Assembly: GCA_963770045.1 (NCBI GenBank)
Contig: CAVYOD010000029.1
Span: 69,487 to 133,486 of the forward strand
From: Candidatus Aminicenantes bacterium
GTDB taxonomy: Bacteria; Acidobacteriota; Aminicenantia; Aminicenantales; CAVYOD01
Reading direction: 5' to 3'
DNA: 64,000 bases
Below are positions 1 to 64,000 of this stretch, one piece after another. The position numbers were made by a program, and so were the translations under genes. The notes beneath the pieces were generated by a model. It did no database searches, was not told the origin of the DNA, and saw only the letters and a list, made by a program, of their open reading frames with translations. Numbering within the stretch: the first letter of the stretch is position 1; each line of letters begins with the position of its first letter.

Positions 1-102
1 GAGTTTTTTAAGGCGCCCTGCCCGGCTCGGGCCACCGTCCAGGTCGTTCGATTGCCCAAGGATGTCAAGGTGGAAATCGAAGCCGTCGCCGTGCTCAAAT
101 AA
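1..102 (+). CDS. RidA/YjgF/UK114 family protein, 3' end (partial)
   Basis: Frame 1 reads [33 protein letters not shown], containing the Rid-family PAR...LPK..VEIE C-terminal signature; absent from the ORF track. Confidence 0.85.
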
Positions 103-198
103 ATGAAAAGCGTCTATCTTGTCTATCTGTCCATAAGACAAAATAACAAAAATCGTTGCCACGGTTTTATAAGCTTTAATACACGCAATAACTAATGC

Positions 199-344
199 GA
201 CATTCGGTTCAAGGTTGCGCCGGAGCACTCTGGCCCCCGGACCCCGAGGAACCAGTCCCGTCGGTTCCCCCATCGGACAAGCCGACGGGCCCCCCTCCGC
301 TACGGGGTCCCAAGGGTGGCCTCCAGCGCAACCTTGACCATGTC
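199..344. ncRNA. Long rod-like hairpin, unassigned (candidate ncRNA or REP/MITE-like element)
   Basis: Nested complementary segments 199-203/340-344, 206-220/326-339, 239-246/303-310 and 257-266/280-289. Confidence 0.45.
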
Positions 345-518
345 AAGTTACTCGTCGCGTTTGCATTAGAACGCACTCAATTTTTTTACGGCACTCTTTT
401 GCCGTTATCATGAATCTCTAATGAATCTTTTCTGAAATATGACGAGATGACGAGAAAGACCAGAGGACGGCCTCCAGTGGTGGACGAATTTCGCCGTCTC
501 GGATAAAATAGAGTTGTC

Positions 519-737
519 ATGCCGATCTACGAATTCATCTGCCAGAAATGCGGGAATCGCTTTGAGACCCTGGTCCGGACCGGGAGCGGAAAAGCGATTG
601 TCTGTCCCGCCTGTGGGTGCGAGGATGTCCGGAAGCTCTTTTCCAGTTTCGGAATCGGCGGAGGCAGCAGCCGCCTGACTTCGTCCTCCAGCAGTTGCTC
701 GACCTGCTCGAGCAAGTCCTGCAGCACGTGTCACTGA
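519..737 (+). CDS. FmdB-family zinc-ribbon protein
   Basis: [12 protein letters not shown]...CPACG...KLFS signature and a Ser/Cys-rich tail; TGGACG-17-TAAAAT promoter at 481-509. Confidence 0.9.
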
Positions 738-918
738 AACGTCTATCTCGTCTCGTCGTACCGTCTTTCTCGTCAAAGCATAAGATCCAAAGTTCTTCTT
801 TCCAGCTATTTCGTCTATCTCGTCATCTCGCCTGAGCCAAAAGAACCGACAACTCCCTAAGGGCACGCAAAATGAGCTTTAAGCCGATTGGGGCGAACAA
901 ACGCAGCCGGGCTATTAA

Positions 919-946
919 CCCCTTACGCCTCACTCCTTACCCCTCA
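919..946. repeat. Heptamer tandem repeat (CNCCTYA)x4
   Basis: CCCCTTA CGCCTCA CTCCTTA CCCCTCA. Confidence 0.65.
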
Positions 947-1045
947 CTATCTTAGACGAGATAACAAGAAAGACGAGACGACGAGATGGACGATTCTTGC
1001 TTATCCTCTTGACTTTGGGCTTGCGCTCAAGATTAAATAATCGCC

Positions 1046-3055
1046 GTGAGAAGTCTTTCCCGGCGCTTGGTTCGCATCGGTGTGGATACGGGAGGGACAT
1101 TTACGGATTTCGTGATCGCCTTCGAAGGGAGGCTCATCAACAAGAAGATCCTGTCGACCCCCGAAGATCCCTCCCGAGCGATCATCGAGGGAATCAAGGA
1201 ATTCCTGGCCAACGATTTTTCCCTGTTCATCATCCACGGCACGACGGTGGCCACAAACGCCCTGCTCGAACGGAAGGGCGGACCCATCGCCCTGATCACG
1301 ACCAGGGGGTTTGAGGACATCCTCTTGATCGGCCGGCAAACCAGACGCGGACTTTATCGGCTGCGCGGAGAGACGAGGATCCCGCTCCTGCCGCGCCGCC
1401 TGTGTTTTGGGCTAGAAGAGAGGACTCTTTCGTCCGGCGATATCGAGAAAAGTGCAAACCCCGCTGAAGTCAGAAAGATCCTCAAAAAAATCCAGTCCTC
1501 GAAAGTGGGAGCCGTGGCCGTTTCTCTGATCAATTCCTATGCCAATCCGGCCAATGAAGGCGTCGTGGAACGTGAACTCAAGAAGGCCCGGATTTTGGGT
1601 TCGGTGTCCAGCCGCATCCTCCCTGAACATCGCGAGTTTGAACGCACCTCGACCGCGGCCGTCAACGCCTATCTGATGCCGGTCGTCAATCATTATCTGA
1701 CCAACTTGGGGAAAAAGATCGCCGCCGCCGAGATCCGAGTCATGCAATCCAACGAGGGGTATATCTCCCCGGCCAAAGCCAAGACAGAACCCATCCGGAC
1801 CGCTCTCTCCGGACCTGCCGGCGGGGTCGTCGCCGCGGCTCGGCTGGCCAGGGCAGCGGGCTTCCGCAACATTATCAGCTTCGACATGGGGGGAACCTCG
1901 ACCGACGTCTCGCTCGTCGACGGCCGGATCCGGCGCACGAATGAGAGCTCTATCGGAGAATTTCCGATCCGGATCCCGATGATCGACATCCATTCAGTCG
2001 GCGCCGGCGGCGGATCGATTGCCTTTGTCGATAGAGGCGGCTCGTTACGGGTGGGGCCTCAGAGTGCCGGGGCTGATCCCGGTCCCGCTTGCTACGGCAA
2101 GGGGGATTTCCCAACCGTTACCGATGCCAACCTTTACTTGGGCCGGCTGGATCCGGAGTTCTTTCTCGGGGGGAAAATGCGTATCTTTCCCGAGAGAAGC
2201 GCGGCAGCCATCCGCGTGCTCTCCAGGACCATCGGCAAGCCGCCCCTCCAAACGGCCCTGGGCATCATCGATATCGCGAATGCCAACATGGAGAAAGCCA
2301 TCCGTGTCATCTCGATCGAACGGGGCTTCGACCCCAGGAGTTTTTCCCTCTATTCTTTCGGCGGCGCGGGCGGAATGCACGCCGTTGAAATGATGACCCA
2401 TCTTCAGATGGACGGGGTTGTCGTCCCTAGGAACGCGGGCGTCCTCTCGGCCCTCGGGCTTCTCCTGGCCGATTCGGTCAAAGATTATTCTCAGTCGATC
2501 CTCAGGACCGTCGACAAAATCCGGGCCGGAGAACTCGAAAGGCGATTTGCCGGCCTCGGCCGCGAGGCGATGCGAGACCTGCAGTCCGAGGGTTTCAAGA
2601 AAAGGGTGATCTCCCTGTTCCCTTCCTTGGACCTTCGTTATCTCGGTCAATCCTACGAGATCAACGTTCCCTGCGACCTGACCGCCCTCGGCGAGGGCGG
2701 CTATCTTTCCGATTTCCACCGCGAGCACCAGAAGCTCTATTCTTATCATCATCCCCAGAGGCCGGTCGAGGTCGTGAACATCAGGGTCAAGGCCGTCGGC
2801 TCGAGCCGCAAGATCCGCTTGAGCCGGCTGCCGGAAAAATCCCGAGACCCGGCCCGGGCGATGCTTCGGAAACAGCCTATCTATTATGGGAAAAAAGAAC
2901 ACCGCGGCGTCGTCTTTGACCGGACGCGGCTCGAGCCCGGGAACACGTTTTTCGGCCCCGCTCTTGTCGTCGACCCGGAATCGACGACTTTTCTTCCGCC
3001 CGGCTATCGGCTGAGGGTGGACGGCTATTTGAACCTGATCATCCATGAGGCCTGA
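1046..3055 (+). CDS. Hydantoinase/oxoprolinase family, subunit A (ATP-binding)
   Basis: IGVDTGGTFTD, HGTTVATNALLE, SGPAGG, DMGGTSTD and GPQSAGADPGPACY motifs. Confidence 0.93.
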   Translation: MRSLSRRLVRIGVDTGGTFTDFVIAFEGRLINKKILSTPEDPSRAIIEGIKEFLANDFSLFIIHGTTVATNALLERKGGPIALITTRGFEDILLIGRQTRRGLYRLRGETRIPLLPRRLCFGLEERTLSSGDIEKSANPAEVRKILKKIQSSKVGAVAVSLINSYANPANEGVVERELKKARILGSVSSRILPEHREFERTSTAAVNAYLMPVVNHYLTNLGKKIAAAEIRVMQSNEGYISPAKAKTEPIRTALSGPAGGVVAAARLARAAGFRNIISFDMGGTSTDVSLVDGRIRRTNESSIGEFPIRIPMIDIHSVGAGGGSIAFVDRGGSLRVGPQSAGADPGPACYGKGDFPTVTDANLYLGRLDPEFFLGGKMRIFPERSAAAIRVLSRTIGKPPLQTALGIIDIANANMEKAIRVISIERGFDPRSFSLYSFGGAGGMHAVEMMTHLQMDGVVVPRNAGVLSALGLLLADSVKDYSQSILRTVDKIRAGELERRFAGLGREAMRDLQSEGFKKRVISLFPSLDLRYLGQSYEINVPCDLTALGEGGYLSDFHREHQKLYSYHHPQRPVEVVNIRVKAVGSSRKIRLSRLPEKSRDPARAMLRKQPIYYGKKEHRGVVFDRTRLEPGNTFFGPALVVDPESTTFLPPGYRLRVDGYLNLIIHEA

Positions 3056-3061
3056 ACGTAG

Positions 3062-4624
3062 ATGACCAAATTCGATCCCGTAGAACTGGAGCTCTTCAAG
3101 AACATCTTCGTCTCCATTTCCGAAGAGATGGGCGCCGTGCTCGGCCGGACCGCGCTCTCTCCGAACATCAAAGAGCGCAAAGATTTCTCCTGCGCCCTCT
3201 TCAACCGAAAGGGAGAGACTTTCGCTCAGGGCTCTCACATCCCCGTTCACCTCGGCGCCATGCCTCTCTCCGTGCAGGCGGCCCTCCAGGCCGTCTCCTT
3301 CGATGAGGGCGACCTCGTGATCCTGAACGACCCTTATCGGGGAGGGACGCATCTTCCGGATGTGACCTGCATCTCCCCGGTTTTTTTTGAGAAGGAGCTT
3401 TCCTTTTTCGTGGCCAACAGGGCCCATCATTCGGACATCGGCGGCATGACTCCGGGTTCCATGCCGCTGGCCACCGAGATCTTTCAGGAAGGGTTGATCA
3501 TCCCGCCCCTGAAGATCGTCGAGGCCGGGAGGCTCAACCAGCAAGTTTTTAACCTCATTCTGGCCAACGTGCGCACGGCCGAGGAGAGAAAGGGAGATCT
3601 CCTGGCCCAGCTCGCGGCCAACGAGAAAGGAAAGCTCAGGCTGGTTGAGACTCTCCGGAAATTTGGGTTGCAGAAGATCCTCCGCTACACGCGCCTGATC
3701 CAGGATTATACCGAGAGGATTCTGCGGGAAACGATCCGGGCCATCCCCGACGGCAGGTATTCGTTTGTGGATTATCTCGATGACGACGGCATTTCTGAGG
3801 ATCCGGTCAGAATCGCAGTCGAGGTCAAGATTCGTCAAGACGAAGCCGTTCTCGACTTCAGCGCCTCCTCGCCCCAGGTTGAAGGCGGGGTCAATGCCAA
3901 TTTCGCCGTCACCTGCTCGGCCGTTCTCTATGTCTTCAGATCTCTGATCGATGAGGACATCCCGTTCAATACCGGCTTGATGAAGCCGTTGAAGATCATC
4001 GCGCCCAGGGGGTCGGTCGTCAACGCCCTCTTTCCCGCGGCTACAGCCGGGGGCAATGTCGAAACCTCGCAGAGGATCGTGGATGTGCTCCTGGGCGCCC
4101 TGGCCCTTGCAATCCCCGACAAGATCCCGGCGGCCAGCTCGGGGACGATGAACAACGTTACCTTTGGAGGCTTCGACCCGATCAGGCGGCAGAATTTCGC
4201 CTACTATGAAACGATCGGAGGCGGCATGGGCGCAAGCGTCCTGGCCGACGGGTTGAGCGGCGTTCACACCCATATGACCAACTCCTTGAATACGCCGCTC
4301 GAAGCCCTCGAAAACTATCTCCCCCTCAAGATCAGGAGATACTGCCTGCGGCGGGGTTCGGGCGGGAAAGGAGCGCATAAGGGCGGCGAAGGGATCATCC
4401 GGGAGTATGAATTTATTGTGCCGACCCAAGTCAGCATCATCTCCGAGCGGCGAAGGTTTGCGCCCTACGGCCTCCGAGGCGGAAAGAGCGGAGCCAGAGG
4501 CAAGAATAGCCTGATTTCGGAAGGGAAAAGGACCTCCCTCCATTCCAAGGTCAACCTCAAGGCCAAACCCGGCGATATCCTGAGAATCGAGACGCCGGGC
4601 GGCGGCGGGTACGGCCGCGCTTGA
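3062..4624 (+). CDS. Hydantoinase B/oxoprolinase family subunit
   Basis: SPNIKERKDFSCA, HIPVHLGAM, NDPYRGGTHLPD, HHSDIGG and terminal TPGGGGYG motifs. Confidence 0.93.
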   Translation: MTKFDPVELELFKNIFVSISEEMGAVLGRTALSPNIKERKDFSCALFNRKGETFAQGSHIPVHLGAMPLSVQAALQAVSFDEGDLVILNDPYRGGTHLPDVTCISPVFFEKELSFFVANRAHHSDIGGMTPGSMPLATEIFQEGLIIPPLKIVEAGRLNQQVFNLILANVRTAEERKGDLLAQLAANEKGKLRLVETLRKFGLQKILRYTRLIQDYTERILRETIRAIPDGRYSFVDYLDDDGISEDPVRIAVEVKIRQDEAVLDFSASSPQVEGGVNANFAVTCSAVLYVFRSLIDEDIPFNTGLMKPLKIIAPRGSVVNALFPAATAGGNVETSQRIVDVLLGALALAIPDKIPAASSGTMNNVTFGGFDPIRRQNFAYYETIGGGMGASVLADGLSGVHTHMTNSLNTPLEALENYLPLKIRRYCLRRGSGGKGAHKGGEGIIREYEFIVPTQVSIISERRRFAPYGLRGGKSGARGKNSLISEGKRTSLHSKVNLKAKPGDILRIETPGGGGYGRA

Positions 4625-4649
4625 CATTCTACGCTGTGTAGAATAAAAT
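4621..4649 (+). promoter_or_regulatory. Sigma70-type promoter with a palindromic operator in the spacer (probable BlaI-family site)
   Basis: TTGACA(4621-26)-17 nt-TAAAAT(4644-49); ATTCTAC-N5-GTAGAAT inverted repeat at 4626-4644; ATG 7 nt after the -10 box. Confidence 0.8.
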
Positions 4650-4656
4650 AGCTTTC

Positions 4657-5079
4657 ATGAACTTAGTATTCCGATCGAAAAAGAAAGGGTTGAACCGTCT
4701 CTTCGGGGAGATCGAATCTGAGGTCATGAATCTCCTCTGGGAAAAAGGACCCCTCAAGGGGAAAGATGTTCACGAGGCGCTAAGGAAAAAGAAAGAGACG
4801 GCACTGACCACGATTCTGACTGTCCTGGACCGGCTTTCGGAAAAGGGTTTTGTCAGAAAAGACAGGGACGCGGGACATACGATTTATTCTCCGTCGGTTT
4901 CCAGGCAGAAATTTGAGGCGAGGGTCACCTCAGAATTGATCAGAGGCGCCTATGAGCTGTCACCCGACTTTGCCATCTCGGCTTTCTCCGATATCTTCTC
5001 GAAAATGAAATCCGACGAACTCGATAGGCTGGCCCAGCTTATCGAGGAGAAGAGACATGAGAACCACAAGGACGATTAG
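4657..5079 (+). CDS. BlaI/MecI/CopY family transcriptional repressor
   Basis: GEIESEVMNLLW...ALTTILTVLDRLSEKGFV winged-helix motif; overlaps the M56 gene. Confidence 0.9.
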   Translation: MNLVFRSKKKGLNRLFGEIESEVMNLLWEKGPLKGKDVHEALRKKKETALTTILTVLDRLSEKGFVRKDRDAGHTIYSPSVSRQKFEARVTSELIRGAYELSPDFAISAFSDIFSKMKSDELDRLAQLIEEKRHENHKDD

Positions 5080-5959
5080 GGCCGCATCCGTCTCTCTGTT
5101 CGTTATTATGTTCTCGGCTTCCTGGCTTCTCTTCTTTAAACTCTGGGGTGGTGTTGAACTAAGCTCCATTCTGGCTTCAGTCAAAGAGAGAGCCTCTCTG
5201 GCCTGCACCTATCGATGTCTTGGCATCATTCCCTTTCTCCCCTTCTTGATGGAGTCCGCACGGCTCCTTCTCCTCGTTTTCTTGGCTTCTGCATTGCTTG
5301 CGGCTGTTATCAAGACAGCAAAACGGATCAGGAAGACAAATAAATATATAAGTTCCGTAGAAAAAAGAATCATTCAAAGCGCGCTGCTTTTTCCGGACCT
5401 AAACCCGGTCAGAATATTTAGAGACCCAAATCCCCTGGCCTTTACCGCGGGATTCCTCAACCCCAAGATCTACCTTTCCGCGACACTCTGCGAGACCTTT
5501 GAGAAAAGTGAACTTCGAGCGGTCGTGCTTCATGAATCCCAACACCAGAAAACCAAAGATCCCCTCAAATCCCTCCTCATCTCCTTCCTGGCAGATTTCT
5601 TATTCTTCATTCCGATCACCAACTTTTTGAAACGATCCTTCCGGCTGGCAGCGGAGATCAAGGCCGATTCTCACTGCCTCTCCCACAAGGTCGACGCTTT
5701 GGAGATGGCCGGCGCCCTCTTAAGAGTTCAGAAAAGACACAGCTTGACCGTTTCCTGGTTCTATGATCAGAACCGGGAAAGGATAAAGGTCCTTCTTGGA
5801 CAGCCCGTCAAGTTCGCCCCTGCTTTGAACCGGGTTGTTATCTCCCTAGTTCTTATCATTGTCCTTTTCTTTTTTTCTTTTGTGCCCATAAAAAAAGGTT
5901 CGGCAGCGGCCCTTCTCAATCATGAAAAATCTTGCGTCGTCCATCGGCTTCATTCGTAA
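5057..5959 (+). CDS. M56 family (BlaR1-like) membrane metallopeptidase
   Basis: TM segments, AFTAGFLNPKIYLS, HESQH (HExxH), KDPL and E..AD motifs; no C-terminal penicillin-sensor domain. Confidence 0.85.
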   Translation: MRTTRTIRAASVSLFVIMFSASWLLFFKLWGGVELSSILASVKERASLACTYRCLGIIPFLPFLMESARLLLLVFLASALLAAVIKTAKRIRKTNKYISSVEKRIIQSALLFPDLNPVRIFRDPNPLAFTAGFLNPKIYLSATLCETFEKSELRAVVLHESQHQKTKDPLKSLLISFLADFLFFIPITNFLKRSFRLAAEIKADSHCLSHKVDALEMAGALLRVQKRHSLTVSWFYDQNRERIKVLLGQPVKFAPALNRVVISLVLIIVLFFFSFVPIKKGSAAALLNHEKSCVVHRLHS

Positions 5960-5985
5960 AGCTTAAAGAATCAACGGAGGCAGAA

Positions 5986-7257
5986 ATGAAGAAAGGCTCC
6001 CTGATAGTCCTCGTTGTGTTATTTTCCTCCCTGCTTTTTGCGGAGGAAGGAACAATCCGGCTCAACGAACTCCTCAACCTCGCCCGCGAGAGGAATCCCA
6101 AGATCAAAGCTCTCAAGGACGAAGTTGAAGCTTATGTTTATAAAATTCCTCAGCAAAAAAGCCTGCCCGATCCGATGGTCGGGCTGAGCTTCCAGAACAT
6201 GGGACTAAATAGAATCACCATCGGCGAGGAGGTCATGAGCGGGATCGGGCTCTCCTTTACCCAGGCACTCCCCTTTCCCGGGAAGCTGCGCCTCAAGGGA
6301 GAGATCGCCGAGAAGGCCTATGAGCGGAAGAGAGAAAACCTGAACGCGGTTGAGCTTGGAGTCCTGAAAGACGTAAAGTTGTCTTATTTTGAGCTCTTTT
6401 CTCTTTATAAATCCGTTGACATACTGCTGAAGCAGAAAGCTCTCTTGGAAAAAGCTCTGAGCCTGACCGAGACGAAATATGCCGTTGGCAGCGGCGTTCA
6501 GTCGGATATTTTTAAGGCCCAGGTGGAGATTTCCCGGATGGATGAGATGATCACCCCGATGAGGCAGATGATCGATTCCCTTCGGGCGAAGATCAACCTT
6601 CTGCTTGATTTTCCTCCCGAGAAGCCCTTGGGGATGCCCGAAGAAATGGATGTCTATGGGCTGGAGCCTGCGCTCCAGGACGTCCAGAAGTTGGCCGCCG
6701 AGAACTCCCCTATGGTGAAAGAAGCGGCCCTGATGATCGCGGAGGGCTCAAAGATGGTCGACCTGTCAAAAAAAGAACGGTACCCCAATTTTGTGGTCGA
6801 AGGAGGGTGGAATTTCAAGGGAAAATTGCCCGACATGTATGAGGTCATGGTCGGCGTGGAGATACCGCTTTATTATAAGACCAAGCAGGCTAAGATGCTC
6901 GAGGAATCTTTGGCCGAACTGCGAAGCTCAAGGAGCAACCTGACTTCGACCAAGAATGACATCTCTTTCATGATCACCGAGAGTTTTCTCAAGGCCAAAA
7001 CATCAGAAAACCTGATTCAGCTTTATAAAGAGAAAATCATTCCTCAGGCCTCTCTGGCCGTGGAATCATCCCTGGCCAATTATCAGGTGAATAAGATAGA
7101 TTTTCTTTCCTTGCTAAATGATATAAATACGCTTTTCTCTTATCAGATGGTCTTTTACAGGGAACTCACTCAACTCTGGAGCTCGATCGCCCAGCTAGAA
7201 GAGATCTCTGCCCAAGAGATCGTCAAATGGGGAGGCAAAAATGAAGAAAAGAATTAA
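5986..7257 (+). CDS. TolC family outer-membrane efflux protein (CusC/CzcC-like)
   Basis: GGAGG RBS, signal peptide, LPDP and Q.LPFPGKL motifs, position in an RND operon. Confidence 0.85.
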   Translation: MKKGSLIVLVVLFSSLLFAEEGTIRLNELLNLARERNPKIKALKDEVEAYVYKIPQQKSLPDPMVGLSFQNMGLNRITIGEEVMSGIGLSFTQALPFPGKLRLKGEIAEKAYERKRENLNAVELGVLKDVKLSYFELFSLYKSVDILLKQKALLEKALSLTETKYAVGSGVQSDIFKAQVEISRMDEMITPMRQMIDSLRAKINLLLDFPPEKPLGMPEEMDVYGLEPALQDVQKLAAENSPMVKEAALMIAEGSKMVDLSKKERYPNFVVEGGWNFKGKLPDMYEVMVGVEIPLYYKTKQAKMLEESLAELRSSRSNLTSTKNDISFMITESFLKAKTSENLIQLYKEKIIPQASLAVESSLANYQVNKIDFLSLLNDINTLFSYQMVFYRELTQLWSSIAQLEEISAQEIVKWGGKNEEKN

Positions 7258-8666
7258 ATGGATCTGTCTTTTCTTGATCTTTCCAATGATCGTCCTCTAT
7301 TTCTCGTGCAAGAGCGGGAGCCAGAACCAGGCCTCAGCAGGCTTATCCCAGGAGAAACAGGCCCGAGTTGACCAAGCAGACCTCGAAAAGAAGCTTTATC
7401 GCTGCCCCATGCATCCCAACTACACGTCCGATAAACCCGGTTCCTGCCCCATCTGCGGGATGAACCTTGTGCCTGTCGAAAAAGAAGAAAAAGCAACACC
7501 GCCTGCAGCCAAAAAAAAGACCATGTATCGGTCGACCATGAATCCAAATGAGATCTCCGATAAACCCGGGAAGGATTCGATGGGCATGGAGATGGTGCCG
7601 TTTGAAGTCGAAGAAGGCGGCGAGGTCGTCCGAGGTCGGCGGCCGGATTGCAGTCAAGATCAGCCCGGAACGCCAGCAGCTCATCGGCGTAAAATCCGAG
7701 AAATTGAGAATTCAGCCGATCCACAAGCTTATCAGAGCCGTGGGCCGCATCGATTATGCGGAGCCGAACATATCTTTGGTAACTTTGAAATTCGAAGGAT
7801 GGGTGGAGGACCTCTTCGTGAATTCCACGGGCCGGTTCGTCAGGAAAGGAGACCCGCTCCTGGACATCTACAGCCCCGACCTTGTGGCCGCCCAGCAGGA
7901 ATATCTCCTGGCCATGAAGGCGAAAGATCTTCCGGGTGGTTCAGGCCTCTCCGTGCTTAAATCAGCCCGGGAGAGGCTCAAGCTCTGGAATATCTCCGAC
8001 GAGCAGGTCGAAAACCTGGAGCGGACAGGCGAAGTCAAGAAAACTCTCATGCTCTACGCCCCGATTTCTGGCTTTGTCATCGAGAAGGAGGTCCTTCAGG
8101 GACAGAAGATCATGCCCGGCGAGAATCTCTTCAAGATCGCCGATCTGTCCAGAGTCTGGGTCAGCGGCGAGATTTACGAATACGAATTGCCCTTTATAAA
8201 GCCAGGTCAGGAGGCCAACGTCTCTCTTTCTTATTTTCCGGGAGAGACATTCTCGGGAAAGATAACCTATGTTTATCCGTACCTCAATCCGGAAACCCGG
8301 ACAGTCAAGGTCAGGATCGAAATGCAGAACCCTGGGTTCAAGTTGAAGCCCGAGATGTATGCCAACCTGGAGATCCAGGTGGATTATGGATCGAGGTTGG
8401 CCATTCCGGCGGACGCCGTTATCGATGCCGGCGAGAAGAAGATAGCTTTCGTGGATAAGGGCGACGGATACTTGGAACCGCGGGAGGTCAAACTCGGCGT
8501 CAAAGGCGAAGGGATCTATGAAGTCTTAGCCGGGGTGGCTGAAGGGGAAAAGGTCGTCACCTCGGCGAACTTCCTTATAGATTCTGAGTCGAGCTTGAAG
8601 GCTGCTCTCAAACAGATGACTCAGGGCCAGTCCGTCGAAGGAAAGAGAGAAAACCAGCATGATTGA
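7241..8666 (+). CDS. CusB-type RND periplasmic adaptor with N-terminal heavy-metal-binding repeats (frameshift ~7625)
   Basis: YRCPMHP...CPICGM and RSTMNP...KDSMGM in ORF 7241; GWVEDL, YSPDL and ANFLIDSES in ORF 7548. Confidence 0.88.
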
Positions 8667-11600
8667 GAAAATCATCGAGTTTTCCGCCAAGAACAAGTAC
8701 ATCGTCATCCTTCTGGCCTTAGCCGCCATTGTCGCCGCCATCTACTGCATCAAGAACATCCCCCTGGACGCCATCCCCGACTTATCTGACACACAGGTCA
8801 TCATCTATTCCCGCTGGGACAGGAGCCCCGACATCATCGAAGACCAGGTCACCTATCCCATCACCACGGCAATGCTCGGCGCCCCGAAAGTCAAAGCCAT
8901 CCGCGGGTATTCGGATTTCGGTTTTTCCTATGTCTATGTGATTTTCAAGGACGGGACAGATATCTACTGGGCGCGGAGCCGGACGTTGGAATACCTGAGC
9001 AAGATTCTGCCCAGGCTGCCCGAGGGTGTCAAGACGGAAATCGGCCCGGACGCGACGTCCGTCGGCTGGGTTTATCAATACGCCCTCGTCGATAAGACTG
9101 GAAAGAACGACCTGGCCGAATTGCGCAGCTTCCAAGACTGGTACCTCCGCTATTGGCTCCAGGGAGTTCCGGGAGTGGCCGAGGTCGCCTCGATCGGAGG
9201 GTTCCAGAAGCAATACCAGGTTAACGTCAGCCCGACTGCGCTGGCTGCCTTCAAGATCCCCCTGATGAAGGTCGTCGAAGCGATCAGGGAGGGCAATAAC
9301 GACGTGGGCGGGCGCCTCGTCGAATTCACCGGGACCGAGTACATGGTCCGGGCGCGGGGCTACGCCAAATCCGTCGCCGACCTCGAGAACATCGTCATCG
9401 GCAATGACATGAAGGGGACGCCTGTCCTGGTCAAGAACGTGGCCAATGTCGCCCTCGGGCCGGAAATCCGCCGCGGGGTCGCGGATCTGGACGGCGAAGG
9501 CGATACGGTGGGAGGGATCGTCGTCATGAGGTTCGGGGAAAACGCCCTGAACGTGATCAATCGGGTCAAAGAGAAAATCAAAGACGTCCAACCGTCCCTC
9601 CCCAAGGGCGTGGAGATCGTGACCACCTATGACCGGTCCGAGCTGATCAAGCGGTCCATCGATACCCTGAAGCATCAGCTGATCGAGGAAATGATCATCG
9701 TCAGCTTTGTCATCCTCATATTTCTCTGGCATTTTCCCTCCGCGATTATCCCCATCCTGACGATTCCCATCTCGGTCTTTCTGGCCTTCATTCCTCTCTT
9801 CGGCATGAAGCTGACGTCCAATGTCATGTCCCTTTCCGGAATCGCGATTTCCATCGGCGTGCTCGTTGACGGAGCGATCGTCGAGGTCGAAAACGCTTAT
9901 AAGAAATTGCAGCTCTGGCTGGCCGGCGGCCGCAAAGGCGACTTTCACGAGGTCCGGCTGAACGCCCTCAAGGAAGTCGGGCCGTCCGTCTTTTTTTCCC
10001 TGCTGGTCATCGCCGTCGCTTTCCTGCCGGTGTTTACGCTTGTCGACCAGGAAGGCCGGCTGTTCAAGCCGCTGGCCTACAGCAAGAACCTGGCCATGGC
10101 CATCGCCGCGCTGCTCGCCATCACGCTGGACCCGGCCATGCGCATGTTGTTCACCCGGATGGACTACCATCATTACCGGCCGCGCTGGTTATCACAGATC
10201 ACAAATACGATCACGGTCGGGAAATATTATCCGGAAGAGAAGCATCCGATCAGCAAGATCCTGTTCAAGATCTATGAACCGGCCTGCCGTTTCGTTCTCA
10301 GATACCGTAAAGGCACCATCATCGCGGCTGTGCTATTGATGATCACGACGGTCCCCGCCTATTTGAAGCTGGGTTCGGAATTCATGCCGCCGCTCAACGA
10401 AGGGACAATCCTCTATATGCCGACAACCCTGCCGGGCATTTCCGTTACGGAAACGCAGCGTCTCCTCCAGACAATGGATAAGATCTTCAAGGAGACCCCG
10501 GAAGTCGCGCGGGTCTTCGGCAAGGCCGGCCGGGCCGAAACATCAACCGATCCGGCTCCGTTCTCGATGATGGAGACGACCGTCGTCTTGAAGCCGGAGA
10601 GCGAGTGGCGGAAGGTCAAGCGATGGTATTCGGGCTTGCCCGGGATCATGCAAAGGCCGTTCCGATTCATCTGGCGGGACCGGGTTTCCTGGGAAGAGAT
10701 CGTGAACGAGCTCGATCAGAAGATGAGGTTTCCCGGCGTCTCGAACGCCTGGACCATGCCCATCAAGGCGAGAATCGACATGCTGTCGACGGGAGTCCGA
10801 ACGCCCATCGGTATCAAGGTCTTCGGCGCGGATTTCAAAGAGATCGAAAATATCGGCCAGCGAGCTGGAGACGAGTCATGAAAGACATCCGGGGGACGCG
10901 GAGTATTTTCGCGGAGCGCGTGAGCGGCGGATATTTCGTCGATTTCTTCATCAAACGCAACGAGATCGCCCGCTACGGCCTTTCCGTCAAGGACGTCGAA
11001 ATGGTGATCATGTCGGCCATCGGCGGCGAGCCGGTGACCACGACGGTCGAAGGCCGGGAGCGCTATACGGTCAACGTGCGCTACGGCCGGGAATGGCGGG
11101 ACGATCTGGACAAGTTGCGGCGCGTCCTGGTGCCGACCATGGCCGGGGCCCAGATCCCCCTCGACGAGCTCGCGGACATCAAGCTCGCCTACGGCCCTTC
11201 CATGATCAAAGACGAAAACGGGATGATAACCGGCTATGTTTATGTCGATATCACAGGCCGCGATGTAGGAGGTTATGTCAACGAGGCCAAGAAAATCGTC
11301 CAGGAAAAAATTCACCTGCCCGCAGGATATTCCCTCCAGTGGAGCGGCCAGTATGAGAACATGCTCCGGGTCAAGGAACGGCTAAAAATCGTCATCCCCC
11401 TGACGATCTTCATCATCTTTCTCTTGCTGTTCATGAACACCAAATCGCCGGTCAAAGCGGGCATCGTCATGCTGGCCGTGCCGTTTTCTCTCGTCGGCGC
11501 GGTGTGGTTTCTGTTCATCCTCAAATTCAATGTTTCGATCGCCGTCTGGGTGGGCATGATTGCCCTGATGGGACTGGACGCGGAAACGGGCGTGTTTATG

Positions 11601-11963
11601 CTGCTTTTCCTCGACCTCTCCTATTATGACCAGGTCAGGCAGGGACGGATGAAAACATTCGACGACCTGAAGGAGGCGATTGTCCATGGCGCCGTGAAGC
11701 GCATCCGGCCAAAGATGATGACGGTAACGGCGATGTTCATGGGGCTCGTCCCGATCATGTGGTCGATGGGGACGGGCTCGGACATGATGAAAAGAATCGC
11801 CGCGCCCATGATCGGCGGCGTGTTCACGAGCTTCATCATGGAGCTCCTGGTTTATCCGCCCATCTACGCGATCTGGAAATGGCGCTATGAGATGAAACAG
11901 GGCACGGTTGATGTCAGCCGGCTCCCCATCCCGCAGCTTGGGAAGCATGGAATCCAAGACTGA
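8659..11963 (+). CDS. cusA: CusA/SilA-type heavy-metal efflux RND permease (frameshift ~10865)
   Basis: LDAIPDLSDTQVI, GPDATSVGWVYQY, GSEFMPPLNEG, RIDMLSTG, GAVKRIRPKMMT and KRIAAPMIGG motifs. Confidence 0.9.
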
Positions 11964-12073
11964 GGGACGTTCCCCAAGGGGACACCCTTGAGGCTTCCAG
12001 CTAACAATCACCGCCTGATTAGGAGGGAAGGTTAGATGGAAGTCTCAAGGGTGTCCCCTTGGGGAACGTCCCT
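11963..12073. repeat. Long inverted repeat between convergent genes (REPIN/MITE-like; possible bidirectional terminator)
   Basis: 30-bp perfect arms 11963-11992/12044-12073, extendable to 43 bp with 2 mismatches, 25-nt loop. Confidence 0.9.
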
Positions 12074-12078
12074 ATTTA

Positions 12079-13255
12079 CTATTTACTATAAAATTTATTG
12101 ATACAATCGACAACGTAGTCTTGCTGCTCTTGCCTTAGCTCGGGATAGACAGGGATCGCCAGGACCTCGCGGGCCGCTTTTTCTGCTTCCGGAAAATCAC
12201 CCTCCCTGTATCCGAGCCCGGCGAAGCACTTTTGCAGATGAAGCGGGAGCGGATAATAGACCGCCGTCCCGATGCCCTTTTCTTTGAGCCAGGCCTGGAG
12301 CTCGTCCCGGCGACTGACCCGCAGGACGTATTGATGATAGGTATGATAGTTCGTGGCGCCGCTCTGCTTATAAAGAGCCTCGGGTGTTTGGAGCAGCCCC
12401 TTTCGTGTCAGCCCGGTGTCCTCGAACATCCGGTCATAAGAGGCGGCTCTCCGCCTCCTCTCCTCCTGCCAGTGTTCCAGTCGCTTGAGCTTCACTCTGA
12501 GGACGGCGGCCTGGATGGCGTCAAGCCGAAAATTGCCGCCGACGGTCTCGTAAAAATATCTTTGTTTTTCCCCATGCGTGCGCAGGATTTTGACTTTTTG
12601 GGCCATGGCCTCGTCGTTGGTCAGCACCATGCCGGCGTCACCGAAGGCATTCAAGTTCTTGGAGGGATAGAAAGACAGGGTTCCCAGGTCGCCCATGGAT
12701 CCTGCTTTTTTGATCCCGTCGGGTAAGGGATAGTCGACGCCGATGGCCTGGGCCGCGTCCTCGATCGTCGCGAGATTGTGCTTCCTGGCCAGCGACAGGA
12801 TGGCCGTCATCCCGGCACACTGGCCGTAGAGGTGGACTGGCAGGATGGCTTTGACTCTCGGCAGATCGCCCTTTTTCCCGAGGGCGTCCAGCAGCTCCTC
12901 CAGTTTCTCGGGATCCAGGTTGAAGCTCCGGTCTTCGATGTCACAAAAAACGGGGCTAGCCCCCACTCTGACGATCGACCCGGCGGTGGCAAAGAATGTG
13001 AACGGAGTTGTGATGACCAAGTCGCCGCGGCCGACATCCAGAGCCATGAGCGAGATGATCAGAGCGTCAGAGCCTGAAGAGACACCCACGGCGAAACCGC
13101 GCCTGGCTGTAGGCCGCGACCTCTTTTTCCAGGGCCTCCACTTCCGGGCCGAGGACGAAAATCTGAGAATCGATGACTTCCAGGACCCGCTGGTTGATCT
13201 CGTCGCGGATGGACCCGTATTGTGCTTTTAAATCCAAGAGCGGTATGTTCATCAT
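12079..13255 (-). CDS. DegT/DnrJ/EryC1/StrS family PLP aminotransferase (frameshift ~13095)
   Basis: IPLLDLKAQY N-terminus; PVHLYGQ, EDAAQA, SFYPSKNL, NFRLDAIQAA and YYPLPLHLQ motifs. Confidence 0.92.
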
Positions 13256-13286
13256 GTCCTCTGTGCTTCGGATCTCGGCCTTCTCC

Positions 13287-13769
13287 TCAGCCGGACACTC
13301 TTCTGAGCTTCTTTTTTTCGATCAGCAGCTGTCCTTGGTAGGAGACATAGTTGAGCAGGATGAGCACCCGCTGCTTCTCGTCAATCTCCTTTTGGAAGAT
13401 GCCTCTCAGACCCTTGAGGGGACCTTCGACGACTTCAATTTCGTCGCCGGGATCGGGCTCGGCCCCGTACTTTTCGAGCTCGATGAGTCCGGCCACTTCC
13501 CGCGACCTGATTTCACTCAGGACTCGCTCCGGAACCGGGATCGGACCTTCGCGGTTGCCGACCACTCTCTTGACGCCGCGGGTATACTTGACCAGCTGAT
13601 ATTGCTGAGGGAAATCGAAATGGATGAATTGATAATTCGGGAAAAAGGGCCTGATCCTGTTTTCTTGGCGATATTTCGGGTTGTAGACCTCGATTCCTCC
13701 CTCCTGGAAAAGCCTCTCGACCTGGAACTCCTTCTTGGGCTTGGTGTTGAGCACGTACCAGTTCTTCAT
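13287..13769 (-). CDS. NusG paralog (RfaH/UpxY-like antitermination factor)
   Basis: WYVLNTKPKKE, PFFPNY, YTRGVKRVV and KOW motif GDEIEVVEGPLKGL; ATGA overlap with the upstream gene. Confidence 0.88.
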   Translation of the reverse strand: MKNWYVLNTKPKKEFQVERLFQEGGIEVYNPKYRQENRIRPFFPNYQFIHFDFPQQYQLVKYTRGVKRVVGNREGPIPVPERVLSEIRSREVAGLIELEKYGAEPDPGDEIEVVEGPLKGLRGIFQKEIDEKQRVLILLNYVSYQGQLLIEKKKLRRVSG

Positions 13770-14594
13770 CTCTTGAGCCAATTCCTGGAACGATAAAATT
13801 CAGGCCTGCGATCTTCGAAGAAATGCCGCTTGGCGGCCGAGGCGGCGATTTTCCCAAAGTCGCAATCGGCATAAAGTATGAAATCTTCGGCTTGCGGCGC
13901 GCGGGCGATCACCCGTCCGTCGGGGTCGGCGACAAAAGATTCTCCGGAGAAGTGCATCTCTCCCTCTCTCCCGACTCGATTGACCAGGGCGGCAAAATAG
14001 CCGTTGTGGAAAGCGGCGACCTGAACCTCAGCCTCGAAAATCCCTTCCGTCCATTCGCCCACGGCGCCCGCCTGGGGGATGACGACGATCTCGGCGCCGA
14101 GGAGGCCGAGCTGCCTGGTGTACTCCGGAAAATGGCGGTCGTAGCAGATGGCAATTCCGACTCGCCCGAACCGGGTTTGATAGACGAAGTTATGGAGATT
14201 TCCCGGCGTGTAAAACCCCCGTTCATGGAACTGTGGTCCTTCCATGATGTGGACCATGCGCGTCCGTCCCAGGAGCCGCCCGTCGGCATCGATGACCGGG
14301 GAACAATCGAAAGTTTTATCCCCGTCTCTCTCGAACAGGTTAAGGACGATAACAACTCCGTAGCGCTTGGCCAGGCCGGAGAATTTTTCGGTCATAGGAC
14401 CGGGAATGGTTTCCGCCTTGGCCGTGGCTTCGGGCGTCGCCGGGAACTGAGGCCAAAATGGCGTAAGAGCCAGCTCGGCAAAGGCGACCAGGTTCGCTCC
14501 CGCCCTGGCTGCCTGATGGACAGCGTCCATTCCCCGTCTGAGATTGTCCTCAAGGTTAGCGGTGGCGTGCTGCTGGACGAGGGCGATCTTTCAT
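13766..14594 (-). CDS. Carbon-nitrogen hydrolase (nitrilase superfamily amidase); 1-nt insertion just after ATG
   Basis: FAEL, R.VHI, FHE and AICYDRHFPE catalytic motifs; corrected start MKIALVQQH overlaps the pepP stop (ATGA). Confidence 0.85.
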
Positions 14595-15979
14595 CCCCGG
14601 ATCGCCTCCTCGACATCTAGGGGTTTCTTGGGGATGGGTTTGCCCAGGACCCTGTGTCCCGTCTCTGTGACCAGGACATCGTCCTCGATCCTGACTCCTC
14701 CAAAGTCCAGATATTTCGCCACCAGGTCATAGTTGATGAACTCCGGGAATTTCTTTTCTTTCCTCCATTGATCGATCAGGGCGGGGATAAAGTAAACCCC
14801 CGGCTCAACGGTGAAGACAAAACCCAGGCCGGAGCTCTTTGGCCAGACGAAGATAGGCCAATCCGAATTGCCCGCTTCTCTTGACCTTGTCATCATAGCC
14901 CACCTGGTTCTCCCCGAGATTCTCCATGTCGTGGACGTCCAGGCCCAGCATGTGCCCGAGGCCGTGAGGAAAGAAGAGGGCGTGCGCCCCTTCTGGACAG
15001 CTTCATCGACATCACCCCTCATCAGCCCAATGGCTTTGAGTCCGGAGGCGATGACTTTTGCGGTTTGGAGATGGACTTCGCGGTAGGATACGCCCGGCTT
15101 GACCGCCCTGATGGCCGATGCCTGGCCCTCAAGGACAGTCTCGTAGATCTCTTTTTGTTTCTGGGTAAACTTACCGGCCACCGGATACGTCCTGGTAATA
15201 TCAGAGGCATAATGCAGCGCCGATTCAGCGCCCGCATCGACCACCAGGAGTCTTCCCCTGGTGAGCTTGTTTCCGAAATACTGGTTGTGGAAGATCTGGC
15301 CGTTGATGGTAACGATCGGGGGGAAAGCCAGGTTTCCACCCGCGGCCAGGGCTATCCCTTCCTTTTTTCCGAGGATTTCTCGTTCGTAGGCACCCGGTTT
15401 AACCATCTGGGCGGCGGCCTTGTACATGTCGTAGGTGATGCGGAGGGCCTTTTCGATTTCCGATATCTCTTCGGGCGATTTGACCGACCTCTGGGCGACC
15501 ACGGCTCCGATAAGCTCCGCCGAAACCTTGGCCTTCGCCTCGGCGGCAGGAATTCCGAGCCAGGATTCTAATTTCAAGATCGTCTCCGGACGATAGGGTG
15601 GAAGGTAATGGACTGTTCTCTTCCCGGCGACGGCGGCGTTCAATTTTTCCCGAAGCTTTTCCAATGGGGCGGTCTGTTTTATACCCGCCGAGCCGGCTCT
15701 CTCCTTAAGCGTAGGAAGGAAACCGGTCCAGATAACGTCCTCGAGGCCGATATCTTCGCCGTAGACGGTGTCCTGGCCTTCATCCAGGTCTATGGCGGCC
15801 GCGAGCCCGGGCTGGTCCAGGCCGAAGAAATACAGGAAGCTGCTGTCCTGCCGGAAATGATAGGTGTTCGCCGGATAGTTCATCGGGCTCTCCTCATTCC
15901 CCAAAAAAAGGACCAGTCCCGACTTGATCTGCTTCCTTAGGAGATCTCGCCTTCGGGTATAAATTTCTGGCTCAAACAT
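14591..15979 (-). CDS. pepP: Xaa-Pro aminopeptidase (M24B); compensating frameshifts at ~14830-14990
   Basis: FRQDSSFLYFFG, DAGAE, YASDITRT, TVEPG and GGVRIEDD; HGLGHMLGLDVHD in a shifted frame. Confidence 0.9.
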   Translation of the reverse strand: MFEPEIYTRRRDLLRKQIKSGLVLFLGNEESPMNYPANTYHFRQDSSFLYFFGLDQPGLAAAIDLDEGQDTVYGEDIGLEDVIWTGFLPTLKERAGSAGIKQTAPLEKLREKLNAAVAGKRTVHYLPPYRPETILKLESWLGIPAAEAKAKVSAELIGAVVAQRSVKSPEEISEIEKALRITYDMYKAAAQMVKPGAYEREILGKKEGIALAAGGNLAFPPIVTINGQIFHNQYFGNKLTRGRLLVVDAGAESALHYASDITRTYPVAGKFTQKQKEIYETVLEGQASAIRAVKPGVSYREVHLQTAKVIASGLKAIGLMRGDVDEAVQKGRTPSSFLTASGTCWAWTSTTWRISGRTRWAMMTRSREAGNSDWPIFVWPKSSGLGFVFTVEPGVYFIPALIDQWRKEKKFPEFINYDLVAKYLDFGGVRIEDDVLVTETGHRVLGKPIPKKPLDVEEAIRG

Positions 15980-16048
15980 CTGCTTCTCCTTTTATTATCT
16001 TATTGCCCTTCATGATCGATATACCAGATATGGCCATCAAAATCAAAC

Positions 16049-18541
16049 TCAATCCCCGCCCCGGGCCAGGATGGAGCTGATGTCGAGGACGTAGACACTC
16101 CTTCCGTGCGTCCCGGCGACCAACTCATGTTCCCCAGGGTGGACCGCCAGATCATGGACAGGCGTTGTGGGAAGATTGTTGCAGAGGGAGAACCAGCTCT
16201 TGCCCCTGTCGAGCGAAACATAAACGCCGAGGTCTGTGCCGAGATACAGGATGTTTTTTTCCTCGGGGTCTTCGCGGATGACATTGATGGGCTCCGAAGG
16301 AAGGTTTGAGGCGATCGAAATCCAGCTTCGGCCGAAATCGGTTGAAAGGTATAGGTACTTGCCAAAGTCGTCCTCTCGGCTGCCCGTCAGGGAGACAAAG
16401 ACGGTCCTTTCTTCATGTTGAGAAGCGATGACCCGGCTGACCCATTTCGGAGGAAGGCCGGAGTTGATCTTCCTCCAGGTGATGCCGTCATCGGCGGTGT
16501 ATTGGACCAGGCCGTCGTCGGTGCCGACATAGATAAGACCCGGCTTCAAGGCTGATTCGGCGATTGTCGTGATTGTCCCGAAGGGGACGTCGCCCTGTTT
16601 CTCCGGGCCCGGGCTTGTGGTCAAGTCGGGGCTAATGCAATGCCAATGGTCTCCGCGGTCGGAGGATTTGAAGAGCTTGTTCGCTCCGAAATAGAGAACA
16701 AAAGGATTATGCTTAGAGATGAGGTACGGGGTCATCCAATTGCACCGCAGCGGGGCTTCTCCGAGCTTGACCTGGGGCATGATGTCCTTTGCCGACCCCT
16801 TAGGCAGGTCTCTGCGGACGACTCTTCCGAACTGAAACTCATAGTAGACCGTCTCCGGGTCGGCCGGGTCCGGGAAGACAAAAAACCCATCTCCTCCAGC
16901 CAATTGTCGCCAGGGGTCCTGAATGCCGGGTTGAGGGGTGAAATTGCTCGGCCCGAAGACTATGCCGTTATCCTGAAGACCGCCATAAATCTTGTAGGGC
17001 CTTCCCGCGTCGAGTGAGATCGAATAGAATTCGCCGATCGGCAAATTCTTGATTTGTTGCCAGGTCTTTCCCCTGTCGTAGGAGATATTCAATCCGCCGT
17101 CCGTTCCGAGGAGGAGCCTGTCCGGTTTCTTGGGATCAACCCAGAGGTCGTGGCAGTCGGGGTGGACGTTCCTGCCTCCCAGCGGTTTGAACGTCTGACC
17201 CCCGTTCGTTGACGAAAGCAGGCGGATTCCCAAGACATAGATCGACTGAGGATCGTCCGGGGAAATCCTGATGTCACCGAATGAGTAGCCATACGTGTCA
17301 AAAAAACCCTCGAGATAGTCTTCGTTGACCTTTCTCCAGCTCTCTCCCCTGTTATCGGAACGGTAGACTTCCCCGCCGATCACATTGGTGACGTGAAGCC
17401 TGCGGTCTAAATAAAGGTTAACGACATACTGAGCCAAAGCCCGAGGCGTTAATTCTCGATTTTTAACCCTCTCCCGGATAACATCGGCCGTGTATTCCCT
17501 GGGCACATGTGTCATGTCCAGGAACGAGGCCAATCTTTTCGGGTCGATGGCCAGGAACTCCCGGTCCGACATTTTTTCCAGACCCGAAATGGACAACTCC
17601 CGTTCGGTCGATTTTTGAACAGATTTTTCAGGCCGCGGCGCTTGATTGTCGAGAAGCGCGTAGATCGTGCTCGGATTTGTTTTGGCAACGGCCAGACCGA
17701 TCCGGCCGACGTGCGGCCCAACCGGAAAACCATTCGTCAATCTTTTCCAGGTCAGGCCTCCATCAGCAGTCCTATAGATTCCGCTCCCTTCACCGCTTTC
17801 GATATTCGTCCAGGCTTTTCTGTCTCGCTCCCAGGATGCGGCATAGAGGATTCTGGAGTCCTCGGGGTCTATCACCACGTCGACGACCCCCGTTCGCTCA
17901 TTCAGATAAAGGATTTTCTGCCAGTTTTTCCCCCATCGGTTGTCTTGAATAATCCCCTCTCCTGGTTGTAAGTATACTCGTGTCCAAGCGCGGCCACATA
18001 GAGGATGTCGGGATTATGAGGGTCGATGACAACCCTGGCGATGTGCTGCGTATCCTCGAGGCCCATGTTCTCCCAACTCTTTCCTCCGTCCGTGGACTTG
18101 AAGACGCCCGTTCCGGCATAAGAGCTGCGGGCCAACAGCTCTTCGCCGCTTCCCACCCAAAGAATCTCAGGCTTGGATTCCGAGACGGCGAGAGCGCCGA
18201 TGGCGAAGGTGGATTCGCGATCGAAGATGGGCTGCCAGGTCGTGCCGCTGTTGGCCGTTTTCCAGAGGTTCCCCGAGCCGGCCGCGACATAAAAGCCGTA
18301 CGGGTTGGCCGGGTCGGAGGCGATGGCCGAAATCCTTCCGCCCTGGAACGAGGGACCCACCGATCTCCAGGTGAGGTCTTTAAAAGGTGAGGCTGCCTTC
18401 AAGGCCAAGTGTTCCTGCCAGGACTTGAGCCTGGATTCAACCCGTTGCTCCTGATTCACCGGGCTTCCCTCTGCCAGGAGAGAAATCAGACCGAGAATAG
18501 CGACAGAAACTCACGCCCAAAATGGCTGTAAATCTTCTCAT
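16049..18541 (-). CDS. Secreted BNR/VPS10 (sortilin-like) beta-propeller protein, putative glycoside hydrolase (frameshifts ~17900, ~18500)
   Basis: WRSVGP..GGRI, multiple S.D.G.TW Asp boxes, GGLQDNG, GGDGF and GTHGRS. Confidence 0.8.
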
Positions 18542-18679
18542 GTGCATGTCGTGCTTCATTCCGGATTCCAGGAATACCAACTCTCCCCTGCCGGTGTCAA
18601 GTTGCTCTTCCAAATTGAAAAATCAACCCGCCTGAGTTAAAATCCGCAACGAGTCCCATGAAAGCGAGTCACGATCACC

Positions 18680-19672
18680 ATGAAAATCAAGGTATTCTCT
18701 GAAAAGGATATCCGCCGGGCCGTTCCCATGGAACGGGCCATCACCGTTCTCAAGGATGCCTTCATCCAGCTTTCGGCGGGGAAAGCCAACGTCCCCTTGC
18801 GATCCGCCATTCCCGTTTCGGCACACTCGGGTCAAACCTTGTTTATGCCTGCTTATCTTGAGGGCAGCGGAGCCCTCGGCGCGAAGATTGTCTCCGTTTT
18901 CCCGGACAACCGGAAGCGCGACCTTCCGATCATCCATGCCCTAGTCATTCTTGTCGACTCCAGCACAGGGGTGCCGCAGGCCCTCTTGGATGGAACCTAC
19001 CTGACCGCTCTCAGGACCGGCGCCGTCTCCGGCCTGGCCACGGAACTCCTGGCCCGCAAGAACGCCCGCACCGCGGCTATTTTCGGGGCGGGTGTCCAGG
19101 GAAGGACTCAACTGGAAGCTATCTGCCGGGTTCGACACATCGAAAAGGTTTGGGTCTTCGACCCCAACACCAAGGCCGCGGAGAATTTTGTTTCCGAGAT
19201 GAAATCCCTCGGTCAACCTATCCCGGAGGCAATTTTCACGGCACGCTCGTCTTCGCAGGCCATCGAGGAGGCGGACATCATCTGTGCCGCAACCACATCT
19301 TCAAAGCCGGTCTTTGCCGATTCTGATCTCAGACCCGGAACGCACATCAACGGCGTGGGCTCATTTACACCGGAAGCGCAGGAAATCCCGTCCGAAACGG
19401 TCATCCGTGCCAAAGTCATCGTCGACTCCCGTCAAGCCTCACTGGCCGAAGCCGGGGATTTGATGATTCCTCTACGGAAAGGATCGATCGGACCGGACCA
19501 CATTTATGCGGAGCTCGGGCAGATTGCCGCCGGCCAATTGCCGGGTCGGGAAACCAGGCAGGAAGTGACCTTCTTCAAATCCGTCGGTCTGGCCATTCAG
19601 GATATCGCCGTTGCAGCGCAGGTCCTCCAGGAAGCCGAGAAGTCCGGCTTGGGTACGGAAGTGGATTTTTAG
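18680..19672 (+). CDS. Ornithine cyclodeaminase/mu-crystallin family protein
   Basis: [21 protein letters not shown] and [10 protein letters not shown]; TTGAAA-17-TAAAAT at 18615-18643. Confidence 0.9.
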
Positions 19673-19794
19673 AGACGCTCAGATCGTCGTCCTTTTTCTT
19701 CATTTCCTCCGTCACATCAATTGGTTTGAAAAGAAAACAGGATTGAAGAAGTTCTTTTATTTTGTTCTTGACGAGACAGACGGGACGACGTCTT

Positions 19795-20862
19795 TTATAG
19801 CCCGAAGCGAAGGCGAAGCGAAATCAGGGCGCCGAAGGTGTTGAGGTTGATGGCCGCCTTTTTGACCCCGCTGATGTCGCTTCCCTCGGGCGCGCTCTGC
19901 CAGATCCACATCGCCGGATAATTCTTGGCCAGTTGGTTGTCTTTGACGTTGTAGGTAAAGAGATTTCCGTGTTCGCTGGAGGATCCGGTCGAGGTCTGAT
20001 CATAATACCAGCCGAGCCGCTCCTGCCAGAGCTGGTCCCGGGTCGTCCAGGAGTCCGCATAGTCGCCGGCCCAATTGGAGAAATTCACCAGCCGGCCGAA
20101 CACCTCGAAGCCAAACGAGATGAAGGAGGTGAGGTTCATTTCGAGACCGAGGCCGCTCCTGAAGCCAATCCTGTTCTGCTTGCTCGTTTCTTTGGCCGCG
20201 CTGTTGAATTGATAGTTCTCTTTTTCGTTGTAGTAGTACCAGGAGTCGTCTTCATAAGCATAAGTGTATTCATTCTTGAAATCATGAGTCAGCTTGGCAA
20301 AGTAGTAGCCGACGCCGCCATAAAAATAGAGGTTGAATTTCTGGGAATAGCCGAGGGGCAGGGAATAATAAAGGTTGAGGGTTATGGGAATAGCCTGAAT
20401 CTTGTAGTTTTGAGCGAATTTATCGGTCTCCGTTTCGGTGAAGGTGCCCCACCAGGGGCTCTGGGTCGTGCTTCCCTGGATAGAATAATTGCCTTTGGAA
20501 GTCGCGCTGCAAAAGCCAGTGCCCACTCCGATTCCGAAGTGTCTGCCCAGGTTGAGGATGACCTCGGCGTTGAAGTCGGGGATGACCGAGAGTTTCTTCC
20601 AATCGAAGGCCGAGGAATAACCCGGATTCTGGCGATAATCACTGACATATTGCGCTCTCCCGGAGCGGAATCGTTCCAGGTCCCCGGCTCCGTTGAGGAG
20701 GTACCCCGCCCCGCCCGAGAGTTTCAGGCCGAGGTGCAGGCCGCGACTCGACTGCGCGCGATCTTCCTTCGCGCCTCTCGCCGAGCTAACAAAACAAAAA
20801 ATAAACATGGCCAGGGCCAAAAGGGTCGACCCATTCTTGAAAAGCCGTCTGGTGAGCGTCAT
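19795..20862 (-). CDS. Outer-membrane beta-barrel protein
   Basis: Signal peptide, amphipathic aromatic-rich beta strands (AIPITLNLYY, YGGVGYY), C-terminal LRLRFGL. Confidence 0.65.
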   Translation of the reverse strand: MTLTRRLFKNGSTLLALAMFIFCFVSSARGAKEDRAQSSRGLHLGLKLSGGAGYLLNGAGDLERFRSGRAQYVSDYRQNPGYSSAFDWKKLSVIPDFNAEVILNLGRHFGIGVGTGFCSATSKGNYSIQGSTTQSPWWGTFTETETDKFAQNYKIQAIPITLNLYYSLPLGYSQKFNLYFYGGVGYYFAKLTHDFKNEYTYAYEDDSWYYYNEKENYQFNSAAKETSKQNRIGFRSGLGLEMNLTSFISFGFEVFGRLVNFSNWAGDYADSWTTRDQLWQERLGWYYDQTSTGSSSEHGNLFTYNVKDNQLAKNYPAMWIWQSAPEGSDISGVKKAAINLNTFGALISLRLRFGL

Positions 20863-20962
20863 GGCTCCTCCTCAAAATAGCTTTCTATAATAATGAAGCC
20901 GCGAGGAATAAGTCAAGCGATGGTGGGCTAATCGATCAGGCGGGACTTCTGGCCTCAGGGTC

Positions 20963-22349
20963 TCAGTGGGGCAGGCCGAAAACATAATACACCAGACAAA
21001 GCAAGCCCAAAACGATGGATCCGCCGTTGAGCTGTTTCCGTTTCCCCGCCAGGAGTTTGAAGATGGGGTACAGGACGAGCCCGGCCGTCAGACCCATTGG
21101 CGATGTTGTAGGTAAAAATCATGATCACAATCGTGGCGAACGAGGGGACCACTTCCGTGAGGTCCTCAAAATCAATTCTTTTGACGGAGCCGATCATGAG
21201 CACTCCCACGGCGATGAGCGCCGGCCCGTAGGCATAGCGCAGACGCTGCAGAGGCTCGATCAAAGGAATGAAAAAGAGTGAAACAACGAATAAGAACGCC
21301 GTCGTGACAGCCGCGAGTCCGGTCCTGGCGCCTTCCCGGATGCCGGTCGCCGATTCGATGTAAGCCCCGCTGGTCGATGTCCCGACCAGGGCGCTGAACA
21401 TGCAGGCCGCGGCGTCAACCATCATGGGGCGTTCGATCCTGGGGAAGTTTCCTTTTTCGTCGAGCATGTTGCCGGCCGCGCCGACGCCGACAAGAGTCCC
21501 CAGGGTGTCGAGGAATCCCATCAGAAAAAGCGTCAGCAGGATGGGCAAGACGCTCAACTTCAGCATCCCCAGGATATCGAGCTTGAGGGCGATGGCCCCC
21601 AGGCTGAACTCGCCGACGAAAGGGAGTGCGAGCACAGCCCGCGGCGCTTCACCCACTCCCGCCAGAAATCCCAGAACAGCGGTGGCCGCTATTCCCAACA
21701 GGATTCCGCCGCGGATTCTGCGCTGCAACAGGATGCTGATCAGGAGAAAACCGAAGATCGCCAGGAGGACCCGGGGAGACCGAAGGTTCCCGATCTTGAC
21801 CGGCACGTCCGGCGCCGAGAGCACCGAAGCGTTTCCCCGGATCAGAGCCTGAGGCGGCATCCCGGCCACGGAACTGGTCACGATCCCAGTTTCGTAGAGG
21901 CCAATAAAAGCCAGGAACAGCCCGATCCCCACGGCGAAGCTGTGCTTCAGGCTCGAAGAGATGGAGTTCGCCAGCCAGGAGCGGATTCGCAACAGGGTGA
22001 TCAGCGCGAAGGCCAGCCCGCTTATGAACACAGCTCCCAATCGCTGCTGCCAACCGATACCCATCATGGCCAGTCCGAAGGCGATAAAGGCGTTCTCCCC
22101 CATATATGGTGCCACCGCGATCGGTCGGTTTGCATAGATACCCATCATAAGGGAGCCAAAGGCCGCCGCCAGGATCGTCGCTACAGTACTCGGTCCTTGC
22201 GGAATTCCGGCGAAGCTCAGGATGGCCGGGTTGACGACGATGATATAAGCCATCGTGATAAAGGTGGTCGCCCCCCCCAAAATTTCGGTCCGGATGGTTG
22301 TCCCGTTCTCTCGCAGTTTGAAGAGTCGCTCTGCTACCCTTTTGTCCAT
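20963..22349 (-). CDS. NCS2/AzgA-family purine permease (frameshift near C-terminus)
   Basis: TTFITMAYIIVVNPAILS, APYMGENAF, GIGLFLAFIG and YIESATGIREGARTGL. Confidence 0.9.
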
Positions 22350-22467
22350 CGCCGCTACGAATGTCTCAAGCTGATTTCTGAGGGAAAGATATATCCGGGA
22401 AAAGGCAGATGTCAAGCGGCCGGTGATTGCCTACAAGATAGGGCCTCCCATTTTCGGGACTTCAGCC

Positions 22468-25400
22468 TTATTTGAACTCAAATCTTTTCTCAACAAAGAG
22501 TCTCAGGCAAGCTTCGACGGCGGCAGGATCAAAAAGGGTCCCCTTCTTCCGAGAAATCTCATCCAGGGCCTTTTCGATTCCGAGGGCCGATCGATAAGGC
22601 CGGTGCGTCGCCATGGCCTCGACAACATCAGCCACGCTCAAGATCTTCGCTTCCAGGAGGATGTCCTTGGCCAAGAGCGCTTGCGGATACCCGGAGCCGT
22701 CCAATCTTTCATGGTGTTGAAGGACAATTTCGGCGATCGGCCAAGGAAATTCTATCTCCTTCAATATTTCATAGGCGACCTTGGGGTGACTCTTTATCAG
22801 GCCGAATTCATTTTCGTTGATGCTTCCGGGTTTACTGAGGATTTCAGCAGGAACAGATATTTTTCCTATATCGTGAATGACTCCAGCCATGTAGACGCCT
22901 TCGATCTTGTCCTCAGGCAGGGGCATCTCAGTCGCGATGGCACGGGCGAGGTCGGCGACCCTCCTTTGATGGCCGGCCGTGTAAGGATCCCTCCATTCGA
23001 CCGTCGAAGCCATGGCCTGCACGACGCCGGACATTGCTCTCTGCAGCTTTCCGTAGCTTTCTTCGAGCTTCAGTCCCGCTTCCCGGCTCTCTGTGACATC
23101 TTCAACGGTCCCCTCATAATACAGGACCCTTCCGTCTCTATCCCGGATGGCTTTCGCACTTTCCCGGACAAATATCGTCGTTCCGTCTTGTCTCGTCCAG
23201 GCGGATTCATAGCCTTTCACGATCCCTTCGTTTTCAATCTGCCGGCGAAACTCGCTGCGTGGATAATTGGGCTCATAGCCTCCCAGCTCCAAATTGCGTC
23301 GCGCGAGTTCGCTAAAACTCCTGAAACCCAACATACGAACAAGAGCCGGATTGGACAACAGGATCTGTCCTTCCGGCGTGGTCCGATAGATGCCAATCGT
23401 CGCATTCTCGAACAGGCTTCGGAACCTTTCCTCACTCTCCATCAGCGCCTTTTCCGCAAGCTTGCGCTCAGTGATATCTATGAACGCTCCTTCGTAGTGC
23501 ACTATTCTTCCATCCCCGCCCCTGATGGCCCGGGCGCTATTCTTCACCCAGATGACAGTGCCGTCTCGCTTCTTCACCTGAGTTTCGAAGTCTTCGACGA
23601 CACCATTCTTATCCATCTGGATTTTCCATCGCTCGCGATCCTCCGGGTTCAGATAGTCAGAAACGGCGTCCAAATCCAGATGGGATCTGAGATCAGGATA
23701 GCCGAGCATCCTCACCAAGGCGGGATTTGCGTCCAGGTTTTTTCCGGCGGGGGTGCTGCGGTAGAGTCCAACGGGCACGTTATCAAACAAGTGTCGGTAC
23801 CGCTCCTCGCTTTGACGGAGGGCTTTTTCTTTTGATTTCTGGTCGGTAATGTCACGGAGCACGGCCATGGTGAAAATCTCGTTATCCATTTCGTATGTGG
23901 AGACATGCACGTCCATATCAAACTCTGAGCCGTCTTTTCTTAAGCCGCGTGTCTCGTAAAACGTGGGCGCGCCTTTTCTTTCGCCCCGGAGGCGGGTGTT
24001 CTCCTTGATCTGCCCGCGCTGGTCGGGTGCGATAACGGTTAAGAATGGGCTTTCCGGCTAATTCTCCATTTTGAGAGAAACCGAAGAGTTTCAGATAGGC
24101 AGGGTTGGCAAGAACATGAATTCCCGCTTTTGAGACGCCGATCGGATCTACTGAATTCTCAAAAATAGCCCGGAATCTGATCTCGTTCCGGCGCAAGGCT
24201 TCGGCTGAATGTCTCTGATGCGTGATGTCATCATAGATCGCCAGGATTTCTCCTGAGGGAATCCTGCAAACATAATTTTCTTTCCAGCCAGAAATCCGAT
24301 CATCTTTGTAGAGCCTGACCGGGCAATTTTCAGGATTTCCCGTCCTCCAGACCCGCCGAAAGACGTCGAACAGGCCAAATTCCTTGACTCCGGGGAAGAC
24401 CTGTAACACCGACTTACCGAGGAGGTCTTTTTTGGCAATTCGCTCCGTTTTTTCAGCCGCCGGATTGAAGTCTTTGATGATGAAATCCTCACCGTTGTTG
24501 ACGGCTTCGTAGACGGCAACGCAGCCCTTCATCTGGTTGAAGACCTGCCGGAACCGCTCTTCGCTCGCTCTCAGAGCCCTTTCTATCTTTTTGCGCTCGG
24601 ATATATCTCTCGCGATTCCTTGGATGGCATAGGGCTCACCGTTGCGGTATAAGAGAGACGCGTTGGTCTCAACATCAACATATTCACCATTCTTGCGCTT
24701 CAGCCTGAATTCGGTGGGGCCTTTCTGTTGGCCGGTCCCTATGATCTCTTCAAGCGTTTGCATCACCAGAGCAATTTGGTCCTCGCTCAGCAATGAAGTA
24801 AACTTCAGGGAACAAATTTCCTCCCTCCCATAGCCAAGCAAGCTGAGGGCTGCATCATTCGCGTCAATAAATCTTCCCTCAAAGTCGTGGATATAGACGC
24901 AATCGAGCGAGCGGTCGAATAAGGACTTATAGCGCTCCTCGCTCTCCACGAGCGCCTTCATTGCTCCTATGCGGTCGGTTATGTCCCGAGCATAGATCGC
25001 GAACATCGTCACGCCGCCATTTCTGTCGAGAACAGGGTAGATGTTCGTCTCAAAATGCCGTCCTTGACGTTCATCCTCTAATCGAACGGCCTTTCGTGAT
25101 TTCAGGACTTCATCACAATAGGCCTTTCTAGCCTTAGCGACATCGGGGGGCAGAAAGTTAAAGATGCAACGGCCCTTAACTTCTTCCGCTCTCTTTCCTA
25201 ATCTCTCGGCAGTTGTTTCGTTCAAGGCGAGAACGATTCCATCCCTGTCAGTCAAGAATACCGACTCGTCGGCTGCGTCCAGGATCGCTTGAGTGGCTTC
25301 CCCGCTCTCTCTCAGGTCCTCTTCCCTTTTTTTTCTATCGCTGATGTCGATCGATATCGTTTGCAGGGCCGGCTGCCCAAAATACTCAATCTTAATAGGA

Positions 25401-25714
25401 AAATGTTCCAGTTGACGCACCTCGCCATTTTTTCGGAATAACCGGAATTCATACTTTGACTGAACCTCGTTTCCATTGAGGTCAATCTGGAGCAGTCCCA
25501 GAGCCTGCTCTCGATCATCTGGATGAATGAGACGAACAATTTCATCCGGCGAAAATGCAACCAGCTCCGTGACGCTATAGCCAAGAATGTCAGCCAGCGC
25601 CTGATTGGCAAAGACGATGCGCGCGTCTTGGATGATGCTTACGCCGACCTGAGAGTGTTCGGTTAAGGCCAGGAACGGATTGTTTTGCAGACTCGTTCTG
25701 ATTTCTAGGGGCAT
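22468..25714 (-). CDS. Multi-PAS HD-GYP phosphodiesterase (split by frameshift at ~23920-24040)
   Basis: Repeated PAS/PAC units with DITERK...SEERF linkers; RDPYTAGHQ, HDIGKI and HHERLDGSGYP. Confidence 0.88.
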
Positions 25715-26012
25715 CCTTTCGTTTCGTTTTTTCTTCTAACCGCCGAGTTTCTTTGATCATAGCGGTTTCTGACCGGTTAACCGAGTTCTAAGCCTCCGAC
25801 CTTATTGTCGGCACTGGAGGCGGATCTCGGAATCGCCTTTGAGAATGATTAAGGGGGTTAATTTTGGGGGCTTTTTATCCCCCCAAGAGGTGAGGACAGA
25901 TCATCGAAGGCTGAGCTATGTTCCACCAAGAAACCGATTATTAACTTATTTTCAACTAAATAGCAGGCCCCGCCCGCAAAAGCGAGAATTCTTCTGAAGC
26001 AAAACATTAGCG

Positions 26013-26852
26013 CTAGGGTAAAATTGCAAAAAGACGGGCCGGAAAACCGGAACCCGCTTTGGGCTTGGGCCAAGTGCAGACCAAAAGCGCGCCCGCCTCA
26101 GGGACTTTGTCGAGATTGGCGATGAGCTCAATCTGGAAGCGGTTGCTTTTCAGGACATAACTTTCACAGGAAAAGAACTCTCCGACTTGCGCAATAGCGG
26201 CATCGGAATCGATCGGCTCATGACCTATGGCCGTGACTCCCCGTTCATCAAATAAGAACTTGAGGGCCGGGATGGTCCAGCCCGGATAATGGGCTTGACC
26301 CTTCGCGTCCTTATTATAAAAGGCATTGATATCGGAAAATCTCTTGTACCAGTCCGATCGCATCGCCACAAACGCCCCCTGGGGGATCCGTCCATGCCGG
26401 GTTTCCCATGTCTTTAAATCTTCCAGCACAAGTTGATAATCGGGATTTTTAAGGACCTTTTGGCTGCAATCGATGACGACCAAAGGCATCATCATTTCTT
26501 TCACCGGAATTTCATCCAACATCCGCAAGCCTTTGTGAAAATGACCCGGTGGATCACAGTGGGTTCCGTATTGTCCGACATGGGAAAATATTTCAGCGAT
26601 GAAGCCGTCCTTCTCATAAGTGTAAATAACCTTCCGGTCTTCCGAGGGGAAGCCGGGCCATCGGGGGATGCCCGGGGCAAAAGCATGAGTTAAATCCACG
26701 AATTTTCTTGGTTTGATCTTCGTTTCGAAGAGCTCCCAAAGAGAGAGATCATCTTTTTGGGCAAAAACTTGGTTTCTCATTGAAAGCAAGGTGAACATGA
26801 GAAAAAACGCAAAACATATCGAAAGTAGAGAGTAGGTAAGTGTTTTCTTCAT
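26013..26852 (-). CDS. Cyclase family (kynurenine-formamidase-like) metal hydrolase, secreted
   Basis: VDLTH, GTHCDPPGHF, HYPG and GSGFPAR; N-terminal signal/TM; GGAGG RBS. Confidence 0.85.
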   Translation of the reverse strand: MKKTLTYSLLSICFAFFLMFTLLSMRNQVFAQKDDLSLWELFETKIKPRKFVDLTHAFAPGIPRWPGFPSEDRKVIYTYEKDGFIAEIFSHVGQYGTHCDPPGHFHKGLRMLDEIPVKEMMMPLVVIDCSQKVLKNPDYQLVLEDLKTWETRHGRIPQGAFVAMRSDWYKRFSDINAFYNKDAKGQAHYPGWTIPALKFLFDERGVTAIGHEPIDSDAAIAQVGEFFSCESYVLKSNRFQIELIANLDKVPEAGALLVCTWPKPKAGSGFPARLFAILP

Positions 26853-26998
26853 CCTAGACCTCCCTGTCCTCTGATTTCCCGAAGCTGCCGGTGCAAACGT
26901 TAACAAGAAACAAGATAAGAGTCAAGAAAAGAGGTGGTGGCGGGAGGGACTTGTGGAGTCGCTGAAGGACTTGGCTCTTGAGGGGAAAGGACAGGTCA

Positions 26999-27026
26999 TT
27001 GAAATTTCAAGTATTGCGAGTATAAT
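26999..27026 (+). promoter_or_regulatory. Promoter of the GNAT-PKS operon with a palindrome over the -35 box
   Basis: TTGAAA-16 nt-TATAAT; perfect palindrome TTGAAATTTCAA at 26999-27010. Confidence 0.55.
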
Positions 27027-27225
27027 TCAGGTATGCGTCTGAATTTTTGCACGCCACCGGCAGGTGAACTATGGATGACAAATGGCTATCGGCTTCCTTA
27101 AAGGACGGTGAGCAGTGCGTCCGTGACAGTGGTCGTTGCTGCGGGAGTTATGTGCGCCCTGCCGTACGGCCAAAAAAGTCCTATGAGCTAATGTTTTGGT
27201 GATAGCCTCTCGAAGGATATAAATC

Positions 27226-28348
27226 ATGGCCGGCATAGATATCATTACCGTTGAAAGAGAATCGGAGTTGAAGGACTTCATCGATCTTCCATGGAGGATT
27301 TATGCTGCGTACCCCAGATGGGTTCCTCCCCTTAAGAAGGAGGTTCGCCGGTTGCTGGACCCCGCCAGGCATCCTTTCTGGGAGTCTGCCGAGCGCGTCC
27401 TCTTTCTGGCCCGACGCGGTTCGGAGACCGTGGGAAGGATCGCGGGCATCATCGACCGTGCTTATAACCAGTTCCACGGCGAAAAGATGGGCATTTGGGG
27501 GTTTTTCGAATGCGCCGATGATCAAGAGGCCGCGGCGGCCCTGTTCTCTTCCGTGGAGACGTGGGTGCGCCAGAAGGGGATGACCTTCATGCGAGGCCCG
27601 CTCAGCCCGTCCACCAATTACGAGGTCGGGTTGCTCATTGAAGGATTCGATTATCCGCCTGCGTTGATGATGCCTTACCACCCGCCGTACTACTCAAGGT
27701 TGGTCGAATCGTGCGGTTTTGCCAAAGAGAAGGACCTGCTGGCCTTCTTGATAGAGGGCGATTACCAGCTTCCCGAGTGGATGGATAGCCTGGCCGGACG
27801 TATCGCCCAGAAAAAGGGCATCCACATCAAACGCATCAATCCAAAGGATGTGAGACGCCGAGTTTGACCTGATCAGGGAGATCTACAATGACAGCTGGTC
27901 GGGGAACTGGGGTTTTGTCCCGTTGAGCGATCATGAGATGCGGGACATTCAAAAGAACGTCATGCAATTCACGGATCCGGACCTGGCTTTCTTCATCTAT
28001 TATGAGAACGAACCCGCCGCAGTGTGTGTGATCTTTCCCGACATGAATCCTTTCCTCAAGCGTCTCAACGGCCGGATCGGCGTGATGGGTTTGCTCAAGG
28101 CGCTCCTGTATCGGCGGGAAATCAAGGGAATGCGATTGCTGATGTTCGGGATCAAGGACAAGTACCGGCAGATGGGCATTCCCCTCTTGGCCTTCCACCA
28201 CATCTATGAGGTCGTGAGGGAAAAAAAGAAATATCGTTATCTGGAGCTTGGCTGGACGCTGGAGGATAACGAGGCGATCAACTCATTGATAGAGGAAGCC
28301 GGCGCAAAGCTATATAAGAGATATCGCATCTTCAGAAAGTCTTTATAA
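27226..28348 (+). CDS. YghO-like tandem GNAT acyltransferase (bacterial ceramide synthase-like family; frameshift ~27850)
   Basis: FIDLPW.IY...WVPPL, HPFW, VGRIA, GFFEC, GLLIEGF.P...MPY.PPYY, NWGFVP and ELGWTLEDN...K.YRIF. Confidence 0.8.
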
Positions 28349-28390
28349 TGTAAACAGGTGAACGAACAGAGTTGAAACGGAGGTCGGGAT

Positions 28391-31300
28391 ATGTTGGTTG
28401 AGTATCGGGTTCCCATCATCGCTTTCGTCTGGCGGCCTGAGGAGATCATCCCGCCGGTAACCCAAATGGCTCATCGAACGGGGAGCCGGGCGATCTTCGA
28501 TTTTTCAATGATGGAGACGCAAGCCCTGCATTCTTTCCTGCGAAAGGCTGCCCCTGCTTGTCGCGTTGAGGATATCAAGATCTCTGCTGCCACCTTCATG
28601 GATCCATCTTTGGGGCGGTTGCTGAAGGAAACAGGAGTCCAGAACATCTGGGTCGAATGCCACCCCCAGTATTTCCGGGGGGATACTTCCGGCTTTCTCC
28701 AGAGATTGAGAGAATTGTCGGAAAACACCGTTGTTTTCCAATCGTTGGAGACTTGGATATCCTGGCGACGATTTTGAAGGATCGTTCGGGAATTGGACGC
28801 ATCGTCCTGAAAGGATGCGAGGCCTCTGGATTCGTGAGCGGTGAAACAACCTGGCTTCTCTATTCGGCAGCCAAGGAAATGCTGCGCGATTCCGCGAAGT
28901 CTCCGGACATCCTCATCTGGGGCGGCGTCTGGACGCCTGAGGCGGCAGCGGCATTTTTGTCCACAGGAGCCGCAGGTATAGTATTCGAGAGCGTCCATTG
29001 GCTGACGGACCTTGTGGCCATTGATGACCCCCAACGCCAGCAACTCGCCAAAATCCGCATGGATTCCACCTCACTGGTTGGCTTAGACATGCAGGTTCCT
29101 TGTCGACTTTTCAATAAGGGGAACTCGGTGGCGTTCAAGGAGATCAAAGCGTTCGAGGACTCGCTGTGCAAAACAGATATCACGGAGGAAAGCCGCCGCT
29201 GCTTCGTCGACCACGTGAATTCCATGTCCCGACAACCTCTGAAGAGCCATTTCACCAAAGACGAGGTCATCCCTCTGGGTGTGGAGGCTGCCTTTGCGGC
29301 GTCGTTTGCTGAGCGTTTTGGGGCCGGAACCGAAAAGGCCGTGAACGCCTTCATCGAAGAGATTCGAAACTTATGCCGCTCGGCTGAGGTGAAAAAGGAT
29401 TGCTTTTTAGACAGCCCTTCAGCCAAGGAGCTGGGAACGAAATATCCATTTATCCAGGGCGCCATGTCCTCCATCACCGATATCCCGGAGTTTGCCGCGA
29501 GAATTGCTGATGCCGGAGGATTGCCGACGATCGCCCTTGGCCTGATGAATGCGGAGGCTCTTGATCGGAGACTGGGTCGTCTGCCAGAAGTCATGGGAGA
29601 GCGATCTTATGCCGTGAATATCATTTCTTTGGCGGAGAATCCTTTCCGGGAGACTCAGCTGGACTGGATAAAGAAAACCAAGCCCCGTTTTGTCTGGATC
29701 GCCGGAGGGGATATCTCTCCCATAAGAGAATTGCTGGAATGTGGCATAGAGGTGGTTTATATCGCCCCGGATGAGGCCCTGCTGAAGCTTGCGCTGGAAG
29801 CGGGCGTGCGGTACGTGGTCTGCGAGGGGTATGAGGCAGGCGGCCACGTGGGGCAACATAGTACACTGACCCTTGCCCAAATCGTGTTGGACCTCAAACG
29901 GCAAAAGCCAACCCTGTTCCAAAATTGTCGCGTGATACTTGCCGGGGGGATATTCAATCGTGAAACCGCATTCATGGCCGCCATGCTCGGCGCAGACGCC
30001 ATCCAGATGGGCACCGCCTATCTGGCCACACAGGAGATCGTTGAAACGGGCGCTATGACGGCACTCTATCAGCGGATGGTTCTGGAATCGTCTCCGGGGG
30101 GAACAGTCGTTACAGGTCGAAGCACCGGACTTCGGGTGCGGTCATTGAGGACACCGAGAGTGGCCGCTGTTTTATCTCTGGAGAGAAAATTTGCAGCGGG
30201 TCACCAGGATGAGACCTCCTTCCGGACAAAAATGGAGGAGATGACGGCGGGGAGTCTCTTCGTTGCCGCCCGAGGTATGGATAAGCAAGGTAAGCCTCTG
30301 TCTGAACGGGCCTGTATGGAACGCGGGCAATTCATGAGCGGGGCCAGTGCCGGACTTATCAGTAAAGCACAGAAGTTGGAGTCCTTTCACCGCGAGTTGG
30401 CCGAAGGGGCTCTTGACCTGCATCAGCCATTTAAAGGGGCCAGTGAAGAAATTGACCTCTGACGTATCGCTGCCTCAAACAACTCCATCCTTCGGTGTTG
30501 GCCGGGCGGACGTGCGCAAAGGCGATCATGAAAGGGTTGCCATCACAGGGATGAGCATCGTTAATGCCCTGGGGAAGAGTCCGGAGGAGACATGGGCTGC
30601 AAGTCTGGCCATGAAGAGCGGAATTACACGTATTCCGTCTTCATGGTGGGACCAGGAGCGTTTTTATGATCCCCGGCCGCACATCATGGATAAAACCTAT
30701 TGCAATGTCGCTGCCTTTATAGATTTTCATGCCTCACGCAGCGAACTCGGGATTCCGCCCCATGATTTTCGAACGATGACCGAGGCCACAAGGATCACCA
30801 TGTGGCTGGCTGAAAATGCCATCCGGGCCTCCGGCATCCTGGAGTCAGGCATCCCTCGCGAGCGGATCGGAGTCCTGATCTCCCAGAACTCGGGAGAGAC
30901 GGCGGCAACCCTTACACCTTTGCTAATCAGGGAAAATGTTCACAATATCCTTGCGGCCATCCGACAAACGGTTCCTGTAACGCCGGAGCAGGAGCAAGCC
31001 ATCGAAAAAGAGTTAAAGTCCAGATATATGGCCCCGGACGACACCACGCTTCTGGGCAGACTCAGCTGCACAGCGGCCGGCTTCATCTGTAACCGGTATG
31101 GGTTTATGGGTCCCAGCTTTTCCGTCTCCGCGGCCTGCGCGACCTCACTGGTCGCACTCCACAGCGCCATCCAGATGATACGAAACGGAATCATCGATGC
31201 CGCCGTCGTCGGAGGGGGTGAGGAGAAGCTCACCCACATCCATTTTATAGAATTCTCCGCGCTGGGCGCACTTTACGGACTTTCCGGGCGGGAAAGACCC

Positions 31301-34300
31301 GCTCACGAATGCTCGCGTCCCTTCGATGCCGAAAGAGATGGAATGGTCCTCGGCGAAGGCGGGGGAATGATCGTTATCGAGCGGGAAAGTCTGGCGCATA
31401 AAAGAGGAGTGCCTGTCCACGCCATTATTACCAATATGGGAGCGAGCAATAATCATCTGGGTATGGTGGAATCATCAAGTGTCACCCAGGAAATTGCCAT
31501 CGGCAACTTCTTTCCGCGGGATACCCTATGGACCCGATGCCGTGGACATGGTGGAATGCCATGCCACAAGCACTCGGCAAGGAGACGTCGAGGAGGTTCG
31601 TGCTCTGAAGACATTTTTCAAGCCCTCCAATCGCACAATGCTGACCTCATTCAAATCCCAGATCGGACACACCCTGGGCGCCTCGGGCATCAACAGTCTC
31701 ATTCGAGGAGTCACGGCCATGAAGGCGGGGGTTTTACCCCCTACCCTCAATTATGTGCATCCAGACCCGCAGATTGGTCTGGAAGGGTCTGGGCTTTTTG
31801 TCGCCCCGGAGCCGCTTGATTGGAAGCGCAGGGACGGCCAGCCAAGAAGGTTTCAGGTCAATGCCTTCGGGTTTGGAGGGTCCAACTATGTTGTGCAGTT
31901 GGAACAGGCCATGAATGGAGAGGATAAGGTATTGATTTCCCCGGGGAAAGAGGCTCAAACGGGAGGCGACCATTCGGCGCTCCAAGGCGTCTCTTTCTTC
32001 CGCACTAAGGTTGACGGCGGTAACTGCCGGATGGCCGTCGTGGCACAATCCGAAGAAGAGGCGATCACGGCCATGGAAAAGTCGGCTTCTCTTATCGAAG
32101 CCGGAATCGCCGCACCCAAAACATTGAGGTCTCTGGCGCAGCAGGGAATCTTTATAAGCCCTGAGAATTTGCCGGTGCCGCCGCTGGCTTTTGTATTTCC
32201 CGGACAGGGGGCACACTATATCGGAATGGGGCGGGAACTCTATGAGTCCTTTGGCGTCATCAAGGAATGGATGGATAGGGCGGCAGCGGTAGCGGATTTT
32301 GACCTCCTTGACTTATTGTTCCATGATCAAGAGGAAAACCTCCAAAAGACACGGTGGCAGCAGCCTGCTCTCTTCACTATGGAATACGCCATGGCTCAAT
32401 ATCTTGTTTCTCTTGGCATTAACCCTGCGGCTATGGCCGGCCACAGTCTGGGCGAACTGACAGCTTTGTGCATGGCCGGCGTATATTCCATGGAAGATGG
32501 GTTCCGAATCGTGAACATGAGAGCCCGCTGCATGGACAAGGCCGCCGCTATGAATATGGATCCCGGTGTCATGGCGGCCGTGGATGCCCCTATGGAAATG
32601 CTGAAAGACATGATGAAGGGACAGGAAAATATCCACATTGGCAATATCAATTCACCGAACCAGGTCATCCTGAGCGGCAACACCGAGACCGTCAAGAATC
32701 TTGGCAAAAAATTGAAAGAGATGGGATACCGATTCACCCTCTTGCGGGTGAGCATGGCCTTCCACTCTCCTATCATGCGGGTCATCCATGACGAACTCGA
32801 GGCGTATGTGGCCTCCATTCCCTTTCATTCTCCAAAGATACCCGTCATCTCCAACACGACCATGGCGCCGTATCCATCAGATTCCGGTGAGATCAGGCGA
32901 ATCCTCATGGCCCACCTGGAGTCCACCGTCCATTGGAAGAATAACGTTCAGACCCTTTGGAACGACTACGGAATCCGGCTCTTCGCGGAGGTGGGCCCTG
33001 GCGATATATTAAGCAATCTCATCACCGACACGCTCCCTGACTCAACGTGCATCCAGACCTGCATCCCCCCTGCAGAGTGCGTCACTTACAAGACCGCCCT
33101 TGCTCAGCTCTTCGTTCAAGGGCATCTGAAGGTTCGCAGAGAACCGAGGGTTGTTTCCCTCTCTGCATTCAGGAAGGCTCCCGCATCTGGCCGCAACACG
33201 CCGGACGGACAGGCCTCCCCTGCCCGCGCCGAGACGTCCGAGCATCAGGGCCATATAAAGGCGCTTATTCAAATCATCATGGACGCGACAGGATTCAACA
33301 GGGATGAGATTCAACCTGATATGGACCTCCGAAGGGATCTCTCCATCCGCTCCAGCCGTCTCCCGATCATCATGGACGCCGCGGAACGCCATTTCGGAAT
33401 CACCATCGAACTGGAGGATTTCATCCATGTCCGCACCGTGAGGGACATCGCGCAGAAGATTTCCGAGATCGTCGCCAGGAAAGAAGGTACCAGCCTACCG
33501 CCGGCCGCCAAGGCGGTTACTTCGGGCTCTGCAATCCCGGACGGACAGGCCTCCCCTGCCCTCGCCGAGACGTCTGAGCATCAGGACCATATAGAGGCGC
33601 TTATTCAAATCATCATGGACGCGACAGGATTCAACAGGGATGAGATTCAACCCGATATGGATCTCAGAAGGGATCTCTCCATCCGCTCCAGCCGTCTCCC
33701 GATCATCATGGATGCCGCGGAACGCCATTTCGGAATCACCATCGAACTGGAGGATTTCATCCATGTCCGCACCGTGAGGGACATCGCGCAGAAGATTTCC
33801 GAGATCGTCGCCAGGAAAGAAGGTACCGGCCTACCGCCGGCCACCAAGGCGGCTGAACCCGGCTTAGTGCAAGATGAAACCCTGAAGCCCTTACAGGATG
33901 AGGCGAGTTTAAAGCGGCTCGTATTCAAGAGCGTTCCTATGGAGCTATCGGCCTCGGCTCCAATAAAATTGAGCCAAGGCGAGTCGGTGCTTTTTCTCTC
34001 ACCCGACAGGGATGACGAGATTGCCAAAAATGTCGGAGATATATTCCGGCAGGATTACGGGGTTGACACGATTCCCATGTTATTTATGCGGGCGAAAGGT
34101 CCTGGACAAGAAGGTTATGATATTTTGACGGATGAAGGGTCTTGTAAGGTATCACAGAGAATATCGAGTTTGGCGTCCCTGGCCGGGATGGTTATCACCT
34201 TGCCTAAAGGCTGGTCGGGAAAGATAAAAGGCATAGCGGATGTTTCGCGGCTTTTGAGGGGACTATTTTTACCACTGAAGGCCTTTCTCCAGTCACCGGC

Positions 34301-36365
34301 GAAGAAGTTCGTCGTGCTTATTCATTGCCGAGATGATGCCGAAACTCTCGGCCGGCTGCCGGCGGAGGGAATGCTCGGAATGTTCCTGAGCGCATCGCAG
34401 GAATACTCATCGGTCCAGTTTCGCACACTGGAAATCGACAGAGCTGCCGATCTTCGCGCTGCCTTACGCGGCGCTCTGGACAGAGGATACACCGCGGTGG
34501 AGATGATTCATCGTGATGGAAAGGTTTTCACCTCGGAGGGACATGTGGCTCCCTCGATCTTCAGAAATCTTTCAAGTCTAAATCTTAATCCTGGAGACGT
34601 TGTCGTTATGTCCGGGGGCGCATCCGGTATCAGCGCTCACCTGGCTCGCGGCCTTGCGCCCTTTAGGCCACGCATAGTTTTCCTGGGAAGGACTCCTCTA
34701 GATGCAGCGATCCATTCTGCAAAGACGGCACCGGGGCCGCTGCCTTCTGAGTCGAATGCCATCCGGCCGCAGAGCATCGGAGATTGCTCAGACACTGGCG
34801 GATTTGCACTCATCGGGAATCGAGGCGGCATACTATACCTGCGATGTCACGGACCCCAAGGCGGTTGGCGCTGTTATGGGTGAGGTGGCCAAGCGTTATG
34901 GCAAGATCGACGGAATCATTCACGGCGCCGGGGTCTTAAGGGATGGTTTCCTTGACCAAATGACGCCAGATGACTTCTCAACGGTCGCGGATGTCAAGTT
35001 CCTCGGGGCCGCGAATTTATTTTCGGCGGCAGAGAAGGCGGGCTTGAAGTTTTTTGTGGGCCTGTCCTCGGTGGCCGCAATCCAGGGCAATCCCGGCCAG
35101 ACCAACTACGCGGCGGCCAACCGGATGATGTCTGCGTTCATCAGATACATGGGCCCCAAACATGGGGCCGTGCGGTTCAAGGCTTTGATGCTTCCCCCCA
35201 TCGAGGGGGCCGGCATGGCCGAGGATCCGGAAGTCCGCGAAATGTTGCAAGCGAAAGGGTGTGGGGTACATCCACGTCACATGAGCTTGCCGGGCTTTTC
35301 TGCAGAGAGCTTTTTGTGGCCTCAGCCGACGACGATTGGGTGATGTTTATGAGGAGACTGCCGGCCCTGAAGACGGCGCGGATCAATGGTGCCATCCGTC
35401 CTTTATCCGGTGGGGAACTGGGCGGGGGGGCCGTGGCCTTTAGCTGCGAGACCTTACCCATGATAGAGGGAATCACAAGCCTGGACATGCGTCAGGGGCA
35501 ACTGGAGGCCGTGAGGTCGTTTTCTCTGGAGAAGGACCTTTGGATAGCGGACCACAAGCCTTTCAAGTTCGTCAAGCATCCTCTGGTTTCAGCGGCGATG
35601 GTTCTGGAGACATTCATGGAAGCCGCAAGGGTTATGTATCCTCATCTGCAGGTGCGCGGGGTTCGCCAGATGCGATTTATGGAAATGATACTATGTCCCC
35701 CGGGGATTCCGCGGCCTTGCAGGATATCCTGTCGGCGAGTCGATACTTTGCCTGGAGAGGCGATGTGCGAAGTTTCTCTTTCAGCACAGGAGATGTCTCC
35801 AGCCGGAAGATTGACAGATCGCTTTACGCTGCACGACATAGGCCAGGTCATCCTCGATGGCGGCCAAGGCCATTTAGGGGAGGGGTTCTCTGATTTCCCG
35901 ATCCGGCTGGACGAATTGCAGACGCAGCCCATGGATCATCATAAGGTCCTTCAATGGTACGCAGACGGCTCTGGATTCGAAGGCAGGTACCGTGTGATAG
36001 ACTTTCTTGACGGCGCAGGTCCAAGGGTGGTACGGGGCCAAACCACCTACCGGCAGATGAGTGATTTCGCACATCTGCAAAACGCGCAGTACCAATACTC
36101 ACCTTATCTTTTCGAGGCGCTTATGCAATTGGTTGGCTTCTACATAGCCGCAATGGCCCCAACGCAGCGACAGGCCATGATTCCCGTAGAGGTTGGCGAG
36201 ATGAGATTTTTGCGAAAATGCCGAGAGGGAGAACAGATAACCCTGGAGGCTCGAATGCGGATGGAGGATGAGAAAGGCTTCATCTGGGACGCCAGAGGCA
36301 TTGACGATCAAGGCCGCACCATCATGCAGGTTTATGGTATGCGAATGCAAAAAGTTTCGGAGTAA
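28391..36365 (+). CDS. Iterative type I PKS / PUFA-synthase-like megasynthase: ER-like x2-KS-MAT-ACP x2-KR-DH (probably one gene; frame breaks ~28725, 30450, 31500, 34750, 35270)
   Basis: TIM-barrel ER motifs KGCEASG and IQGAM...EGYEAGGH...AGGI...QMGT; KS SAACATS/ECHATST/KSQIGH; MAT FPGQG/GHSLGE/AFHS; two ACPs; KR GGASGI/HGAGVLRD/YAAAN; DH WIADH. Confidence 0.85.
33201..33852 (+). repeat. Near-identical tandem duplication of the ACP domain (336-bp period)
   Basis: 33201-33516 and 33537-33852 differ only by scattered substitutions. Confidence 0.95.
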
Positions 36366-36383
36366 AGCGTTAGCTCGGAAAAA

Positions 36384-37130
36384 ATGAGAGCGGATGTGAT
36401 AAAGGATTGCCAGGAAATAACCGTCAAAGCCGTAAGTTTCCCTCATCAAAGAGGAACCGTCTTATATGCGTGCTCGCCATCTGACACCGAGACTATCGCA
36501 GGTCACAGAGCAAGCCGGACGGCAGATAAGATTCATTTGGTATCTATTCTGCGGGAGCATCTTGTGGGGATGGAAGGTTCTCCCTGGACAGACTGTCATT
36601 TCTCCAATAGAGCGGATTTACCAATTCAGGTGGTCCACGACCCGCTTGGCAGGCCGCAACTCCTACTGGGAGAATGTGAGGGGCCGGCCATTTCTTTTAG
36701 CGAGGGCGGCGGAAAAATATGGGCCGCTCTCTGCGGAGATACGTCAGATATCGGTATCGATGCGGCAGGGACAGATGAATTCCCAAAAGAGTATCCTTTT
36801 CACCGGGTCTTCCATGGACAAGAGCTTCAACATGCCTTGAGGTTGACAAGCGGAGATTTGGAAAAAGCATCCGCCCTGCTCTGGTCTATCAAGGAAGCTG
36901 CTGTCAAGGCATTGGGATGCGCATTCCATCTTGTGGATCCGCGGCAAATCTGCGTCTATCAATCGGCTGCAGGAAAGGACGGCTGGCATCTCTTTAGAGT
37001 GTGCTTATCAGGAAAGGCACTGGTGCGGTTTCCCATGATGGCCAGCCGATTCATATTGGTGCGTTCGCTTTTCCAAGAGAAGATGTGGCTTTCCATCGCC
37101 CTGTTGAATTGGCAACTGATCAGGACCTAA
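36384..37130 (+). CDS. 4'-phosphopantetheinyl transferase
   Basis: DPLGRP, IGID and LWSIKEAAVKALG motifs; directly downstream of the PKS. Confidence 0.85.
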   Translation: MRADVIKDCQEITVKAVSFPHQRGTVLYACSPSDTETIAGHRASRTADKIHLVSILREHLVGMEGSPWTDCHFSNRADLPIQVVHDPLGRPQLLLGECEGPAISFSEGGGKIWAALCGDTSDIGIDAAGTDEFPKEYPFHRVFHGQELQHALRLTSGDLEKASALLWSIKEAAVKALGCAFHLVDPRQICVYQSAAGKDGWHLFRVCLSGKALVRFPMMASRFILVRSLFQEKMWLSIALLNWQLIRT

Positions 37131-37221
37131 AGGCCATGAATAACCTTAGCTGCAATTGCGTGCCGCGCTTAGACGGAGTGTCGGCCTAGGAACTTGGATG
37201 GCTTTTCCCCAGACCCTTCTA

Positions 37222-37366
37222 TCACCGCCCCAAAAACGCACTCAGGTATTGGTTTCGGGCTCGCATGTCCATTCTCCCATTATAACCATCCTCCTCCTCA
37301 GCTTCGGTTACCTTTTTCGTGATTGAATCGATCCTCGCTCGGTTACATATTAGCTGATTCAATGCG
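37222..37366 (-). mobile_element. Probable IS end plus truncated transposase start (remnant)
   Basis: Two direct repeats TCGGTTAC-N8-TGATTSAAT (37304-28, 37339-63), followed on the minus strand by GAGGAGGAGG and a short MDMRARNQYL reading frame. Confidence 0.4.
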
Positions 37367-37572
37367 GGTTCTTGACTAGGCCCCGCAGCCGATGATATCA
37401 TTATTGAATAACGAGAAGCAGCAGATCCAACGCTTATGTCCGGCGGATGCGCGCGGCTCGAAAAAGGAGATTTCTTTCCTTAAATTGTCTGCCGGCCAAT
37501 GTCACTCGCGACGGCCGACGCGCCTGGAAGGTACCGGAGAGATCCTTTCAAGTTTATTACGGGAGGTAGAAA

Positions 37573-37737
37573 ATGGGCGAGGTCATCGACAAGACTAAAG
37601 GCAAGATCAAGCAAGCGGTAGGGGACTTGACCGGCAACAAGAAGCTCAAGCGAGAGGGCGAAAGGGATGAACTCAAAGGCCGAGTCAAGGGCGTGGTCAA
37701 GGATGTGAAGCGCGCGGTCAAAGATGCCGTGAAGTAA
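37573..37737 (+). CDS. CsbD family stress protein (54 aa)
   Basis: MGEVIDKTKGKIKQAVGDLTGNKKLKREGERDELKG...; GGAGG RBS; below the ORF-track cutoff. Confidence 0.9.
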   Translation: MGEVIDKTKGKIKQAVGDLTGNKKLKREGERDELKGRVKGVVKDVKRAVKDAVK

Positions 37738-37808
37738 CAATGACCACGGGGTCCGGAAGAATCCGAAACTGATACGGATATTCGACAGAGTAAAGGGAGG
37801 AAACCACC

Positions 37809-37898
37809 ATGAGCACTACAACACTCATCATCATCATCATCGTGGCGGTCCTCTTATTCGGCGGGGGCGGCGGTTACTATTGGAGGAGACGACGGTAG
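37809..37898 (+). CDS. Small single-pass membrane peptide (29 aa)
   Basis: MSTTTLIIIIIVAVLLFGGGGGYYWRRRR with AAGGGAGG RBS. Confidence 0.75.
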   Translation: MSTTTLIIIIIVAVLLFGGGGGYYWRRRR

Positions 37899-37909
37899 GT
37901 GCTCTTGGC

Positions 37910-37954
37910 CCCGCGCCGGGCGCGCACTCGTAGACGAAGGGCGCGGGTTTTTTT
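37910..37954 (+). terminator. Probable intrinsic terminator
   Basis: CCCGCGCC/GGCGCGGG stem followed by T7; the loop is rather large. Confidence 0.5.
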
Positions 37955-37994
37955 CGATGTCATGAGGACTCCCCGTCCACTCGTGACGGCGGTT

Positions 37995-38348
37995 CTAGCG
38001 AATAGCCGGCATTGGGCCGTGGCGGATCGTCACCAGCACTGGAGACTTCAGAACGAACGTCAGGTAGGCCTGACCCTCAGCCTCACGGTCAAACGCTGCC
38101 GGAAACTCCAGCAGAACAGCCTGGCCATAAGAGATAACACCCGGAACGACGGCTAAGTCCACGCAACGATCGAGCATGAGAGGATGAATGTTCAGGGGCG
38201 CCAAAAATCTCCGCAGTTCCTCTGGTTCCGCGTCTTCAATATCAAACCAACTCTCGCCGAGTTGGCCCGGTTCCCCCGCTGGCAAACCTGATGGGGCCGG
38301 TTGCTTCTGCAGCTTCCCCGAACTGAGCAAGTACCAGTTGATTCTCAC
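37995..38348 (-). pseudogene. CorA-family Mg/Co transporter N-terminal fragment
   Basis: WFDIE..EPEEL...LNIHPL.L and VLVTIRH resemble the CorA cytoplasmic domain; no GMN/TM region follows. Confidence 0.55.
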
Positions 38349-38662
38349 CTTAAGGCCCTCCGGACCTCCCAGGCACCCTTCACGAAAGAAGGATATTCCC
38401 TGATGCCGATCGATGTCAAGAACGGCCCCCCGATATTATGCCACATCTCAATTGTCGCATTTGTCTCCCCAATCTACATACTTTTTGCTGGCGAGGCTAA
38501 AAATAACAAGAAACAGCATAAGAATCAAATACTGAGAAGCAGACCTCTCCATTTGGACAAATTGAGGACAAAATCGCTAAAAATGGCACAGTTTACGTGA
38601 CTCAGGCTAAAAGCAAAAATCAAGGAATCTGTTTAATGACCAGGGAAAAATTGAAAAAGAGG

Positions 38663-38739
<77 letters not shown>

Positions 38740-38750
38740 GTACCAAAACC

Positions 38751-38778
38751 ATTATACCAAATCCGGGTCAATTGTCAA
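38751..38778 (-). promoter_or_regulatory. tRNA promoter
   Basis: TTGACA-16 nt-TATAAT with extended -10 TG. Confidence 0.8.
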
Positions 38779-38894
38779 AAATAAAATTTCTCCTCCGGCT
38801 CGGTGTTGCCGACCAGGGCCGATTTCATGCTGTTTGGAAAAGTCCGGGATCTCTGTTTGCGAGTCCAAAAAAATCCGACCAGGATAACGGATCA

Positions 38895-38922
38895 CTGCTC
38901 AGTGCTCACGGCTCACCGCTCA
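38895..38922. repeat. Heptamer tandem repeat (NNGCTCA)x4
   Basis: CTGCTCA GTGCTCA CGGCTCA CCGCTCA. Confidence 0.65.
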
Positions 38923-38945
38923 CCCCGAGATTGGAGAGAATCTTC

Positions 38946-38975
38946 TTGACATTGCCGGAACACAATAAATATAAT
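38946..38975 (+). promoter_or_regulatory. nuoJKLMN promoter
   Basis: TTGACA-18 nt-TATAAT, both hexamers perfect consensus. Confidence 0.75.
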
Positions 38976-38990
38976 GAAAAACCTAAAAAA

Positions 38991-39488
38991 ATGGGCCTAT
39001 TCCTTTTTATTCTCCTAGCTCTTATTTCTGTCGGCTCAGTCTTGGCCATGATCGTCACCAAAAACCAAGCTTATAATGCTCTCTTCCTCGTCCTGGCGTT
39101 TGCGTCTCTGGGTGGTCTTTTTGGCCTGCTCAATGCTCCGTTCATCGCCGTTGTCCAGATCATTATCTATGCCGGAGCGATCATGGTCCTGTTTATTTTC
39201 GCCATCATGATGATCAACCTCCGGGAAGGCTTTCCTCCCGAGAAAAAAAAGAGTATTTTGTATGTATCGCTGGCCTTGGGTCTCGTCTTTCTTATCGAGA
39301 TCATCCTGGCCGCCTCGGGCCGGCTCTCTTCCTTGGCTGGGGCCGAAGTCACCGAAACCGGCAATCCCGTTGACCTCGGACGGCTCCTTTTCACTAAGTA
39401 TCTTTATCCATTCGAGATCACCTCGATCTTGATCATCGCCGCTCTAGTGGGGGCACTGGTCCTGCTCAAGAAGAAGGAAAAAGAATGA
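38991..39488 (+). CDS. nuoJ: NADH-quinone oxidoreductase subunit J
   Basis: LLNAPFIAVVQIIIYAGAIMVLF and LFTKYLYPFEITSILII.A.VGA. Confidence 0.92.
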   Translation: MGLFLFILLALISVGSVLAMIVTKNQAYNALFLVLAFASLGGLFGLLNAPFIAVVQIIIYAGAIMVLFIFAIMMINLREGFPPEKKKSILYVSLALGLVFLIEIILAASGRLSSLAGAEVTETGNPVDLGRLLFTKYLYPFEITSILIIAALVGALVLLKKKEKE

Positions 39489-39788
39489 TCCCGGCGAGCT
39501 ATTTTTTCATCCTGAGCGTCGTCCTTTTTGTCCTGGGAATCATCGCCTTTTTCTCCAAGCGCGACCTTCTAACGATGTTCATGTCGGTCGAGGTCATGCT
39601 CAACGCGGCCAACCTGGCTTTTATTTCTCTGGCCAAGGCCAGCCGGTCGGCTGGACGGCCAGCTCATCGTCTTTTTTGTCATCACCGTCGCCGCCGCCGA
39701 AGCCGTGATCGGTCTGGCCATCATCATCCTGATCTACCGGCAGAAAAAGACGATCAGGACCGAAGACATCAACCTGATGAAAGGATGA
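39485..39788 (+). CDS. nuoK: NADH-quinone oxidoreductase subunit K (frameshift ~39650)
   Basis: MSVEVMLNAANL, then GQLIVFFVITVAAAEAVIGLAII in a shifted frame. Confidence 0.9.
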
Positions 39789-39789
39789 C

Positions 39790-41691
39790 ATGACGCAGAT
39801 CTTCTGGCTCATTCCCTTCGTGCCGGCGCTGAGCACCCTCATCCTGGCCGTCTTCGGGAGGAAGCTGCCCAAGAAATACGTTTCCTACCAGGCCTGTTCG
39901 GCCATTTTCATATCGTTTATCATCTCGGTCATTTCCTTCATCGGTCTTCTGCAGGCGGGCACGGCCAATTATCCGCTGTTCAAGAGCCTTTTCTCGTGGA
40001 TTCGCGCCGGGGCTTTTGGAGCCGACCTGTCCTTCCAGTTTGACCCCCTCTCCGCTGTCATGGTCCTGGTGGTCACGGGTGTCGGATTCCTGATCCACGT
40101 CTATTCGGTCGGCTACATGGCCGAGGACAGAGGTTACGCGCGCTATTTCACCTACCTCAACCTCTTCACCTTCTCCATGCTCATCCTGGTGCTGGCCTCT
40201 AACATGGTCCTGATGTTTGTCGGCTGGGAGGGCGTCGGGCTTTGTTCGTATCTTCTGATCGGTTTCTGGTTTGAAAAACACTCGGCGGCCAATGCCGGGA
40301 AAAAGGCCTTTATCGTTAACCGGATCGGAGACGCCGGGTTCATTCTCGGGCTGTTATTCACTTTTATCGTCGTCGGCAGCGTCGAGTTTCGGGCGATCAA
40401 CGACGCCGTCGGACATGGGATGATCGGCCCGGGCATGGCCACCCTGATCGCGCTCCTCCTCTTTGTCGGGGCCACCGGAAAATCCGCCCAGATCCCTCTC
40501 TATGTCTGGCTTCCGGATGCGATGGAGGGCCCGACCCCGGTGAGCGCCCTCATCCACGCCGCCACAATGGTGACGGCCGGTGTCTATATGGTTTCGCGGA
40601 TGAGCCATCTCTATACGCTCTCCGGCACGGCCCCCCAGGTCGTGGCCATCGTCGGCGCCCTGACCGCGATCTATGCGGCCACCATGGCGCTGGTCCAGAA
40701 CGACATCAAGCGGGTGCTCGCCTATTCGACGATCTCCCAAATCGGCTATATGTTCATCGGCTGCGGGGTGGGCGCTTATGCCGCGGGCATGTTCCATCTC
40801 TACACCCATGCCTTTTTCAAGAGCCTCCTGTTCCTGGCGGCTGGGAGCGTCATGCACGCCCTTTCCGGCGAACAGGATATGCGCAAGATGGGAGGATTGC
40901 GCAAGTACCTGCCGCGGACCTTTCCGCCTTTTCTCATCGGAGCCATCGCCATCTCCGGGGTTCCCTTTTTCTCCGGCTTTTTCTCCAAGGACGCCATTCT
41001 GACCCGGTCCTTCGCCGAAGGCCAGTATTTCGTCTGGGCGCTTGGCCTCATGGGCGCGGTGCTCACCGCCTTTTATATGTTCCGTCTGATCTTCCTCACC
41101 TTCTTCGGCGAGGAGCGGATGGACGACCATGCCCGGGAACATCTCCATGAATCCCCCAAGGTGATGACGGTGCCGCTGGCCATCCTCGCTTTCTTCTCTG
41201 TCGTGGCCGGATACATCGGCCTGCCCGTCGTCCTCGGAGAGAGGGCGGACTGGTTCCACCGGTTCTTGGAGCCTGTCATCAAGCCCTCGCAGTTGCACCA
41301 TGTCGCGGCGGGGACAGAATGGCTTCTGATCCTGACTTCTGTCGCGGTCGCCCTTTTCGGAATATACATCGCCTACATTTTCTATCAGCAGAAACCCCAA
41401 ACGCCTCATGCTCTGGTGAGACGTTTTCCATGGCTGTATAAGCTCCTCTATAATAAATATTATGTCGACGAGATCTACAACGCCGTGTTTGTCAACCCCA
41501 TGATCAAGGGCTCCTCAGCGATCTATGATCACTTCGACCTCAAGGTGATCGACGGTGCCGTGAACGGCTCGGCTTCGGTCACGGGCTGGACCGGGAAGGT
41601 CTTGAGCTATTTACAAACCGGCTTCATCAAAGACTATGCCCTCGTCTTCTTCTTGGGAGTGGTCATTTTTATAGGCTGTTTGTTGTTTTAG
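39790..41691 (+). CDS. nuoL: NADH-quinone oxidoreductase subunit L
   Basis: GWEGVGLCSYLLIGFW, KAFIVNRIGD, GKSAQIPL..WLPDAMEGPTPVSALIHAATMV and HAFFK. Confidence 0.95.
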   Translation: MTQIFWLIPFVPALSTLILAVFGRKLPKKYVSYQACSAIFISFIISVISFIGLLQAGTANYPLFKSLFSWIRAGAFGADLSFQFDPLSAVMVLVVTGVGFLIHVYSVGYMAEDRGYARYFTYLNLFTFSMLILVLASNMVLMFVGWEGVGLCSYLLIGFWFEKHSAANAGKKAFIVNRIGDAGFILGLLFTFIVVGSVEFRAINDAVGHGMIGPGMATLIALLLFVGATGKSAQIPLYVWLPDAMEGPTPVSALIHAATMVTAGVYMVSRMSHLYTLSGTAPQVVAIVGALTAIYAATMALVQNDIKRVLAYSTISQIGYMFIGCGVGAYAAGMFHLYTHAFFKSLLFLAAGSVMHALSGEQDMRKMGGLRKYLPRTFPPFLIGAIAISGVPFFSGFFSKDAILTRSFAEGQYFVWALGLMGAVLTAFYMFRLIFLTFFGEERMDDHAREHLHESPKVMTVPLAILAFFSVVAGYIGLPVVLGERADWFHRFLEPVIKPSQLHHVAAGTEWLLILTSVAVALFGIYIAYIFYQQKPQTPHALVRRFPWLYKLLYNKYYVDEIYNAVFVNPMIKGSSAIYDHFDLKVIDGAVNGSASVTGWTGKVLSYLQTGFIKDYALVFFLGVVIFIGCLLF

Positions 41692-41694
41692 AAC

Positions 41695-43282
41695 ATGAGT
41701 TTTCCAATATTGAGCTTTCTGACGTTCTTCCCGCTGCTGGGTGCGCTCCTCTTGATCTTTGTCAATAAAGAAAAGAAGAACGGCCTCCGGGCGATCGCTC
41801 TGGCCGTGACGTTGATCAATTTCGCCGTCTCGTTGGCGCTCTATTTCAATTTCAACGGCCAGACTCCCGACCCCCAGTTCGTGGAAAAAGGCGCCTGGCT
41901 CGGCTACGGCATCAATTATCATCTCGGGATCGACGGGATCAGCCTCTTCCTGGTTATCCTGACGACTTTTCTGATGCCCATCGCCCTTCTCTCCTCCTGG
42001 ACTTCCATCCAGGATAGGATCAAAGAGTACCTTATCTTCATGCTCCTCCTGGAGACCGGGATCATCGGTGTCTTTGTCTCCCTCAACCTTTTCCTCTTCT
42101 ATGTCTTCTGGGAGGCGATGCTCATCCCGATGTATTTTCTGATCGGCGTCTGGGGAGGACCGCGCAAGATCTATGCGACGATCAAGTTCGTATTGTTCAC
42201 GATGACGGGCAGCCTGCTCATGCTCGTGGCCATCTTTTTCCTCTATTCGCTCTATTACAAAGCCACGGGCGTCTATTCGCTCGAGCTCTTTGATTATTAT
42301 AAAGTCATCCTCAATCCTCAGGTCCAGACGCTGGCTCTTCCTGGCCTTTTCGCTCGCCTTCGCCATCAAGGTGCCGATGTTCCCCTTCCACACCTGGTTG
42401 CCCGATGCCCACGTCGAAGCCCCCACGGCCGGATCGGTCATCCTGGCCGCCGTGCTCCTGAAGATGGGAACCTACGGCTTTCTCCGGTTTGCCATGCCCC
42501 TCTTTCCGGACGCCCTGGAGAAATTCCTTCCGGTGCTGAGCGTCCTGGCTCTTATCGGGATCATCTATGGCGGGCTGATGGCCTTGATCCAGAAAGATAT
42601 CAAATCGCTCGTCGCCTATTCCAGCGTCAGCCATATGGGACTGATCATGCTGGCTGTCTTTTCTTTGACGATCGAAGGAACGCAGGGCGCCATCTACCAG
42701 ATGCTTAACCACGGGATGAGCACCGGGGCGCTGTTTTTGATCGTCGGCATCCTCTACGAGCGTTCGCACACGCGTCTGATCAAGGACTACGGAGGCGTGG
42801 CCCGCCAGATGCCGGTCTTCACGGCGTTCTTCCTGATCTGCATGCTCTCGTCCGTAGGACTCCCCGGGCTCAACGGCTTTGTCGGGGAGATCCTTTGTTT
42901 CTTCGGAATTTTCAAGGCCAGCCGGCTCCTCTCGATTCTGAGCATTTCGACGATCATCCTGGCCGCCGCCTATCTTCTCTGGATGTACCAGAGGGTCATG
43001 CACGGCCCCATCACCAACCAGAAAATTCTCTCTTTCAAAGATATCAACAAGAGGGAGATCGGCTACCTGGTGCCGATCATCATCCTGATGTTCTGGATGG
43101 GCATCTATCCCCAGACGTTTCTCCGGAAGATGGATGCCTCGGTGTCCAATCTAGTCAACCGCATCCAGCAAAGAGAAAAAGTCTTCATTCGATCCCAGAA
43201 AGTGGATCAGACGCTCTCCCAGCCGGTCTCCAGCCTTCAGCCCTCGAAGACCGATAAGTCGGGGAAAGACAGAGTCCGATGA
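41695..43282 (+). CDS. nuoM: NADH-quinone oxidoreductase subunit M (frameshift ~42325)
   Basis: [34 protein letters not shown] and [11 protein letters not shown]. Confidence 0.93.
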
Positions 43283-44715
43283 ACAACCTCTTTGCCTTAG
43301 CGCCGCTGCTGACGATCGTCGTCGGCGCCCTGCTGATCTTGATCTTAGAAGCCTTCCTCCACACCGAGAACAAGAGTTATCTGGGCTTTCTCTCGCTCTT
43401 TTTCTTGATCGCGAGCGGAGCTCTCTGCTTCAATTCGTGGACTGCCGGCTACACCTATTTTAACGGAAACCTCTTTCTGGACAAGTTTTCGCTCGTCCTG
43501 ACGCTCATCCTCATCGTGGCCGTGTGTTTGATCGTCCTCACGAGTTTGAAATACATCTCCCTTCAGGCAGCCAATCATGGCGAATACTATGCCCTGTTGC
43601 TGCTGGCTGTCTCGGGGATGATGGTCATGGTTTCGTCCAACAATCTCCTGGTCATCTTCCTGGGCCTCGAGGTACTTTCGGTTTCGAGCTACGCGTTGGC
43701 CGGGTTGAGAACAGCCGACCAGAAGTCCTCTGAAGCGGCGGTCAAATATTTTCTGCTGGGGAGCTTCGCCTCCGCCTTTTTTGTTTTTGGACTGGCCCTC
43801 CTCTTCGCCGGTGCCCGCTCGGTTGAGATCCCGGCGATCATCGGCTTTTTCAGAACCGAAGCGGGGCTGGACTTGATGGCCATTCTCGGCCTCGGCCTGA
43901 TCGTCGTGAGCTTCGGTTTCAAGGTCGCCTTTGTCCCCTTCCACTTGTGGACGCCGGATGTTTATCAAGGAGCGCCGACTCCGATCACCGCTTTCTTCTC
44001 GGTCGGAACGAAGGCCGTCGGCCTGGCCGTTTTGGTCCGCCTCCTCTATTCTTACTGGAGTGAAGGATTCAAGTCACAGCCGGTCTTCTGGCTTCTCTGG
44101 GCGATGGCCGCCCTGACCATGGTCGTGGGAAACTTGATGGCCCTTCGTCAGACCAATCTGAAGCGCATTCTGGCCTATTCGAGCATTGCCCATGCAGGGT
44201 ACCTGCTGGTTGCGATCCTCGCCCGCGACAGCGCCAGCCTGGTTTTCTACCTGGCGGCCTACCTGTTCATGAACATCGGAGCCTTCGCCGCGATTATGGC
44301 GATGAGCAAAAAGGACACCGAGTATCTGGAACTCGAAGATTATTCAGGGGTGGGCTTTAAATATCCTTGGATCGGGGCCACCTTCGCCATCTTTCTTCTT
44401 TCCCTGGCCGGCTTTCCTCCGACCGGAGGTTTCCTGGCAAAGTTCTTTGTCTTCAGCTCCGCGGTCAGACAGGGCCTTGTCCCCCTGGTGATCATCGCCG
44501 TCCTGGCCAGTCTTGTCTCGGTCTTCTATTACCTGAGAATCGTCGTCTACATGTATATGAGGACTCCATCGCGAGAGATCGACATCAATCTCGAAAATCC
44601 GGCTCTTTATCTTGTCCTTTTCCTCTGCCTCTATGGAGTTCTCCAACTCGGGCTTTTCCCCGGAAATGTCCTCATTTTCATCAAACAAGCGATAGCCTCC
44701 CTGCCAGTGTTTTAG
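43279..44715 (+). CDS. nuoN: NADH-quinone oxidoreductase subunit N
   Basis: [41 protein letters not shown] and [10 protein letters not shown]. Confidence 0.95.
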
Positions 44716-44816
44716 CGACCAACTTATTTTTCGCCGCAGGCCTCTCCTTCCCTTCAGTCCCCGAACCTTTGTAGAGTGCGATTCTGAATTCTCCGGTTCC
44801 CGGGGGGCCGCGATTG

Positions 44817-47800
44817 CTATTCCTTGACCTCGACCAAGGGCAGGTTGGCCGCTTTGAGCTGGGTATTCAGATTCTTTAGGTCCTCTGACTTGAGCTCGTT
44901 CCAGCGGGCCGTCACCGCAATCAGAGCTTTCCGGGTGTCTGCGACCGCAGCGACAGCCTGAGTCGTCGGAGCGACGTCGGCGCCCTGGAGCATACCCATC
45001 AGCATGCTGAGCAATCCGTTGATACCGGTCAGCGTGTCCCGCCCGTCTCCGCGTGCGCCAAAGCCCCCTCCCATTCCCATACCAGCGCCGCCTTCGAGCG
45101 CCTCGGCCTTCTTGTCGAAAGCCAGGAGCGCTTGCAAAGCAGTATTTTGCCCGGCGCTCTCCTGAATCGTTTTCAGCTTGAGAGCGAAGCCCGCGGAGTT
45201 GGCGCAACGCCGAGTACGTATCAACAACGCCATCATACAACTGCTTCGACAGACGGAACTGCTCGTTCAGCCCGGCCAACGACGTCTTAACACGCGGGTC
45301 CATTTTCACGGTCAATGGCTGGGAATAACTCCTACCGTTTGCCGTGAGCTTCACCGTGTATTGCCCGGGCATGACCCAGGGGGAGGTTGGCGCAGGAGCG
45401 GTATTCCGATAGATCGCCGTCATTGGGTAGGAGACTCTCGCTCCTGGCGCGCGGAGGATAGTGCATGTCCCACAGGAAACGGTGTGCCCCCGAGGCGGGT
45501 GACAGAACTTGCGGGGGACGTACCCAGTATGTCGGGATGCTCAGGTTGGGATCGATCGGGACGACCGGGTCCGCAGCTCGAGTATCGACGCACGAGGTTG
45601 CCGGCGCTGTCCAAGATCTCCAGCGATTACAGGTCCCGCGGAATCCGATTTCAGGGCGTAGTCGATGATGGCGCCATCCGGCGGATTCTCCCCGCCTGGC
45701 TCGTCGGGCGGCAACGGCGTATCGGTGTTCATGTTCCAGCGGACACGATATGAGACCTGTGGTCTGAAAAGGAAGGCGTCGGACGCGGCGCTGTCCGCAT
45801 TGAGCTGACGGAGGCGTGAAATATCGTCAAGGATCCAAAACCCGCGTCCGTGCGTCGCGACCACCAGGTCGTCGTCCTTGATCACCAGGTCCCGCATCGA
45901 AGTCGCCGGCATGTTGATTCTCAAGGACTGCCAGTTGTTGCCATCATCGAACGAGACACAGATCTCTCGCTCCGTGCCTGCGAACAACAGGCCTTTTCGT
46001 TTGGGGTCCTCGCGGACGACATTGACCGGCGCTCCGTCTGGAATCCCGGCGGTGATCTGGCTCCAGGTTTTGCCGCCGTCGTGCGTCCGGAAGATGTGCG
46101 CGTGCATGTCATCTAGGCGAATGGTGTTGACAGCCGCGTAGGCAGTTTGGACGTCAAAGTGACCGGCGTCCATGAGAGAAACTTTGGCCCAGGGAGTGAG
46201 TTGGGGAGGCGTGACGTCGCTCCAGTGAAGCCCTCCATCAACCGTGACATGGATAAGGCCATCGTCGGTTCCGACCCAAATACGGTTGATGTCCAGGGGC
46301 GAGGGAGCTACAGTGTAAATGACTCCCCTCTGAGTCGGCTTGGCGGTTTCTGCGGCCTGGTATTTGCCGACGTTCGCGGGTATCTCCCAGGTCTTCCGGG
46401 TCAGATCAGGGCTGATCTGCTGCCAACTCTGTCCTCCGTTCGCGGTCTTCCACAATGAGTTCGCCGCGAAATAAAGAATGTGCGGATCAATGGGTGAGAA
46501 GATGACCGGCTGGGTGCGTATAGTCCTGAAGTCTGCCGATCGGAGCGGTTTCGGTCCCACGTTCTGAACCTGGCCCGTCCGGCGGTCATAGCGCGTTACC
46601 GCTCTCCCCCCGTAGATTATGTCCGGGTCGAGGGGGTCTGGCGCAGCGTAACCGTATTCGTCGACACCGACCGGCTGCCACTCCCGGAAGGTGATCTGCC
46701 CATCGTTGCCGCGGCTCGAGACCCCGGCCGAACCGCTCTCTTGTTGTCCACTGTAAACGCGGTAGGGAAAGCTGTTATCAGCCGCGACGTGATAGAGCTG
46801 TGCGGTCGGTTGGTTGTACCACGAGCTCCAGGTCTGGCCGCCGTTGACGGTGACGATGGCGCCCTGGTCGCTCGTGAGAATCATGATGTCGGGTTCGTTC
46901 GGGTTGATCCAGATGTTCTGGTAATCGTCCCCGCCGGGCGCGCCCCGGATCCCCGTCCAGGTTTTCCCGCCGTCCTCCGATTTCCAGGTCACGACACTCG
47001 TGCTGAAGACGATGTCCGGATTTTTCGGGTGGACGGCCAGCCTGGGGAGATCCCCTCCGCCGATGCGGGCCGCGGGACGAGGGTCGGTCGTGATTCGAGA
47101 CCAGCTCTCTCCGGCATCGTCCGAGCGGTAAATGCCCGTCCCACGGGCCGTGGCGACCGCCGCATAAATGCGAAGCGGGCTGCTCGGGGAGACCGCGAGA
47201 TTGGCTTGAACGACGCCGTCTGCGCCCGCAGGCAGGCCTTTCGTGAGCGGCTGCCAGGTCGTCCCTCCGTCGGTTGATTTGTAGATCCCGCCTCCAGTCC
47301 CGCTCCACTCGGCGTTTTCCCAGGGCCCTTCCCTCGCCTCCCAGAGAGCCGCGTAAACGATCTCCGGATTCCCGGGATCGAAGGCCAGCTCGGATCCGCC
47401 GGTGTTCTCGTCTTTGTAGAGGACTTTTTGGAACGTCTGGCCGCCGTCTGTCGAGCGAAAGATGCCCCGTTCCTCGTTCGGTCCATAGGGATGCCCGAGA
47501 ACAGCCACGAACAGACGGTCCGGTTTGACCGGGTCGACGATGATCTGGGGGATCTGTTGCCCGTCGCGCAGGCCGAGGTGGGTCCAGCTGTTTCCGGAAT
47601 CGGTCGACTTATAGATTCCATCACCGGTCGAGAGGTCGGGACGCTGCAGGCCCTCGCCGCTTCCGACATAGATCACGTTCGGGTCCGAAGGCGCGACGGC
47701 GATGGCCCCGATCGACCCGCTGGATTCGCGGTCAAATATGGGGTTCCAGGTCCGGCCGGCGTCGGTTGTTTTCCAGACGCCCCCGTTGCAGACGCCGATA

Positions 47801-47991
47801 TAGAAAACATGGGGCCGGGAAGGAACGCCGGCCACGGCTCTGGTCCGGCCGCCTCGAAAAGGCCCGATGCTGCGCCAGTGCATTCCAGCGAAAAACTTGG
47901 CGTCGTACGATTGGGCATAGGATGTCGGTACTGCTGCGAGCAAAGTCACCACCGTTGTCAAGAGTGCAATAAGCTTGGGTTGTCGTTTCAT
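44817..47991 (-). CDS. Large secreted BNR/VPS10 beta-propeller protein, putative glycoside hydrolase (several frameshifts at 45150-45650)
   Basis: Signal peptide, WRSIGPFRGGR, many Asp boxes, ATHGRGFWILDDI; C-terminal PGQYTVKLT..V..DPR module in shifted frames. Confidence 0.82.
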
Positions 47992-48069
47992 GGCTGATTC
48001 TCCTGATGAGTGAATGTATCCTGAGCCGAGGATGTCTGTCAACACTGTCGACGACTGGGCGTGATTGAA

Positions 48070-48975
48070 CTATTGGTCCGGAGGCGAGGATTTTTCGGTC
48101 AAGAGGATGGAAGCAAAGACGCTCAGGCTGAACGGGAGCTCCAAGAGTTTCGCGTGTTGGTCGGCCATGACAAAGGCGGCGTCGATCTTGTAGTCGAGCC
48201 GGTACTCGCTAAAGTACCCTTCTTCCACCTGGAAATTGAGTATGCCGGACCCAATCCCCTTCCCTCGAAAAGATCCTGTTGCCGTCCCGAGGGGCTTCGA
48301 ACCGCCGAGTTCGACCGAATATTCGGCAGAAATCCTGGCCAACTTGCCGGTTCCGGTCATTTGGACTTCGAGGAGTGTGGACCTACTATGGAGAGAGATC
48401 ACCAGATCCATTCCCTGGAAAGGGATGACGATCCTCTTGTGATCATCCCAGGTGCCGCCCGCAGAGACCGGCCTCCCGGGAAGGAGCGGAAAATAATCCC
48501 GAAGGATCTGGACAATTGAAAAGTTCATGACGGCGGGCGTGTTGAGAGCCTCGATATTCTTCGCCTCCTCAAGATTTCCTCGGTGGTCAAAAACGGTTTG
48601 AAGAGAGACCCCTCTTCTCGTCATGAGCACAAAATGGCTCGGGCCGGAAGGAGTCTGCAGGTCAACCTGGATGCCAGGGCTGGCTAAAGCCGCAAAAACC
48701 CTCTCGGGAGTTGTCTGCCTGATCAAGAATTCAATATCACCCGAGGCCAGCGCGTCGAAAGAGAGATCCTGGCCTGCAAAGTTGCCTCCCTTTGCGGTGA
48801 CATTGCTGGCGAGATGATAGGTGAGCCTTAGGCCCGGACGCGGTGAAAAAGAGATCTTCTCCGGGGCCGCCAAACCCGGCAGGGCGGTCCCATGTGCCCC
48901 AAGAAAAAGCAAAATAGCAAACAGGATGGAGAGAGGACTCTTTCGGTCCTGAGCGTTCAGGTTCCTGTCGAGCAC
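48070..48975 (-). CDS. Hypothetical exported beta-rich protein
   Basis: 301-aa ORF with signal-like N-terminus, LPGRPVSAGGTW motif and upstream promoter. Confidence 0.6.
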   Translation of the reverse strand: MLDRNLNAQDRKSPLSILFAILLFLGAHGTALPGLAAPEKISFSPRPGLRLTYHLASNVTAKGGNFAGQDLSFDALASGDIEFLIRQTTPERVFAALASPGIQVDLQTPSGPSHFVLMTRRGVSLQTVFDHRGNLEEAKNIEALNTPAVMNFSIVQILRDYFPLLPGRPVSAGGTWDDHKRIVIPFQGMDLVISLHSRSTLLEVQMTGTGKLARISAEYSVELGGSKPLGTATGSFRGKGIGSGILNFQVEEGYFSEYRLDYKIDAAFVMADQHAKLLELPFSLSVFASILLTEKSSPPDQ

Positions 48976-49042
48976 AGATCAATTATAATCAATCTTCCTC
49001 TGCGGCGTCCATCTCTGTCCTTCTGTTTGGGCTAAATCCGGG

Positions 49043-49639
49043 CTACATTTTCCGGGAATACATGATTTCCATGGACTTGAATTCTTTGCCGTCCGGTTCC
49101 GTCCTGAACATCTCATACTTGAATTTGCCGTCCATGTGAGTCGTCACGATTTTGACCTTATTTATCGCTCCGGCCATGGGGTCCGGCCACATGCCGGTCT
49201 CGGTCAAGACCTTTCCCGACGCATCGAGGGTTCCGCTGCTCAAGTAGAAATTGGTGCTCATGTTGTCAATCCAGAACCCGACATATTTTTTCTGGAAGAG
49301 GTCATAGCCGATAATCTGCATCCCTTTGAAAGGCTGGGCCATCATCATGCCGTCGAAGTTGCCCTTGAAAAAGCGACCATCGAAGAAAAGCTCGCCCTTC
49401 ATTGTGCCCTTGCTCATCGTGGGCTCGTCCCCAGGCTTCATCCAGGACTTGACCTCAACATCCCAGTCTCCGACGTAGTTCTTGAGGAAGTCGTGCTCCT
49501 TGGTGGGCATTGCGTACTTCATCATCTGGGCCATCATATCCTGCTCGGACATCTGCTTCTTTTGCTGGGGCAAAGCCATGAGAGTGCTGATAAAAGCAGC
49601 GACGAGTAAGATAGTCAAGAAAATCCTTCTAGATTCCAT
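49043..49639 (-). CDS. DUF1579-like exported protein
   Basis: Signal peptide, P..EH..L...VG.W, FKG..IIGYD..KKY...WIDNMST; AGGAG RBS. Confidence 0.75.
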   Translation of the reverse strand: MESRRIFLTILLVAAFISTLMALPQQKKQMSEQDMMAQMMKYAMPTKEHDFLKNYVGDWDVEVKSWMKPGDEPTMSKGTMKGELFFDGRFFKGNFDGMMMAQPFKGMQIIGYDLFQKKYVGFWIDNMSTNFYLSSGTLDASGKVLTETGMWPDPMAGAINKVKIVTTHMDGKFKYEMFRTEPDGKEFKSMEIMYSRKM

Positions 49640-49776
49640 CTTCTTCTCCTAATGAGATAATATGTAGCGACTCTTTTATGCTAGCAAAAAGGTTGGGACC
49701 TGTAAAGGGTCATCACTGTAATCGAGAGAACCTCAGCGATTCATCCTTGTTGAATGATCGGCCGTCAGTCCACCGA

Positions 49777-50563
49777 TCAGGCAGATGCGCCGGAGTAACG
49801 GCGGATTCCCGCCCGCCAGAAGCGGCGCGAGATGGTGAACAAGGCCGCGGCGAGGGCCCATGCCCCGAGCAGAATCTGCCAACTGAGCCGGCCCGCCAGC
49901 GCCTGAGCGGGCACGGTCACGGCGAAAGCCACCGGCACGAGGAAGGTGAGCGAGAAGCGCAGCCACCGTGGATAAATGCTGACCGGCCATCGGCCAGCCT
50001 CGTACATGCTCTGGAAAATCACCAGGATGTTCTCGACCCGGACGAACCAGAAACAGAGCGTCGCCAGGATCAGCCAGAAGCTGTAGACGATAACGACACC
50101 GGCGAGGAACGCGATTCCGAACCCCGCAGCCTGCCAGAGAGATCAGCCGGGTTCCCAGCCGGACGAGCGCAACCGCAAGGACGCCCACTCCAAGGGCGAT
50201 GTCGGTGAGCTTCCAGATCTCTACCCTCTGTATGCTGACCAAAAACTGGGCGTCCTCGGGCTTCGTGAGTGTGAAGTCAAGGGTGCCTTCACGCACGGAC
50301 TCGATGAGACCCTCCATGCTCGGCTGGACGAGGAGGCGGATCGTTCCGCCGACCAGGAAAAAGACACCCACCAGCGCGACCACCTCATCCGGCCGCCAGC
50401 CGCCCAAGTTGTCGGTGTGAGAGAAAATCACGGCCAGACCGGCCAAAGCGGCGCCCAGGTCCAGGAGTGATTCAAAAAGCTGCAGGAAAAAGTTCGAGCG
50501 GTAGGCCAGCTCGCTCAAAACGCTGGTGCGGAAGAAGACAAAAAGCAGGCGGACGTACCTCAT
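49777..50563 (-). CDS. ABC-2 family permease (frameshift ~50140)
   Basis: ELAYRSNF, LGGW, GTLDFTLTKP.DAQF, RWPVSIYP and TFLVPVAF. Confidence 0.85.
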
Positions 50564-51363
50564 CCTCCCACCGCCGAATAGACCTTTACTCCGGCACGCC
50601 AAATTCCCCGCAGCAGGATGAGGCTGGCAGCAAGCCAGACTGTTTGCGCGGCTAGGCCTGTCAAGGCCTGTGCCGGCGTCAGCCGCCCGAGCAGGAGCTC
50701 GACCGGGAAGGCGATCATCCAGCGAAAAGGCAGGATTGCCGCCACGACCTGGATGATGTGCGGAAAAAGGGAGAGCGGAGCAACTTGCCCGGACAGGAAT
50801 AACGCGGCGACATAATATCCTTGATTCACAGCGCTTACCCGGGTCGTCCAGAATGCGGCCAGGGCCAGCGTCCACTCGATCAAAAAGCGCAACATAAACG
50901 CCAGCAGCAGCGACGGAACAAACGCCGCGATGGCCCACGGGACGGCATGGAATGCGGGACGAAATACGACCGCCAAGATCACCGCCGCAACAAGCATCAT
51001 AGGAAGAGTGATCAGCTTGGATGAAACGTTGTCGACGATGTCCGTGTGGATCGGGTGCAGGGGCCGAAGCAGTGCAAAAGAAAGCAAGCCCTCACGGATG
51101 CGGTATTCGAACTCGTAGATAATCCAGGTGTAGGTGAAGTGGTTGACGAGCATCATGGCGATAAAGTACGCCGCAAAATCGGCCGCGGTGAATCCACCCA
51201 CACTCCCTCCCGTGGACTGGGAGACCACCGACCATACGACCAGGAAAATGAGCGGCTCCAGCACGTGGCCGATCATCCAGATGAATATCGCCGCCCGGTA
51301 TTGGACAAAAGACGCGAGAGTGGTCTTGAACTGCTGGGCGTAGATTTCGACCAGGCCCTTCAC
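50560..51363 (-). CDS. ABC-2 family permease
   Basis: QYRA, IREGLLS..LLRP, LSGQVAPL.LFP, LPFRW...FPVE; GTGA/ATGA overlaps with neighbours. Confidence 0.85.
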   Translation of the reverse strand: MKGLVEIYAQQFKTTLASFVQYRAAIFIWMIGHVLEPLIFLVVWSVVSQSTGGSVGGFTAADFAAYFIAMMLVNHFTYTWIIYEFEYRIREGLLSFALLRPLHPIHTDIVDNVSSKLITLPMMLVAAVILAVVFRPAFHAVPWAIAAFVPSLLLAFMLRFLIEWTLALAAFWTTRVSAVNQGYYVAALFLSGQVAPLSLFPHIIQVVAAILPFRWMIAFPVELLLGRLTPAQALTGLAAQTVWLAASLILLRGIWRAGVKVYSAVGG

Positions 51364-52373
51364 AGGACCTCCTGGGCAAAGACCCGCTCGATCACCTCCT
51401 CGATGGGCGGGTCTTCCACCGTGAGATCGATCACGGCCAGGTCTGCGAGGAGGCGCTCCGTGACCCGGGCCGTCTCCGCCTTGGGAACGCGGAGCGTGGC
51501 GCGGCCGTCCGCACAAGAGACTACCTCGCCATAGGCGTGAAGGTCGGCCTGGCAGTCCCGCAGTTGGACGACGATCGTCTTGTGCGCGCTGAAACTCCGC
51601 ACCAGGTCGGCAAGCTCGCCGTCGAAGAGGAGCTTCCCGTGGTGGATGACGATGACTCGCCGGCACAACGCCTCAACGTCCGCCATGTAATGGCTGGTCA
51701 GGAGAACAGTTGCCCCGAATCGCCGGTTGTACTCGCCTATGAAGGAGCGGATTCGCCGCTGCATCGTCACGTCCAGTCCGATGGTCGGCTCGTCCAAGAA
51801 GACAACCCGAGGGCGGTGCAGGAGCGCCGCCGCGATCTCGCATTTCATCCTCTCCCCCAGGGAGAGGTTGCGCACCGGCTTCCGGAGCAAGGGGCCCAGC
51901 TCGAGCAGCTCGGTGAGCTCTTCAACTGTCTGGCGATAATCGGCGGCCGGAATCCTGTAGATCGCGCGATTGAGCTCGAATGAATCGGCCGCAGGGATAT
52001 CCCAGACGAGCTGGTTGCGCTGTCCCATGACCAGAGTGATTTGCCGCAGAAAGCTCTTCTCCCGCCTCCAGGGCACATAGTCAAGCACGGTGAGATCCCC
52101 CGCCGTTGGATGCAGGAGCCCGGAAAGCATCTTGAGGGTTGTCGTCTTGCCCGCGCCGTTGGGCCCCAGGAAGCCTACGATCTCGCCGGGAGCCAGATCG
52201 AAAGAGATGCCGTCCACGGCGCGGATTTCCTTCTTGCGCCGACGCAGAAGGCTCCGCAGCGCAGCCCGCACGCCGGATTCTCGCTCGGTGACGACGTAGG
52301 TCTTGCGGAGGTCCCGGATTCGGATAGCCAACGGAGGCGCCGTGGGCTGCATATCCCCAGGTTGTGTTGCCAT
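51360..52373 (-). CDS. ABC transporter ATP-binding protein
   Basis: GPNGAGKTT, LSLGERMK, FLDEPTIGLD and LTSH. Confidence 0.93.
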   Translation of the reverse strand: MATQPGDMQPTAPPLAIRIRDLRKTYVVTERESGVRAALRSLLRRRKKEIRAVDGISFDLAPGEIVGFLGPNGAGKTTTLKMLSGLLHPTAGDLTVLDYVPWRREKSFLRQITLVMGQRNQLVWDIPAADSFELNRAIYRIPAADYRQTVEELTELLELGPLLRKPVRNLSLGERMKCEIAAALLHRPRVVFLDEPTIGLDVTMQRRIRSFIGEYNRRFGATVLLTSHYMADVEALCRRVIVIHHGKLLFDGELADLVRSFSAHKTIVVQLRDCQADLHAYGEVVSCADGRATLRVPKAETARVTERLLADLAVIDLTVEDPPIEEVIERVFAQEVL

Positions 52374-52432
52374 GGTCCTAAGAATTCACCTCGATGATTT
52401 CAGGCTATAGATGTCCCTCCGGCAGAACTTAT

Positions 52433-53602
52433 TTAAAGCTCTCGAAGCGCCGCGGCGACCGGCCGGCGGGAGGCGCGGATGGCCGGAGGAAGCCCGCCCA
52501 CGAGACCCATCAAGAGTGAGAACACGATTCCCTGCGCGAGCAACAATGGCGTAATCCGAAATGCGAACGCCAGATGGGAGAACGTCTGCCAGTTCATGGT
52601 TCCGGTTGTAAAGCCGTTCATCGGGAGCACCGCCAGACAACCTAGGACACCGCCGGCCAGGGCAATGAAGAGTGATTCCACTACGAAGGAGAAGACGACC
52701 GTCCCGCCGCCGAATCCAAGCGCCCGCAGCGTGGCGATCTCCCGGGACCTCTCCGCGACGGCAGAGTACATGGTGTTGAGGCCGCCGAACACCGCGCCGA
52801 TGCCCATCACGGCAGCGACCAGGAAGCCCAAAATGTGGATCAGCATGGTGAGCGCCCGGGACTGCTTCTCGTAATATTCCGTTTCGCGGTCCACCTGCAC
52901 GGAAAGCCGAGGGTCAGACGTGAGCGAATCTTTGAACCCCGTCAGGGCTGAGGCCGAGTCGAGACGCGCCGTGATCGATTGGAAAATGTTTGTCGGCCTC
53001 TTGTACGTCTCGCTGAGGACGTTGGCGTCGCACCAGACCTCGGAATCAAAAGCGCTCCCGCCGGCGTCGAAAATCCCGACCACCTTCCAGGCCCCGCCGC
53101 CAAAACGCACGGTGCTCCCGAGGGAGAGGCCGCTGTAAGATTTCACGGCGTTGCGCCCCACGACGAGCTCGCCGAGCCCCGACTGGAAGAATCGGCCGGC
53201 TGTGACGCGCACGTTATCACGCACCTCCAGCACCCGGGGAGAGACTCCCCGCACCTGGACGTTGGCCATGGTCCCCGTCCTGGCGAGCGGAAAGGCCGCG
53301 ATCACCACGACTTCCCCTGAAACAAGCGGTCCGTGAGCATCCCGGGCGACCCCCGGCGCGTCTTCAACCACGCGAAGCTGATCCAGGGTCACCGCGCTCA
53401 CCATCTCTGAGTCCGCGCCGGCCCGCCGGACAATCGCGTTGCGCGGCGAGCCGGAGGCCACCAGAGTGGCCCGAAATCCGTTCGCCATGGCCAGCACGGC
53501 AACAAACACACCCACGGTGCCGGCGATGCCGAGGACAGCCACGATCGCGGAGGTCCAGCGTTTCAAGACGCTCCGCACGTTGTAGGCGAGCGGGATGGCC
53601 AT
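52433..53602 (-). CDS. MacB/FtsX-like ABC permease
   Basis: NTMYSAVAERSREIATLRALGF; 4-TM layout with a periplasmic domain. Confidence 0.88.
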   Translation of the reverse strand: MAIPLAYNVRSVLKRWTSAIVAVLGIAGTVGVFVAVLAMANGFRATLVASGSPRNAIVRRAGADSEMVSAVTLDQLRVVEDAPGVARDAHGPLVSGEVVVIAAFPLARTGTMANVQVRGVSPRVLEVRDNVRVTAGRFFQSGLGELVVGRNAVKSYSGLSLGSTVRFGGGAWKVVGIFDAGGSAFDSEVWCDANVLSETYKRPTNIFQSITARLDSASALTGFKDSLTSDPRLSVQVDRETEYYEKQSRALTMLIHILGFLVAAVMGIGAVFGGLNTMYSAVAERSREIATLRALGFGGGTVVFSFVVESLFIALAGGVLGCLAVLPMNGFTTGTMNWQTFSHLAFAFRITPLLLAQGIVFSLLMGLVGGLPPAIRASRRPVAAALREL

Positions 53603-53603
53603 T

Positions 53604-54743
53604 TCACACCCTCCTCAGCGCGTCCGCGACCCGAAGCCTCATGGCGCCGATCGCCGGCAGCAGTCCGGCGATGGCCCCCACGCCGAGGGCCAGCAAAAAG
53701 CCCAGGCCCAAAGTGAACAGCGGGAGGCGGAGCCCTGCCAGCATGGGGACGGCGCGCCCGATCCCGGGGATCACGATTCTGGCGAGGGCCAGTCCGATGA
53801 ACCCCCCTTGTCCGGCGATGAGGACCGACTCGGCAATGATGAGCCCGAGCACTCCGACATCAGAGTAGCCGATCGTCTTCAGCACGGCCAGCTCGCCGGT
53901 CCGCTCGCGCACCGCGATCGCCATGGTGTTCCCGGTGACCAGCAGGAGCGTGAAGAAAACCACGGATCCGATGGCCAGGACCAGGAACTCGACGTTCCCG
54001 ATCTGCTTGGCGAAGGAAGCGGCAAACGCCTTCTCCGTCTGGGTGAGCGTCTCATAGGGCGAATTCGCAAACCGCTCGTCGATCGTCTTGGCGACCCTGA
54101 CTGCGTCATCCGGGTTGGCGAGCTTCACGACATACCAGCCGACAGTGCCCTTGCCAAACGCCCGTTGCTCGTCCAGGTAGTCAAAGCGGAACAAGAGAGC
54201 GGACGTGTCCACGTCCGGGCGGTTGCCGTCATAAATCCCGGCGACATTGAACTCCCATGTTCCCGTCCAGATCGTGCCCCGGAGAGGGATTCTGTCGCCG
54301 ACCTTGAAGCCGAAGCGCTTGGCCAGGCTGCGGCCGACCAGGCAGGCCTGACGGTCGCGCAGGAAGGCGTCTCGCTGCTCGGCAGGGATGACGTACTCCG
54401 AATATACCTTGAGCCAGGTGTCCTTATCCACCGCGAACTGAGGGAAGAAGTTGCGCTCGTCCTGGTAGACGCCCCCGAACCACGCGGCGTACGATACTTC
54501 CGAGACGCCCGGCACCTGGAGGAGCCGGTCGCGGTAGGAGTATGGAAGCGGCATGATCAGGGAGATTCTGTTGATCACGTCGAGGCGATCCACGCCCGCC
54601 AGGTCGCTCCCGAAGCTGAAGGCGAAGCGAATCGCAACCAGAAGCCCGAAAAGGAAAAGGGCCACGACAAATGAGCCGATTGTCAACGTTGTGCGCACCT
54701 TTTTGCGCTGGAGGTTGGCCCAGACAAGCCGGAAAAACTTCAT
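53604..54743 (-). CDS. MacB/FtsX-like ABC permease
   Basis: GNTMAIAVRERTGELAVLKTIG and WFGGVY. Confidence 0.88.
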   Translation of the reverse strand: MKFFRLVWANLQRKKVRTTLTIGSFVVALFLFGLLVAIRFAFSFGSDLAGVDRLDVINRISLIMPLPYSYRDRLLQVPGVSEVSYAAWFGGVYQDERNFFPQFAVDKDTWLKVYSEYVIPAEQRDAFLRDRQACLVGRSLAKRFGFKVGDRIPLRGTIWTGTWEFNVAGIYDGNRPDVDTSALLFRFDYLDEQRAFGKGTVGWYVVKLANPDDAVRVAKTIDERFANSPYETLTQTEKAFAASFAKQIGNVEFLVLAIGSVVFFTLLLVTGNTMAIAVRERTGELAVLKTIGYSDVGVLGLIIAESVLIAGQGGFIGLALARIVIPGIGRAVPMLAGLRLPLFTLGLGFLLALGVGAIAGLLPAIGAMRLRVADALRRV

Positions 54744-55465
54744 GGGTTGCTCCCGTTTGTGGGGGCTTCGACCAGCACGCCCTTGTCCAAGTGGAGTGAC
54801 ACCTGGGCGCGGCCGGCGGCACGCGGATCATGGGTGACCATGAGGACGGTCTTGCCGTACTCGTGAACCAGCCGCCCAATGAGGTCCATGATCTCCTCGG
54901 CGCTCTTCCGGTCCAGGTCGCCGGTCGGTTCGTCACAAAGCAGGAACGTTGGATCGGCGACGATCGCGCGGGCGATCGCCACCCTCTGTTCTTCGCCGCC
55001 GGAGAGCTGGCGCGGGTAATGATCCATGCGGTCGGAGAGTCCCACGACCCCGAGCGCGGTTTCTACGTGTTCGCGCCTCTGGGCTTTTGAGAGCTTGGTG
55101 AGAAGGAGGGGCAGCTCCACATTCCGGAAGGCGGTCAGCACGGGGATCAGGTTATACATCTGGAAGACGAAACCCACGTGGCGCGCACGCCAGGCCGTGA
55201 GCTTCCTGGCCGACATATGCGTGATCTCGTCGCCCGCCACCGTGATGCTGCCGGAGGTGGGAAGATCGAGCCCGCCGATGAGGTTTAGGAGTGTCGTCTT
55301 CCCCGAGCCGCTGGGGCCCATGAAAGCGACGAAATCGCCCTTGTCCACGTCCAGGTTCAAGCCCTGGAGGACATGGATCTCCTCGCTGCCGCGGAGGTAC
55401 TTCTTATCCAATTTGCGGACCTGGACGAGGCTCGTCCCATTGCCTTTGCCGTCAACCCTCACCAT
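54740..55465 (-). CDS. ABC ATP-binding protein (LolD/MacB type)
   Basis: [31 protein letters not shown] and VTHD. Confidence 0.93.
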
Positions 55466-55479
55466 GCTGTTCTCCTCGT

Positions 55480-56707
55480 CTATTTCACCTTCACGCGCTG
55501 GCCGTCGTGTAAACCTTGGGGGCCCTTCACCACGATCTTATCGCCCGGCGCAAGACCCGCCGTGACTTCCACGTCGCCGCCCCTGACCACTCCCAGACTC
55601 ACCGCGCGTCTTTCCAGAAGACCGTCGTGGAAAAGAAACACGACTTCCCTGCCCTCGGCTTGCCGCACGGCCTCTCGCGGCACCACCGCGCGCGCTTGGG
55701 GCTGCCCGGGCGGCTGCTCGCCCGCCAGAAAAGAGACCTTCACTCCCATGTCCGGCAGGATCCGCGGATCCAGCTTATCGAACGAGATTCGCACTTTCAC
55801 CGTGGCTTTCTGCCGGTCTGCGGTGGGGATCACCGTCCGCACCTTGGCGGGTATGCGCCAGTCCGGATAGGCGTCGAGCACCGCTTCAACTCGCTGTCCC
55901 GGGACAACCCGGGCGATGTACGACTCGTTGACGTCGACCTCGATCTCGATGGATGCCATGTCCACGATCGTGGCGATGCCGGTGCGGGTGAAGCCGCCCC
56001 CGGCTGAGATCGGGGAAACCATCTCGCCGCGCTGCGCGTCCTTGGAGACCACAACACCGGCGAAGGGCGCCCGCACCGTGCAATTGTCAACATCCTGCTG
56101 AGCCACGGCGATCTGGGCGTCGGCGGCCCGCACTTGCTCGTTGGCCGCCGCGATCTGGGCCCTCAAGCTTTCGGCGGTCGTGCGCGCCAGGTCGAGGGCC
56201 TGCTGGCTGGCGATGCCGTGCTTCTGGAGGTCCTCCTGGCGGCGGTACTCGCGGTCCGCGTTGGAGAGGTTGACCTGGAGGTTTTCGATCAGGGCCGCGG
56301 TCGCGTCACGCTGCGTCTTGGCCGCGCGCAAACGGCGCTGGGCGTCTGAATCGTCGAGGCGCGCGAGGAGTTGCCCCTCGTTGACCACCATCCCCTCATC
56401 AACATAGACGTCCACGACTCGCGCCGTAATCTTGGCCGCCACCGTGGCCCTGCGGCGGGGCGTAATGTAGCCGCTCGCGTTCAGGAGGGCGATGGTTGCG
56501 GGATCGCCCGCCGGCCGCACAACTGCCACCTCAACGGCGGGGACCCTGGCGCGCAGCGACAATACCGCCGCGATGACCAGCAGGAGTCCGAAGATGGACA
56601 GGCCAGCAACGCGCCAGATCCTCCGCCCGCCCTTGTTGCCACGGGCGTGATCCTCAATCCTCAGCCCGGAAAGGTCCTGCTTCGAAGAACCTGGGACTCT
56701 CGACCAT
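55480..56707 (-). CDS. Efflux periplasmic adaptor (MacA/HlyD-like; frameshift near start)
   Basis: N-terminal TM, LNASGY, coiled coil, RAPFAGVV, EVDVNES and PTADRQKATVKV. Confidence 0.88.
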
Positions 56708-56962
56708 GCTTATCTATCCTTCGCGAGAATCATATTGTTTTCTCAAGAACCGCAAATTCATAATGATCATGCTCCTCAATGATATCTTGCCCCGGCTGAT
56801 CGAGTCAACATACAAATATCGCAAACGTCGACGATCCCGCACTCGAGGGGATGCGCGAGAGCTCTTCTATTGCAGGAGCGTCCCCGACAGAAGTCCCGGC
56901 CGGCAGTTCGACCCGAAGCTTTAGCACGCTCCCAGATCCCCGCAGAAAATTGGGAAGAGCGT

Positions 56963-57706
56963 TTACTCCCAGCGGAAGAGCCGGGTGGAGAGAATCATCC
57001 CGACGAGGAGAACGCCGCCCAGAACAGCCGCTTCGGTCAGGTGTTTCGCCCAACTTTCTCCGGACCACAACCCTCTCATCAATGTGACGACATGCGTCAG
57101 CGGAATGAACCGCGCGATGTTGCGGACAGACTGAGGAAGGACTTCCAGGGGGATGGCCGATCCGCTCAGGAACATCATCGGGAAAGCGCAGATCATGCCG
57201 ATGGCCTGAGCGACCCGGGCGGTCGGCGCAACTCCGGCGATGAGATAGCCCAGGGCAAAGAAGGCCAGGCTGCTCAGGGTGAACCCGGCCCAGACAGAAA
57301 GAATATGCCCCTCAAACCTCATGCCGTACAACGCTTTTCCGACCAGAACGAGCGCCAGAACACCAACGGCCGTCATAACATAATAGCAAGAGATATTGGC
57401 CATGATATAGGCCGCCGGCCGAAGCGGCGTCATCCTGAACCGCCTGAGCACACCCGCTTCGCGGCTCGCGGCCGTGGCGATCGGAATGCCCATGAAGCCC
57501 ACAGAGATGATGATCAAAGCGATGTAAGAGGGCACGGAGACATCGACCATGCCCCTTCCTCCGAAGAACGGGCTCGGTTTGTTCCCGTAAATCGTGCCGA
57601 ATAGGAGGAGAAGCATCGGGGCGAAAACGATCGTAAAGAAAGTCGCGGCGGGCTCGCGAAGGTAAAGTTTCATCTGGGCGAGCATGAGTTTCCAGAGGCC
57701 TCGCAT
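56963..57706 (-). CDS. ABC-2 type permease
   Basis: REP...FFT, RE.GVLRR...TP, PMMFLSG and IPLTH. Confidence 0.88.
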   Translation of the reverse strand: MRGLWKLMLAQMKLYLREPAATFFTIVFAPMLLLLFGTIYGNKPSPFFGGRGMVDVSVPSYIALIIISVGFMGIPIATAASREAGVLRRFRMTPLRPAAYIMANISCYYVMTAVGVLALVLVGKALYGMRFEGHILSVWAGFTLSSLAFFALGYLIAGVAPTARVAQAIGMICAFPMMFLSGSAIPLEVLPQSVRNIARFIPLTHVVTLMRGLWSGESWAKHLTEAAVLGGVLLVGMILSTRLFRWE

Positions 57707-57715
57707 CTATATCTC

Positions 57716-58628
57716 CTAGTCCCGCATTTCTTTTCCGGTCAGGGTGAGGAAGACATCCTCGAGGCTCGGCTGCTCGGTGCGGAGATCGCGAAAGCGGACC
57801 TTCGCCGAGTCGAGAGCGATGACGACGCGGACGACGAGCCCCTCTCCGCGTCCGAAGATAATCACGCTTCCTTCCAGAGTGTTCGACTCGGGTCACGCCG
57901 TCGATCGCCCGGAAGACGGCCTCTTCGATCTTTGCATCTGCGGTGAAAACCACTCTCGTTTCAGCCCCGAGCGAGGTGATAAGAGCCCGAGGTGTATCGA
58001 GAGCGACGATTTTCCCGCGGTCGATGATGGCGACGCGGTCGCAGAGCTCCTCCGCTTCTTCCATGTAGTGGGTCGTGAGAAAGACCGTTTTCCCCCGATC
58101 GCGAATATGTTTGACCAATTCCCACATCGCCCGGCGGGCTTGAGGATCGAGGCCGGTCGTGAGCTCGTCCAGAAAAACGATCTCGGGATCGTTGATGAGA
58201 GCGAGAGCGATAAACAGGCGCTGCTTTTGTCCCCCCGAGAGTTTGCCGAAGGGAGCATTCAATTTCTCAGTCAGGCCGAGCTGATCCAGGAGCGGCTTCC
58301 AATCCGTCGGCCGCCTGTAAAAGGCGGAAAAAAGGTCGGCAATCTCCCGGACTCTGAGCCGGTCCGGGAGCGAGCTTTCCTGCAATTGGACACCGATCCG
58401 TTCCCGCAATTCGTACGCCTGATGCCCAGGGTCCAGCCCGAGGACGGAGATTCGCCCCGAATCCGGACGGCGAAGTCCTTCCAGGCACTCGATGGTCGTT
58501 GTCTTGCCGGCCCCGTTTGGGCCGACCATCCCAAAAATCTCGCCCGGACGGACATCGAAGGTCACTCCGTCGACGGCGACGACAGCGCCGTAAACTTTGC
58601 GCAGGCTTTCTATGGTTATAGCCGTCAT
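57716..58628 (-). CDS. ABC ATP-binding protein (frameshift ~57875)
   Basis: GPNGAGKTT, LSGGQKQR, LDELTTGLD and TTHYMEEA; C-terminal PSLEDVFL.LTG in a shifted frame. Confidence 0.9.
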
Positions 58629-58789
58629 GCTTTCTTTTGCCCGGTATTTTGCGGCAGTTTATCAGCTAATTTCGAAATTGTCAAAAGAGATGCTTTCCCG
58701 AAATGGCCGAAAGACGCCTCTTGCGCTCCGAAAGATCTCGAAAATACCCGCTTCGGTTTTAACGAGAATTCGTTGGCCGGTGAATCCCG

Positions 58790-59704
58790 CTATAGTCCGA
58801 CGCAAACAGAGATTCCAAAGACTTGAGGAACGACGTGGAACGACAAACCTGAGCGGTCATCTTTTTTGCCCTCCCAGCGCCTGCGGAAATCCCGCCCGAC
58901 GCTGGAGCCAATGGCAAAGCCCATCAGGCCGCCAGCGACCGTATCTGAAAACCAGTGCATCGACGACTTCCCGTGGGAAATGACACTCAGGAAAAGGTAG
59001 CCGAGATACGTGCCTCCGGCGATCTTCAGCCACGTCTTGTCCCCGTAAAAAGAAAACAGGCTGGTAACGGCAGCGGTATTGGCCAGCAGGTGGCCGGACG
59101 GCCAGCCATGGTAGATTCCGCCGCGCAGAAATCCGAAGCGAAAGGTCTCGCTGGCCTTGTTGTCAGGGTAGATCAGCGGCTCTGGACCGGGACGCCCGGT
59201 CAAGGCTTTCAAGGCGCTCGAATAGCAGACCGCCAGAAGCGATGCCTGCAAAACGGAGCTGCCTGCCGAGATGAGTTGCGAGGAACGGCCGATCAGGCCC
59301 GAAAACAAGACGCCGCAGCCCAAAACCGCGGGAAACACGGCTCCTTGGGAAACGCCAGGATGCGAGGATTTATCAAAAAAGGTGTTTCGGGCGAAGAAAT
59401 TGTGGACCCGGGTATCCAAGCCGCTTTCAATGATCAGCAATGTTCCGGCTACGGCAGAGAGATGGAAAAGTGCCTTAGGGAAGGAGAAACTCGCCAGCGC
59501 GTTGCGGCCGAGACCGGTCCAGGGAGAGACAGCGACGTGTTGATCGGCCGCTGAATGAGGTTGTTCTTGTTTGAACTCCGGCGACGAGTCTGCGGCTGAA
59601 GCGGGCAGACCGCCGAGGGCCAAGAGTGTTACCATGAGAAGTGCGACCGAGAGCCTTATCCGAAAGCCGATTGTTCTGCGAGGAGTTATGCAATTTTGTC
59701 TCAT
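58790..59704 (-). CDS. PAP2-family phosphatase-like protein
   Basis: K..TGR..P, WPSGH and HWFSD motifs. Confidence 0.8.
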   Translation of the reverse strand: MRQNCITPRRTIGFRIRLSVALLMVTLLALGGLPASAADSSPEFKQEQPHSAADQHVAVSPWTGLGRNALASFSFPKALFHLSAVAGTLLIIESGLDTRVHNFFARNTFFDKSSHPGVSQGAVFPAVLGCGVLFSGLIGRSSQLISAGSSVLQASLLAVCYSSALKALTGRPGPEPLIYPDNKASETFRFGFLRGGIYHGWPSGHLLANTAAVTSLFSFYGDKTWLKIAGGTYLGYLFLSVISHGKSSMHWFSDTVAGGLMGFAIGSSVGRDFRRRWEGKKDDRSGLSFHVVPQVFGISVCVGL

Positions 59705-59785
59705 ACATGGATTTTATCATAACTCGTTCACTCCAGATTCGGCAGCCGCAATACGAAAGCGGCGATGGATTCTTTGCTAGTGGGT

Positions 59786-60697
59786 TTAACGGCCTCTCAG
59801 GATGGTCTTGATTTTGCTCACATAGTCCTCTTCGTGGACGAGAGAACCGACGTGTCCCCCGCTTTCATACACCACTTCCCCGGGCTTGATATATTGCGCC
59901 TTGAGGCGTTCGTGATACTTGAAGTTTGGATCATCCCTTGACGTAATGATCAGAATTTTGCCGGCATGGTCTGCGCTCTCCTCGGGTCGATAGATCTCGC
60001 TGCCGTTGAATTCAGCGGCCAAGCGGTACTGGGCGAGGAGATCCCGTTTGCTCACCACTGACATCAGCATGTGGAGGAAATACGCCTTGTAGAAATCCAG
60101 GAGCTCGCGTGTTTCCATCGGCAACGACGGGTCCACCTTGAGCATCTTGACCATTTCCTTCTTCGTCAACCACTTCAGAAGGGGCGGCGGCATGGTCTTG
60201 AGGAGAAGGCAAATCCATTTGAATATCCGTTTGTACTCCGGCAAGGGAGGCATCGTGAAGGCAAGGACCAATCTGTCGATCCGGGAGCTGTGGCGATGGA
60301 AAAAAGCCTGGGCGATCATTCCTCCGAAGCTTCCTCCCAGAACATGGACCGTGTCGATCCGCCGGCTGTCGAGGAGACGGGTCAAACCCTGGCCGAGTTC
60401 ATCAAGCCCCCGGAATCCATTGATTGTCGGCGCGATGACCCGGAACTCGTCCTTGAATTGAACGATCCGGCGAAAAGAGTATTCGGCGGTCTGGGAAGCA
60501 CCGTGGAAAAGGAGGATGGCCTCCGCGCCCTTGCCCACGTCGTAAAAGGGAACCTTGACGGTCTTGAATGAGAATTGGTTGAGTGGACAGGTCATACGGA
60601 AATCTTCCAGGTCGCGCCAATATCGAGGATTGACCAGGGCAAGTGCTTCATTTGTCCGGGAGGCCTCGGAGTGTCGAATCCGGGACGGCAATTTCAA
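59786..60697 (-). CDS. Alpha/beta hydrolase
   Basis: LLFHG, GGSFGG nucleophile elbow, DD and GGH; start codon uncertain. Confidence 0.8.
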   Translation of the reverse strand: MKLPSRIRHSEASRTNEALALVNPRYWRDLEDFRMTCPLNQFSFKTVKVPFYDVGKGAEAILLFHGASQTAEYSFRRIVQFKDEFRVIAPTINGFRGLDELGQGLTRLLDSRRIDTVHVLGGSFGGMIAQAFFHRHSSRIDRLVLAFTMPPLPEYKRIFKWICLLLKTMPPPLLKWLTKKEMVKMLKVDPSLPMETRELLDFYKAYFLHMLMSVVSKRDLLAQYRLAAEFNGSEIYRPEESADHAGKILIITSRDDPNFKYHERLKAQYIKPGEVVYESGGHVGSLVHEEDYVSKIKTILRGR

Positions 60698-60811
60698 CCT
60701 CCTTCAGGCCTTTCATGATAACACGAATCGAACTTGATCGGAACCCAAGTGCATGCCGAGAGGTCGCCGGATTTCTTGGTTCAAGCGAGCCGCCGAGCAG
60801 GGATTTCTGCC

Positions 60812-60944
60812 TTGACTCCGATCGAATGCGAATGGTATATTTTTTATGTTCAGGGGCGCTTGAATTCAGAGCTGGCGGGCGGGAGAGTTGCACCGAAAGC
60901 GCCAGCGGATAATTCTCCCCGATCTTTCGGACAGGAGGATAACA
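60812..60944 (+). promoter_or_regulatory. folD promoter and structured 5' leader
   Basis: TTGACT-18-TATATT; interleaved stems 60871-77/60900-06 and 60881-89/60911-19; AGGAGG RBS. Confidence 0.45.
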
Positions 60945-61792
60945 TTGGCGGCTCCGTTGATCCTGGATGGGAAAGCACTCGCCAAAGCCATCGAAGAATC
61001 CCTGAAAAGCCGGGTCGCTGCTTTTAAAGAAAAAACGGGCAAAATCCCGACTCTCGCAGCGATCCTGGTCGGCAACGATCCAGCCTCCGCGACCTACGTC
61101 AAGATGAAGGGGAACGCGTGCAACCGCGTTGGCATGGACTCGAAACAGGTTCATCTTCCCGAGACGACGACCACTCCCGAGCTCTTAGACGAGATCCGGC
61201 GGCTGAACGCGGATCCCCGCGTTAACGGCATACTGCTCCAGCACCCGGTGCCACACCAGATTTACGAGCGGGCCGCCTTCGAAGCCATTGCGCTTGAGAA
61301 GGATGTCGACGGCGTCACCTGCCTCGGATTCGGCCGTATGGCTATGGGCGAGCCTGCCCATGGAAGCGCCACACCGGCCGGGATCATGAGGCTTATCGAT
61401 CACTACCAAATTCCGCTTGAAGGGAAAAGGGTCACGATTGTCGGGCGCAGCCCTATCCTCGGCAAGCCGATGGCTCTGATGCTCCTCAATAGAAACGCGA
61501 CCGTCACAATCTGTCACTCCAAAACACAGGGGCTGCCCGGCGTTATCGGTGAGGCGGATATTGTTGTCGGGGCCGTGGGTAAGCCGAAGTTTATAAAAGG
61601 AGACTGGATCAAACAAGGCGCAGTGGTCATCGATGCCGGATATCATCCCGGCGGCGTGGGCGACGTGGATCTCGATGTGGCGATGTTGCGATGCAGTGCC
61701 TACACCCCTGTCCCTGGCGGCGTGGGTCCATGACGATTGTCACGCTCCTAGCCCAAACGATGGATGCGGCTGAAAAACAGGTGGTGAGATAA
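60945..61792 (+). CDS. folD: Bifunctional methylene-THF dehydrogenase/cyclohydrolase (frameshift ~61729)
   Basis: [36 protein letters not shown] and TPVPGGVGP(MT); TTG start after AGGAGG. Confidence 0.95.
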
Positions 61793-61842
61793 TTCGGTTT
61801 CTAGAGTCACGCCCAAGATTCCAGACCCCCACTCTCGGGACT

Positions 61843-62232
61843 CTATTTCCTCGAATGAACGGCGATGCGGTTCCCTTCCGAATCGAGGAACAGTCCCATG
61901 TACCCGATTCCCTCCGAGATGAGTTTTTTCGGCATCACGACCCTACCACCGGCGGCTTCTACCCGGGAGAGTTCGATAGCCAAATCACCGCTGAAGGCGG
62001 TCATGTAGACCAGGACTCCGTCCGGAGATGGCTTGTAGGATTCTTTTTGGTAGACCAATGATCCCGAGGCGCCCATGCCTTCCTGAATCCAGGGGAACCA
62101 AGCCATGTCCAGCTCACCAATCGGGTTTCGAGAAAGTTTGAACCCAAAAACCTCTTCATAAAATTTGATCGCCCGGTCCATGTGATTGACGGGGATCTCG
62201 AACCATCCGACGACATTGTGTTTGATTTCCAT
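61843..62232 (-). CDS. VOC/glyoxalase family protein
   Basis: VGWFEIPV..MDRA.KFYE.VF and F.DSEGNRIA.HS. Confidence 0.9.
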   Translation of the reverse strand: MEIKHNVVGWFEIPVNHMDRAIKFYEEVFGFKLSRNPIGELDMAWFPWIQEGMGASGSLVYQKESYKPSPDGVLVYMTAFSGDLAIELSRVEAAGGRVVMPKKLISEGIGYMGLFLDSEGNRIAVHSRK

Positions 62233-62316
62233 ACTTGTAGGGTAAACGACATCGGGGAGGCTGTCAAACCCGGCTGAGCCTGGACGCGGGATACGCTCGG
62301 CGGCCGCCGGATAAAC

Positions 62317-63453
62317 CTAGCGCGAGCCTTTGAGATACAACTCCCCTACCCGCAGGGCCAATTCCCCGGCGTCGACGTCTGTCCGATTGCAGAGCACAAT
62401 GATCGTAAGCTCATCGTCGACGAAGCGCTGGATCGCCGTCCGAAAACCCACGGTCTCTCCGTAGTGCCACATGCGGGCATGTCCTGCGTAGGGATTCAAG
62501 AACCAACCGAATCCATACTCCGCGGGGAGTCCATCCGGTTGAATCACGTGGCCTTCCTTCACTTTGACAGGCGTCAGCGCCGGCCGCATTTCCTCGGAGC
62601 TCAGCAGACTGTGATCGCGCAGGGATTTATCCCACTTGGCCAGGTCAACGAGCGAGGAATAGACGCCGCCGTCGCCCAGGGTAGCTGACGTTGGACTCTG
62701 ATCTGTCTGACGCCATCCATCGGGCTCCTTGGTATGCCCGAATGCCCTGTTGACGACCTCATTCTTGCCGCGTTCGTAGGCCAATGTGTGCGTCATCTTG
62801 AGAGGAGCGAAGATGCGGTCGTGCAGGAATTGGCCGAAGGGCCTGTCCGAGACCTGTTGGACTATCAAGCCGAGCAGGACGTAACCCGAATTGCTATAGT
62901 CCCATCTTGAGCCGGGGACGAATTTCGTTGAATTCTGGCGTTTTAAGAGTTCGAGCACGGCGACATCTTTGATCTGGATTTGCTCCACGGGAGTGTTTGC
63001 CTCAACCTTGGGCATAAGATCTTCATAGTCCAGCAGGCCCGAAGTGTGGTTGAGCAAATGGCGGACGGTGATGGCCTTGCCGTACTCAGGAAAATCAGGG
63101 AAGAAGTCGGTCAGGCGGCTTTCAAAGCGCAGCTTGCCGTCGTGCACGAGCAGCATGACGGCCATGGCGGTGAATTGTTTTGTGACCGAGGCGAGGCGGA
63201 AATTCGTCTGCGCATCGATCTGATGACGTGTGCCTAGATCGGTGACACCATAGCCACGTTCGAAATCGATCCGCCCGTCTTTCACGACCAGCACTGCCGC
63301 TCCAGGCTCTTTGTTCGATATCAAACTTGTGAAAATGGCGTCAATGCGCTTTGCCAGGGGGCTCAAGTCGGCCGTTCTGACATGGGTCAAAGCCAGAAGA
63401 GCCGTCACCGAGACCACAGATGTGGTTATCACAAACCCATAGGGGATCTTCAT
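62317..63453 (-). CDS. Serine hydrolase, beta-lactamase (AmpC/PBP-like) family
   Basis: LASVTK (SxxK), LLNHTSG, YSN and HYG motifs; signal peptide. Confidence 0.9.
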   Translation of the reverse strand: MKIPYGFVITTSVVSVTALLALTHVRTADLSPLAKRIDAIFTSLISNKEPGAAVLVVKDGRIDFERGYGVTDLGTRHQIDAQTNFRLASVTKQFTAMAVMLLVHDGKLRFESRLTDFFPDFPEYGKAITVRHLLNHTSGLLDYEDLMPKVEANTPVEQIQIKDVAVLELLKRQNSTKFVPGSRWDYSNSGYVLLGLIVQQVSDRPFGQFLHDRIFAPLKMTHTLAYERGKNEVVNRAFGHTKEPDGWRQTDQSPTSATLGDGGVYSSLVDLAKWDKSLRDHSLLSSEEMRPALTPVKVKEGHVIQPDGLPAEYGFGWFLNPYAGHARMWHYGETVGFRTAIQRFVDDELTIIVLCNRTDVDAGELALRVGELYLKGSR

Positions 63454-63556
63454 CTCCTCCTCGTTATCTCAATAAAGGAACTGACAATTTTCATATGATC
63501 AAGAATCATAAATTTTGTGGGGAGGCGAAGTCAAGCCCGGCGATGACGAAAGCGGC

Positions 63557-64000
63557 TCATGTGAAGAGAAGGAAGGCTGCGCAGATGATCATCAGGATGA
63601 GCGAGGCACTGTGAAGAAACCGCCATTCGGCGTTTGCTCTTCTCAGAATCTCGAAATCCGTGACGAAGATTGTCTCGCAGGCGCCGTTGCCGCGGTCGGC
63701 GCGGGTCGTGCTTGTCATCCGCTTGTAGGGAGAGCCTTTCTGACCGTAGGACACGAGCCAGCCCTTGAGGTGGACCTGGTCCCCCCGCCTTGCGCGCATG
63801 ACGGCCCGGGCAACGAGAGAGTCAGCCGGAAGGATGTGGTTATTGGATAGACAGTTTTCTGTAAAAATCTTGCCCGTCGCTTCGTCCGGATAGGAATAAA
63901 AGCAGGTGAAGTCGCGGTTCTTGAACTTCATCCGGCGGTAGACGGCCGTCTCGATGTTCTTTCCCCAGACGACACAGATGTCCTTCGCGTTGACATGATC
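63557..64000 (-). CDS. Hypothetical protein, 5'-truncated by the window edge
   Basis: Open frame to the edge with D.CVVWG.N, SNNHILP and STTR.D.GNGACE motifs and a C-terminal TM. Confidence 0.6.
   Translation of the reverse strand, partial: DHVNAKDICVVWGKNIETAVYRRMKFKNRDFTCFYSYPDEATGKIFTENCLSNNHILPADSLVARAVMRARRGDQVHLKGWLVSYGQKGSPYKRMTSTTRADRGNGACETIFVTDFEILRRANAEWRFLHSASLILMIICAAFLLFT

Follow-up and report, generated by a model that had tools for sequence, protein, structure and literature searches.

A horizontally transferred block of a YghO-family acyltransferase, a type I megasynthase and a phosphopantetheinyl transferase in a Candidatus Aminicenantes genome, with a possible role in N-acylation of sphingolipid-like lipids

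Described systems

The ceramide pathway described for the bacteria Caulobacter crescentus and Escherichia coli B comprises, in the accessible text of two studies, Spt, bCerS (CC_1154 and YghO ECD_02850, respectively), the epimerase-like reductase CerR, AcpR and AasR (PMC9386255, PMC11087976). The gene CC_1154 is required for dihydroceramide synthesis in Caulobacter, yghO ECD_02850 was equated with it, and the Caulobacter bCerS is described there as an acyl-CoA N-acyltransferase (PMC9386255). An ACP-bound acyl donor has precedent at the Spt step (PMC9386255, PMC11087976), whereas the N-acyl donor is taken as acyl-CoA. A polyketide route to sphingolipids is described, in the accessible parts of the report, for Pseudomonas fluorescens MYb115: the PKS and α-oxoamine synthase (AOS) pair PfSgaAB makes long-chain sphinganines, and homologues occur mainly in Burkholderia (PMC12134224). 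A third group are the synthases of polyunsaturated fatty acids (PUFA) and the related "secondary lipid synthase" types (Shulse and Allen 2011, PMC3098273).

The window analysed here, a stretch of 64,000 nucleotides from contig CAVYOD010000029.1 (C29) of a Candidatus Aminicenantes bacterium, carries by ORF calls three co-oriented genes on the forward strand (27226-37130): a GNAT acyltransferase, a megasynthase and a 4'-phosphopantetheinyl transferase (PPTase). In the literature searched, this trio is without description and no characterised pathway matches it. The Caulobacter/E. coli pathway has the same GNAT family, and in some relatives Spt-like and epimerase genes accompany the cassette GNAT; in contrast, the cassette GNAT belongs to a separate paralogous clade and is tied to a very large megasynthase and a PPTase, and the available text on that pathway mentions no such megasynthase. 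With PfSgaAB(C), compared by description only, the locus would share a bacterial iterative type I PKS dedicated to sphingolipids, without thioesterase-type release (PMC12134224). According to the same text, the PKS partner there is an AOS and the chain enters the long-chain base, whereas the constant partner here is an N-acyltransferase; an adjacent AOS of the PfSgaAB type was not found on contig C29.

Gene order and domain composition

The following features were located in the window.

26996..27225, + strand: upstream leader, inside the conserved transferred block (DNA similarity to loci of other phyla)
27226..28348, + strand: YghO/bCerS-family tandem-GNAT acyltransferase, split into ORFs 27226-27867 and 27923-28348 (homology to YghO)
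28391..36365, + strand: single-polypeptide FAS/PKS-like megasynthase of putative iterative type I, here in six ORF pieces (Pfam, NCBIfam, homology to locus L002)
28391..29400, + strand: degenerate FabK-type reductase duplicate (ER'), end approximate (BLASTP, motif)
29431..30402, + strand: FabK/NMO-type FMN enoyl-ACP reductase domain (ER), EGYEAGGH 29824-29847 (NCBIfam, Pfam, PDB)
30530..31754, + strand: KS domain (Pfam ketoacyl-synt 173.9 bits, Ketoacyl-synt_C 79.6 bits); Cys motif AACATS 31130-31147, His motifs ECHATS 31554-31571 and QIGHTLG 31659-31679
32190..33041, + strand: FabD-like AT domain, GHSLG 32439-32453, AFHS 32757-32768 (Pfam Acyl_transf_1 163.3 bits; NCBIfam fabD 230.1 bits, below the cut-off of 260.9)
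33216..33833, + strand: two tandem ACPs with near-identical translations, DLSIRSSRL 33336-33362 and 33672-33698 (Pfam PP-binding, two stretches)
34614..35300, + strand: KR domain, GGASGIS 34614-34634, YAAAN 35107-35121 (Pfam KR 119.9 bits)
35499..36359, + strand: polyketide-type double-hotdog DH, the last domain, His motif 35544-35564 (Pfam PS-DH 56.7 bits, PKS_DH_N 18.1 bits)
36384..37130, + strand: intact PPTase of 248 amino acids, classed as Sfp-type from its length (~250 aa) alone (Pfam ACPS, PF01648, 37.1 bits, cut-off 25)
27853..35280, no strand: seven single-base coding indels relative to the closest intact copy, L002 (blastn)

The first-pass annotation had described a co-oriented operon of these three genes; gene order and positions hold, but the GNAT and the megasynthase are each broken and do not form one open frame. 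Intact megasynthases among the listed relatives have 2545-2708 amino acids. All 2667 residues of the L002 megasynthase were covered at 87-90 % identity by the window, whose reading frames change in the order 2, 1, 2, 3, 1, 3; the PPTase was 91 % identical to its L002 counterpart.

The domain layout of the megasynthase is ER'-ER-KS-AT-ACP2-KR-DH. The ER domain scored 146.6 bits against the FabK model TIGR03151 of NCBIfam (below the cut-off of 453) and 80.8 bits against Pfam NMO; its best PDB sequence match was 2z6i, a trans-2-enoyl-ACP reductase II (E 3.6e-29). The duplicate ER' carries KGCEASGF (28810-28833) where the active copy has EGYEAGGH, and in the intact megasynthase of locus L023 residues 1-330 and 331-700 were 29 % identical over 124 amino acids (BLASTP, E 4e-6). 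For the KS-AT part, the top-scoring PDB sequences included mycocerosic acid synthase (E 1.1e-68). Every KS, MAT, KR and DH motif named in the first-pass annotation was present. Its statement that a release domain is lacking agrees with the Pfam searches: in the fragments, and likewise in an intact homologue of 2641 amino acids, they detected neither a TE nor a thioester-reductase or condensation domain. The stop codon is at 36365 and no domain follows the DH. An "unusual reduced chain" had been proposed as product. With a fused ER, the megasynthase has the domain set of a complete reducing FAS-like unit, thus a saturated chain is the better reading.

A PfaA-type layout had also been proposed. 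The order KS-MAT-tandem ACP-KR was found as claimed, but the N-terminal third with the FabK-type ER and its degenerate copy had been overlooked, so the layout is not simply PfaA-type. The PfaA/PfaD and secondary lipid synthase types, as far as described in the text of Shulse and Allen, are alike in the order KS-MAT-tandem ACP-KR-DH, in an ER of NMO/FabK fold, in a dedicated Sfp-type PPTase and in a patchy distribution through horizontal transfer (PMC3098273). Unlike in PfaA/PfaD, the ER is N-terminal, fused and duplicated, and the partners PfaB/PfaC (second KS/CLF, FabA-type DH) are absent among the cassette neighbours, which are a cyclase, PAS/HD genes, nuo genes and a tRNA. The nearest type is J, an ER gene followed by KS-MAT-ACP3-KR; a single-gene layout or a GNAT appears in none of the types described in that text (PMC3098273). 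The best fragment reached 273.4 bits against the PfaA model TIGR02813 (cut-off 1010) and 38 bits were obtained against the PfaD model TIGR02814 (cut-off 449); with these scores and without PfaB/PfaC, an identity as PfaA-type PUFA synthase was rejected. Other KS/AT matches in the genome were only a type II FabF/FabG on contig C22 and an AT-region match on contig C20.

The ACP repeat is a recombination break, and the ACP copy number differs among relatives. One metagenome contig omits 344 bases (33197 to 33542), and the identity to several loci shifts at about 33520.

Frameshifts in the window copy

Extra bases relative to L002 were located at 27853, 30453, 31513, 34758, 35249 and 35280, and a base is missing at 28730. 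One indel affects the GNAT and six the megasynthase, among them 31513 within the KS and 34758, 35249 and 35280 within the KR. An eighth extra base, at 36370, is intergenic; a single blastn HSP to L002 had 93.4 % identity and eight one-base gaps. In contigs of four public metagenome runs, none of them the source sample, the frame is kept at every indel position or only a few bases away from it. The gene nuoM in the same window is frameshifted too, and other window genes are split as well.

The seven frameshifts are most probably assembly errors rather than decay. The opposite case, real frameshifts in a decaying pseudogene left by a recent transfer, would concern this copy only and be compatible with any functional reading of the family; we consider it unlikely. 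In favour of decay, the host already has a canonical YghO paralogue, and the cassette is richer in indels (7 in 9.9 kb) than the nuo operon beside it (1 in about 6 kb), a difference that plain random error does not predict. However, all indels are single-base and six of the seven are insertions, with zero nonsense substitutions and zero larger deletions. The dN/dS ratio of 0.25-0.38 resembles that of intact pairs, and the window-specific codon changes have an N/S of 0.7-1.1, far from the rough neutral expectation of about 3. The split genes elsewhere in the window also speak against decay of the cassette, and a block common to several organisms in one sample would be prone to consensus errors in long-read assemblies.

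The acyltransferase

In intact relatives the GNAT has 373 amino acids. Searches against Pfam and NCBIfam gave no match above cut-off, and the family was assigned by direct comparison with YghO of E. coli K-12. The GNAT of L023 was 32 % identical to YghO with 368 of 373 residues aligned (E 8e-68); the two window fragments were 34 % and 32 % identical in the tblastn comparison. To the L002 protein, the window GNAT had 91 % identity over residues 1-373, read in two frames. On sequence grounds, the assignment of the cassette GNAT to the YghO/bCerS family, as claimed in the first-pass annotation, is supported. An AF2 model of the L002 protein (pLDDT 92.3, pTM 0.90) had its best PDB fold matches in tandem-GNAT N-acetyltransferases: 5kf1 (E 6e-15, TM 0.61-0.70), 7q3a and 2wpw. 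These top matches are amino-sugar and small-amine N-acetyltransferases; a sequence search found no solved bCerS structure.

In a quick maximum-likelihood tree of 97 rows, the 70 cassette GNAT copies formed one clade (SH-aLRT 100), whose stem measures 0.9 changes per site. YghO, the Spt-adjacent copies of the phylum and a second, canonical-type YghO paralogue on host contig C21 fell outside. The kinship with bCerS and YghO therefore extends to a shared family, with the cassette copies as a distinct paralogous clade. Six loci contain both kinds of GNAT and read epimerase-AOS-GNAT1-PAP2-GNAT2(cassette)-280-aa gene-megasynthase; their epimerase is reductase-like, the AOS Spt-like and GNAT1 of the canonical YghO type. 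On account of the separate clade and these six loci, the cassette GNAT was rejected as an orthologue of the Spt-linked ceramide synthase. The coexistence with a canonical copy, there and in the present genome, together with the separate clade suggests that acceptor or reaction may differ.

Linkage and horizontal transfer

Of the 77 loci in which the sequence continues past the GNAT and the neighbourhood could be assessed, 76 have the megasynthase after it; this conservation, a point that the first-pass annotation had raised, speaks for its reading. At the sole exception, L034, a B12-radical-SAM gene is followed by the contig end. A PPTase was present in 41 of the 42 loci reaching far enough.

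Copies of the 10.1-kb block in Planctomycetota and in other Aminicenantales MAGs share 93-94 % DNA identity with it, compared to only about 70 % for the nuo operon next to it; this points to a recent horizontal transfer. The block has thus passed between unrelated anaerobic bacteria with hardly any change. The transferred unit comprises the leader and exactly three genes (26996-37145), thus the GNAT appears to be under joint selection with the synthase. The DNA match to loci of other phyla begins at 26996 (L001, L004) or 27082 (L002, L003). The leader contains a sigma-70-like site, TTGAAA-16-TATAAT, at 26999-27026 (match 11/12); the total of such sites, 6, is not above shuffles (mean 7.2). The carriers are anaerobes of peat and sediment.

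Base-forming enzymes and proposed function

The first-pass annotation had stated that a serine palmitoyltransferase was lacking in the window and the acceptor thus open. Neither an Spt-like gene on contig C29 nor a CerR-type reductase in the window was found, but the genome has an Spt-like enzyme on contig C21, beside an epimerase, with 530 bits to NCBIfam NF047600. The curated cut-off of this model (640) was reached by none of the Spt-like matches. An Spt-like or fused AOS was present in 42 of 50 carrier genomes: 30 had a stand-alone Spt-like AOS (at least 440 bits to NF047600), and 12 further carriers had, near the cassette, an open frame of about 1110-1220 amino acids with an AOS part. Two of these frames were checked, and both were FAAL-ACP-AOS. 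Neither class occurred in 8 of the 50 carriers; among these, three were without any match at E ≤ 1e-60 and a further one had a split AOS. At E ≤ 1e-120, Spt-like enzymes were found in 31 of 50 carriers; the background samples gave 73 of 301 genomes for the host phylum and 59 of 301 for that of G336, an enrichment that is overstated by the non-independence of related genomes. An epimerase/dehydratase gene flanked 31 of 80 loci, in most cases as the immediate upstream neighbour on the same strand, and an AOS lay within the 10-kb flanks of only 9 of 80.

Our preferred reading, held tentatively, is that the synthase builds a saturated chain which the GNAT moves from the ACP onto the amine of a long-chain base, as the special N-acyl chain of a sphingolipid-like membrane lipid. 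The block would then be a self-contained, horizontally mobile acyl-chain module feeding a sphingolipid-type pathway. The Sfp-type PPTase would arm both ACPs. The megasynthase would act as iterative type I FAS and convert malonyl units, by its AT, KS, KR, DH and FabK-type ER, to a saturated ACP-bound chain. The GNAT would take the acyl group from the phosphopantetheine thioester to the amino group of a 3-ketosphinganine-like base, presumably supplied by the host's own Spt-like enzyme; this transfer would both free the chain and form a ceramide-like lipid. Off-loading by the GNAT is suggested by the lack of a release domain and the strict linkage of the two genes. Against the preferred reading speak the acyl-CoA use described for the Caulobacter bCerS (PMC9386255), the separate clade of the cassette GNAT, the small number of loci with a flanking AOS and the eight carriers with neither AOS class. 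Mycocerosic acid synthase with PapA5 is an example of a TE-less iterative synthase from which a separate acyltransferase removes the chain; PapA5 has the condensation fold instead of the GNAT fold. Acyl-ACP-dependent N-acyltransferases of GNAT fold are OlsB and the LuxI-type synthases, which are single-lobed and use the housekeeping ACP. The likeness to these enzymes is one of logic: the acyl group would pass straight from the ACP thioester onto a nucleophilic group of a lipid acceptor.

The same machinery may serve another acceptor, an amino acid, polyamine, lyso-aminolipid or amino sugar, and yield an N-acyl amino lipid unrelated to ceramide. The distance of the cassette clade from the Spt-linked GNATs, the fold matches, the travel of the minimal three-gene block without any AOS and the eight carriers lacking both AOS classes are consistent with this; it is nevertheless improbable in view of the frequency of Spt-like or FAAL-ACP-AOS enzymes in carriers (42 of 50, Spt-like background 59-73 of 301), the epimerase/dehydratase genes in the flanks and the six loci in which the block adjoins an Spt-like AOS, a reductase-like epimerase and a canonical-type GNAT.

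We regard as distinctly doubtful that the megasynthase feeds the long-chain base, with the Spt-like AOS releasing the chain from the ACP by condensation with an amino acid and the cassette GNAT N-acylating this special base with ordinary acyl-CoA. That an AOS can take the chain off a TE-less synthase is established, with PfSgaAB as precedent in the accessible text (PMC12134224), and if the paralogue served an unusual base only, its coexistence with the canonical GNAT would be accounted for. However, the gene that constantly adjoins the synthase is the GNAT and not an AOS, and the transferred unit contains no AOS. Moreover, the two checked frames near the cassette carry their own FAAL and ACP, pointing to a fatty-acid-derived base. 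A FAAL-ACP-AOS would load a free fatty acid onto its own ACP and make the base from it, so that the chain of the megasynthase is left for the N-acyl position.

Gene layout and reading frames

Three co-oriented genes on the forward strand (27226-37130) encode a GNAT acyltransferase, a megasynthase and a PPTase. The cassette is a real and conserved variant of bacterial sphingolipid-type biosynthesis, unpublished within the literature searched.

Genes of the block and single-base differences to L002, the closest intact copy (blastn)
27226-27867 and 27923-28348, + strand: GNAT gene, two ORFs in this assembly
28391-36365, + strand: megasynthase gene, six overlapping ORFs in this assembly
36384-37130, + strand: PPTase, 248 aa, sole uninterrupted frame of the three (Pfam ACPS 37.1 bits, cut-off 25)
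27853, 30453, 31513, 34758, 35249, 35280 and 36370: extra bases in the window, the last one intergenic
28730: base missing in the window

The L002 proteins span the window copy from the first to the last residue with 87-91 % identity, requiring one frame switch in the GNAT gene and five in the synthase gene. On the DNA level a single blastn alignment of 9.9 kb, 93.4 % identical, contained eight one-base gaps. Nonsense substitutions or larger deletions were not present in the block in comparison to L002. The dN/dS values between window and L002 (acyltransferase 0.28, synthase 0.25, PPTase 0.38) were in the range of intact pairs (L002-L001: 0.31, 0.21, 0.33; L002-L006: 0.17, 0.22, 0.38, same order), and the nonsynonymous to synonymous count ratio was 0.7-1.1 for window-private codon changes, 0.6-0.8 for those private to L002. 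Contigs of four public metagenome runs from wetland, peat and sediment, representing relatives at at least 90 % identity rather than the source sample, kept the frame at each indel site, or within a few bases of it. Among the public sequencing runs listed, none contained more than 0.27 of the sequence words, none was RNA, and the source sample was not among them. In the same window, nuoM is split by a verified one-base frameshift near 42331 (frame 1 to 2), and same-strand ORFs overlap in different frames at 7241-7960/7548-8666, 8659-10881/10605-11963 and 49733-50938/50560-51666/51360-52373. This suggests indel errors throughout the assembly, nuoM being the verified case. Because of the lack of nonsense mutations and large deletions, the intact-like dN/dS, the low private ratios, the frame-keeping metagenome contigs and the split nuoM, the seven coding indels in the block are quite probably assembly errors. 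Their density, seven in 9.9 kb versus one in about 6 kb of the nuo operon, argues against a plain random error; a block common to several organisms in one sample could have raised the consensus errors. That this copy is a pseudogene, a question separate from the function of the cassette, is considered unlikely.

Domain organization of the megasynthase

Pfam and NCBIfam searches with the window fragments and with L023, an intact homologue of 2641 aa, identified an NMO/FabK-type enoyl reductase, KS, FabD-like AT, ACP (two in this copy), KR and a polyketide-type DH, in this order. The catalytic motifs named in the first-pass annotation were all present, but its domain list had overlooked the N-terminal enoyl reductase, for which FabK 2z6i is the best solved relative by sequence (E 3.6e-29). 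The 330 residues ahead of this domain are a degenerate copy of it (29 % identity over 124 residues, E 4e-6), with KGCEASGF at the position of EGYEAGGH in the active copy. As had been claimed, a chain-release domain was not found: thioesterase, thioester reductase and condensation domains were lacking in the fragments and in L023, and the DH is the last domain. The KS-AT part resembles modular PKS as well as mycocerosic acid synthase, while the protein scores far under the cut-offs of the PfaA and PfaD models. Domain set and model scores thus define a complete reducing FAS-like unit. A saturated chain would be the expected product; we infer the iterative mode, the saturation and the use of malonyl units. 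A role in the synthesis of brGDGT or other tetraethers was dismissed, since the domain set is without any sign of chain coupling or ether formation.

The ACP domain is present twice in tandem (33201-33852), the two copies being nearly identical, and one metagenome contig has one ACP repeat fewer (joint 33197>33542). Four loci were much closer to the window downstream of the repeat (L068 94.3 %, L060 87.6 %, L076 86.5 %, L053 85.9 % identity) than upstream (77-85 %), which suggests recombination at this site. The repeat seems to be a hotspot of recombination and copy-number change.

Affiliation of the acyltransferase

The GNAT had no Pfam or NCBIfam match above cut-off, neither as window fragments nor as intact relative, and a sequence search against the PDB gave only a chance match. 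The intact relative aligns with YghO of E. coli K-12 along its whole length at 32 % identity (E 8e-68). An AlphaFold model from 34 sequences (pLDDT 92.3) had tandem-GNAT N-acetyltransferases as best folds. Full-length homology and predicted fold place the cassette GNAT in the YghO/bCerS family. In passages of PMC9386255, yghO (ECD_02850) is given as counterpart of Caulobacter CC_1154, an acyl-CoA N-acyltransferase required for dihydroceramide formation; parts of PMC11087976 name the Caulobacter enzyme bacterial ceramide synthase (bCerS) and locate it at the cytoplasmic face. The genes spt, acpR, aasR and yghO are all present in E. coli BL21, according to PMC9386255.

A quick maximum-likelihood tree of 97 rows comprised the cassette copies, 20 host-phylum paralogues, the other two paralogues of the host, the second GNAT of locus L170 and YghO. 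Seventy cassette GNATs with six phylum labels formed one clade (SH-aLRT 100); its stem is long (0.9) and its inner branches are very short. YghO and the copies adjacent to serine palmitoyltransferase (Spt) genes were placed outside. The outlying rows from L016, L019, L051 and L069 were the second, canonical GNATs of these loci, not cassette copies. By its position in this tree, the cassette GNAT is not an orthologue of the Spt-linked enzyme. The cassette GNATs have not lost the CoA-binding motif (R/Q-x-x-G-x-G/A) relative to the paralogues; YRxxG is kept in all rows, hence the motif does not discriminate CoA from ACP donors. A complex prediction of the GNAT with the synthase ACP, run without controls, scored 0.00 (mark 0.32) and carries no weight for or against docking. 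The GNAT loading domains of some PKS starter modules sit inside the synthase. A function of the cassette GNAT as such a loader was given low weight; evidence for this role was not found. In the host phylum, YghO-like matches were also located in open frames of 674-867 aa (genomes G035, G165, G226, G051, G212, G059, G005 and G121), which may be fused forms of the acyltransferase.

Conservation of the gene linkage

A scan of one genome per species revealed 119 relatives, of which 80 loci were kept. Relatives of Geobacteraceae, Desulfobulbaceae and Syntrophobacteraceae are represented among them. The pairing on which the first-pass annotation had staked its reading, a GNAT conserved beside homologous synthases, holds: the megasynthase follows the GNAT in 76 of 80 loci, and three more end at the GNAT. 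In the single exception, L034, a gene for a B12-binding radical SAM protein (DUF4070, 11157-12752) directly follows the GNAT before the contig end. The gap between GNAT and synthase was below 200 bases in 49 of the 76 loci and about 920-1480 bases in 26 of the other 27. In 24 loci a gene for 280 aa without Pfam match, often with stop/start overlap, is located in between (e.g., L051:11119-11961, L017:11119-11964); it is missing from the window. Of 42 loci reaching far enough, 41 have a PPTase after the synthase; the exception, L025, has an XhoI-like restriction endonuclease gene in this position (19302-20126).

Horizontal transfer

The DNA similarity between the window and these loci was restricted to 26996-37145, the three genes plus a 230-base leader. 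Identity to L001, on a 503-kb contig of a Sedimentisphaerales (Planctomycetota) MAG, was 93.8 % over 26996-33516 and 90.0 % over 33536-37145; the Aminicenantales copies L002 and L003 reached 93.3 % and 92.0 %. The adjacent nuo operon was only about 70 % identical to the genomes carrying L002 (G302) and L003 (G207/G303), although G207 belongs to the same order, and shared a single 39-base match with the Sedimentisphaerales genome. NuoL had its best matches (72-78 %) in Aminicenantes MAGs and MAGs labelled Eubacteriales. Metagenome contigs cover the block and not its flanks, the tRNA excepted. Judged by these identities, the block is exchanged across phyla, with striking mobility. In samples even by species, the cassette was rare: 2 of 301 host-phylum genomes had it (G207 and the genome of the window), as did 7 of 301 in the G336 phylum, too few for a within-phylum 2x2 test of cassette against Spt-like genes.

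Features downstream of the block
37573-37737: CsbD-like ORF, 54 aa
37995-38348, - strand: 117-aa N-terminal fragment of a CorA-like transporter
38663-38739, - strand: tRNA-Met, followed by the nuo operon

Rfam detected only the tRNA in the window. The tRNA and the truncated gene beside the transferred block may mark an insertion site.

Possible link to sphingoid bases

Gene families in the flanks of the 80 loci
NAD-dependent epimerase/dehydratase: 31 loci, mostly directly upstream and co-oriented
ABC ATPase: 19 loci
PLD-like: 11 loci
PAP2: 10 loci
Alpha-oxoamine synthase (AOS): 9 loci, best NCBIfam match serine palmitoyltransferase (565 bits, cut-off 640)
B12-radical SAM: 5 loci

Six loci had the order epimerase, AOS, canonical-type GNAT, PAP2 (opposite strand), cassette GNAT, 280-aa gene and megasynthase. 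Fifty carrier genomes were analyzed, corresponding to 50 of the 80 loci with the short-contig loci and six more left out. A stand-alone AOS with at least 440 bits to the Spt model NF047600 was present in 30, and in 12 further carriers an open frame of 1113-1218 aa near the cassette contains an AOS. Two of these 12 were examined and both were FAAL-ACP-AOS fusions. Such tridomain proteins, encoded at L169:4388-7969 (- strand) and L170:3387-6740, resemble the proteobacterial AasR-AcpR-Spt trio fused into one chain; in L170, another GNAT (376 aa) comes next. One carrier had a split AOS beside the cassette, and three had no match at E<=1e-60. At E<=1e-120, Spt-like genes were detected in 31 of 50 carriers versus 73 of 301 host-phylum genomes and 59 of 301 in the phylum of G336, with kin not being independent; none of the matches reaches the curated NF047600 cut-off. 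In the host-phylum sample, 71 of the 73 Spt-like-positive genomes had a YghO-like gene, often adjacent, and 13 genomes had the YghO-like gene only. Both genes were present in all 27 genomes sampled from the host's order and class.

Spt-like and YghO-like genes elsewhere in the window's genome
Contig C21, 16.7 kb: Spt-like gene, divergent from an epimerase, 530 bits
Contig C21, 46.8 kb: canonical-type YghO paralogue, sharing 40 % identity with the cassette type and 36 % with YghO, grouping with same-order copies
Contig C22, 203948-205066, - strand (L088:15946-17136): third YghO-like paralogue, about 8 kb from housekeeping fabF/fabG

In the quick tree, the third paralogue grouped with L185, L186, L189 and L194, and this clade was sister to that of the cassette copies (support 80).

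Proposed function

The GNAT would empty the synthase by moving the chain from the ACP; this is suggested by the absence of a release domain, by the constant pairing of GNAT and synthase and by their joint transfer. From its family and from the base-forming enzymes that accompany it, a long-chain base is the most likely acceptor; another amine in this place appears improbable. Bacterial PKS and sphingolipid have been joined differently in PfSgaAB, where, according to passages of PMC12134224, an AOS takes the PKS chain into the base. A corresponding scheme for the cassette, with the synthase feeding the base via the AOS and the GNAT using acyl-CoA, has this precedent, yet a base-forming enzyme fused to its own FAAL and ACP would start from a free fatty acid and leave the synthase chain for the amide position. 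We regard the AOS scheme as quite improbable. With a canonical paralogue already in the host, the cassette would add a second N-acylation route with a private chain. This off-loading onto a long-chain base is our tentative preference, held at slightly below even chance, with product and off-loading step hypothetical.

In anoxic waters, peat and sediment, bacterial sphingolipids are nowadays regarded as common, most producers being uncultured, and we know of no enzymes behind their unusual chains. A more specific version, which we consider unlikely, sees the cassette as cross-phylum plug-in providing sphingolipid-making anaerobes with a new ceramide class; the cassette's own type I fatty acid synthase would make a very long saturated chain, to be transferred directly from ACP to base by a bCerS paralogue. 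In that case it would qualify as a candidate for the origin of the (1-deoxy)ceramides in euxinic Black Sea water whose N-acyl chains exceed C31. For these, the consulted parts of PMC11334938 give no producer or enzyme; the word polyketide is absent from its text. If true, the sphingolipid amide chain would for the first time have a dedicated fatty acid synthase, and a bCerS-type GNAT would act as release enzyme of a megasynthase. The three-gene module is compact and can be synthesized and expressed, thus the question is directly testable. A full-text literature search retrieved no paper joining a bCerS/YghO-type enzyme to a dedicated synthase, and PfSgaAB was the only bacterial PKS-sphingolipid case to surface. 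The layout is not among the types of Shulse and Allen as described in passages of their text. Between the Aminicenantales host and a MAG of the Planctomycetota, the DNA of the block is about 93-94 % identical, compared to about 70 % for nearby housekeeping genes even within the order, which indicates that membrane-lipid chemistry is exchanged across phyla in wetlands. This exchange matters where such lipids serve as taxonomic or environmental biomarkers.

The window's genome has a second AOS on contig C34 (25000-36000, L083) with 427 bits to the Spt model. Its neighbours encode a prenyltransferase of the UbiA type, a DevC-like ABC permease and a protein of 589 aa with parts similar to lipid kinases and to AIR synthase/ThiL; this is possibly another lipid cluster.
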